A DNA stretch of 34,854 nucleotides from an uncultured candidate division Zixibacteria bacterium. GTDB taxonomy: Bacteria > Zixibacteria > MSB-5A5 > UBA10806. Shown one piece after another: positions 1 to 34,854 of the stretch (its first letter is position 1; every line of letters begins with the position of its first letter). Location: the NCBI GenBank assembly GCA_963817915.1, contig CAWFQL010000021.1:1-34854 (forward strand). The letters run 5' to 3'. The notes under the pieces were generated by a model that was not told the DNA's origin, searched no databases, and saw nothing but the letters and a program-made list of their open reading frames with translations. The translations under genes and the position numbers were made by a program.

Positions 1-86
1 CGACAAAAAGGACTACGATATAATGAGCGGCAAAACCATTTTCCAGAACTGAATCACAAACCATAACAATCAGGAATACAAATTGA
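1..86 (+). CDS. 3' end of a probable PilW-like minor pilin (partial, one apparent indel)
   Basis: Reads ...DKKDYDIMSGKTIF/RTESQTITIRNTN* with one frame change near 44. The ...TITIRN ending and the position before PilV- and PilX-like genes fit PilW-type pilins. Context-based call. Confidence 0.35.
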
Positions 87-94
87 GGTGGGCC

Positions 95-501
95 ATGAAG
101 ATACTAATGAAAAACCAGAAAGGAATAAGCCTCATTGAGGTAACCGCGGCCATGGTAGTCCTTACCGGTCAATATTAGGGCTCGCCCCAATGATGACAAT
201 AACAATGGACGCCAACTCGTTTTCGCGGGACCTTAATAGGGCCGATGTTCTGGCGCAGGACAAGCTGGAATCGTTCAGACTGACAACAACCTTTTCACCG
301 CTACCAGTGATAACAACCGAGAACAATCTCGATGGCCGTTTCCGCCGCACGACGAGAGTGGACGCTTCCGAGTCGGACGCCACTGTGCCGCCAAGAATCT
401 ATCGTATTCACGTCACAATGAACTGGACCGATAAGAACGGTCTTTCCGAGATGAGTGGAATATGGACATATTTTCCTGAGAACTCAGGAAAGGGAAATTG
501 A
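95..501 (+). CDS. PilV-like type IV minor pilin (one apparent 1-nt deletion near 165-172)
   Basis: RBS GAGGTGG, ATG at 95, MKILMKNQKG|ISLIEVTAAMVVLT is a class III prepilin signal (G-1, E+5). Continues in the 190..501 frame with ...RIHVTMNW. Confidence 0.75.
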
Positions 502-2422
502 ATATAAGCGAAACAACGAACGCGGTATCGCAATGATTATTGCCATACCTATCCTGATGATGATTGCGCTTCTTGGAGTGGTAGCGATAATGATTTCCAA
601 TACAAGCGTTGAAACAGCCGGAAGCTCAAAGAGAAGCTCGCAGGCTTCTATGGCCGAAGCGGGTCTCGAAAAGAGCTGTAAGCGAATATGTCTGGGGTAA
701 TTTCTACGACGAGAACGTTTCCCCATTCGTAAATCCATTCGGCTGGCTGGAAAGCCTGAACGATTCAACATTTTATAATAATATCAATCTCGGAGCCGAA
801 GGTAATTACTCTGTCAGAGTTTCTTCGGTAGTAAATCCGGGCCCGAAAAGCCCTTATATCGATTGCCGCGATGTCACGATAGAGGCCACAAGCCATGCTA
901 CCGGCGGCAATGAAAGTGTAACCCTTGTCGCAACTATGCGATTTTGAATATTTGCCCGCCAGCGTCTTTGATTATTCCTACTCATTAACCACTTTCGATA
1001 GTGGCATCGGTATGTACAACGGAGGCGCTGTCGCCAATGGTAATGTTCGAGCTAATGGTCACTTTGACCTTCTCGCGGGTATATGACAGTCAATGGTAAC
1101 CCGCGATTCAATCCTGTTACCGGCGAGGTCATGGATAACGGCGGCGCGTACGCAGGCGGATATGTATTCCCCACGAGCGGCAGCAGCTACCGGGGAATAG
1201 CTCATATGCGGCCAACAGACATAGTTATGCCGGTGCCGATAAATCTGAAAACAGGGCACTTATTGAAATGCCTAACCTGAATGACCCTGCTGACCTTGAT
1301 AATGACGGCAATGTCGATGAATTGAATCCTTATTCTGTAGCCCTTGCCAATGGTACTCTTCGGGCAGCCCCAGTTGGAAAGGCCGGAGTTGATACAAACG
1401 GCGATGGCATCTTGCAGGCCAGCAAGATTATGACGGGTACATACGGAGACAATGTTGGCGAAACCGGCAATGTCGCCTTAGTTGGTACCGACACAAATCC
1501 GATAATTGTTCAGGGCACCGTCGCTATTACCAATAATCTGGCTATCAAGGGTGCTGTTAAAGGGCAAGGGCTCTTTTTATGTTGGACGGAATACCTATGT
1601 CGGCGGCCAGATAAAATACAAGAATGCGCTTACGGCCAGGCCGAATTTCAACTACGGGTCTGAAACACCTGAAGCGTATCAAACTCGATTAAATACATGG
1701 AAGACCGCCAATGCCAATGCCGATGGTGGCATTCATGACAGCCAATAATATCGTTGCCCGGTAATTTTACGACCACTACCTGGAAATCAAACATCCTTAA
1801 TGGTGCCAGCGGTTGGTTGGCAGATTATCGCAATAATGGTTATGAAGATGTCGGAATCGATGGTGTATTCGGCAATCTTTCAAGTCAGACCACACCTTAT
1901 GCCGCCTCCACCAAAGAAGCCGATGGTAAATTCACGGTGGTTATCGCTGATGCCGATGGCAACCAGCACATGCAGGATCTTACAATTTCCGGCGGAGTCG
2001 CCCAGGCTTCCAGTGGATACCATGTGGTTCCGGGCACCGGTGAAGATGTTGACGGCGACGGTATCTATGACGCCCCGTACAATTACACAAACGATATTAA
2101 TATCAATACTACCTTCAACTCGGCTAACTTCTATAATCTCGACCCGAGCATTACCAACTATACTGGTTTCTCTGATGCAAGCGTCGCGAAGATGGACAGT
2201 ATTTTTTACACTAACCACGCTATCGCGGGAATGTTTACCGATTATTGCGCGTTCAATGGTTCAGTTGTGGCGCGAAATGAAGCGATGGTCTTAACAGGCG
2301 GCCACGTATCTCTCACCCACGATGGATCGTTTGTCATCGAATTACCATGACCTGACAGCCATGAACATCTGTTCCATTAATTGATATTCAACCATTCGCT
2401 AAATCAATTAGGTATTCGTTAA
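498..2422 (+). CDS. Large PilX-like pilus assembly/adhesin protein, split across several frames by indels; ends approximate
   Basis: PilX-type N-terminus NERGIAMIIAIPILMMIALLG...AEAGLE. ORF pieces 609-947, 1083-1280, 1268-1663, 1506-1748 and 1754-2350 read as one Gly/Asn-rich protein with DxDxDG motifs. Confidence 0.65.
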
Positions 2423-2431
2423 TCGGAGGGT

Positions 2432-3090
2432 ATGAAGATACTAACAAAATATCGCTGCTAATATGCGCGATGCTGGGGCTATCGTTTACAGCTACGAATG
2501 CGATGCAGGTTATTGATGAAAACGCTATATGGTTCTAGTCATTCCTATGAGCAAGAACGTCCTGCTCCTGAGGCGGTCCAGAGCGAGCTGATTCCTGAAA
2601 TTATTCATAATCCGCAGCCGCAAATGCCATTGACTCAGTTTGCTCTCTTACCGCCAGCATCTTGAATTTGGGCATAGGTACACCGATAATTCATTACCGT
2701 TTCAGGCGACAGCAAGATTTATTTCACGAGAGTCTTTAACAAACAGATCCGGAAAATTACGGCTTCAAAATTCTTCTCGGCAGCGTTGAATGACGATAAG
2801 CTTTCGTATTATATGAGGTCACAACCGGCACAAAAACACTCGCAACCTATGGAACATCGGGAAATCCGGTGGTAGTTCAAATCATCTCCCGCAGCCATTC
2901 AATAAGTACCTCATAATGACAGTGGGATTAATAGCGGCAAATTTATAGGCGGGCGATTTGTCATGGCAAAAGTCAAAGCCCAAAAAGCCTTGGCGCTCGC
3001 CCAAGCCCGGCGGCCCCGGTGAAGAAAAGCCAATTCGGGTCAACATTGGCCAAGCTCTCCAAGGTTCGGTAACAATTTTAACAATGATAA
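2432..3090 (+). pseudogene. Probable secreted protein, heavily frameshifted in this sequence; end uncertain
   Basis: RBS GGAGG, ATG at 2432, signal-peptide-like MKILTK/ISLLICAMLGLSFTATNA across a frame change. No continuous ORF. A terminator follows at 3098. Confidence 0.35.
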
Positions 3091-3097
3091 TTCCAAG

Positions 3098-3124
3098 GCC
3101 CCGATTTCCGATCGGGGCTTTTTT
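3098..3124 (+). terminator. Intrinsic terminator closing the pilin cluster
   Basis: GCCCCGAT-ttccg-ATCGGGGC followed by T6. Confidence 0.8.
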
Positions 3125-3202
3125 ATCTTCGTAAATATTTTATATTTTAACTTGGCAAATAATTATCTTCTTTGGTATATTTGTATGCAAAGGAGAAGGA
3201 TT

Positions 3203-3393
3203 ATGTCGGTTGGATACTTTCTGATCGCATTGGGACTGCTTTTCGTACTGGATAATTTTCATATCTTGCGCGGCGATGTTTGGGAATATGGCCTGGCCAT
3301 TGATATTGATTCTGCTTGGCGCATCCATGGTCATAAAACCGTTCGAGAAGACGTACTCGAGAATCGAAATCCAAAAACGATTCGGAAAAATGA
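3203..3393 (+). CDS. Small two-TM membrane protein of LiaI/LiaF-like (DUF5668) type, frameshifted; end uncertain
   Basis: RBS AGGAG. MSVGYFLIALGLLFVLDNFHIL...W/NMAWPLILILLGASMVIK matches the GxxLIxxGxxFLL...WPxxLIxxG pattern. A stop at 3391 needs one A fewer in the A5 run. Confidence 0.55.
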
Positions 3394-3642
3394 CATTGAT
3401 GCGCATTGTCGCCTGTCCGAATATTGTGAGCCGCGCCAGCAGGGTCCGCTGGTTCCAAAGGGTCATGAAACCCGACAGGCGCGTAACCAAAATGAATAGA
3501 TTCACGAAAATTCAAAATTCAGACTACTTTTCGGGGTTCCATCCCCGAACCTTGTTCGGGGGAGCGGAGACCCCGCAAGTGATATTCGCGGAATGGGTTT
3601 TGCAACCCGGAATTATCAATGCCCCATTAATGAGGAGGTTTT

Positions 3643-3705
3643 ATGGAGATCGTAACGTCTCCGCCAAGAGAGAAGAAGAAACCGAAAAAGGAAAAAAAGA
3701 AATAA
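3643..3705 (+). CDS. Putative 20-aa lysine-rich small protein MEIVTSPPREKKKPKKEKKK
   Basis: Strong RBS GAGGAGG 4 nt before ATG 3643, open to TAA 3703-3705. Below the ORF-track size cutoff. Confidence 0.5.
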   Translation: MEIVTSPPREKKKPKKEKKK

Positions 3706-3782
3706 TGGTGAATCGCGCGCTATAAAAGCGGCGGTTGTTTTGGGAGACTAATGATAATTTGTTTTGAAACCATTAATATAAT

Positions 3783-4305
3783 ATGCTAATCCGACCAGCC
3801 TCCATAGATGATGCCTTCGATATGCCAGGGTTCATGTTGATACTGGCGAACAACCTATAATGGCATCATGCCGGACCATGTATTATTGGGACTTAACTAC
3901 AAAAAAACGCGCAACTGGCAAGGCGATTTATCGGATCTGGGCGATAAAAAATGTGCCTTTGTGTCCGAGGATGATAATGGCCGTATTGTCGGATTTTCGT
4001 ATGGCGGTATAATTAGGGGCGATATTGTCGGATTCGATTGCGAATTGTATGCGATTTATATTACCAGGGGTTTTCAGCGTAAGGGGATCGGGAAAAAGCT
4101 CTTTATGGCCACTGTCAATTGGATGATGGAACGGGGCTATAGTAAAATGCTTGTTTGGGTTGTGAAGGGTAATAAGGCCAACGAATGGTATGAAGGGCTC
4201 GGCGGTGTTTTTCATTCGACGAAAACGACGAAAGTCGGAGATTCCCCAATCGAGGGTATCAGCTATGGATGGTCGGACCTGAATATCTTCAAGGATTCAC
4301 AATAA
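3783..4305 (+). CDS. GNAT family N-acetyltransferase (two apparent 1-nt deletions in the 5' part)
   Basis: Reconstructed start MLIRPASIDDAFDIARVHVDTWRTTYNGIMPD; ELYAIYI...QRKGIGKKL acetyl-CoA motif; N..A..WYE.LG. Confidence 0.85.
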
Positions 4306-4369
4306 TAGTAAGTTTTGATCATTATTTTGATTGATATATAATAAAAAATACCCTACTAAGATTTGCTAT

Positions 4370-5329
4370 ATGACAACGATTAAGGGCCCAAGCAAAAAAG
4401 CCCCGAGCGGCAGGCAGGTTTTCGATGAACTTAAGGGTCTGATTACCGAAAGTATTAATCCGCGCACACGCAATATCGATCGCCTTTCGACACGAGCAAT
4501 ATTGAAAGCCATAAATCGAGAAGATGCCACTGTAGCGACTGTAGTGGCAAAGGAAATCCCCTATATTGCCATGGCCGTAGAAATGGCGATAAAGACATTC
4601 AAAAATAAGGGCAGGCTTTTCTATGTTGGCGCCGGCACATCCGGAAGATTAGGCGTGCTCGATGCCGCTGAATGTCCGCCGACATTCGGCACCGACCCTA
4701 AGATGATCAAAGGTATTATAGCAGGAGGTTATGATTCTCTTATCATATCCAAAGAGGGGGTAGAGGATAATATCGAAGCGGCTATTGCTGATATCAAAAA
4801 GAATAGAATCAAATCGAATGATATGGTCATCGGCATAACCGCATCGAAAAGAACACCGTATGTGTTGGCCGCTCTGCGTGAGGCCAAAAAACAAAAGGCA
4901 TCAACAGTATTTATTTGCTGCAATCCCCGAAAGACAGTCCCGAAAGGGTTCGACCTCTCGATTTGCCCCGTGGTCGGTCCGGAAGCGCTTGCGGGCTCAT
5001 CGAGGATGAAGGCTGGGACCGCTCAAAAAATGATACTGAATATGATCACCACCACAACCATGATTCGAATGGGTCGGGCGTATGGCAACCGCATGGTGAA
5101 TTTGATGGCAACCTCGGAAAAACTGAAGGAACGATCCAAGCGTGTTCTGATTGATATAACGGGCTGTGACTATGAGACATCGGAGAAAATACTAAAATCG
5201 GCCGATGGCTCGGTTAAGATAGCCATAGTGATGGCGTTGACCAGGCTCTCGAAAAATCAAGCTAAGAAGCTGCTTATCTCCGCCGATGGTTTTATCCATA
5301 AAGCGGTTAAAATGGCGAAAAAGCCTTAA
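4370..5329 (+). CDS. murQ: N-acetylmuramic acid 6-phosphate etherase
   Basis: TESINPRT, YVGAGTSGRLGVLDAAECPPTFG, VGPEALAGSSRMKAGTAQKMILNMI, YGNRMV...KLKER motifs. Confidence 0.95.
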   Translation: MTTIKGPSKKAPSGRQVFDELKGLITESINPRTRNIDRLSTRAILKAINREDATVATVVAKEIPYIAMAVEMAIKTFKNKGRLFYVGAGTSGRLGVLDAAECPPTFGTDPKMIKGIIAGGYDSLIISKEGVEDNIEAAIADIKKNRIKSNDMVIGITASKRTPYVLAALREAKKQKASTVFICCNPRKTVPKGFDLSICPVVGPEALAGSSRMKAGTAQKMILNMITTTTMIRMGRAYGNRMVNLMATSEKLKERSKRVLIDITGCDYETSEKILKSADGSVKIAIVMALTRLSKNQAKKLLISADGFIHKAVKMAKKP

Positions 5330-5471
5330 TTAATCATCTAACATTCTGACATTCAATATATTCCCGTTAGCTACATAATGCAACTTAGGGCTATTATTTG
5401 TTTCATTTAGCTTAATTGAACCGCAATATTCAGCCGAAAATAAGTACGGGAAAGGACTCTATAGTTAATTT

Positions 5472-7259
5472 ATGGATAAGACCCTGGAGTTAGTTAATAC
5501 CATCAGCTCTGAAATTTCCGATTCTCTGAAGCGCAAAGCGTCCGAGACCTTTAATCTATTTATCAAAACCGTAAAGGCAGTCCTGGTTTATCCATCGTCA
5601 TCCAAGCTTCCCCAGCAATTCAAAGAAGAGCTCTTCAACGCCATTACGGCCCTGACAGCCGAACTGGAAACGGTGCCCTTTACTGTTGAGGCAGACAGAA
5701 TTTTACTAGGCGATCATGAGGTTTACAGGGCATCGAATAAAACCGATAATTTCGCGCATACATTTTTTAGGGATGGTATTCAGGATTTCCAATTCAAAAG
5801 AGGCATAAGTCAAAAAGAGATAGATTCTTTCGTGGAAATTATCACTCGAATGCTGCGGTCTGCCTCGGTCGATGATGATATGGCAACATTGCTTTGGGAG
5901 GCGGGACTCGAAAATATCACCTATACCGTAATGGATGATATTCTCGATATCCAGACATTCGAATACGGCCCCGAAAATCTCAGAAAGGGAACCGCCCCAT
6001 CCAGGCAAGATATCGATGGAATTCTATCCAAGGAGATAGATCTTGAATTAAGCGATGAGGATTACGATATCGATTCGCAGAAAAAGAAAGCCGCCAAAAA
6101 AAGCTCACCTTATGGCAATGTGCCCGATCCAATCAATGAATTTATCAGGAAGGTGGCGGAATTCACCGACGAAGAACAGGCCGCGATCAATCAACTGATG
6201 AATTCTGATAATGAATTCGATTACAAGAAATATACTATTGATCTGTTGTTTGAAATATTAGGACAGGAAACCGATAATGCCGGATTCCAGGAAACTCTCG
6301 AATTGATAGCCAAAGTCCGGGATGATTTTATCCGCGCCGCGGAATTTTTGCCGGCTTCCATGATCTTCGAACGGACTCTTGAATTGGAGCAGGGCTTTAG
6401 AAATTTGAAGGATCCAAAAGTAGAGAAGATTCAGGCCTTTATTGAAACTTTCGCCTCCTCCAGCAAAATCAAAATCATCACTGAAGCTTTAAATGGCACA
6501 AAAGAAATTAATTATAACGATGCAATCGAATATCTCAAGCTATTACCCTGGCAGGCAATAAATCCACTTATGGTCGCGCTTGGTGAGATACAGCATTATC
6601 CGGGTCGACGGGCTGTGTGCAAGGCTCTCGAAGTTATAGCCGCAGATAAGATCGATATTCTGGCTAAAGGCTTGGAAGATTCCCGTTGGTATGTTGTCAG
6701 AAATATCGTGGTTGTGCTCGGGAAAATCAATAATCCCAAGGCGCTGACTTATCTGAAAAAGACTATTCGCCATCCGGAATTACGGGTTCGAAAAGAAACC
6801 GTGGTATCGGCCGCCCGTATCGGAAGCGAAGAAGCGGCGGATTTCCTGGTATTGGCATTAAAAGACGATGACGAAAAGCTTCAAAGACTGGCCCTAAATG
6901 AGCTTGTCAAACAAAAGCATGCCAAAGCCTTTGGATCGATAGAATTCATGGTGACCGACAGGAAATTCAAGGATAGACCTCCGGAACAGATCAGAGAACT
7001 CCTCGAGGCTTACGCGCAACTAGGCGGCAAGAAGGCATTCGAGCTTTTAGAGAAGCTGGCCACTCAAAAATTTTTGGTAGCATCGGAAAAACAGGAACGG
7101 GTAAGGGACTTTGCCATACGAGCGTTGGGGCTAACTCTACATCCTGCGGCCAATGAGCTGCTTCAAAAACTGATGGATTCTCGAAATAAAACCATAGCCG
7201 AATCCGCCAGAAGAACTCTTGCCAGGGCTACGAAGGGAAGCGTTCATGAACAGCAATAA
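5472..7259 (+). CDS. HEAT-repeat protein with an uncharacterised N-terminal domain
   Basis: 595-aa ORF with C-terminal HEAT/PBS-lyase-like repeats (DSRWYVVRNIVVVLGKI, HPELRVRKETVVSAARIG, DDDEKLQRLAL). Confidence 0.85.
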   Translation: MDKTLELVNTISSEISDSLKRKASETFNLFIKTVKAVLVYPSSSKLPQQFKEELFNAITALTAELETVPFTVEADRILLGDHEVYRASNKTDNFAHTFFRDGIQDFQFKRGISQKEIDSFVEIITRMLRSASVDDDMATLLWEAGLENITYTVMDDILDIQTFEYGPENLRKGTAPSRQDIDGILSKEIDLELSDEDYDIDSQKKKAAKKSSPYGNVPDPINEFIRKVAEFTDEEQAAINQLMNSDNEFDYKKYTIDLLFEILGQETDNAGFQETLELIAKVRDDFIRAAEFLPASMIFERTLELEQGFRNLKDPKVEKIQAFIETFASSSKIKIITEALNGTKEINYNDAIEYLKLLPWQAINPLMVALGEIQHYPGRRAVCKALEVIAADKIDILAKGLEDSRWYVVRNIVVVLGKINNPKALTYLKKTIRHPELRVRKETVVSAARIGSEEAADFLVLALKDDDEKLQRLALNELVKQKHAKAFGSIEFMVTDRKFKDRPPEQIRELLEAYAQLGGKKAFELLEKLATQKFLVASEKQERVRDFAIRALGLTLHPAANELLQKLMDSRNKTIAESARRTLARATKGSVHEQQ

Positions 7260-8721
7260 AATTCAGGAGATCAAGGAAAGACAAGACGCCTTCGAGCGAA
7301 AATTGGAAGAGCTCGGAAATAGGCTCATCAATATCTTCTACGCTACTCTGAAGACTGCCTCGCTTTATGAGGCCAATAATAATCGCTACATTGACCAAGC
7401 ATCGAAACTAAGACAAGTCCTCGATGCTATCTTCAATGAGGATCCCGATTTCTCATTATCATTCAAGGATGGTCACTTCTTTCTGACTGAAACCAGACTG
7501 AGAAGCGATCACGAAACTGATGTAGCCGAAACTTATTTCCTCGAAAATTGGCCTGCCATGGGAATTTCGGGACTTTCCTTCAGCAAGGGACTCGATCCCC
7601 GTGAGCTCGATAAATTCATATTCTTTTTGAGCAATTATGAACCCGGTCCCGAGCCCGAAGATAATTTCAATTTGATAAAAGATCGTTTGCAACAGCTACA
7701 GATCGAAAAAATAATGCCATTGCCTCTTGATCAACTCCACATGGGCGATTCGGAAAATTTCGATTCCGAGGAAAAGAAGAATTCAACCAGGGCGATGGCT
7801 CGCAAAACATTCTTCACGGCAATCGCGGTAGTGCAGGATACGGTGAATAAGGCCAGAACCCAGAATGTCATAAATATTTCGAAGACCAAACGGGTAGTAC
7901 AGAGTCTGATAGATCAGATCATCAGCGATGAAGCGGCGTTGCTTGAAATGACATCATTGCGTAATTTCGATGATTACACCTATGTGCACTCGGTCAATGT
8001 TTGCGTGCTATCGCTCGTGACCGGCTATCATCTGGGGCTTGACCGCAAACGGTTATCCGATCTCGGAGTCGGCGCGTTGATGCACGATATCGGCAAAATG
8101 AAACTGCCGATCGAATTAATCAACAAACCCGACTCATTCAACGAATACGACTGGATGCAGATGCGAAAACACCCGATTTTCGGAGTTAAGGCGTTGCTTA
8201 AGACCCGCACAACCGACGAAACATCGGCGCGATGTTCATCGACCATATTCGAGCATCATATCTCTTACGATGGCACCGGCTATCCATCGCTAATGAACAA
8301 CAGAAAGCCATCCCTCTTCGCGCGTATAGTTTCGATTGCTGATAACTACAATGCCATGGCTTCGGGGCGTGTATATCATCGCAAGATGAATCTGCCGGAT
8401 GAGGTTATCTCCAATATGGTTAGCAGAATAGGCACAGCATTCGATCCAATTATTCTCAAGGTCTTCATCAATGCTATGGGTATTTTCCCGGTCGGTTCAG
8501 TGGTTACTTTGTCATCCAATGAGATAGGCATAGTTGCCAAGAACAATCCCAATGATCTCGAACGGCCCCAGGTGAAGATTATTGGCAATCAGGATGGCAT
8601 GCTTGATATGGCCGATGTCAAAATTCTCGATCTCTCGAAAGAAGCCGGCATCACGGTGACCAAGATAGTCGATACCGACAAATTCAAAATCGATATCGCC
8701 AATTACCTCAGTATCGGATAA
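7246..8721 (+). CDS. HD-GYP domain protein (probable cyclic dinucleotide phosphodiesterase)
   Basis: YTYVHSVNV, LMHDIGK, HPIFG, EHHISYDGTGYP, ARIVSIADNYNAM motifs. Start overlaps the HEAT gene stop. Confidence 0.92.
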   Translation: MNSNKIQEIKERQDAFERKLEELGNRLINIFYATLKTASLYEANNNRYIDQASKLRQVLDAIFNEDPDFSLSFKDGHFFLTETRLRSDHETDVAETYFLENWPAMGISGLSFSKGLDPRELDKFIFFLSNYEPGPEPEDNFNLIKDRLQQLQIEKIMPLPLDQLHMGDSENFDSEEKKNSTRAMARKTFFTAIAVVQDTVNKARTQNVINISKTKRVVQSLIDQIISDEAALLEMTSLRNFDDYTYVHSVNVCVLSLVTGYHLGLDRKRLSDLGVGALMHDIGKMKLPIELINKPDSFNEYDWMQMRKHPIFGVKALLKTRTTDETSARCSSTIFEHHISYDGTGYPSLMNNRKPSLFARIVSIADNYNAMASGRVYHRKMNLPDEVISNMVSRIGTAFDPIILKVFINAMGIFPVGSVVTLSSNEIGIVAKNNPNDLERPQVKIIGNQDGMLDMADVKILDLSKEAGITVTKIVDTDKFKIDIANYLSIG

Positions 8722-8743
8722 ATCCAACAAAATATATTAGCCA

Positions 8744-8800
8744 GTGCGGTTGGGTCCCCGCACCCGCCTGATTTGTAGGTCATTTCCCCTGGGAAATGAC
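8744..8800 (+). repeat. Two REP-like hairpins: a degenerate GTG-headed one and a GTAG-headed one
   Basis: GTG-CGGTTGGGT-CCCCGC-ACCCGCC (8744-8768) and GTAG-GTCATTTCCC-CT-GGGAAATGAC (8775-8800, perfect 10-bp stem). Confidence 0.7.
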
Positions 8801-8888
8801 GTCTTTATTTTCTGCACCCCATCAATAGCCATATTCAAAAAAACATTGCCTTCATCTGTAAGAACCTGTTATCTTCTATATTGGATAT

Positions 8889-9638
8889 ATGATTATGAAT
8901 AATAAGCCAGATACGATAAAATCCAAATTGTCAAACGCCGTTGCACAGTTTTGGGCAACACGCCAAAGACAGGTGGAAAAGCAAACGATATCGGGTCAAT
9001 CAGATCAAGGGTTGAGAGGGGCAGTGACTGGGGGAGCTCAAATGGATGGCTTTATTGAACTGATTTCGGAATTAATAATCGAATCGGGCGTGGATAAATC
9101 TAATATTTTTAATAAGAAGCGCCTTGAGCTTCCGGGATATTTTCGAGCCACAAAAGAATGGGATTTATTAGTTGTGCGAGAAAATCAACTGATTCTTGCA
9201 TTAGAAGTAAAATCGCAGGTCGGTCCCTCTTTCGGAAACAATTTTAATAATAGAATAGAAGAAGCAATTGGAAGCGCTCTTGATTTATGGACTGCTTATC
9301 GAGAAGGAGCTTTAAATAAGAGTATTCGTCCTTGGCTTGGATATTTATTTTTATTAGAAGATTGCCCAAATTCAAATTCACCTGTCAAGATTAAAGAACC
9401 ACATTTTCAAGTATTTCCTGAATTTGCTAATTCCTCTTATACGAAAAGATATGAACTATTCTGTCGCAAAATTGTACGAGAGAGACTTTATAATGCCGCT
9501 GCTTTTTTAACATCTGAAAAGAGCACGGATATTGAAGAGAATTATACCGAGCCTGCCGACGACCTAACGTTTAGATGCTTTACAGATTCCTTGTTTGCAC
9601 AAACAGCAATTTATGGACAAAACAAAAAAAATGATTAA
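8889..9638 (+). CDS. Type II restriction endonuclease, XhoI/PaeR7I family
   Basis: AVTGGAQMDGF, LPGYFRATKEWDLLV, EVKSQVGPSFGNNFNNRIEEAIGSALDLWTAYREG, PWLGYLFLLED are characteristic of this family. Confidence 0.88.
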   Translation: MIMNNKPDTIKSKLSNAVAQFWATRQRQVEKQTISGQSDQGLRGAVTGGAQMDGFIELISELIIESGVDKSNIFNKKRLELPGYFRATKEWDLLVVRENQLILALEVKSQVGPSFGNNFNNRIEEAIGSALDLWTAYREGALNKSIRPWLGYLFLLEDCPNSNSPVKIKEPHFQVFPEFANSSYTKRYELFCRKIVRERLYNAAAFLTSEKSTDIEENYTEPADDLTFRCFTDSLFAQTAIYGQNKKND

Positions 9639-10593
9639 GGGTAAAAGCGAAACTGATATCATTACCACGCATAAGCTCATCTTAGGTGATGCAAGAAAAA
9701 TGCGGTATCTTGATGATGAATCAATTCATCTGGTTGTCACATCACCTCCTTACTGGACGCTGAAAAAGTATAACGATAATGACAATCAGCTTGGTCATGT
9801 CGCTGATTATGAAACCTTCGTTAATGAGCTATCTAAAGTATGGAGTGAAACTTATCGGGTATTGGTTCCTGGCGGGAGACTTGTTTGTGTCGTAGGCGAC
9901 GTATGCTTATCAAGAAAGGCTAATGGAAGACATTTAGTCATGCCTTTACATGCCGATATTGCCGTATCATGTAGAAAAATTGGTTTTGATAACCTAAATC
10001 CCATAATCTGGCATAAAATTTCTAATGCAAATTATGAAGTAAAAAATGGGACAAAATTCCTGGGCAAACCATATGAACCGAATGCAATTATAAAAAATGA
10101 TATTGAATTCATCTTAATGCAGAGAAAACCTGGGGGATATAGACAACCGTCTGAGCAACAGAGACAATTGAGCATGATAGAAAAAATAGAATACTCAGCA
10201 TGGTTCCAGCAATTTTGGAATATTAATGGAGCTTCAACAAAAAAACATCCAGCTCCATTTCCATTAGAAATTGCCTATCGTCTGGTGAGAATGTTTTCTT
10301 TTTATGAAGATACGGTGTTGGATCCTTTTTGCGGAACAGGGACAACGTCGTTGGCTGCAATGAAGACTAATCGCAACAGCATTGGAATAGAGATTGACCC
10401 AGAATATTGCAAAATGGCGATAAACAGGATTCGATCCGAAAATCAAAACATATTTTCAACTTCAAGAATTGATTTTCTTAAATCTATCGATGATGTCTGC
10501 AATAACCAAACTCTCGTAAGCATGGATGATAAAGATACTTCTGGGTCAAAAAGACAAATCAGAGAAGACGACTTCAAGCAGCTATTGCATTAA
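9631..10593 (+). CDS. Site-specific DNA methyltransferase, N4/N6 beta class
   Basis: Catalytic motif VTSPPY is N-terminal to HPAPFP and VLDPFCGTGTT (SAM binding). Start overlaps the endonuclease stop. Confidence 0.92.
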   Translation: MIKGKSETDIITTHKLILGDARKMRYLDDESIHLVVTSPPYWTLKKYNDNDNQLGHVADYETFVNELSKVWSETYRVLVPGGRLVCVVGDVCLSRKANGRHLVMPLHADIAVSCRKIGFDNLNPIIWHKISNANYEVKNGTKFLGKPYEPNAIIKNDIEFILMQRKPGGYRQPSEQQRQLSMIEKIEYSAWFQQFWNINGASTKKHPAPFPLEIAYRLVRMFSFYEDTVLDPFCGTGTTSLAAMKTNRNSIGIEIDPEYCKMAINRIRSENQNIFSTSRIDFLKSIDDVCNNQTLVSMDDKDTSGSKRQIREDDFKQLLH

Positions 10594-10599
10594 ATTCTA

Positions 10600-10882
10600 T
10601 TTGGATAACCAGTTTCTTTTACTGTATTATCCCCCTGTTCATATCCCCTTAATATCATGTGGAAAATCGATGATTTCATTGTGGGAAAAAGGTGGGGAAA
10701 AAGATGATTGTTGATAATCCCTATTTTATGTTGACACTTTAAATTTCTACTCCTATTTTTACACATGCCGTGAATAATCAATTCAGTCTTTTGCGGCAAC
10801 ATGTTAAGGGTCAAAAAACATGGTTTTCAACATGCCAACACCCCTTAGTATGATTATTAAAATAGATTAATTAAATACTAAG
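10600..10882. other. Probable chromosomal replication origin (oriC)
   Basis: Perfect TTWTNCACA boxes at 10658-10666 (-) and 10757-10765 (+). One-mismatch boxes at 10600, 10680, 10693, 10709, 10769 and 10824. Then CCCC, trio-like TTA GTA TGA TTA TTA and an AT-rich tract directly upstream of dnaN. Confidence 0.8.
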
Positions 10883-10932
10883 AAGGAATCAAGCAGCGCC
10901 TTCGGCACCTACGGAACCTTCAGGAGGACTAA

Positions 10933-12048
10933 ATGAAATTCAAAACTGATAGAGCAAATCTTCATCAAGCGGCGGCGAAATTGCTCAGTATTGTGCCGCC
11001 AAAAAGCACTCTGCCTATTCTTTCCAATATCCTGTTCGAGCTCAACGGCGGCGAGCTCGCCATGAAGGTTACCGATCTTGATGTCTCCATGACATGCACG
11101 ATAAAAGTGGATATGCAAAAATCCGGCTCGATAGCCGTGCCTGCCAAAGTATTCTATGAGATAGTTCGTGAATTACCGGACTTTGATCTCGAAGTTTCGA
11201 CATTCGAAAATCGCATGGAAATCAAATGCGGCTCAGGTATTTACAAAATGTCTGGTTTCTCGGCCGATGATTTTCCGAAAATGCCGGAAGTGCATATCGC
11301 TCGTCAGGTAAAAATCAGCGCATCTACCCTGACCCGCATGATCAAGAAGGTGCTTTTCGCAGTTTCGCGCGATGAGACCCGTCCGGCGCTAAATGGTGTT
11401 CTCTGGCAGACCACCGATGCCGGCCTCGTTATGGTCGCCACCGATGGCCACAGGCTATCTAAGGTCACCAGGGCGGACTTCAAAATAGGCGGCCACACCA
11501 AGGATATCATTGTGCCTCCAAAAGTGCTTGATAACCTCGTAAAGCTGATTGGCGATGCCAATGGCGAAGTCGGCGTAATAATCAATGAAAGCTCAATTGT
11601 ATTCTTAATGGCTGACTCGATTTTAACATCGCGCCTGCTCGAAGGTCCTTATCCGAATTACGAACAGGTTATCCCCAAGGACAATACCAAACGGGCGACT
11701 ATCGAGAAGGAAATCCTACAGGCATCGGTGAGACGAGTCGCGATACTTTCTAACTCACTGACTCATCAGGTGAAGTTTTCGCTCAAAGAGGATGAACTCG
11801 AGCTCTTGGCCACCAATTTCGATTTCGGCGGCGAAGCTAAGGAAGGTTTGAAGATTGGCTATAAGCATGAGCCAATGGAAATCGGCTATAACGCCTTATA
11901 TATTACCGATATCCTCAAACAATGCGATGGCGAAGAAGCGGTATTCGAACTCAATACAGCGACCACCGCGGCGATTATCAAGCCTGTAAAAAAGGAAGAA
12001 AGCGAAAGCTACTTTTTTCTGGTAATGCCATTGAGATTGCTCGATTGA
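10933..12048 (+). CDS. dnaN: DNA polymerase III beta clamp
   Basis: STLPILSNIL, TDLDVS, AVSRDETRPALNGV, VATDGHRLS, SRLLEGPYPNYEQVIP, LVMPLRL; RBS AGGAGG. Confidence 0.97.
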   Translation: MKFKTDRANLHQAAAKLLSIVPPKSTLPILSNILFELNGGELAMKVTDLDVSMTCTIKVDMQKSGSIAVPAKVFYEIVRELPDFDLEVSTFENRMEIKCGSGIYKMSGFSADDFPKMPEVHIARQVKISASTLTRMIKKVLFAVSRDETRPALNGVLWQTTDAGLVMVATDGHRLSKVTRADFKIGGHTKDIIVPPKVLDNLVKLIGDANGEVGVIINESSIVFLMADSILTSRLLEGPYPNYEQVIPKDNTKRATIEKEILQASVRRVAILSNSLTHQVKFSLKEDELELLATNFDFGGEAKEGLKIGYKHEPMEIGYNALYITDILKQCDGEEAVFELNTATTAAIIKPVKKEESESYFFLVMPLRLLD

Positions 12049-12070
12049 TTCAAGGCGAAAGCCTGTTTGA

Positions 12071-13171
12071 ATGATTATCGAACGAATCGCCATAAAAAAT
12101 TTCCGCAATATAGGTGATGCCAGCATCGGCCCAGTATCGTCGGGGCTTAATCTTTTTCTCGGCCCCAACGGTTCCGGCAAGACCAATATCCTCGAAGCCG
12201 TAGGCCTGGCGTCATTGTCCAAATCATGCCGCGGCGCGCTCGATTCCGAAATGGTGAAATTCGGAGCCCAGGCGGCGATTGTGGAAATCGACGGGTTAGT
12301 TCAAAAAAAAAAGTTAATATAAAATTCTCCATATCCAAGGCCGGCAAGAAACGGATCGTGGGAGCGTTCGGCAAGGCTCTGCGGGTCTCCGATGCTGTCG
12401 GCACATTCGCGATGGTGTTTATACTTGCCCGAAGATATCAACATTACATCGGGATCGGCCAGGTATCATCGAAGCTTTCTCGATATTTATCTATCGCAAT
12501 TTTCCAAAAAATACCTGCTTGATCTGATCGAATATCAGAAAATCCTCAAGCAGCGCAACGCTCTTCTCAAAAAACTGAAAAAAGAAAAAGATAAGGACGG
12601 GCTTCATCATCTTGATGTCTGGGATGAATCGCTGGTCAAGCCGGCGTTGAAGGTAATGGCGGCGCGCCGGGAATTTGTCGATCAAATTAAGCCGAGAGTT
12701 AAGGAGATTTCAACGGTGCTTTCGAATTCGCAGGATATAGTCGAGATAGTTTATCATCCCAGGATGGAAATTACTGATTATGTGGATCCAAAAGGTATAC
12801 TCGATATTTTACGCAAGGAGCGAAGTCGCGATATTATCATGGGAGTCACCATGCTTGGCCCTCATCGCGATGTAATGGATATTTCAATTGGCGGTGAGCC
12901 ATTGCGGCCATATGGGTCATTGGGGCAGAAGAAGACCGTGATGATTGCCATGAAGTTAGCGGCATTGGAGATAATCTCGGAACAATTGAAAGAGCCTGCA
13001 ATTTTAATATTAGACGAGGCGTTCGCGCAGCTCGACCCGAAAAGGTCCAACGCGCTTTTGGGCTTGCTTTCGAGATTCGGACAGGTATTTTTAGCCAGCG
13101 CATCCGAGCAAAACCTCAATCAAGACGTAAAAGCGTATGAGGTCTTGGCCGGTAAAGTCAAAGAAAGGTAG
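12071..13171 (+). CDS. recF: DNA replication/repair protein RecF (apparent indels near the A10 run at 12303-12312 and near 12420)
   Basis: NFRN, GPNGSGKTNILEA Walker A, QRNALLK, GPHRD, GSLGQKK, ILILDE...LD; follows dnaN. Confidence 0.92.
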
Positions 13172-13179
13172 AATTAGCG

Positions 13180-13945
13180 ATGTTTCTGGCGATTGATATT
13201 GGTAATACCACAACGATGATTGGATTTTTCAGAGGCGATGAGCTTAAGGGCAGCTTCAGGGTAGCGTCATCACACGCAGTAACAGCCGATGAATGCGGCA
13301 TAATGATCTATCAGCTGCTGCAATTTCACGCGGGCAAGGATAAGGCTGTCCGCAAGATCGCGATATCATCGGTTGTTCCGACCCTAACTCAGATTTATGT
13401 CTCGATGGCATTGAAATATTTCAAGCTCGAGCCGGAAATTTTGACACATCGTACCGAATTAGGATTTAAAAATCTATATACTGATCCTCGCCAAGTGGGC
13501 GCTGATCGTCTGGCCAATACCGCCGCCGCCCGCAAGCTTTACGGCTACCCCGCGATCGTGATCGATCTCGGCACCGCCACGACATTCGATGTCATCAATT
13601 CGCTCGGCGATTACGCTGGAGGAATTATCGCGCCCGGCGTCTGGACTTCGGCCTCGAATCTATTCAAGAAAGGCATCGCGGCTTTTCCCGGTCAAACTCG
13701 AACCGCCCGATAAATTAGTCGGAACCGACACCGCAAATTCGATAAAATCCGGAATCTATTACGGGGCAATCGATCAGATCGACGGCCTTGTCGAGCGGAT
13801 TAAAAAGGAGAACGGCAAACTGAATTTCAAGGTTATCGGTACGGGCGGATATGCCGATATATTTGCCAAGGAATCGAAGACGATTCAGCAGGTCGACCAG
13901 GGACTGACATTGAAGGGCTTGCAGATTATTTTCGATGGCGAATAA
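13180..13945 (+). CDS. coaX: Type III pantothenate kinase (one apparent indel near 13675)
   Basis: LAIDIGNT, ISSVVP, VGADRLAN, VIDLGTATTFD, GGIIAPG, then GTDTANSIKSGI, IGTGG, LTLKGL in the second frame. Confidence 0.93.
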
Positions 13946-14033
13946 GAAAAATACCTTGATACAATGCGCCTTTTTGCTTACCTTGTTCAAAGCAGATCTT
14001 CGAACAGCAGGAAAATTAGGAGGACAGGAATAG

Positions 14034-14558
14034 ATGAAAGTTGACCAGCAGAAAGTAGATAGAAGCTCCTGGGATGAAATCTCCATTGACGGCTGGTTTA
14101 AGGCTATGATTCCGCCAAATTGGGAGGTCGATGATACCGAAGGCGAAGTTATTATCTTCAATCCCGATGGCTTCGGCGAATTGAGCGTAAATTTCATGGA
14201 AAAAAGTATCGATGGCAGTAAAAAGGATGCCGCGCAGGAGATTATTTCCGAATGGGCCGAGCAATTGGAACAGAGTATGCCTTACGAGGTCTCCATAGAC
14301 AAGCGAAACAAAGATGTCCTGGTGATGTCCGCGGAATTTATCGCCGAAGAACCTGAAGGTGAGATTGAATTCTGGCGGATATTCGGTATTGTGGGCAAGA
14401 AAAAAGCTCTGGACGCCAGTTATAGTTGTCCGGTGGAAGATCGCGACCGCGAAGAGTCATTGCTTGATGGGATTGTCGATTCGATTCAGTTGGAAGAGCC
14501 GCCCATGATCGGCAATGGCAACGATGAAAACGCCGATTCAGAAAAACATGAAGTATAA
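14034..14558 (+). CDS. Acidic hypothetical protein, possibly DUF3805/PsbP-like fold
   Basis: RBS AGGAGG/AGGA, 174 aa. The WFKAMIPPNWE...IFNPDGFGELSV segment resembles this class (recalled resemblance only). Confidence 0.65.
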   Translation: MKVDQQKVDRSSWDEISIDGWFKAMIPPNWEVDDTEGEVIIFNPDGFGELSVNFMEKSIDGSKKDAAQEIISEWAEQLEQSMPYEVSIDKRNKDVLVMSAEFIAEEPEGEIEFWRIFGIVGKKKALDASYSCPVEDRDREESLLDGIVDSIQLEEPPMIGNGNDENADSEKHEV

Positions 14559-14581
14559 ATTATAATTTAGAATAATAATGT

Positions 14582-14612
14582 AAAAAGCGGCGATGACAAT
14601 CGTCGCTTTTTT
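14582..14612. terminator. Bidirectional intrinsic terminator between convergent genes
   Basis: A5-GCGGCGAT-gaca-ATCGTCGC-T run. Confidence 0.75.
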
Positions 14613-14694
14613 TATTTGTCTGCAAATGAAATTACAGGCTGGCAGTGGCTTGCTTCCACGGACATCCATTGTCGGGGAAAGCTTGAGAGGCAAA

Positions 14695-14727
14695 GCATGC
14701 TTATCCGCCTGCGGCGGACAAGCATGC
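14695..14727. repeat. Nested palindrome with TCCGCCTGCGGCGGA core
   Basis: GCATGCTT-a-TCCGCC-tgc-GGCGGA-c-AAGCATGC. The same 15-nt core recurs at 15339-15353. Confidence 0.75.
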
Positions 14728-14759
14728 CACCCAACACTTTTTATTTATCATATAAATAT

Positions 14760-15143
14760 TTACAGGCACAGCGGCCAGGGCTGTGGGAATGCCATTATCA
14801 TAAAGACCGCGCCGAGCAGCGCCATATTCTTCATGAAATTGACCCTCTCGCCCATCTTCATCATGGGATCGTCGATTTTCCAGTAATTATGCATCACCAT
14901 AGATACAGGCAAAAGGAATATGATAAGACAAATTTCACCTAGCAGGACGAATCTGCCGGCAATCATGGTCAGCCCACCAACCAAAAGCAATAATCCCGTA
15001 AATGGCACCGCCAGAGTTGGCGCTGTAACGCCCTTTGACTTGGCATAGCCAGACATCATTTTCAATTTCATAAAGTGATTAAGCCCGTTAAAGGCGAAAA
15101 ACCCCCCGAAAATAATCCTGCCTATCAAAAATAACGCTTCCAT
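14760..15143 (-). CDS. DoxX family membrane protein
   Basis: LIGRIIFGGFF..GLNHF, AKSKGV.AP, MHNYW, NFMKNMALLGA; four hydrophobic segments; RBS AAGGAG. Confidence 0.88.
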   Translation of the reverse strand: MEALFLIGRIIFGGFFAFNGLNHFMKLKMMSGYAKSKGVTAPTLAVPFTGLLLLVGGLTMIAGRFVLLGEICLIIFLLPVSMVMHNYWKIDDPMMKMGERVNFMKNMALLGAVFMIMAFPQPWPLCL

Positions 15144-15276
15144 TGAAAATTCTCCTTTCTAAAACTACAGTATATCAATAATCACCACGACCCATCTTGT
15201 GGGTTCCGATGTCTATTAAGTATTGCAGGATTATCATGCGCCAAGCGGGCTATTCTGTCAAGCCAAGAAAGGCCGC

Positions 15277-15370
15277 GTAGGTCCGAACCCCAGTGGTCCG
15301 GACACTTTGTCTTCGTTTCGAACATATCGGCGGAACCGTCCGCCTGCGGCGGATTCCCCCCTACGGTTCC
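15277..15370. repeat. Inverted pair of GTAG-headed REP-like hairpins
   Basis: GTAG-GTCCGAACC-ccagt-GGTCCGGAC (15277-15303, +) faces a minus-strand GTAG (CTAC at 15361-15364) whose structure contains the TCCGCCTGCGGCGGA core. Confidence 0.65.
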
Positions 15371-15409
15371 ATGTCACTCCTATAGATTTTATTGTCAACC
15401 AAAATGGTC

Positions 15410-15438
15410 TTGACAGGGCAGGCCTGCCCATATATTTT
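15410..15438 (+). promoter_or_regulatory. Sigma70-type promoter of groESL
   Basis: TTGACA-N17-TATTTT, 11 nt upstream of CIRCE. Confidence 0.75.
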
Positions 15439-15449
15439 GCTGAAACAAA

Positions 15450-15476
15450 TTAGCACTCTACCAGTAAGAGTGCTAA
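15450..15476. promoter_or_regulatory. CIRCE element (HrcA operator)
   Basis: Perfect TTAGCACTC-N9-GAGTGCTAA upstream of groES. Confidence 0.97.
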
Positions 15477-15585
15477 TGAAAAAAATAACTCTAAGATTTG
15501 CATCAATTATAGGGGTTAGAAAGTAAAGCCCCTTAAGCAAATAAATAAAAAACAAAAAAAGAAGGCAATAGAAGGAGGAATGAGT

Positions 15586-17546
<1,961 letters not shown>

Positions 17547-17577
17547 GAGATAAGTTAGAATAGTTCGCTGATTATCT

Positions 17578-17662
17578 GTAGGGGTTTGATTTATCAAACC
17601 CGCCTACGCAAAATCACGGATGTCATTGTAGGGGCTCGAAATTTCGAGCCCCTATTTTTTTT
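17578..17662 (+). terminator. Two GTAG-headed hairpins after groEL; the second, with a T tract, is the probable terminator
   Basis: GTAG-GGGTTTGAT-tt-ATCAAACCC (17578-17601) and the perfect palindrome TAGGGGCTCGAAATTTCGAGCCCCTA (17629-17654) followed by T8. Confidence 0.8.
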
Positions 17663-17722
17663 CCTGCGAGTCACGTCTTGACGTGCCCGCATCTTGGCAA
17701 CGTTCGCGGTCAGCGTCTATTC
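17659..17722 (+). repeat. Direct repeat copy 1 (about 60 bp, hairpin-containing); copy 2 at 21037-21100
   Basis: CCTGCGAGTCACGtCTTGaCGTGcCCGCATCTTGGCA versus CCTGCGAGTCACGgCTTGcCGTGaCCGCATCTTGGCA. Confidence 0.85.
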
Positions 17723-17826
17723 CCTACACAAATATGGGGCTACCCAAATTGCGATTTTAATGTTGACATTATTCATTAATATATTAATATAATGACAGAG
17801 ATATTGAAATCTAACAAGGAGACCTT

Positions 17827-19455
17827 ATGAAAAATCTATTTTTCACGGCGCTCATTGTATTTATTATAAGTACTGCGGCTTTCGGCCAGGTTGACACATT
17901 AGCCTTATCGCAGATCGCCGATATTAGTCTGCCTAATACAATTTCAAATCTATATACTCAGGATCTGAACGGCGACAGCCTTAAAGAGATAATTCTAACA
18001 ACAGCCAATGAAATTTATGTTTATAATCCAAGCGGGGACAATCTTATCTGGTCGAGCCCGACGCTTTCCAATCCCCGCGATCTCCAATTTGCGGACCTTA
18101 ATGCTGATGGATTAGTTGATATTGCAGTGCGAGATAGCTCTTATCTGCATCTATACGATCCCCATCATTCTACCACGATGTGGACCAGCCCGTTATTGGA
18201 TAGCACTTTCGCTTGTTATGCCGTAGGGCAAAGGAACGACGATCAATATTATGACGTGGGAATCATAAGAAGGATGCCACATATTCCGGATTCTGATTAT
18301 GATACGGTTCGAGTATTGCTATATGATGGGCCGTCTTTTTCCCCTGACGAGTCGTTTGAAGTTATGATGGGAGATAGCAATTGGTCTGACTACCCAGAAA
18401 GTTATGGCTGGGAGCGCGAAGGCCAGGCAAAGATGCTATTTGACCTGATTTCCTATTGGGGAGTGCCTACCAGGGTCATCACAATTGCTACAACTACATA
18501 TTCCTTTTCCTATTTCCGTGGAGGGGCGTATTCCTGGCATAATTCGGGAAGACTTTGGTTTATTGATTCTCAGTCATTGATCCTTTTAAATGTAACGGAG
18601 TCAGGAAGTCCCCTAAACACATTTGTAAAAGAGCAGGAACCCAGGACCCTTGTTAGTATGATATCTTTGGATGAATGGCATGGTCGTGGGTTTTCTTACA
18701 ATTATTATTTTCGGCAGTTTGCGGTCGAAGGTCAAATAACTTCAAATAAATTGTGGATGGGGACGGACTTTATCTATCCTGATTATCTCAAGGGGATAGT
18801 TTTAGGAGAAATTGTGCCTTCCAATGGTGATGAGATCTGCTATGGAAATGCTGATTCACTCCATCTTGCCTCTACTCAGGATTCTATAAGAATTTGGGAG
18901 GTAGGCGGAATAACGGGGCTAGATACGGTCAAAGCGATTTATAATTCTTCAGCATTGTTTTCCGAGTCGCAGATATTGGTTCATGTCGGAGCTCCATCTA
19001 ATCATTATCGACTTTATAGGGGTTCCAATGGCTCACTCAGCGCGATTTTATCTCCAGGAAATATAAGCATCAGCAAAGTTGCCGATCTCAATCACGATGG
19101 CAATGATGAAATACTTTCGGTAAACCAAGGTCATCTTACGATTTATTCTCTGGTAGAGCAGACTTCCCTTAATGAAAAACCAATCTCTCCCCGCATGTTT
19201 TTCCTTGGCTCAAACTATCCTAATCCATTCAACAGTTCCACATCAATTGAGTTTGGATTATCGAACGAGGGCTATGTCCAATTGGCAATCTATAATCTCA
19301 TCGGCCAGAAGGTTGCCACGCTAATCGATGGCAATTTGTCTGCTGGAATTCATGATATAACCTGGAATGCAGATGAGCAATCATCCGGGATATATTTTTA
19401 CACATTAAGGGCAGAGAGCTCAATACATACGAAGAAAATGATTTTGCTAAAATAG
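17827..19455 (+). CDS. Secreted FG-GAP/VCBS-like repeat protein with C-terminal T9SS-type-A/FlgD-Ig sorting domain
   Basis: Signal peptide; DLNGDSLKEII, ADLNADGLVDI, ADLNHDGNDEIL; NYPNPFNSSTSIEF...IYNLIGQKVATL...SSGIYFY...KKMILLK. Confidence 0.88.
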   Translation: MKNLFFTALIVFIISTAAFGQVDTLALSQIADISLPNTISNLYTQDLNGDSLKEIILTTANEIYVYNPSGDNLIWSSPTLSNPRDLQFADLNADGLVDIAVRDSSYLHLYDPHHSTTMWTSPLLDSTFACYAVGQRNDDQYYDVGIIRRMPHIPDSDYDTVRVLLYDGPSFSPDESFEVMMGDSNWSDYPESYGWEREGQAKMLFDLISYWGVPTRVITIATTTYSFSYFRGGAYSWHNSGRLWFIDSQSLILLNVTESGSPLNTFVKEQEPRTLVSMISLDEWHGRGFSYNYYFRQFAVEGQITSNKLWMGTDFIYPDYLKGIVLGEIVPSNGDEICYGNADSLHLASTQDSIRIWEVGGITGLDTVKAIYNSSALFSESQILVHVGAPSNHYRLYRGSNGSLSAILSPGNISISKVADLNHDGNDEILSVNQGHLTIYSLVEQTSLNEKPISPRMFFLGSNYPNPFNSSTSIEFGLSNEGYVQLAIYNLIGQKVATLIDGNLSAGIHDITWNADEQSSGIYFYTLRAESSIHTKKMILLK

Positions 19456-19495
19456 CGACATAAGATTTTTGCTTGGCAGGCAGTAATTGCCTTAA

Positions 19496-19527
19496 AAAAG
19501 GGCGGCTCTATTCGTGGCCGCCCTTTT
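19496..19527 (+). terminator. Intrinsic terminator
   Basis: AAAAGGGCGGC-N10-GCCGCCCTTTT. Confidence 0.8.
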
Positions 19528-19895
19528 ACATTTCCAATGCGAAATGACCCATACATCACTATCGGTAATGACAAAATTTCACGTGAGTTTTGGCGACAAA
19601 GCCCCGCCGATATTCGCCATATCCTATCGATAACCACTCGCATTATCGTAAGTCACCGAGCTTCATGGAGTTAACTGTCGGCTAAGCCTGTTTCGGCCAT
19701 GTTTATTGCAGTCTATAGTGTTCGATAGGAGGAGTTTCTATCTAAGTGATTGAGATTAGATGGGATTACGATAGGAAATTTCCCAAAAATATGAAAACTT
19801 TTTCACAAAAACGGAAACTATAGTCATTTTTCCATTAAAGAGGAGATATCAACAATTTAGCCATTAAATTAAAAACCCAAACAAAAGGAAAAAAC

Positions 19896-20981
19896 ATGAA
19901 AAAACTCGGAATCGTCTTTTGGCTTTTGGCGGCCTCGGCATTGCTGATCACAAGCTGCCAAAAACAGCCCAATATTATGGAGCCGCAAGATTCAACTAAT
20001 CCGAATCTCAATGGTTCTTATTCGATTACTTTGCCGCCGGGAGCAACCCTGCAGTCGGCAACCCTATCTGTTTTTGTTAATTCACCAAGCGGCGCGACTG
20101 TCAATGTCCACAGGATTACACAGCCCTGGGATGAAATGGTCGTGACGTGGAACAGCTTCGGAGGCAGTTTCGACCCCGCCATCGTGGGATCGTTTATGCC
20201 GAATGCCGCAGATTGGCGTTCTGTAGACGTAACATCGCTGGTGCAGGGCTGGCTCAACGGCTCTTACCCCGATTATGGCTTCCTGCTCGAACAGGGTCAG
20301 ACCGAATATACCAATTATTATAGCAGCGATTTTCCGGTAGTCAGCATGAGACCGAAACTTGAAATCTGTTACAATATGCCGAGCGGCACTGTTTGTGAAA
20401 CATTCCAGAGAGGGCTTTTAGGAACGGTTAGCGATACTTATATCTGGCAATTGAATCCTGATGAGAATTTCGGAGCGTCTGAATTATTCTACACCGGGCT
20501 TGTAAGCGGTTTTGAGAAAATGTCCCTTCTCAAGTTCGAATATACTCCTCCTCCGCAGGAAGGCTGCACCCGTACAATCGGTTATTGGAAGACCCATGCC
20601 GGTTTCGGCAAAGGCAATCAGGGAGATATGGTAACAGCATTGTTGCCAGTTTGGCTTGGAACGGCTGGCGGAACAAAGAGCATTAATGTAACCACAGCCC
20701 TGATCGCTTATAACTTACTTACTCAGAAAGTCTATGGCGATCCGTCTAATGGCATCACCAAACTTTATTCCCAGCTATTGGGCGCTAAGCTAAATATTGC
20801 CAGTGGCACCGGCCACTCGGATATCGATGTCGTCATTGCGGCGGCCGATCCGTTCCTGGCAACTCATAATTGGAATGATTGGGCTGGATTGAGCCCGGCT
20901 GACCAGCAGATGGTGTTGCTATGGCAGAATCAGCTCGATTCCTACAATAACGGCTTAGTCGGCCCTGTTCACTGCCAATAG
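19896..20981 (+). CDS. Lipoprotein with DNRLRE-like domain(s)
   Basis: Lipobox LLITSC; LPPGATLQSATLSV...VHRITQPWDE..VTWN...DVTSLVQGW..G...YGFLL...RPKLEI; C-terminal GCTRTIGYWKTH domain. Confidence 0.8.
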   Translation: MKKLGIVFWLLAASALLITSCQKQPNIMEPQDSTNPNLNGSYSITLPPGATLQSATLSVFVNSPSGATVNVHRITQPWDEMVVTWNSFGGSFDPAIVGSFMPNAADWRSVDVTSLVQGWLNGSYPDYGFLLEQGQTEYTNYYSSDFPVVSMRPKLEICYNMPSGTVCETFQRGLLGTVSDTYIWQLNPDENFGASELFYTGLVSGFEKMSLLKFEYTPPPQEGCTRTIGYWKTHAGFGKGNQGDMVTALLPVWLGTAGGTKSINVTTALIAYNLLTQKVYGDPSNGITKLYSQLLGAKLNIASGTGHSDIDVVIAAADPFLATHNWNDWAGLSPADQQMVLLWQNQLDSYNNGLVGPVHCQ

Positions 20982-21005
20982 ATATCGTGAACTAGATTAA
21001 GTCAA

Positions 21006-21035
21006 AAAAGGCGGCTCCATCCGGTGCCGCCTTTT
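21006..21035. terminator. Intrinsic terminator, probably bidirectional
   Basis: AAAAGGCGGC-N10-GCCGCCTTTT between convergent genes. Confidence 0.8.
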
Positions 21036-21036
21036 G

Positions 21037-21100
21037 TTTTCCTGCGAGTCACGGCTTGCCGTGACCGCATCTTGGCAGTATTCGCAATCAGGGACTATTC
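21037..21100 (+). repeat. Direct repeat copy 2 of the element at 17659
   Basis: Aligns with 17659-17722; hairpin GTCACGGC-tt-GCCGTGAC. Confidence 0.85.
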
Positions 21101-21103
21101 GCA

Positions 21104-21131
21104 GTGGTGGCAGGTCTCCGCACCTGCCACC
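21104..21131 (+). repeat. REP hairpin downstream of the RAYT gene, inverted relative to the upstream one
   Basis: GTG-GTGGCAGGT-CTCCGC-ACCTGCCAC. Same head and loop as the minus-strand hairpin at 21653-21679. Confidence 0.85.
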
Positions 21132-21172
21132 AATAGATTAGTTATAGTACATTACAGTCACCAGCGGTTCAA

Positions 21173-21637
21173 TCAAGACCGAGAGGATCTACCCTTCTTG
21201 ATAATAGGCTGCGCTGGAATAGGGCCAGTCGTGGCTTTTTCAACAAATCTTGCCTTGATCGGATTATAATGAATATAATTCAATTTCGTTGAATACAATT
21301 TCAGTGAATATATTTTTACGTCATCAAAACGTTCTTGCCATAATTTACAAATCTTCTTATTGTGAAGTTGCCAGTATTCGGACGCTACTCTCTTCTTGAA
21401 ATCCCTCATGAAATCGCTAACGTCTTTGTTATCGGGGATTGTCATTAATAGGTGAATATGATTTGGCATAACAACAAAACCATGCAATTGAATTGAATCT
21501 CTGTTTCGGTAATATTCCAATTTGCTTAATACTATATTATATTCGTCTGCCGAATTAAATCTATATATTCTCTTGTCTGTGGAGGATGTTATAAAGAATG
21601 TGCCGGATTTATTTAGGGATCTATGTCTTAAAGGCAT
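21173..21637 (-). mobile_element. REP-associated tyrosine transposase (RAYT, Y1 HUH family); apparent indel near 21232
   Basis: TFFITSST, LHGFVVMPNHIHLL (HUH), LWQERFDD, YIHYNP (catalytic Tyr). The expected WPYSSAAYY tail lies in an adjacent frame. Confidence 0.9.
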
Positions 21638-21644
21638 TATTCGA

Positions 21645-23204
21645 TCAGCTTATCGTCGGGTGCGGAGACCCGACGACACGGGAAATAGCCTTAATATACG
21701 GATTGATGTCATACTTAACAGCATCGTACATACCAGGCCGCGGAAGGCCAGCATCGTCAACTATCCCTCTGGGACCATGTCCTGCGGATTCATACTTCCA
21801 AATTAGGATGCTTTTTGGTTGATAGCACAGACCCATAAAAGCAAAGCACCTCATCTCGGCGCGCGTTGGTTTGCGGCGAGGCTCTTCCGAGCATGTATCC
21901 TCCGGCACGGGATCGTTCGGGTAGCAGTACCAAAATTGAGGCGTATAAACCCATGATATTGAAGTATCAGATGCAATGGCCGCCCTGATGGAATCGCAGG
22001 GCTCAGCTATATACGCATTGAGCGCCTTCTGAAAAATATCCCAATTCCCGGCATCATATCCGGTATAACTGGCGTTCAACCATAAGGGATAAAGATAAAC
22101 CCAAAGCGTCTTAGGATTGCTTATCTTCAAAAACTCCCGGAAGCCATCGGCCCAATGGCCGTACTGTAAGGTCGGGGAATAAGAGTTAAGCCAGGTGTTC
22201 GCCTCGACCGGGTGCGTCCAGACTGCGGTAGTGTCTTTGACCAACTTATTGATATAAGCGAACGGCCGGAAATTGCCCGCCGCCTGCGTGTCCTTCAGAA
22301 ACCAGCCGCGAATCTTGTTCGCATAGCCCTGACGGCCAGTGGCGCGCTTAATATCAACATCATAAAAACTGCTGTCAATCAACCGGGCCCCATACTGGTC
22401 GCAAATCTTGATATAATCTACATAAACCGTGCATGCCCCGGCAACCTGAAATTGGAAACGGACTGTGCCTCCTGAATTATCATACAGGATATTTCTTTCA
22501 GTAAAAAACAAGCTATCAAACGTATTCGAGGCCTGCCAATCGTTTCGCAATTGCAAATGGGCCGGTTGAAAGACGGAGCCGCCCCGGGGCAGGTCCCTGA
22601 CATATAACGTATCCACAAACCGAACAGAATCGGAGGCGTAATCAAGATTAATCGCTCTAAAGATACCGACGATGGCGTTGGTATCGGTGACTCCGGGGCT
22701 TATGGCCATACTCAGGTATGGGGAATACTGCAATTGTCCAAACCAGTCCCATTTATTGGGAAGGCCGAGCTTGAGATTGGAGAGCATCAGGCCTGAGCCG
22801 GAGTAGGCGAAATAGGCGGTGTCGTTGCGGCTCACCTGCCAGCCCTCGGCGGCGTTTGTGAACTTGGTAACATAGTACTGGCCGCTGTCCGGCTCCGGAT
22901 CGGTCAGGTAATAAGTAGTGCGGGCATATTGCACCTGAGGATCGCCATCGCCGTCCGTAGTTGCCCAGGGATAAGGAAAAAGACTGTCCGCATAAAAATC
23001 ATTGATCGTATTCGAGCTGAACCCCCCCGACATATATTGATTGAATCCCAGTTCCTGACGCATCGAATCCCGGCGAGCCGAAGTATAAAAATCGTCATTG
23101 GCCCAGATCGAGGAATAAGTCCCGAAGGGCATCACATGCTCAGGCACAAGCTGTGAATAACAAACAACAGGCAAAAGCAAAACTAATAAAACTATCCATT
23201 TCAT
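21645..23204 (-). CDS. Secreted protein of unknown function, apparently C-terminally truncated by the REP/RAYT segment at about 21686
   Basis: RBS AGGAGG and signal peptide. Paralog of 25291..26508 (GFNQ..SG, ACT.YVDY...DQYG, GW.LKDT...N.RP.A.I, WVY.YP). The last residues ISRVVGSPHPTIS are read from REP A. Confidence 0.75.
   Translation of the reverse strand: MKWIVLLVLLLPVVCYSQLVPEHVMPFGTYSSIWANDDFYTSARRDSMRQELGFNQYMSGGFSSNTINDFYADSLFPYPWATTDGDGDPQVQYARTTYYLTDPEPDSGQYYVTKFTNAAEGWQVSRNDTAYFAYSGSGLMLSNLKLGLPNKWDWFGQLQYSPYLSMAISPGVTDTNAIVGIFRAINLDYASDSVRFVDTLYVRDLPRGGSVFQPAHLQLRNDWQASNTFDSLFFTERNILYDNSGGTVRFQFQVAGACTVYVDYIKICDQYGARLIDSSFYDVDIKRATGRQGYANKIRGWFLKDTQAAGNFRPFAYINKLVKDTTAVWTHPVEANTWLNSYSPTLQYGHWADGFREFLKISNPKTLWVYLYPLWLNASYTGYDAGNWDIFQKALNAYIAEPCDSIRAAIASDTSISWVYTPQFWYCYPNDPVPEDTCSEEPRRKPTRAEMRCFAFMGLCYQPKSILIWKYESAGHGPRGIVDDAGLPRPGMYDAVKYDINPYIKAISRVVGSPHPTIS
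21653..21686 (-). repeat. REP hairpin A (copy 1), 15 nt upstream of the RAYT start
   Basis: Minus strand ATTTCCC-GTG-TCGTCGGGT-CTCCGC-ACCCGACGA. Confidence 0.9.
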
Positions 23205-23220
23205 CTCATCCTCCTTGATA

Positions 23221-24936
23221 TTACCGCATTAAGATAATTTTCTTAGGCGTCGACGAAGAATCAATGCCCCATTGTGTTATCTTCGCAAAGTACATCCCCG
23301 ACGACAAATCGGAGCCGGCGTCATCTTTACCGTTCCAAATTACTCTATGGACGCCAACATCCTTTCTCTCTCTCTGAAGTGTTCTAACTTTGCGGCCCAT
23401 GATATCGTAAATCGTTATCTCGATCTCAGCCGGTATAGGCCCTAAGTTGGCAACGGAGTAAACCAGAGTAGTCGCGGAGTTAAAGGGATTGGGATAGTTG
23501 CTCGAAATCACGGATACCCTCGGAAGCGGCGTTCCCGCTTCATCCCAGACGTCGGTTAAGTCCATTCTGAGTTCGGGAGAGTATTCCGACTGATTCCCCT
23601 GGTTATCTATGGCGGCTATCCGGTAGTAGTAAGTCCGGCCAATGATGATATTAGCATCGGCATAAAAAGAAGTTTCGGGCTCGGCAATAAGATTGGCCGG
23701 GCTGGGAATAAAGCCTGCCAATGTATCACGATGCAGAAGATAACAGTTGAAATCGGCCTCGGTGTTCATTCTCCATGAAAGGAAGATGGTATCAGAGACA
23801 CCGCTCCCTGAAATGCTGTCGGGCGGCTCAGGCGGGAGATCGAGATATTCATAGAAAGCGCCATTAGTGCCGCCGTAGGCTCCGATATCGGAGCGGCTGC
23901 CGTCGTAGTCGAGTATATTTGGGTCTCCGGCGTCAATCAAAGGTGAAAAAGCCTGAAGGCGGAAGTCGCCGGAATCGGCAGAAATATACATGGGATCACT
24001 ATCTAAATTGCCGATCGTATCCCCGGTACTATCATAAAAATTGGCGTAGTTTTCCCAGAAGTGATTATATTGAACATACTCAGGTCCTTCAATTTCTAAT
24101 CCCATTCCATAACGACAGCCCATGACAGAGTTGTTGATAGCGCTTTGTCCAGTCCAGACCAAAATTCCGAATGTCCAGCTTCCATTATATCTGTTCTTAA
24201 TGACGTTGTTTTGTAGAATATTGGCTGTTGATGATATGCCGGTAGCCGGTGATATTATTATATTGTTCCTTATGACCCGCCTGTCGCTTGTGGTTGAACC
24301 CCCAATGCCAGGGCCGGAACCTTGCATAAAAATGATGTTTCTTTCCACAACCGCCGAATCGGAGATGAATTCTATACCACCCAAGCCATACATGTTTCTA
24401 AAAAGATTATTCGCGATATAGATATCGGAGTAGGAGAGGTAGATATGAATACCGGTATCAAGGGTATCAAATATACAATTCGTTATTTCAGTATGACCGC
24501 CCGTAGCGTCTATACCGAATGCGCTTCGACGAAAACGGCAATCTCGTATGGTCACCCCGGCATATGGCATCCCAAAAAGAGCGTGGTAGCCACCCAGATG
24601 CCTGAAGGTGATGCCTTCAACGAAGCAGCCGTAATCTATGGTCAATACCGGCGTATGAAGCGAGTCCCCATACCAGAAAGTGGAGTCCATCCCCATGCCG
24701 ATGATGGCTATTGAGTCATCTTCGCCCGTCTGGACCGTTTCCAGCCAGTCCCCCGAGCTTATAAAGACCGTATCATGCTGGGTTGTGGCGTTTATCGCCT
24801 TTTGTATACTATCCGCGGCTGTTTCCCAGTTGGTATAAGGGAAAGTATTAGACCCCGTATGGCTGGCGTAGTGGTAGTCCGCCAGCGCGGGGAGGGAGAG
24901 GGCTATTGTGATTAAGATTATATAGATTTTTCTCAT
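23221..24936 (-). CDS. Secreted right-handed beta-helix protein with FN3-like and T9SS-type-A/FlgD-Ig C-terminal domains (paralog 1)
   Basis: MRKIYIILITIALSLPALA|DYHYASHTGSNTFPY.WETAADSIQKAINA; N/I-rich beta-helix repeats; LQAFSPLIDAGDP..LD.DGSRSDIGAYGG; YYYRIAAIDNQGNQS; SNYPNPFNS. Confidence 0.88.
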   Translation of the reverse strand: MRKIYIILITIALSLPALADYHYASHTGSNTFPYTNWETAADSIQKAINATTQHDTVFISSGDWLETVQTGEDDSIAIIGMGMDSTFWYGDSLHTPVLTIDYGCFVEGITFRHLGGYHALFGMPYAGVTIRDCRFRRSAFGIDATGGHTEITNCIFDTLDTGIHIYLSYSDIYIANNLFRNMYGLGGIEFISDSAVVERNIIFMQGSGPGIGGSTTSDRRVIRNNIIISPATGISSTANILQNNVIKNRYNGSWTFGILVWTGQSAINNSVMGCRYGMGLEIEGPEYVQYNHFWENYANFYDSTGDTIGNLDSDPMYISADSGDFRLQAFSPLIDAGDPNILDYDGSRSDIGAYGGTNGAFYEYLDLPPEPPDSISGSGVSDTIFLSWRMNTEADFNCYLLHRDTLAGFIPSPANLIAEPETSFYADANIIIGRTYYYRIAAIDNQGNQSEYSPELRMDLTDVWDEAGTPLPRVSVISSNYPNPFNSATTLVYSVANLGPIPAEIEITIYDIMGRKVRTLQRERKDVGVHRVIWNGKDDAGSDLSSGMYFAKITQWGIDSSSTPKKIILMR

Positions 24937-24973
24937 ACACACCTGCCTGAAACAAGTCACTAATTATACCTAT

Positions 24974-25002
24974 AAAATAATGCTCGTGGATGATTTTGTC
25001 AA
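24974..25002 (-). promoter_or_regulatory. Sigma70-type promoter of the left module
   Basis: Minus strand TTGACA-N17-TATTTT, the same pattern as the groESL promoter. Confidence 0.7.
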
Positions 25003-25028
25003 GAAATATTTTAAAAAGCAGCGGCTAA

Positions 25029-25061
25029 TCGTCGGGTACGGCGACCCGACGACACACAACA
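25029..25061 (-). repeat. REP hairpin B (copy 1)
   Basis: Minus strand TGTTGT-GTG-TCGTCGGGT-CGCCGT-ACCCGACGA; identical copy at 28347-28379. Confidence 0.9.
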
Positions 25062-25291
25062 ATGAAATCGCTAACGTCTTTGTTATCGGGGATTGTCATT
25101 AATAGGTGAATATGATTTGGCATAACAACAAAACCATGCAATTGAATTGAATCTCTGTTTCGGTAATATTCCAATTTGCTTAATACTATATTATATTCGT
25201 CTGCCGAATTAAATCTATATATTCTCTTGTCTGTGGAGGATGTTATAAAGAATGTGCCGGATTTATTTAGGGATCTATGTCTTAAAGGCAT
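25062..25291 (-). pseudogene. 5' fragment of the RAYT gene; keeps the HUH motif but lacks the catalytic Tyr region
   Basis: 25062-25340 matches 21408-21686 base for base by eye (279 bp). The ORF runs into REP B after ...VSDF. Confidence 0.9.
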
Positions 25292-26508
25292 TATTCGATC
25301 AGCTTATCGTCGGGTGCGGAGACCCGACGACACGGGAAATCGAAGGGATAGATATAAACCCACGGCTCCTTTGTCCTGCTCTGATACATGTACTCCCTGA
25401 AATATACGGGCGGCCCGGAAAACCAGGCATGCCCCTTTACTGGATGCTGGTTCCAGCCATGCTCCACCATCGACACCTGTATCAGGCTGTCAATAAAAGC
25501 CTGAGGGCGATAATTCTGTGGGAACGGCGTGTCCTTCAATTGCCAGCCCAGTAGCCTCCCTTCCCAGGCGTTCACGCCCGCGCTGTCCTTGATGGCACTT
25601 GCTACGCTTTCAAGTTTAAATTCACTCATTAAATCCCGCCCATATTGATCAAATAGTTCCAGATAATCGACGTACAACGTGCAGGCATCTAATGAATAAA
25701 CTCCGATCACCACATCTCGCGTCGATGCAACGCCGTAATTTTCGACAATAAATGCACTATCCCCTGAGACATCATGAAGGAACATTATGGTATCTTGGAG
25801 GACATACGGTACTTCTGCGGCCTTCAAGGTATCGAGGAATATTCTATCCCAACAACAATCAAATATTCTTAAATTACAACAGGCGGTATCCGGATTTATC
25901 CTTCTCCGCAGAATATAGACAAACGCCAAAGGTGTCGATGGTGCAAGTGTATCCGATGAGAGGTTCCTCCCTATCTTTAATCGCGGATAATATGCCAATT
26001 GAGTCCCATCCCAGAAATGCTTATTGGGCAAACTCAGCGTCCAGTTCAAAATCATGGTGTCAAGCGTGACGCAATGTTCGCTTTCAAGGCAGGGGTATCT
26101 CCAGTATTCGGGATAATCCGGATTAATATCGCCGAAGCCCTGGCACCGGTAACAATCATTAATGGCTCCTTTTTCCGGATGGCAAATATAATAAGTCGAT
26201 AGCGAATATTTCTGGGCCGGCTGTATATGCCAGGTATTCCCTTCATCCGTCGTGTATCCTCCGGTATTCACGTATATGTGATGTGTGTCGGCCCACCGGA
26301 TCGCACTTGGCAGATCGAATCCCGAGACCCATTGGTTGAACCCGAATATATTGTGGAGCGTATCCAATACCCCGTCTCTGAAGTACGAGGCTGAAGTGCC
26401 ATTCTCCGAGGAATAAGAACCCCAAGGCAATTCGTCTGACGGTATTATTGACTGCCCAAAACAAATAACCGGAATCAAGACCAACATCAATATTATTCTA
26501 TTCGACAT
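25291..26508 (-). CDS. Secreted protein of unknown function, truncated by the REP/RAYT segment at about 25340
   Basis: RBS GGAGG and signal peptide. Paralog of 21645..23204 but stops just after WVYIYPFD. The tail FPCRRVSAPDDKLIE is read from REP A. Confidence 0.75.
   Translation of the reverse strand: MSNRIILMLVLIPVICFGQSIIPSDELPWGSYSSENGTSASYFRDGVLDTLHNIFGFNQWVSGFDLPSAIRWADTHHIYVNTGGYTTDEGNTWHIQPAQKYSLSTYYICHPEKGAINDCYRCQGFGDINPDYPEYWRYPCLESEHCVTLDTMILNWTLSLPNKHFWDGTQLAYYPRLKIGRNLSSDTLAPSTPLAFVYILRRRINPDTACCNLRIFDCCWDRIFLDTLKAAEVPYVLQDTIMFLHDVSGDSAFIVENYGVASTRDVVIGVYSLDACTLYVDYLELFDQYGRDLMSEFKLESVASAIKDSAGVNAWEGRLLGWQLKDTPFPQNYRPQAFIDSLIQVSMVEHGWNQHPVKGHAWFSGPPVYFREYMYQSRTKEPWVYIYPFDFPCRRVSAPDDKLIE
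25307..25340 (-). repeat. REP hairpin A (copy 2)
   Basis: Identical to 21653-21686. Confidence 0.9.
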
Positions 26509-26517
26509 TACCGCCTC

Positions 26518-28254
26518 CTATCTCATTAAAACTATCTTTCTACTTTTGGCCAGAGCCTCGACGCCCCATTGCGTGATACTGGCAAAATATACTCCCGACG
26601 GACAGTCATGGCCGGAATCATCCCGGCCGTCCCAGATAATCCTGTAAATGCCGATTTCTTTCCTCTCATTTATAAGAGTCTTAACTCGCCGCCCCAAGAT
26701 GTCATAAATATCGATATTGATCTGGGCCGGTATCGGCCCTAAGTTGGCTACACTGTAAATTATAGTCGTGCTGCTGTTGAAAGGGTTGGGATAATTACTC
26801 TCGATGGCTGTCATCCTCGGAGTCTCGGCACCGAAATTATCCCCGATTCCCACAAGGGTAAGATTAAGCTCCTCCGAATATGCCGAAACGTTTCCCTGGT
26901 TATCTAGCGCAGATATCCGATAATAGCAATTCCTCGAAGGCGGCAGGCTGGCATCCGCGTATAATGACGATTCGGCATCGGCAATCATATTGAATTCCGA
27001 TGGTTCAAAAACAGATATCGTGTCGCGATAAATATGATAAAGGGCGAAGTCGGCCTCGGTATTCATGTGCCACACAATAAACGCCGTATCGGCAATGATC
27101 AGGCCGGACAGGCTATCGGGGATATGCGGCGGAAGATCGCGATACTCATAGGATGAGCCATGAGGCCCCCCATAAGCCCCGATGTCGGACCTTGAACCAT
27201 CAACATCTAAGACATTCGGGTCCCCGGCATTTATCAAAGGAGAGTAGGCCTGGAGACGGAAGTCAAGAGAATCCGGATCGGCATACATCGGGTCGACGAA
27301 GATATTGCCTATAGAATCATAATCTTCGCTCCAGGAAACGACGTCGAAGTCATTCCTCCAGAAATCATTATAATTTGCCGTCAAGCCTGGAAGACCGTCG
27401 GAAATCACCAGCCCCCAATTCCAATTAACAACAATATTATTGTAAATAGTGTCCCGCAATTGAGCCGCTAGCCCGAAAGCTATGGACGGCAATTTCCTGC
27501 CTAATATGACGGTATTATTATTCCTTACGCTTGGACAGTTGCGCCCACCGGCTATAATTCCGTCGGCTCTTGGCCCTGCCACCACTACATTGTTATAGAC
27601 GCCGCTGTAAAATACGCCGCTTGCATAAATATTATGGAGATTGCCTAAGCCTGTGACAATATTGTTGTTGACGACCACATAGTTCGCTGTCATGTCGATT
27701 CCATAAAAATCCCAAAACTTCCTGATAAAATTATTGGAAATGAATATCGTGTCCGCATAGCCACTAATTCCTCTACCGCAAGAATCGAAAACACAATGGT
27801 TTATAGAAGAAGTTTGGCCACCATTAAAAAATACTGCTTCTCTGCATTTGTTGAAACTACAGTTCGAAATACTGCCGACATTTATATATATGCCGCAATC
27901 TCTCGGCATATCCCTAAAAGTGATATTTTCAACTGAATACCCGCGGCCCAACCTGAATATATACCAGTCAGCCTGAATCGAGTCCCAGTGGCAGAAGGTG
28001 CTGTCAGTCCCCATCCCGATTATGCGCAGGTTAGTGGCTGCCACGGCGGTTACGCATTCAAACCAATGGCCGCTGCCGATGTAGGCTGTATCGCCCGGGG
28101 TGGTGGCGTTTATCGCTTTTTGTATGCTGTCCGCGGCCGTCTCCCAAGTAGTATAGGGGAAGGTATTAGACCCCGTATGGCTGGCGTAGTGGTAGTCCGC
28201 CAGAGCGGGGAGGGAGAGGGCTAATGTGATTAAGATTATATAGATTTTTCTCAT
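26518..28254 (-). CDS. Secreted beta-helix/FN3/T9SS-type CTD protein (paralog 2)
   Basis: Same leader and C-terminal motifs as paralog 1 (DPMY..D...RLQAYSPLINAGDP, SNYPNPFNS, YSVANLGPIPA); the central beta-helix is divergent. Confidence 0.88.
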   Translation of the reverse strand: MRKIYIILITLALSLPALADYHYASHTGSNTFPYTTWETAADSIQKAINATTPGDTAYIGSGHWFECVTAVAATNLRIIGMGTDSTFCHWDSIQADWYIFRLGRGYSVENITFRDMPRDCGIYINVGSISNCSFNKCREAVFFNGGQTSSINHCVFDSCGRGISGYADTIFISNNFIRKFWDFYGIDMTANYVVVNNNIVTGLGNLHNIYASGVFYSGVYNNVVVAGPRADGIIAGGRNCPSVRNNNTVILGRKLPSIAFGLAAQLRDTIYNNIVVNWNWGLVISDGLPGLTANYNDFWRNDFDVVSWSEDYDSIGNIFVDPMYADPDSLDFRLQAYSPLINAGDPNVLDVDGSRSDIGAYGGPHGSSYEYRDLPPHIPDSLSGLIIADTAFIVWHMNTEADFALYHIYRDTISVFEPSEFNMIADAESSLYADASLPPSRNCYYRISALDNQGNVSAYSEELNLTLVGIGDNFGAETPRMTAIESNYPNPFNSSTTIIYSVANLGPIPAQINIDIYDILGRRVKTLINERKEIGIYRIIWDGRDDSGHDCPSGVYFASITQWGVEALAKSRKIVLMR

Positions 28255-28291
28255 GCACACCTGCCTGAAATAAGTCACTAATTATACCTAT

Positions 28292-28320
28292 AAAATAATG
28301 CTCGTAGAGGATTTTGTCAA
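28292..28320 (-). promoter_or_regulatory. Sigma70-type promoter of the right module
   Basis: Minus strand TTGACA-N17-TATTTT; two spacer differences from the copy at 24974. Confidence 0.7.
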
Positions 28321-28346
28321 GAAATATTTTAAAAAGCAGCGGCTAA

Positions 28347-28379
28347 TCGTCGGGTACGGCGACCCGACGACACACAACA
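28347..28379 (-). repeat. REP hairpin B (copy 2)
   Basis: Identical to 25029-25061. Confidence 0.9.
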
Positions 28380-28384
28380 GACTT

Positions 28385-28415
28385 AAAAAATGCCCCGCTG
28401 ATAACAGCGGGGCAT
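28385..28415 (-). terminator. Intrinsic terminator of the 207-aa gene
   Basis: TGCCCCGCTG-ataa-CAGCGGGGCA stem, followed on the minus strand by a T run. Confidence 0.85.
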
Positions 28416-28441
28416 ACTATCGTAGCTATGATTTTTTATTG

Positions 28442-29065
28442 TTACTTGTGCTCTGTGCTCTTAATCATCATCAAGACATTCTGCAGCGAATTGGTAACAT
28501 TAGAGAGTACTTTGCTGTATCGTTTGAGCAGCTCCGAATACTGCCAGCGCATCGAAAGCGCCTTCTCCGGGAAACCAAACAGGTCGAGCAATGTCTTCTT
28601 GTAGATTTCATCAATATACTGTAACACATAGAACGGATACTCGGGGATATTCTGGTCGGCTACCTGACCCTTGGAAATTCTGTCGCGATATATCTCGATC
28701 TTTTCCAATATAACAGTCCCGAAACACCAGGGAGTCATTATCGATGATAAATTCTTGGAGTCTGAATAATATAAGTATAAATGTTTTAATGTCTGCTCTA
28801 TTATAATCTTCTTGGCGCGATAGAATGCCAGGCTCTCTTCGAATTCGTTTGATGTCGATTTGATCTTTTCATCGAGATCCTTGATCTGACGAATACATTT
28901 GATCTCGGTATTCTCAAGAAAACGGTAATAGGTATCGAAGTAGACCTTTATATTTTCACTGGAGGTGTAGATGTACCAGCCAGACTTGTCCTGGCCAACC
29001 TTGGGGTTATTAACAAATTTTAAAGTCTTTTCTGAAAATCCTCTCTCTAAACCATTAGATGTCAT
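28442..29065 (-). CDS. Hypothetical cytoplasmic helical protein (207 aa)
   Basis: Intact ORF with RBS GGGGGA, its own promoter candidate and terminator. No family recognised. Confidence 0.75.
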   Translation of the reverse strand: MTSNGLERGFSEKTLKFVNNPKVGQDKSGWYIYTSSENIKVYFDTYYRFLENTEIKCIRQIKDLDEKIKSTSNEFEESLAFYRAKKIIIEQTLKHLYLYYSDSKNLSSIMTPWCFGTVILEKIEIYRDRISKGQVADQNIPEYPFYVLQYIDEIYKKTLLDLFGFPEKALSMRWQYSELLKRYSKVLSNVTNSLQNVLMMIKSTEHK

Positions 29066-29107
29066 TATCCCCCCGGGTTTGGGTTACTTGTTTCACTTCT
29101 AATTAAC

Positions 29108-29123
29108 AGCAAACCCCATGCCC
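29108..29123 (-). promoter_or_regulatory. Sigma54 (-24/-12) promoter candidate
   Basis: Minus strand GGGCATG-GGGT-TTGCT (GG-N10-GC), 42 nt upstream of the ATG at 29065. Confidence 0.6.
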
Positions 29124-29333
29124 TCAATTCCGCTAATTCTTCCGAGGGTTCCCGACATCATCCGTAACCGATTATCTTCGAAAAGCTTAACCCTCGTCTT
29201 GGGAGGCTCTCTATTGGCCCGTTCCAATATAATGCCCACCCCCTATTATAGCAAGCTAAAACTGCATTGATATGAAGACGATTGCCTATTAACTGCAGTA
29301 AATGGATAGAAAATAAGCCGCTTGAAAATTGAG

Positions 29334-30335
29334 CTATTTTGTTTTGCCGAAAAGAGTTAATCGCTGAGGGAACAAGCCTAATTGGCCGCCTGTATGGATA
29401 AATAAGACCTTGGCGCCTCGCCGAAAGCGCCGTTCCGCGATCCAGCCAAAGAGCCCTATTAACGCCTTAGAAGTGTATGCGGGGTCGAGGATTACGCCCG
29501 AATATTGTGCAACCTTTTTGATGAAATCGACTTCTTTTCGTCCTATTTTTGCATATCCTGGGCCGATAAATCTATCGTCGATAATGATCTCTGCGGGATC
29601 TATTTGGAGATTCAGACGATTTTCGACCTCAAATGCGCTGCAAATATCGAAGATTTTCTTCTGAAAATACAAATTATCCCTGCAAACCGCGTATCCGATA
29701 ATATCGATATCCCATTTCAGAAGCTTGCATCCAAGATAAAGCCCTGCATAAGTCCCGCCGGACCCGACAGCGACGGAGATGGCGTCGATCTTGATTTTGG
29801 CCTGATCGAGTTGTCTTTTGGTCTCCTCGATCGCCTTGATATAACCCCATATTCCCAAAAGATCAGTGCCGCCTTCGGGGATAACGTATGGTCTGCGACC
29901 CTTTTTCTTCAGGCTCTTGGCCAATGATGCCATGATGCCGTTGATATTGCGTTCGTAGTCATTGACTGTAACATATTTTATTTTAGCTCCGGAAAGCATC
30001 GAGATGAGCAAATTCCCGTCGGGGATTTTCGGCTGGCCGCCCTTGAGGACAAGATAACATTCGATACCGGCCGTGGCGCAGAGCGAGGCCACTGCCCGGC
30101 AATGATTGGACTGGACCCCGCCGCATGTTATAACAATATTCGACTTCTGATTAATCAAATCATAAAATAAAAATTCGAGCTTGCGGACCTTGTTACCCGA
30201 TAGAATTGAGCCGGTCAGGTCGTCCCGTTTGATATATATTTCGACTCCGCTCTTGGGATCGGGGCTCAACGGTAATCTCTCGATTGGTGTCGGCAGTTGC
30301 GAGAAACTGAAACGGGGCGGGCGTTTTATTTTCAT
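29334..30335 (-). CDS. PLP-dependent D-cysteine desulfhydrase / ACC deaminase family protein
   Basis: PTPIERL, IKRDDLTG..LSGNKVRKLEFL, TCGGVQSNHCRA, IPEGG, GSGGTYAGL, LDPAYTSKA, FIHTGG. Confidence 0.93.
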   Translation of the reverse strand: MKIKRPPRFSFSQLPTPIERLPLSPDPKSGVEIYIKRDDLTGSILSGNKVRKLEFLFYDLINQKSNIVITCGGVQSNHCRAVASLCATAGIECYLVLKGGQPKIPDGNLLISMLSGAKIKYVTVNDYERNINGIMASLAKSLKKKGRRPYVIPEGGTDLLGIWGYIKAIEETKRQLDQAKIKIDAISVAVGSGGTYAGLYLGCKLLKWDIDIIGYAVCRDNLYFQKKIFDICSAFEVENRLNLQIDPAEIIIDDRFIGPGYAKIGRKEVDFIKKVAQYSGVILDPAYTSKALIGLFGWIAERRFRRGAKVLFIHTGGQLGLFPQRLTLFGKTK

Positions 30336-30342
30336 ATTTGGA

Positions 30343-31008
30343 TTAAGCTTTGTTGGAAATGCTGAGCCAGAGGCCGTCAACAGTTAATTTCCAATTGGAG
30401 AGGCCGGATTTTTCGATAGTCTCTTTAATTTCATCGAAAGTATAGGATGAATTATAGGAATCGATAAGATTTTCAGTGATATCGCGTCCAGCGGCAAGAC
30501 GGCTTTGGGTTTTGAGCCAGAAAAATGGCATCTTCGGCTTGCCCCGATGGAAATCGGCAATATAAATTACTCCGTCTTTCTTGCAGACCCTGTTTATTTC
30601 GGTCAATGTCTTTTCGAGGTGGTTCCATTTATGCAACGACATAAAGCTGACCACGGCATCGAATTGGTTGTCATCAAAGGGGATAGCGGTTTCATCCCAT
30701 ATCTTATATGATACCCGTTCGGAAAGCCCGCGGCGCGCGGCGAGTATCTCCGATGACCTCACCAAAAGCCGCGAAGGCTCCAGGCCGACTATCGACGTAA
30801 ACTCCGTGAGGTCGCAAAGTGTTATTCCCATTATCCCGAAACCGCTGCCGATATCGAGGATTTTTCCCTCGATCTGCCTGAATTGGAGCACCGAACCCGC
30901 GACCTGGCGATAATACGGGCGCATATTATTGTCAAAAAAATCGATATATTTTTCTAATCCATTGTTTTCCGGCATCCGCACGTTGAATTTCAGTCTCGTT
31001 TTTACCAT
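30343..31008 (-). CDS. Class I SAM-dependent methyltransferase (start uncertain)
   Basis: ILDIGSGFG, IPFDDNQFDAVVSFMSLHKW, EINRVCKKDGVIYIAD. Start set at MVKTRL, downstream of a minus-strand TTGACA at 31038-31043. Confidence 0.85.
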   Translation of the reverse strand: MVKTRLKFNVRMPENNGLEKYIDFFDNNMRPYYRQVAGSVLQFRQIEGKILDIGSGFGIMGITLCDLTEFTSIVGLEPSRLLVRSSEILAARRGLSERVSYKIWDETAIPFDDNQFDAVVSFMSLHKWNHLEKTLTEINRVCKKDGVIYIADFHRGKPKMPFFWLKTQSRLAAGRDITENLIDSYNSSYTFDEIKETIEKSGLSNWKLTVDGLWLSISNKA

Positions 31009-31198
31009 AATATCTATTTCGGACAAAAAACCTGTTTTGTCAAGCCAACGACGAATTTTTGTTTCAAATGGCTTAACATTTTTGGTTTGATAACCAAAAA
31101 GGCAGGCGTGCTCCTTATTCATATTGACAATCTTCGGCAATCCATTATCTTTTCAACGGGACTTTAATGAAAACGTAATCTCTCCGGGTGGTGCAATA

Positions 31199-32950
31199 TT
31201 GAAAAAAGCTTTCGTTTTTTTAATTGTCATAGCCCTCTCCCTCCCCGCCCTGGCGGACTACCACTATGCCAGCCATACGGGGTCTAATACCTTCCCCTAT
31301 ACCTCCTGGGAAACCGCCGCGGACAGCATACAGAAGGCGATAAATGCCGGTACCGCCGGAGATACTATCTATGTGGGAGCGGGAACATGGAATGCTCCGG
31401 CATATATCCTAAATGACGATTTGGCAATGATTGGGATTAGCATGGATTCAACCACCCTGATTCGCACCGGGCCTCGAGCCCAAATTGTATTTCCGGGAAA
31501 TCGGACACTCTTAGAAAAATTTACATTTACAGGTGCGAGCGTAGCCGTATATCCAATTTATAAGACCGACATAGTCATTCAGAACTGTACATTTAGAAAT
31601 CTTGGCGGAGGAATTGTTGGGGTTTTTACTGGGAAAATAGAAAACAATCTGTTCTTTAATAACGGGGACGCAATCGATGCCACATTTGACGCCTGCAGCC
31701 TTTTAGTCAAGAACAACACAATTACGGGTTGCACGGAGGCTGGTATTATGGCCAACGATGGCAGTTGGACGGTTGTCAATAATCTGTTTCACCATAACGA
31801 TGCGCCCAACTTTGTTTTGATGTTAAATTTCCATCGGGCGCAGGACACGGCTTATGTAGCCAACAACCTATTCTATCGGAATCAGGCAAATCAGGGGCAT
31901 TTAGGACCGTCGAATCTTGCTATTGTAGGCTCGACCACAGTTAACAACACCTTTATAGGACCAGAAGTATTTACCTGGCAACGAGCCATCGCTTTCTTTG
32001 ACCACAGCAACAGGCCGGCATCCGGTTCGGTCAATAATGCCTTCAGTGATTATTATGCCGCTTTCTCCGCCGAAGGCGATCCCTCTCAGATATATGTCTC
32101 CTACAATGATTTCTGGGATGTAAATCGCGTCGGATTGGGGGGTATTGTGCACTTATTGGAAGGGAACCTCTATTCGAGCCCAATGTTTGCCGACAGTACC
32201 GACTTCTATCTGCAAGCCTTCTCGCCCCTAATCGATGCCGGCGATCCCAATATATTGGATGTTGACGGCACCAGGAGCGATATCGGGTATTTGGGAGGGC
32301 CGGGGGGATGTTCTTATGTCTATCTCGATCTGGCTCCCAAGATTCCGGACTCATTGACCGTCCGTGTCGATTCCGGGACAATAGTTATGAATTGGCATTA
32401 CAACACGGAAGCGGATTTCAATCGTTATCAGATATTTAGGGATTCGGTTTCGGGGTTCACGCCTCTTCGGTAATTAATATGATAGCGGAACCGGAGACAT
32501 CATATTATGAAGACAATACTATCACACCGGGTATATCGTATTATTATCGTTTTACGGCAGTGGATAATCAGCATAACGTCTCAGATTATTCCGAAGAACT
32601 TGCGGTAATAGCCACATCGATACCCAGCGATTCCCACGGTAATCTTCCAAAATACAAAGTGATAACGAGCGCCTATCCAAACCCGTTTAATTCCAATGTT
32701 ACGATAGTCTATTCCGCATCGAATGTTGGATGATCAGCCACGAGAGATGCAATTGGTCTTGTATGATATTCAGGGCCGGATTGTGAGGACGTTGGTTAAT
32801 GAGCGGAAGCCCATGGGCACATATCGGGCGGTTTGGGATGGCCGAGATGATGCGGGCTCGCCCGTAGCCTCTGGAATTTATATGGCGAGGCTATATCAGG
32901 AGGGCTGCCCGGGCGGCGATTTTTCGGTCAAGATCACATTGGTGAAATGA
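31199..32950 (+). CDS. Secreted beta-helix/FN3/T9SS-type CTD protein (paralog 3; apparent indels near 32465 and 32730)
   Basis: TTG start after GGTGG; ALSLPALA|DYHYASHTGSNTFPY; ORF pieces 31124-32473, 32479-32733 and 32723-32950 join into the family architecture. TTGACA-N16-TATCTT at 31124-31151. Confidence 0.82.
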
Positions 32951-32957
32951 GGAAAAT

Positions 32958-34734
32958 ATGAAAAAAATCCTAATAATCTTAATCACGATAGCCTTCTCCC
33001 TCCCCGTCCTGGCGGACTACCACTTGCCAGCCACACGGGGTCTAATACCTTCCCCTATGCCAGCTGGGAAACCGCCGCGGACAGTATACAAAAGGCGATC
33101 AACGCCGGTACCGCCGGAGATACTATCTTTGTGGGCAGCGGGGTCTGGGAAGATGCGCCATACACGCTGTGGAATGGCCTTTCATTGATTGGGATGGGGA
33201 TTGATTCCACAACAATCAGGCTCGGAAATCACAGCGGCTGGATCCATATGATTGTGACACAAAGCAATGTGTTTATTAAAAACTTTACTTTTGACGGTAC
33301 AAATATGAATTACGCGAACGATGCTATTTTACCAGTATTACACGCAACAAACATTAGCATTGTTGACAATAGATTCACTAGGTTATGGATTGGCATAAAT
33401 GAGGGGTCCAATACGGGACAAATCGTCAACAATATTTTCATTAATTGCCAAACGGCCATCGACGCTTCCTTTGATGCCTGTAGCCTTTTGGTCAAAAATA
33501 ACACGATTACTGGCTGCACTGAACGCGGGATTGATGCCTACGGCGGTAATTGGACCATTACCAACAACCTTTTTTACAATAATCCGGGGTCATTAATGCT
33601 AGGGCTCTTTTTCTACAGGGTCAGCGATACCAGCTATGTAGCCAATAACCTTTTTTACAACAATCAATGGAACCCTAATCTTCAATCCCACGTGATTGCT
33701 CTCTATGGAGAAGGCGTTGTCAACAACACGTTTATCGGCCCTGATAATTTGGGTGATCAACGAGCGAGTTTCATAAATGCCCTCATTGTCAATGATGTCC
33801 TATGGTCGAGGAACAATGTCTTTGCCCATTTTTATACTGCTTTTGAGCTATACAGTTATCCGTTTTATACGCAATTAGATATTTCTTATACGGATATCTG
33901 GCGCGTGAGCTATAATGATATAGGCTACGGAGGGGCGCATTATTTGGAAGGCAATCTTTTCGCCGATCCCATGTTTGCCGACAGTACAAATTTCTACCTG
34001 CAAGCTTTCTCGCCGCTGATAGATGCGGGTGATCCCAGCATATTGGATGTAGATGGCACTCGCTCGGATATCGGTTGTTATGGTGGGCCGGGTGGATGTT
34101 CTTATGTCTATCTCGATTTGGCCCCGATGATACCGGACTCGTTAAGCGCCAGGGTTGATTCAAATATCATCATTATGAATTGGCATTACAACACGGAAGC
34201 GGATTTCAATTGTTATCAGATATTTCGGGATTCGGTTTCGGGGTTCACGCCTTTGGACTTCAATATGATAGCGGAGCCCGAGACCTCTTATTTTGAGGAT
34301 AACAATATCACACCGGGGATCTCATATTTCTATCGTCTAACTGCAGTAGATAATCAGCATAATATCTCTGATTATTCGGATGAAATAGCTGTAGTACCCA
34401 CGTCCACGCCGGGAGATGGGGAGAATCACATGCCGAGATATTCGGTAATCTCTGGCGCTTATCCGAATCCGTTTAATTCTAACGTGACCATAGTATATTC
34501 CGCATCGAATGTTGGTGATCAGTTATGAGATAAAATTGGTCTTGTATGATATTCAGGGTCGAGTTGTGAGAACACTGGTCAACGAGCGAAAACCAATGGG
34601 AACATATCGAGCAATTTGGGATGGCCGAAGACGACACGGGATGGCCTGTGGCCTCGGGAGTTTATATGGCGAGGCTTTATCAAGAGGGGAGCGCCGGAGG
34701 AGATTTCCCGATCAAAATAACGTTGGTGAAATGA
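32958..34734 (+). CDS. Secreted beta-helix/FN3/T9SS-type CTD protein (paralog 4; apparent indels near 33025, 34525 and 34630)
   Basis: MKKILIILITIAFSLPVLADYH; body 33131-34528 shares FDACSLLVKNNTITGCTE and the whole C-terminal half with paralog 3; ends ...PIKITLVK*. Confidence 0.82.
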
Positions 34735-34741
34735 GGGAAAT

Positions 34742-34854
34742 ATGAGAAAAATCTATATAATCTTAATCACAATAGCCCTCTCCCTCCCCGCCCTGGCGGA
34801 TTACCACTATGCCAGCCATACAGGGTCTAATACCTTCCCCTACACCTCGTGGGA
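34742..34854 (+). CDS. 5' end of paralog 5 (runs off the window)
   Basis: MRKIYIILITIALSLPALADYHYASHTGSNTFPYTSW; the first 50 nt are identical to paralog 1. Confidence 0.85.
   Translation, partial: MRKIYIILITIALSLPALADYHYASHTGSNTFPYTSW

Follow-up and report, generated by a model that had tools for sequence, protein, structure and literature searches.

REP-associated tyrosine transposases (RAYTs) are regarded as domesticated, single-copy enzymes, and their activity in living cells is largely unobserved. In Salmonella, REPs reportedly mark the joins of tandem chromosomal duplications; Shyamala, Schneider and Ames (1990) are said to have located these joins inside the REPs, as products of REP–REP recombination. 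The REPtron of Escherichia coli (4ER8; PMC3333891, PMC8266576), as far as these accounts describe it, comprises a single Y1 HUH gene and inverted, dispersed hairpin repeats, and its enzyme cuts beside the hairpin in vitro and ligates foreign 3′ ends onto the cut 5′ side. As described in PMC8266576, cleavage by TnpA-REP gives a 5′-phosphotyrosine link and a 3′-OH, and whichever oligonucleotide then attacks is joined at the T of C/T (the slash marking the cut), on the 5′ side. Strand transfer is described as able to build tandem copies, and the same discussion contains no demonstration of RAYT catalysis in vivo in any system and calls for an in vivo system (PMC3333891). In the REPIN-RAYT system of Pseudomonas fluorescens SBW25, as outlined in PMC3116915 and PMC3337134, the dispersed unit is an inverted REP doublet and each REP family has one RAYT, which is flanked by REPs. 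The IS200/IS605 family (IS608) shares the Y1 HUH chemistry and moves by peel-and-paste single-strand transposition; in the treatment given by PMC8266576 and PMC3333891, IS608-type elements are cleaved on one strand, with a constant spacing to a subterminal hairpin, and the cleavage sites define the ends. The likeness to integrons is only loose and comprises a terminal recombinase gene, repetition of modules and a promoter directed into the array.

Here, we describe a locus from a Zixibacteria genome (contig CAWFQL010000021.1, assembly GCA_963817915.1), analysed within a window, the whole stretch of DNA under study, of 34,854 nt. Two units lie on the minus strand at 21408–28379, with the layout and the exact lengths that a sequence-only reading had given them. 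In minus-strand order, unit 1 (25062–28379, 3318 nt) consists of REP B, a promoter-like site, bh1, p1, REP A and a RAYT 5′ fragment, and unit 2 (21408–25061, 3654 nt) of REP B, a promoter-like site, bh2, p2, REP A, a full RAYT gene and an inverted REP. The features are as follows.

21095..21127, plus strand: left REP of REP1 type, inverted with respect to REP A, on the outer flank of the RAYT gene
21173..21637, minus strand: intact RAYT gene, 154 aa (NCBIfam NF047646, PDB 4ER8, Pfam Y1_Tnp)
21648..21686, minus strand: REP A of unit 2, hairpin 21653–21676 plus a 10-nt tail; its outer edge, 21686/21687, abuts p2
21645..23204, minus strand: p2, truncated partner gene (homologue alignment; fold search on a full-length homologue)
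23221..24960, minus strand: bh2, predicted right-handed beta-helix protein with a T9SS C-terminal sorting domain (Pfam, TIGR04183)
24961..25061, minus strand: block B copy 2, non-coding part, with REP B 25024–25061 (hairpin 25029–25052) and promoter-like site 25002–24974
25062..25340, minus strand: block A copy in unit 1, with REP A 25302–25340 and the first 77 RAYT codons
25291..26508, minus strand: p1, very divergent partner gene, more heavily truncated than p2, its frame continuing into REP A
26518..28278, minus strand: bh1, predicted beta-helix/T9SS protein, 50% identical to bh2
28279..28379, minus strand: block B copy 1, non-coding part, with REP B hairpin 28347–28370, edge at 28379, and promoter-like site 28320–28292
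31199..34854, plus strand: bh3, bh4 and the start of bh5, further beta-helix paralogues (BLAST, alignment, ORFs)

The sequence-only reading had interpreted this arrangement as an integron-like device in which REP ends serve as joining sites for stacking or swapping surface-protein cassettes. The first half of that interpretation is supported and the second is not. We favour, with a probability of about 0.6, strand-transfer scars left by the RAYT at its own locus within an old tandem array of a two-gene operon. The locus looks like local damage by a known REP system and not like a new gene-collecting device, because the gene-pair copies have been cut and rejoined exactly at REP ends beside the RAYT gene.

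From its sequence matches, the intact gene is identified, as in the earlier reading, as that of a Y1 HUH enzyme from the REP-associated tyrosine transposase family; it is not assigned to the IS200 transposases. The protein scores 103.4 bits against NCBIfam NF047646 (cut-off 80), its best PDB match is 4ER8 TnpA-REP (E 6e-10) and Pfam Y1_Tnp matches too, while the score against the IS200 model NF033573 (30.2 bits) lies under the cut-off of 55. The HUH motif reads HIH inside PNHIHLL, and Tyr121 (NYIHYNP) aligns with 4ER8 chain position 115, the position changed in Y115F, which is described as the catalytic mutant of TnpA-REP (PMC8266576). The genome contains one intact copy of this gene and one 77-codon fragment (25062–25291, matching residues 1–77), which keeps the HUH motif and has lost the catalytic tyrosine; no other Y1 gene of the genome exceeds 31% identity to the RAYT. 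An IS200/IS605 insertion sequence is ruled against by the single full copy, the lack of tnpB and the sub-cut-off score, and no sign was seen of the locus unit moving as an insertion sequence. As in the REPtron, a REP lies on either side of the gene, the two being inverted with respect to each other, and the inverted-repeat arms (21095–21124 and 21659–21688) both fold as hairpins. The closest homologue of the RAYT, at 60% identity, also has hairpins on its flanks, and these share the loop sequence.

The hairpins of the locus are ordinary members of a genome-wide REP/REPIN family with 51 copies within four mismatches of the core, across which the basal stem pairs change in a compensatory fashion. 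Hairpins of the REP A and REP1 types pair elsewhere in the genome as doublets, a REPIN of about 75 nt; 16 of the 47 copies listed outside this contig are doublets with an inverted REP1-type hairpin. The four hairpins at the locus fold at −9.9 to −13.2 kcal/mol (z-scores −2.8 to −4.9), the most stable being the left REP (stem GTGGCAGG, loop TCTCCGCA; −13.2 kcal/mol, z −4.9). On the REP-bearing strand the loop is TCTCCGCA in REP A and TCGCCGTA in REP B. The conserved GT[AG]G tetranucleotide 5′ of the hairpin is not found; the foot is NGTG (CGTG in REP A, TGTG in REP B and AGTG in REP1), and the complement of GTG is strongly conserved across the REP copies of the genome. RAYT subclass 2.6 and class 3 are likewise without GT[AG]G (PMC6006769). 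Taken together, the family model, the inverted REPs and the dispersed hairpins place the locus, as read from its sequence, among the REP/REPIN-RAYT systems. It differs from the REPtron in its foot (NGTG, not GTAG), its low copy number (51), its phylum (Zixibacteria) and in having REP ends joined to non-REP DNA, namely two amputated neighbours and RAYT codon 77. Compared with SBW25, as far as that system is described in the two reports cited, it is without a REPIN cluster and has a partial duplication of 279 nt extending into the RAYT gene, together with a duplicated promoter.

Two blocks are shared by the units. Block A (21408–21686 versus 25062–25340) is identical at 279 of 279 positions, and the copies of block B differ at five of the first 161 nt, four of these within the 125 non-coding nt; both figures agree with what had been noted from the letters. 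This inequality (0 in 279 versus 4 in 125 non-coding nt; Fisher p 0.006–0.009) means that no single event explains both blocks without later gene conversion. Beyond the start of block B, identity between the units decays across the first ∼50 codons, and in sliding windows it is 0.33–0.71 in the cargo. The promoter-like site upstream of bh1 (TTGACA-17-TATTTT at 28320–28292) is also present upstream of bh2. A terminator-like hairpin of the upstream gene (28415–28390) directly precedes block B copy 1 (28279..28379), which is probably the original site.

The cargo copies of the two units are ancient paralogues. They had been thought to align only in motifs; the alignments are in fact full length, with 50% identity over 593 aa for bh1 and bh2 and 28% over 392 aa for p1 and p2. 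The bh2 protein matches Pfam Beta_helix, NosD, Por_Secre_tail and FlgD_ig as well as TIGR04183, and a fold search on a full-length homologue of p2 predicts a glycoside-hydrolase-like fold for the partner. Both partner genes are cut short, as the first reading had noticed. The p2 product consists of 506 own residues followed by 13 for which REP A supplies the codons; its homologues have 650–1184 aa, the match covers p2 residues 5–509, similarity to full-length partners ends at 21684, and its last own residue aligns with residue 517 of a 673-residue homologue. The p1 product has 389 residues of its own, the last aligning with residue 372 of the same 673. A genome-wide search for the missing C-terminal part found none.

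REP conservation among the 47 copies outside this contig stops 9 nt past the hairpin, and block A and block B end 10 and 9 nt past theirs, so that each of the three sharp homology edges is no more than 1 nt away from where a REP naturally ends on its outer side, and all are on the same strand. This placement is real and non-random, and bears out the idea that REP ends act as joining sites. One and the same REP A edge adjoins both partner genes, each truncated at a point of its own, p1 joining REP A at 25340/25341, and the REP B edge at 25061/25062 adjoins RAYT codon 77. At only two of the 51 REPs does the 3′ end of an open frame run into the repeat, both of them here (p1 and p2). The presumed original REP B site reads C/T at the block edge; the REP A edge starts with A and its two flanks read T/A and G/A, not C/T, and no conserved cleavage dinucleotide occurs at that distance among the other REP copies of the genome. 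The explanation that survives best beside RAYT strand transfer is that the hairpins stall replication, stalled or broken forks supply the breakpoints and host machinery switches templates, the catalytic activity of the RAYT being uninvolved. The stability of the hairpins (−9.9 to −13.2 kcal/mol) would suit it, as would the Salmonella join points mentioned above and the REP-containing tandem duplications elsewhere in this genome, for example C7:49202–50942, with 94% identity and a REPIN closing each unit. We nevertheless judge it unlikely, since the breakpoints fall 9–10 nt outside the hairpin foot, where REP conservation ends throughout the genome, on one side and one strand in every case, and gene amputation at a REP occurs only beside the RAYT gene (two of 51 REPs). 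The joins also differ from the reported Salmonella ones in lying at the outer REP end, against unrelated DNA.

Somewhat less probable still is an assembly artefact or alternative topology in which the 279-nt exact repeat has been mis-resolved, for example a chromosome carrying unit 1 and the full RAYT gene, with unit 2 being a chimeric join, a circle or the variant of another strain. In favour of this, the genome is a MAG in 22 contigs (2.7% contamination), the tandem topology is read from the assembled contig, and that contig terminates inside a repeated 5′ block; frame breaks split recF and two beta-helix paralogues, so the consensus quality is imperfect. Against this, one contig with unique flanks holds both copies and all of the junctions, block A was found at this locus only, on no other contig, and the block B copies have diverged (94–98%) enough for unambiguous assembly. 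Random chimeras, moreover, would not be expected to place junctions at REP ends. We give similarly little credence to a whole REP A–RAYT–REP1 element having transposed twice, into p1 and p2, with the far sides lost by unrelated deletions and the two RAYT 5′ parts kept identical by gene conversion. One element end is indeed joined to two different sequences, as in a mobile element, and the RAYT gene sits between the halves of what elsewhere is a ∼75-nt REPIN; but no remnant of either partner gene lies past the element, there is a single intact RAYT copy, and more events are needed than with direct deletion at a REP end.

Comparison with relatives bears on the cassette proposal. Neither a same-genus genome nor a near-identical metagenome contig was found when searched for, and the ancestral state is therefore taken from other genera. 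Four relatives from three other genera carry beta-helix/partner/beta-helix/partner arrays, tightly packed, in which neighbouring genes are −4 to 25 nt apart; one relative has a plain tandem duplication (93% identical), and others have mosaic gene pairs with conserved 5′ ends. No RAYT hit was obtained for these arrays, which runs against an array built by the recombination sites. Conversely, all five RAYT-homologue loci checked were without beta-helix/partner cargo, contrary to the notion of swapped cargo. The p2 product is closer to partners in other genera (43% identity) than to p1 (28%), and in the partner tree p1, a long branch (2.33), falls with p2-type partners and not with the first-unit partners of the relatives; given this grouping, the present array may go back to an old duplication of its own, distinct from that of the relatives. 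The promoter part of block B has only these two copies in the genome, and four other REP B-type hairpins lack it, which does not support a portable promoter. Conserved 5′ coding ends are not peculiar to the two units either: bh3, bh4 and bh5 share a ∼100–150-nt 5′ coding block with bh1 and bh2 (BLAST 87–97%) in a region (31199..34854) in which no REP, RAYT or partner gene was seen, and alignment of all five paralogues shows the block to be a trait of the whole beta-helix family. Integrons differ further in enzyme class, and the locus is without a variable cassette pool, its modules being old paralogues that are tandem in relatives anyway, with truncated cargo and a promoter copy for each module. 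An integron-like REP/RAYT system for capturing surface-protein cassettes and stacking them behind a portable promoter accounts for two modules with the same ends and different cargo, joined at REP ends, the second having gained a promoter copy, but it is very improbable given a module design seen nowhere else in the genome, the same gene pairs in tandem without REP or RAYT in other genera, RAYT homologues unlinked to the cargo and partner genes of which neither was delivered intact.

Strand transfer by the RAYT at its own locus would proceed from an old tandem array whose repeated unit is a two-gene operon for polysaccharide degradation, each unit encoding a T9SS-secreted beta-helix protein and a glycoside-hydrolase-like partner, with the REP/REPIN-RAYT system of the genome placed against the downstream end of the array. 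By analogy with the enzymes described, the RAYT would nick the minus, REP-bearing strand at the 5′ outer end of a REP and remain attached, and the link would then be resolved by a free 3′-OH from elsewhere, such as a nascent strand. Joining to a REP further downstream would cause a deletion, yielding the p2/REP A and p1/REP A joins, and joining to a REP further upstream a duplication, yielding the RAYT codon 77/REP B join and one more copy of REP B with the promoter. At its inner end, block B would have been resolved by ordinary homology in the 5′ coding block common to the five paralogues. Block B would have been copied before block A (4 in 125 versus 0 in 279), or block A has been homogenized since. 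The net result would be rearrangement scars, with the acquisition by unit 2 of its own promoter copy as a side effect. We suggest only tentatively that the three joins between a REP end and unrelated DNA are natural in vivo footprints of a strand transfer so far seen only in vitro, for TnpA-REP, in which the cleaved 5′ end of a REP accepts any free 3′ end.

The one-strand breakpoints at REP ends give concrete predictions concerning the cut site, the strand cut and the foreign 3′ ends accepted. They also carry a warning for annotation, as identical ends around divergent genes are possible without a cassette system and can come from repeat-end rearrangements together with concerted evolution of paralogue 5′ ends. 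In practice, the organism is left with two glycoside-hydrolase-like genes that are amputated and, within what was once an operon, an additional promoter. If the strand-transfer reading is true, the RAYT would act mainly in cis, as a local rearrangement engine at its own locus, where it would have removed the ends of genes, copied a stretch of its own gene and placed a promoter before the second unit.

Read along the minus strand, the two units repeat one order, as the sequence-only reading had described. Unit 1 passes from REP B through a promoter-like site, the beta-helix gene bh1, the partner gene p1 and REP A to a Y1 transposase gene cut off after 77 codons; unit 2 passes from REP B through the same promoter-like site, bh2, p2 and REP A to the same transposase gene in full, closed by an inverted REP. 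The unit lengths of 3318 and 3654 nt were confirmed.

25062-28379, minus strand: unit 1
21408-25061, minus strand: unit 2
25062-25340 and 21408-21686, minus strand: block A (REP A and the 5' part of the REP-associated tyrosine transposase, RAYT, gene)
21173-21637, minus strand: full RAYT gene
31199-34854, plus strand: bh3, bh4 and the start of bh5, further beta-helix/type IX secretion (T9SS) paralogues in direct tandem

The two copies of block A are identical at 279 of 279 positions. Those of block B (REP B, the promoter-like site and the start of the beta-helix gene, starting at 28379 and 25061) differ at 5 of 161, with four mismatches in the 125 non-coding nucleotides and, past these, 2 in the next 75, 7 in 50, 12 in 50 and 22 in 40. 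Between blocks A and B the sliding-window identity of the units, a check proposed earlier, is 0.33-0.71. The cargo had been said to align only in motifs, but the alignments run from end to end (bh1/bh2, 50% over 593 aa; p1/p2, 28% over 392 aa). The even divergence expected of a simple tandem duplication is indeed absent: the cargo proteins are 28-50% identical, whereas the ends are 97-100% identical as DNA, which rules out simple tandem duplication of one unit. In a scan for sigma-70-like sites, those upstream of bh1 and bh2 each score 10/12; such sites are not enriched in the region (15, versus 15.5 in shuffles), and 'promoter' is therefore a label by position.

The system belongs to the known REP/REPIN-RAYT kind. 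The 154-aa transposase scores 103.4 bits against the NCBIfam REP-associated tyrosine transposase model (cut-off 80) and 30.2 bits, below the cut-off of 55, against the IS200 model. Among solved structures, Escherichia coli TnpA-REP (PDB 4ER8) is its best match; the HUH motif is present and Tyr121 aligns with chain position 115, Tyr115 being the catalytic residue mutated according to the available text of PMC8266576. The genome (3.33 Mb, 22 contigs) holds 51 copies of the 24-nt hairpin core at no more than four mismatches, and their basal stem pairs vary in compensatory fashion. Beside 16 of the 47 copies outside the window's contig (a hand count), a second hairpin with stem GTGGCAGG and a reverse-complement loop lies about 12 nt away; such paired hairpins are REPIN-type doublets. 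At the transposase gene, two hairpin types flank the gene, one on each side. There is one intact RAYT copy in the genome, while the fragment in unit 1 has the HUH motif and lacks the tyrosine. The model match, the single intact copy and the dispersed, doublet-forming hairpins thus indicate an ordinary REP/REPIN-RAYT system in an unusual phylum, differing from the usual kind in its hairpin foot, NGTG in place of GTAG. Usually one full gene accompanies each REP type, and REPtrons seem not to move as units, as far as the accessible part of the source goes (PMC6006769). The nearest RAYT homologue found in a metagenome scan with the protein (60% identity, on a metagenome contig) has hairpins on both sides that share the loop sequence but differ in their stems; elsewhere the exact REP pattern was found in just three stretches, from the records of two other Zixibacteria MAGs.

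The sharp homology edges between the units are non-random, and the proposal that REP ends act as joining sites is borne out to this extent. In the 47 other REP copies the hairpin is conserved, as is the CAC after it, and conservation fades out 9 nt past the hairpin; block A ends 10 nt past the REP A hairpin and block B 9 nt past the REP B hairpin, in both copies, that is, at the natural REP end. At the REP A end the joins are with p1 in one unit and with p2 in the other, at a different point of each partner gene; at the REP B end, one copy adjoins the terminator region of the upstream gene, the other RAYT codon 77. REP A and REP B, in both copies, share one orientation, so all joins lie 5' of the hairpin on the minus strand. 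An open frame of at least 150 aa overlaps 4 of the 51 REPs, and only p1 and p2 enter a REP by their 3' ends, the REP lying approximately 100-200 nt from the upstream end in the remaining two; genes amputated at REP ends were thus found nowhere but next to the RAYT gene. REP A and REP B are 91% alike, but homologous recombination within them was rejected, as the joins lie outside the hairpins and no chimeric REP was seen.

These REP-end breakpoints are real, and they are probably scars of RAYT activity at its own locus. According to the available text of PMC8266576, TnpA-REP cuts single-stranded DNA next to a REP, stays bound to the 5' phosphate and leaves a 3'-OH; in vitro, the cut's 5' side accepted an unrelated attacking oligonucleotide, which was joined to it at the T of a C|T site. 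Strand transfer is also described, in the portion of the source at hand, as capable of building tandem copies (PMC3333891). We infer that the same reaction would take place with free 3' ends in the cell, the position of the cut REP setting the outcome: a join to a REP further along the strand would give a deletion (p2 to REP A, p1 to REP A) and a join to one further back a duplication (RAYT codon 77 to REP B). The joins share no target or cleavage dinucleotide, their flanks ending in ...GGCT, ...TTCG, ...AGTC and ...TCAT. Only the presumed original REP B site, at the block edge, fits the C-T cut; the REP A edge begins with A, its original flank being lost, and no conserved dinucleotide was found at equal distance in the other REP copies.

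The divergence of the blocks bears on the order of events. With 0/279 differences in block A against 4/125 or 5/161 in block B (Fisher p = 0.009 and 0.006, respectively), a single compound event making both blocks is disfavoured, and the significantly greater divergence of block B implies either two or more events or a later homogenization of block A. In a simple three-step history that fits, the starting point would be one old operon, bh1-p1-bh2-p2, followed by the RAYT element. REP B, promoter and gene start would then have been copied to a site before bh2, the copy being resolved on its inner side in the conserved 5' block, and later a 279-nt excursion would have copied REP A and the RAYT start between p1 and the new REP B, both joins falling at REP ends.

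Hairpin-induced template switching without an enzyme is a possible alternative, but it leaves unexplained why the joins lie 9-10 nt outside the hairpin foot, at the natural end of the REP family. That the whole element transposed twice, with deletions afterwards, is unlikely; it requires more events, and target remnants are absent in the assembled genome. An assembly artefact or alternative topology also appears improbable: frame breaks do occur in recF and in two beta-helix paralogues of the same assembly, but both copies, with unique flanks, stand on a single contig, and the positions of the joins make biological sense. In the recF gene (12071-13171, plus strand), a break separates an 83-aa N-terminal ORF, which carries Walker A, from a 259-aa ORF; it is either a real frameshift or an assembly indel and bears on consensus quality. 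The cassette-stacking, integron-like system proposed earlier is not supported and is very improbable, failing its own tests of varied cargo elsewhere, an array owed to REP sites and intact cargo.

The array itself was not built by REPs. Four relatives (G016, G018, G003 and G009; three other genera, two families) have the two genes in tight beta-helix/partner/beta-helix/partner arrays, the units spaced by -4 to 25 nt, and no RAYT match at these loci. G003 carries a plain tandem duplication (2.5 kb, 93% identical), and a further relative, G011, has the order beta-helix/beta-helix/partner. Tandem beta-helix pairs in G016 (L019, contig C45, 5761-9977) and G018 (L020, contig C28, 3100-7024) keep 85-89% DNA identity at their 5' ends while the middle has diverged; in G016 the 3' end keeps it as well. 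The beta-helix family seems to evolve with homogenized ends and a variable centre. At home, the first 100-150 or so coding nucleotides of the three plus-strand paralogues are 87-97% identical to the 5' block, with no REP, RAYT or partner gene at 31199-34854; near-identical gene starts are therefore a family trait, most simply explained by gene conversion, and not a portable module. The idea of a portable promoter is likewise not supported, the four other REP B-type hairpins in the genome having no promoter block. This locus is the only one in the genome with block A or the non-coding part of block B, and none of the five RAYT-homologue loci examined (L002-L005, L025) carries these cargo genes. 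The paralogues bh3 and bh4 are each split over three frames and bh5 is cut off by the contig end in its conserved 5' block; the three paralogues may be pseudogenes, gene-conversion donors that are silent, or products of consensus indel errors.

In the partner tree, p1 is more distant from p2 than are partners from other genera (43% identical to p2), and p1 falls in the p2-type clade rather than among the relatives' first-unit partners, so the duplication here may be old but independent. The 40 relatives include no same-genus genome. Flanking-gene synteny between the window and the relatives' arrays yielded matches to T9SS tails only and gave no ancestral position for the array. Elsewhere in the window, genes for an XhoI-type restriction endonuclease and, after it, an N6/N4 DNA methylase (8889-10593, plus strand) lie just upstream of dnaN (10933-12048).

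Both bh1 and bh2 encode right-handed beta-helix proteins that carry sorting tails for type IX secretion. The partner proteins match no Pfam or NCBIfam family and give only weak GH42/GH2 leads in the Atlas. A model of a full-length homologue from a relative (mean pLDDT 75, pTM 0.77) resembles the barrels of glycoside hydrolases such as SusG, GH66 dextranases and alpha-amylases, which carry an inserted domain and, C-terminally, a beta-sandwich; as the TM-scores are just 0.35-0.45, a glycoside-hydrolase-like class is a lead and not a finding. Full-length partners in relatives comprise 650-1184 aa, and p2 is matched over residues 5-509. The last aligned residue not encoded by the REP corresponds to homologue residue 517/673 in p2 and 372/673 in p1; p2 therefore lacks the C-terminal sandwich, and p1 the last part of the barrel as well. 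The missing C-terminal part is absent throughout the assembled genome. On its very long branch in the tree, p1 is probably dead.

Other repeats were noted in this genome. At C7:49202-50942 an 867-nt tandem duplication (94% identical) of a 233-aa secreted-protein gene has a REPIN doublet after each copy and adjoins a third, more diverged paralogue, and at C6:91685-94100 four REPIN doublets are clustered, their flanks repeated at 94-99% identity, in what looks like a REPIN cluster or local segmental duplication. Five more, distant, Y1-transposase-like loci are present (C4:11239-11643, C3:27206-27602, C17:65977-66405, C17:582931-583275 and C16:408883-409113), the C3 locus in two pieces, and the flanks of REPs show several other families of hairpin repeats, one example lying at 21049-21071 of the window. 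Several REP/RAYT pairs probably coexist in this genome.

Older work in Salmonella reportedly placed REPs at the join points of duplications. The available portions of the literature on RAYTs and REPINs, on REPs at duplications and on TnpA-REP deletions in vivo hold no description of REP-end joins to non-REP DNA or of partial RAYT duplications. The RAYT fragment forms an open 88-aa frame (25025-25291, minus strand), with 77 RAYT residues including the HUH motif and 11 read from REP B. Were read-through from the bh1-p1 unit to express it, the product would be a form of the enzyme that lacks the tyrosine and only binds DNA.

Follow-up and report, generated by a model that had tools for sequence, protein, structure and literature searches.

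The stretch of DNA analysed here (the window, 34,854 nt) is a contig of a Zixibacteria-like MAG that carries, on its minus strand, an old tandem pair of A/B gene cassettes with a REPtron at the 3' end of the pair. Each cassette consists of an A gene, encoding a secreted beta-helix protein, and a B gene, encoding a partner of unknown family; the REPtron, which is a new variant, consists of a RAYT gene (encoding a Y1 HUH enzyme) positioned between two inverted, GTG-headed REP hairpins. In particular, reading along the minus strand, a terminator is followed by REP-B, a promoter-like stretch, A1, B1', REP-A and the first 77 codons of RAYT (RAYT'); directly after RAYT' come REP-B, a promoter-like stretch, A2, B2', REP-A, the complete RAYT gene and the inverted REP. 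A half-REPIN (REP-B) with a promoter-like stretch thus stands at the head of each cassette, and a second, identical copy of the left end of the REPtron lies between the two cassettes. Written as blocks, the layout is X-W-Y followed by X-W-Y, where X is a 282-nt block that includes the promoter-like site before A1 and is shared with A2, and Y is a 279-nt block made up of REP-A and the 5' end of RAYT (25340..25062 and 21686..21408, with 0 mismatches in 279 nt).

A1 (26518..28278, minus strand) encodes a secreted protein of 586 aa that forms a right-handed beta-helix and carries, at its C-terminus, a FlgD-Ig / T9SS sorting domain, and A2 (23221..24960, minus strand) encodes a 579-aa paralog (50% amino-acid identity) whose first ~60 codons are 88–97% identical to those of A1 in nucleotides. 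Five A paralogs share 88–97% nucleotide identity over the first ~150 coding nucleotides, versus 35–50% protein identity elsewhere; frame changes are present in A3 and A4. The RAYT (REP-associated tyrosine transposase) gene is a 154-aa ORF (21173..21637, minus strand) with the HUH motif HIH and the Tyr motif YIHYNP, and its product matches NCBIfam NF047646 with 103.4 bits (cut-off 80; profile positions 4–140 of 146) and Pfam Y1_Tnp (PF01797) with 39.8 bits (cut-off 23). Homologs align to residues 1–137/142 only, the usual DWPYSS tail being found in another frame, and the present copy may be inactive because of this frame change, which lies near 21231/21230, after the catalytic Tyr. RAYT' (25062..25291, minus strand) is 100% identical to the full gene over its 77 codons and ends ...GATTTCAT at 25062; it keeps the HUH motif without the catalytic Tyr region (NF047646, 52 bits, profile positions 4–76 of 146). 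The genome holds one full and one partial copy of this gene.

REP-B copy 1 (28346..28379, minus strand) comprises a TGTTGT flank (28379..28374), a GTG head (28373..28371) and the hairpin TCGTCGGGT-CGCCGT-ACCCGACGA, and is a half-REPIN in that the linker TAGCCG.. is kept without an inverted partner. REP-B copy 2 (25028..25061, minus strand; TGTTGT flank 25061..25056, GTG head 25055..25053, hairpin) is joined directly to the end of RAYT'. The two copies of REP-A, at 25306..25340 (GTG head 25333..25331, hairpin TCGTCGGGT-CTCCGC-ACCCGACGA) and at 21652..21686 (the left REP of the REPtron, again with GTG head and hairpin), both on the minus strand, have an ATTTCCC flank. The inverted right REP of the REPtron (21098..21130, plus strand; TTCGCA flank, GTG head 21104..21106, hairpin GTGGCAGGT-CTCCGC-ACCTGCCAC) shares its loop, CTCCGC, and its head with REP-A, and its stem differs by paired changes on both arms. 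In the genome the RAYT's own REP family, of the TCGTCGGGT type, numbers 27 copies and the partner family, of the GTGGCAGGT type, 13, and many of them form REPIN doublets; 125 of 140 hairpins have a GTG head, and there is no GTAG head among the hairpins listed. Downstream of REP-B copy 1, within the X block, is a promoter-like site (TTGACA-17-TATTTT, 28292..28320, minus strand, 10 of 12 matches), and another promoter-like site lies downstream of REP-B copy 2 (24974..25002, minus strand); the number of such promoter-like sites in the region is not above that in shuffles. The intrinsic-terminator-like hairpin (28390..28415, minus strand; an 11-pair stem, then the T-tract TTTTTAAGTC) belongs to the upstream gene 28442..29065.

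An earlier note on this DNA had placed three breakpoints 6–7 nt 5' of a REP GTG head, and all three lie where it put them, at 21686, 25340 and 25061. On the minus strand, the joint between 21686 and 21687 reads ...AAGGCT|ATTTCCC-GTG-hairpin and opens one 279-nt block, the joint between 25340 and 25341 reads ...CCCTTCG|ATTTCCC-GTG-hairpin and opens the other, and the joint 25062|25061 reads ...GATTTCAT|TGTTGT-GTG-hairpin, where the complete RAYT gene reads GATTTCAT-GAGG instead. There is also a fourth break, at 28379/28380, where the terminator tail ...AAGTC directly adjoins the first REP-B terminus; the homology upstream of A1 and A2 begins exactly at TGTTGT (28379 and 25061). Judged by identity, the break lies 7 nt from the GTG at REP-A and 6 nt from it at REP-B. 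The suggestion that all junctions can be written AT|T did not survive as a single register, because the break offset differs by one base between REP-A and REP-B: so written, the break lies 5 nt from the GTG at REP-A and 6 nt from it at REP-B, and the fourth joint reads TC|T. With the break fixed at -7|-6, the last flank bases of the four window joints are A, A, T and C. The junctions show no target duplication, as the note had also stated. The polarity is constant at every joint, with the REP side intact and a variable partner on the 5' side.

Two of the joints truncate B genes. The B1' ORF (405 aa; 25291..26508, minus strand) consists of its own sequence to D390 (GAT, 25341..25339), its last 15 codons and stop being supplied by REP-A and the RAYT leader, and the B2' ORF (519 aa; 21645..23204, minus strand) of its own sequence to I507 (ATT, 21686..21684), its last 12 codons and stop being supplied by REP-A. 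The proteins are 28% identical, and they are indeed cut at non-equivalent codons, B1 at D390 (WVYIYPFD) and B2 at I507 (NPYIKAI), ~120 aligned residues apart. Both cut points lie inside motifs conserved in homologs. Alignment to 7 long-form database homologs (609–680 aa), the check that had been proposed, indicated that these run past YIKAID and that neither cut is a natural end; at the aligned cut positions the homologs have Ile (7/7) and Asp (YPID; 5/7). Among 125 REPs, just two are entered for at least 38 nt by an ORF of 150 codons or more, namely the REP-A copies described here. A tblastn search of all 22 contigs with the 7 homologs as queries found no C-terminal remainder of the B family, and the absence of the gene remainders implies that the joints are one-sided rather than simple insertions. 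In all four loci examined in relatives, A-B-A-B is tightly packed, with neither a RAYT match nor a GTG-headed hairpin between the cassettes, and the inter-cassette DNA of the window is therefore derived. In two of these four relatives, short upstream B paralogs (346 and 269 aa) end 12–30 aligned residues before the cut in B1, so that the loss from B1 may be small and partly older. The independent events come to three or four by our count, according to whether REP-B and the promoter block were copied on their own. The number and order of events, like the exact phosphodiester cut, are what we infer from the present arrangement.

The proposal that the breakpoints share one element end was upheld by a flank survey, by REPIN copies and by boundary counts, which place this end at the left terminus of the REP unit genome-wide. 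Among 119 unique GTG-headed REPs, the survey (itself suggested as a check) found T at -6 in 75 and at -5 in 73, against a background T frequency of 28%; the information content of the flank is ~0 from -8 outward, and -7 displays only an A/T bias. In the RAYT's own REP family (n = 24), T occurs at -6 in 20 and at -5 in 19, and C occurs at -3 in 16 and at -1 in 15. Consistent with such a terminus, the similarity among four REPIN copies on contig C6 stops exactly at the outer edges of TTGCWY-GTG ... CAC-TGGAAA. TT at -6/-5 was not seen in the REPs beside the two closest RAYT homologs, which are from other genera, and an E. coli-type guide rule, if applied to the tetranucleotide preceding the stem, would lead one to expect CA, as opposed to the TT found here.

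The same boundary recurs elsewhere in the genome. At 13 of the 352 unique repeat boundaries, the first base on the REP side lies between -7 and -4 of a GTG head, whereas with boundaries placed at random (2000 trials) the mean number in that interval was 0.057 and the highest 2; boundaries just 3' of hairpins are few (~5 at offsets +24 to +37). One-sided breaks occur at REP termini at C3 21445 and C6 93902, and tandem-duplication joints at C3 73460/73707 (123-nt units), C10 90005 (310 nt) and C7 50067, where the 876-nt unit carries a whole 233-aa gene. The C7 duplication is untidy, in that the REP of the first copy has a degenerate head and follows a different 5' flank. In 6 of 6 listed boundaries the shared flank ends in T, and no longer motif appears.

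On the evidence of these sequences, the joints at the REP left end look like a natural footprint of RAYT at work. Specifically, we regard it as about an even call that they were made by RAYT, through a nick at the REP terminus and rejoining to a foreign 3'-OH, giving one-ended copies and deletions. RAYT, or a paralog in trans, would nick single-stranded DNA at the REP left terminus (TT at -6/-5 from the GTG) and would remain covalently linked to the 5' phosphate on the REP side; the enzyme–DNA link would be resolved by a foreign 3'-OH end, in most cases with a terminal T, with the REP and the DNA 3' of it staying intact and the 5' partner being arbitrary. The resulting one-ended copies would be REP-A with 264 nt of RAYT, and REP-B with the promoter and the 5' end of A, and the DNA lost would be the B2 C-terminus, the end of B1, and the 3' half of RAYT with its right REP. 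TnpA-REP, in the accessible text of PMC8266576 and PMC3333891, cuts inside a dinucleotide on either the 5' or the 3' side of the REP, forming a Tyr-5'P; in vitro, an added 3'-OH oligonucleotide was fused to the 5' end of the cleaved REP substrate, and strand transfer together with 3'-end degradation was proposed as a source of BIME variation and amplification. This chemistry fits the joints, because the enzyme stays on the REP-side 5' phosphate and any 3'-OH would be joined there. The B1|REP-A and B2|REP-A joints alone are no proof of one-ended events, since any REP or REPtron insertion makes a terminus joint; RAYT'|REP-B is the stronger case. We found neither a close strain nor a listed sequencing run.

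Indeed, given a REP unit with a fixed left terminus genome-wide, any insertion would yield such a joint, and a whole REPtron (or REPIN) might have inserted once in B2 and once in B1, the boundary being simply the element end, with later RAYT-independent decay in which the rest of the genes and the second RAYT copy's 3' half were deleted. The region is decaying, with frame changes in A3, A4 and RAYT, and the short upstream B paralogs of the two relatives have no REP nearby. We nevertheless consider this unlikely: the RAYT'-truncating deletion stops at the very nucleotide of the REP-B terminus, which is also where the A1/A2 upstream homology starts (by our estimate a chance of roughly 1 in some hundreds for a random endpoint), the B2 remainder is not found behind the right REP of the REPtron, so that a second terminus-adjacent deletion is needed, and five further loci have terminus joints, among them tandem duplications that insertion cannot explain. 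Decidedly unlikely, in our view, is RAYT-independent illegitimate recombination, in which replication stalls at the REP hairpins and template switching by the nascent strand gives deletions and duplications with 0–2 nt of T-rich microhomology. Palindrome-stimulated slippage is a known process, the hairpins of the locus have stable 9-bp stems with 6-nt loops (-9.9, -10.2 and -12.7 kcal/mol as DNA; z-scores -2.5 to -5.4), several joints have T overlaps of 0–2 nt, and there are tandem duplications at REPs; however, stalling should produce breaks within the stem or right beside it, on both flanks alike, whereas the actual breaks are confined to the head side, 9–10 nt before the stem, at a conserved TT, and the ~5 boundaries 3' of hairpins compare with 13 at -7 to -4.

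The X-W-Y | X-W-Y layout could also reflect an ancient tandem duplication of a unit running from the REP-B terminus into the 5' part of RAYT, with one old joint per REP and with gene conversion keeping the REP-B/promoter and REP-A/RAYT blocks alike while A and B diverged. Gene conversion is active in the A family, as judged from the A copies of two relatives (G003 and G016), which are nearly identical over long stretches, and the 5' similarity of the five A paralogs points the same way. A single duplication cannot yield B1 and B2 reaching REP-A at non-equivalent codons, however, and 0/279 mismatches in Y beside 28% identity in B would require conversion to have stopped precisely at the REP terminus, homology being absent past that point; moreover, REP and RAYT are absent between the cassettes of the four relatives. 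We therefore deem this explanation improbable. The chance that the joints are assembly artefacts, with repeats mis-threaded or joins chimeric in a MAG with strain mixtures, appears very slight. The bin does contain strain-variant contigs (94% between C20 and C21:1-8764, and 96.6% between the end of C16 and the beginning of C21), and the 279-nt exact repeat exceeds most short reads, but mis-threading reorders segments and cannot make junction sequences, each of which should exist in reads; another threading would turn A2-B2-Y into a cycle, and the same boundary type recurs on five other contigs.

If the joints are indeed RAYT's work, the reach of REP/RAYT systems extends beyond their own multiplication to the truncation and duplication of genes and the movement of promoters. 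A bolder extension, which we advance tentatively and think rather doubtful, is that REP termini are fixed origins for RAYT-driven one-ended copying of 3' DNA, an engine of gene duplication and promoter delivery in this lineage. The copied DNA would be promoters, whole genes and multi-kilobase cassettes; REP-B and the promoter before A2 would have turned an ancestral A-B-A-B operon into two separately transcribed units, and the RAYT' fragment would be a by-product of one-ended copying acting on RAYT's own gene. The mechanisms of REP dissemination are called poorly understood in the accessible part of PMC8266576, and direct in-vivo traces are few in the portions of the literature consulted, three excision reads in P. 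fluorescens being one (PMC3116915). In the present genome one event is recent (279 nt without a mismatch), the terminus can be located to ±1 nt, the polarity is consistent, and several independent joints lie on other contigs, which leads to a prediction for a RAYT outside the proteobacteria, namely a nick at TT six bases before the GTG head, then joining to foreign 3' ends.

Like the REPtrons of E. coli, Stenotrophomonas and Marinomonas, as far as these are covered in the available text of PMC3333891 and PMC8266576, the present one has a single-copy Y1 HUH gene between inverted REPs and many dispersed REPs with a short conserved head 5' of the stem, and the polarity of its joints is that of known TnpA-REP joining in vitro. 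It differs in its head (GTG, often CnC-GTG, rather than the GTAG of groups 2 and 3), in its conserved flank dinucleotide (TT at -6/-5 rather than CT) and in its host, a Zixibacteria-like MAG with several RAYT paralogs and REP families. The joints are kilobase-scale and cut protein genes and RAYT itself; we found no such joints in the accessible parts of those two papers. In the REPIN-RAYT system of Pseudomonas fluorescens SBW25 (PMC3116915, available text), inverted REP doublets are likewise the replicative unit and RAYT is single-copy, and the ordered clusters, tandem REPINs including flanks, resemble the 123-, 310- and 876-nt units here. Unlike in SBW25, the co-duplicated flank here reaches whole genes, the boundary is placed to ±1 nt at a TT terminus, and one copy event carried part of the RAYT gene.

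With IS200/IS605 elements (IS608 and ISDra2, in the available text of PMC3333891 and PMC8266576) the locus shares a Y1 HUH enzyme, subterminal hairpins and single-strand chemistry, and no duplication of the target, which they too lack, is seen here; those elements have a short conserved sequence just 5' of the left end that may be target-derived, to which the T at -6 could correspond. The hairpins here are inverted, however, whereas theirs lie on one strand; the complete element is not multi-copy, has no TnpB, and displays no evident specific tetra- or pentanucleotide target. The inverted hairpins, and the presence of only one full and one partial gene copy, set the locus apart from an IS200/IS605 insertion sequence. 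One fixed end and a variable other end also recall the one-ended transposition of IS91 and ISCR, which co-mobilises adjacent host DNA of variable length; their enzymes are larger Y2 Rep-like transposases with ori/ter ends, and no protein of that kind is present here, the 154-aa protein scoring as REP_Tyr_transpos / Y1_Tnp only. Tandem chromosomal duplications joined at REPs are likewise known from enterobacteria, where they are ascribed to recombination between two REPs; here, in contrast, the partner of the REP terminus is non-REP DNA.

On the minus strand, the region leads from a terminator-like hairpin (28415..28390), the tail of which ends in AAGTC, into the first copy of a GTG-headed hairpin repeat, REP-B (flank TGTTGT at 28379..28374, 9-bp stem, loop CGCCGT), a promoter-like site (28320..28292), the gene A1 (28278..26518; 586 aa) and its truncated partner gene B1' (26508..25291). 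There follow the first copy of a second such repeat, REP-A (flank ATTTCCC from 25340, loop CTCCGC), and RAYT', a 5' fragment that holds the first 77 codons only (ATG at 25291, end GATTTCAT at 25062) of a gene for a REP-associated tyrosine transposase (RAYT). The order then recurs on the same strand with REP-B copy 2 (from 25061), a second promoter-like site (25002..24974), the A1 paralog A2 (24960..23221), its partner B2' (23204..21645), REP-A copy 2 (from 21686) and RAYT itself (21637..21173), which together with an inverted REP on the plus strand (21098..21130; GTG head, loop CTCCGC, stem GTGGCAGGT) makes up a REPtron. A1 and A2 are right-handed β-helix proteins with FlgD-Ig and T9SS sorting domains, B has no family match in Pfam or NCBIfam, and RAYT scores 103.4 bits against NF047646 (REP-associated tyrosine transposase; cut-off 80). 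REP-B (25028-25061 and 28346-28379) is half of a REPIN, or inverted REP doublet, in that the usual linker start TAGCCG is kept and the inverted partner hairpin is absent; TTGACA-17-TATTTT, a promoter-like sequence, lies directly 3' of it. The convergent neighbor of the REPtron (19896-20981, plus strand) encodes a DNRLRE-domain protein (NF033679, 104 bits).

An earlier note on this DNA had placed breakpoints 6-7 nt 5' of GTG heads and had seen no target duplication. The junctions at 21686 and 25340 are confirmed: positions 25340..25062 match 21686..21408 without a mismatch in 279 nt, and this block (Y; REP-A plus the 5' part of RAYT) has as its left edge the A of ATTTCCC, 7 nt 5' of GTG, while its right edge adjoins the T of TGTTGT, 6 nt 5' of the REP-B GTG. 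The alignment of the A1 and A2 upstream regions starts exactly at TGTTGT, giving a fourth boundary at the same place. The two cassettes (A plus B) start out 93%, 97% and 88% identical over three successive 90-nt windows, fall to 28-69% across A and B, and reach 100% in the REP-A/RAYT block; at the protein level A1 and A2 are 50% identical, and B1 and B2 28%. Target duplication was indeed absent from the joints, at which T overlaps by 0-2 nt. What did not hold was the proposal that AT/T is a motif common to the junctions: it would place the break at 5 nt from the GTG of REP-A but at 6 nt from that of REP-B, and the boundary at 28379 reads TC/T. A looser rule, that the last shared flank base is T, is true of six of six boundaries examined, those of the window included. 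The B codons at the cuts do not discriminate between registers: Ile507 (ATT) and Asp390 (GAT) fit a target origin of the AT, and fit equally well a 1-nt T overlap with an element starting at -6 (offsets counted 5' from the GTG head). The 3' donor site in RAYT (25062-25075), ATTTCAT/GAG, resembles the flank and head of a REP on another contig (ATTTCAC-GTG; C9 14901); the break there is not at the equivalent of -6, and the likeness is possibly due to chance in T-rich sequence.

The reading of the B genes as cut, rather than naturally ending at the joints, was upheld by comparison with homologs. The seven B2 homologs in the protein database are 609-680 aa long, and the family continues past the motif NPYIKAI, through which B2 tracks it (Ile is aligned there in 7 of 7). 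After this motif the homologs have D and then about 110-160 more residues, and B2 reads SRVVGSPHPTIS from the REP; matches to B2 in the genomes of relatives likewise stop at query residues 508-510 of 519. B1 tracks the family through WVYIYPFD, with D there in 5 of the 7 homologs; its next 15 codons are supplied by REP-A and the RAYT leader. When the 7 homologs were searched by tblastn against the 22 contigs, matches were found at these two loci only, stopping at 21675-21684 and 25300-25345, and the rest of the B genes is therefore missing from the bin, which is 93.9% complete.

The extent of the loss from B1 could be anywhere from a few residues to about 220-290. The A-B-A-B order is conserved and tightly packed in the loci of the four relatives examined, and two of the four have a naturally short upstream B, of 346 and 269 aa, ending 12-30 aligned residues before the B1 cut. 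B1 keeps the long-form motif LWxYxYP beyond the ends of these short forms and has no stop codon of its own, and the joint must therefore lie inside the B1 frame. The four relatives represent four genera (G018, G009, G003 and G016; loci L028-L031); in G003 and G016, which carry the short upstream forms, the downstream B is fused to additional β-helix and T9SS domains (1119-1178 aa), and the two A copies within each genome are nearly identical over long stretches. Among the B homologs in the protein database, the single named one is from a candidate division Zixibacteria MAG. Identity to B did not exceed 48% for any homolog in that database, none of the 42 pattern matches from a metagenome scan with B1 was confirmed as a relative, and no empty site was found in close strains, the strain-variant contigs of the bin not covering 21-28 kb.

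Throughout the genome, the hairpin pattern N4-C(G/A)GGT-N6-ACC(C/T)G-N4 gave 280 strand-wise matches, or 140 hairpins, 125 of which have GTG directly 5' of the stem; collapsing copies with identical flanks left 119 unique GTG-headed REPs. That other REP copies have a common 5' boundary, as the breakpoint reading implied, is borne out by the flank logo of these 119, which gives TT at -6/-5 (T in 75 and 73, respectively, against a background T frequency of 28%), an A/T bias at -7 (43 A, 48 T) and nothing beyond. Within the family of RAYT's own REPs (n = 24), T occupies -6 in 20 and -5 in 19, C occupies -3 in 16 and -1 in 15, and there is nothing from -7 outward. Moreover, the similarity among four REPIN copies on contig C6 ends outside TTGCWY-GTG ... 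CAC-TGGAAA. The conserved TT and these REPIN ends therefore indicate that the REP unit begins at -6, with which the breaks in the window coincide. At the REPs that adjoin the two nearest RAYT homologs (two other genera; 53% and 51% identity), the TT terminus is not seen; these REPs have other flanks and occur as head-to-head doublets. Under the E. coli-type guide rule, by which the site pairs with the two bases directly 5' of the stem, CA would be predicted instead of TT. Gene ends often lie flush against REPs in this genome, and several long ORFs (105-527 codons) have their stop codon in the 6-nt REP flank or no more than 5 nt from it (C12:387663, C9:12177, C3:17938, C16:403109, C11:81895 and C9:260617).

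Comparison of the genome with itself (204 alignments, each ≥100 nt long and ≥85% identical) yielded 352 unique internal boundaries, in 13 of which the first REP-side base lies at -7 to -4 of a GTG head; with random placement (2000 trials) the mean was 0.057 and the count never rose above 2. These 13 are among 52 boundaries that fall within -60 to +90 of a head and are confined to a span of 4 nt. Examples include one-sided breaks on contigs C3 (21445, AAAAAT/TAAAAA-GTG) and C6 (93902, GCCTTT/GCTC-GTG), and the joints of tandem duplications at C3 73460/73707 (123-nt units, GAATAT/TAAAA-GTG), C10 90005 (310 nt, GCTTT/CCAA-GTG) and C7 50067 (876 nt, GAATT/TCGCG-GTG). The 876-nt unit (locus L023, C7:48600-51500; 94% identity) comprises a whole 233-aa gene and a REPIN, and is joined 5-6 nt before the GTG head; it was set aside as a clean analogue, the REP of its first copy having a different 5' flank and a degenerate head. 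The REP-A joints of the window are unusual and disruptive, and probably recent, events, because ORFs of at least 150 codons read at least 38 nt into only 2 of the 125 REPs, both of them the REP-A copies of the window.

At the joints, the sequence from the REP onward in the 3' direction is intact and the 5' partner is arbitrary, being B2, B1, mid-RAYT or the terminator tail. This polarity is what would be expected from published TnpA-REP chemistry. TnpA-REP is reported to cut single-stranded REP within a dinucleotide on the 5' or 3' side of the hairpin and to keep a 5'-phosphate link. In a cleavage and strand-transfer assay this link was resolved by the 3'-OH of an added oligonucleotide, which was thereby joined to the cleaved substrate at its 5' end (PMC8266576). 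The same group invoked strand transfer, priming by the freed 3'-OH and 3'-end degradation to account for BIME variation and for tandem amplification (PMC3333891), and P. fluorescens is described as carrying tandem REPIN clusters with flanking sequence included (PMC3116915). Most likely, the ancestor of the region was one operon, A1-B1-A2-B2, preceded by REP-B and a promoter, with its B2 truncated and attached to the REPtron. A copy of the left part of the REPtron would have been joined to B1 at D390, and a joint to the REP-B terminus before A2 would then have severed the copied RAYT at codon 77. This arrangement could have come about in two ways: the whole element inserted into B1 and a one-sided deletion then extended leftward from REP-B, or two strand transfers followed one another within one replication-coupled event.

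The 282-nt block of REP-B, promoter and A 5' end (X) carries 17 mismatches between its copies, 4 of them in the first 125, non-coding nucleotides. Because these 4 in 125 stand against 0 in 279 in the RAYT block, the comparison suggests two separate uses of the REP-B terminus, provided that the identity of the RAYT block is not maintained by gene conversion. The whole blocks differ with p = 1.2e-5 (Fisher test) and the non-coding part of X alone differs from Y with p of about 0.009 (hand estimate); with just 4 non-coding mismatches, that X is much older than Y has only moderate support. By our count, three to four independent terminus joints are present in the window. Mis-threading of the assembly could, we infer, reorder segments, but not invent junction sequences.

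RAYT changes frame near 21231/21230 (minus strand; within 21173-21240), the DWPYSSAAYY tail expected from homologs lying in another frame, readable as DWPYSSAAYYQEG; alignments with homologs, which are 160-185 aa long, cover residues 1-137/142 only. Either the gene has recently become a pseudogene or the bin contains a sequencing error here, and the enzyme may no longer be active. Further RAYT loci, at least four and more distant, occur elsewhere in the genome.

Three more A paralogs lie in tandem on the plus strand (31124-34854), namely A3 (31199-32947), A4 (33026-34709) and A5 (from 34742, off the contig end), of which A3 and A4 match A2 in pieces and in different frames. All five A paralogs share 88-97% nucleotide identity over the first ~115-180 coding nucleotides and 35-50% protein identity beyond, a pattern resembling concerted evolution in the signal peptide and N-terminus. 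The bin includes strain-variant or overlapping contigs (C20, C16, C14, C13 and C1 versus C21, C12 and C3; C14 matches C12 at 97.9%). C20:2128-10918 and C16:448841-454093 match the start of the contig under study, C21, at 1-8764 (94%) and 1-5229 (96.6%), respectively, and the window start is therefore represented twice in the bin.

In the literature searched, which mostly lay outside subscription journals, we found no description of kilobase-scale joints at REP termini that truncate genes and the element itself. In its gene, its flanks and its dispersed doublets the system belongs with REPtrons and REPINs, and it differs from the studied ones in the GTG head, the TT flank and the Zixibacteria-like host. 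Rolling-circle HUH elements undergo one-ended transposition, which the outcome here resembles, although the RAYT enzyme is not of that family; in its working, the system would resemble the published in vitro strand-transfer reaction of TnpA-REP.
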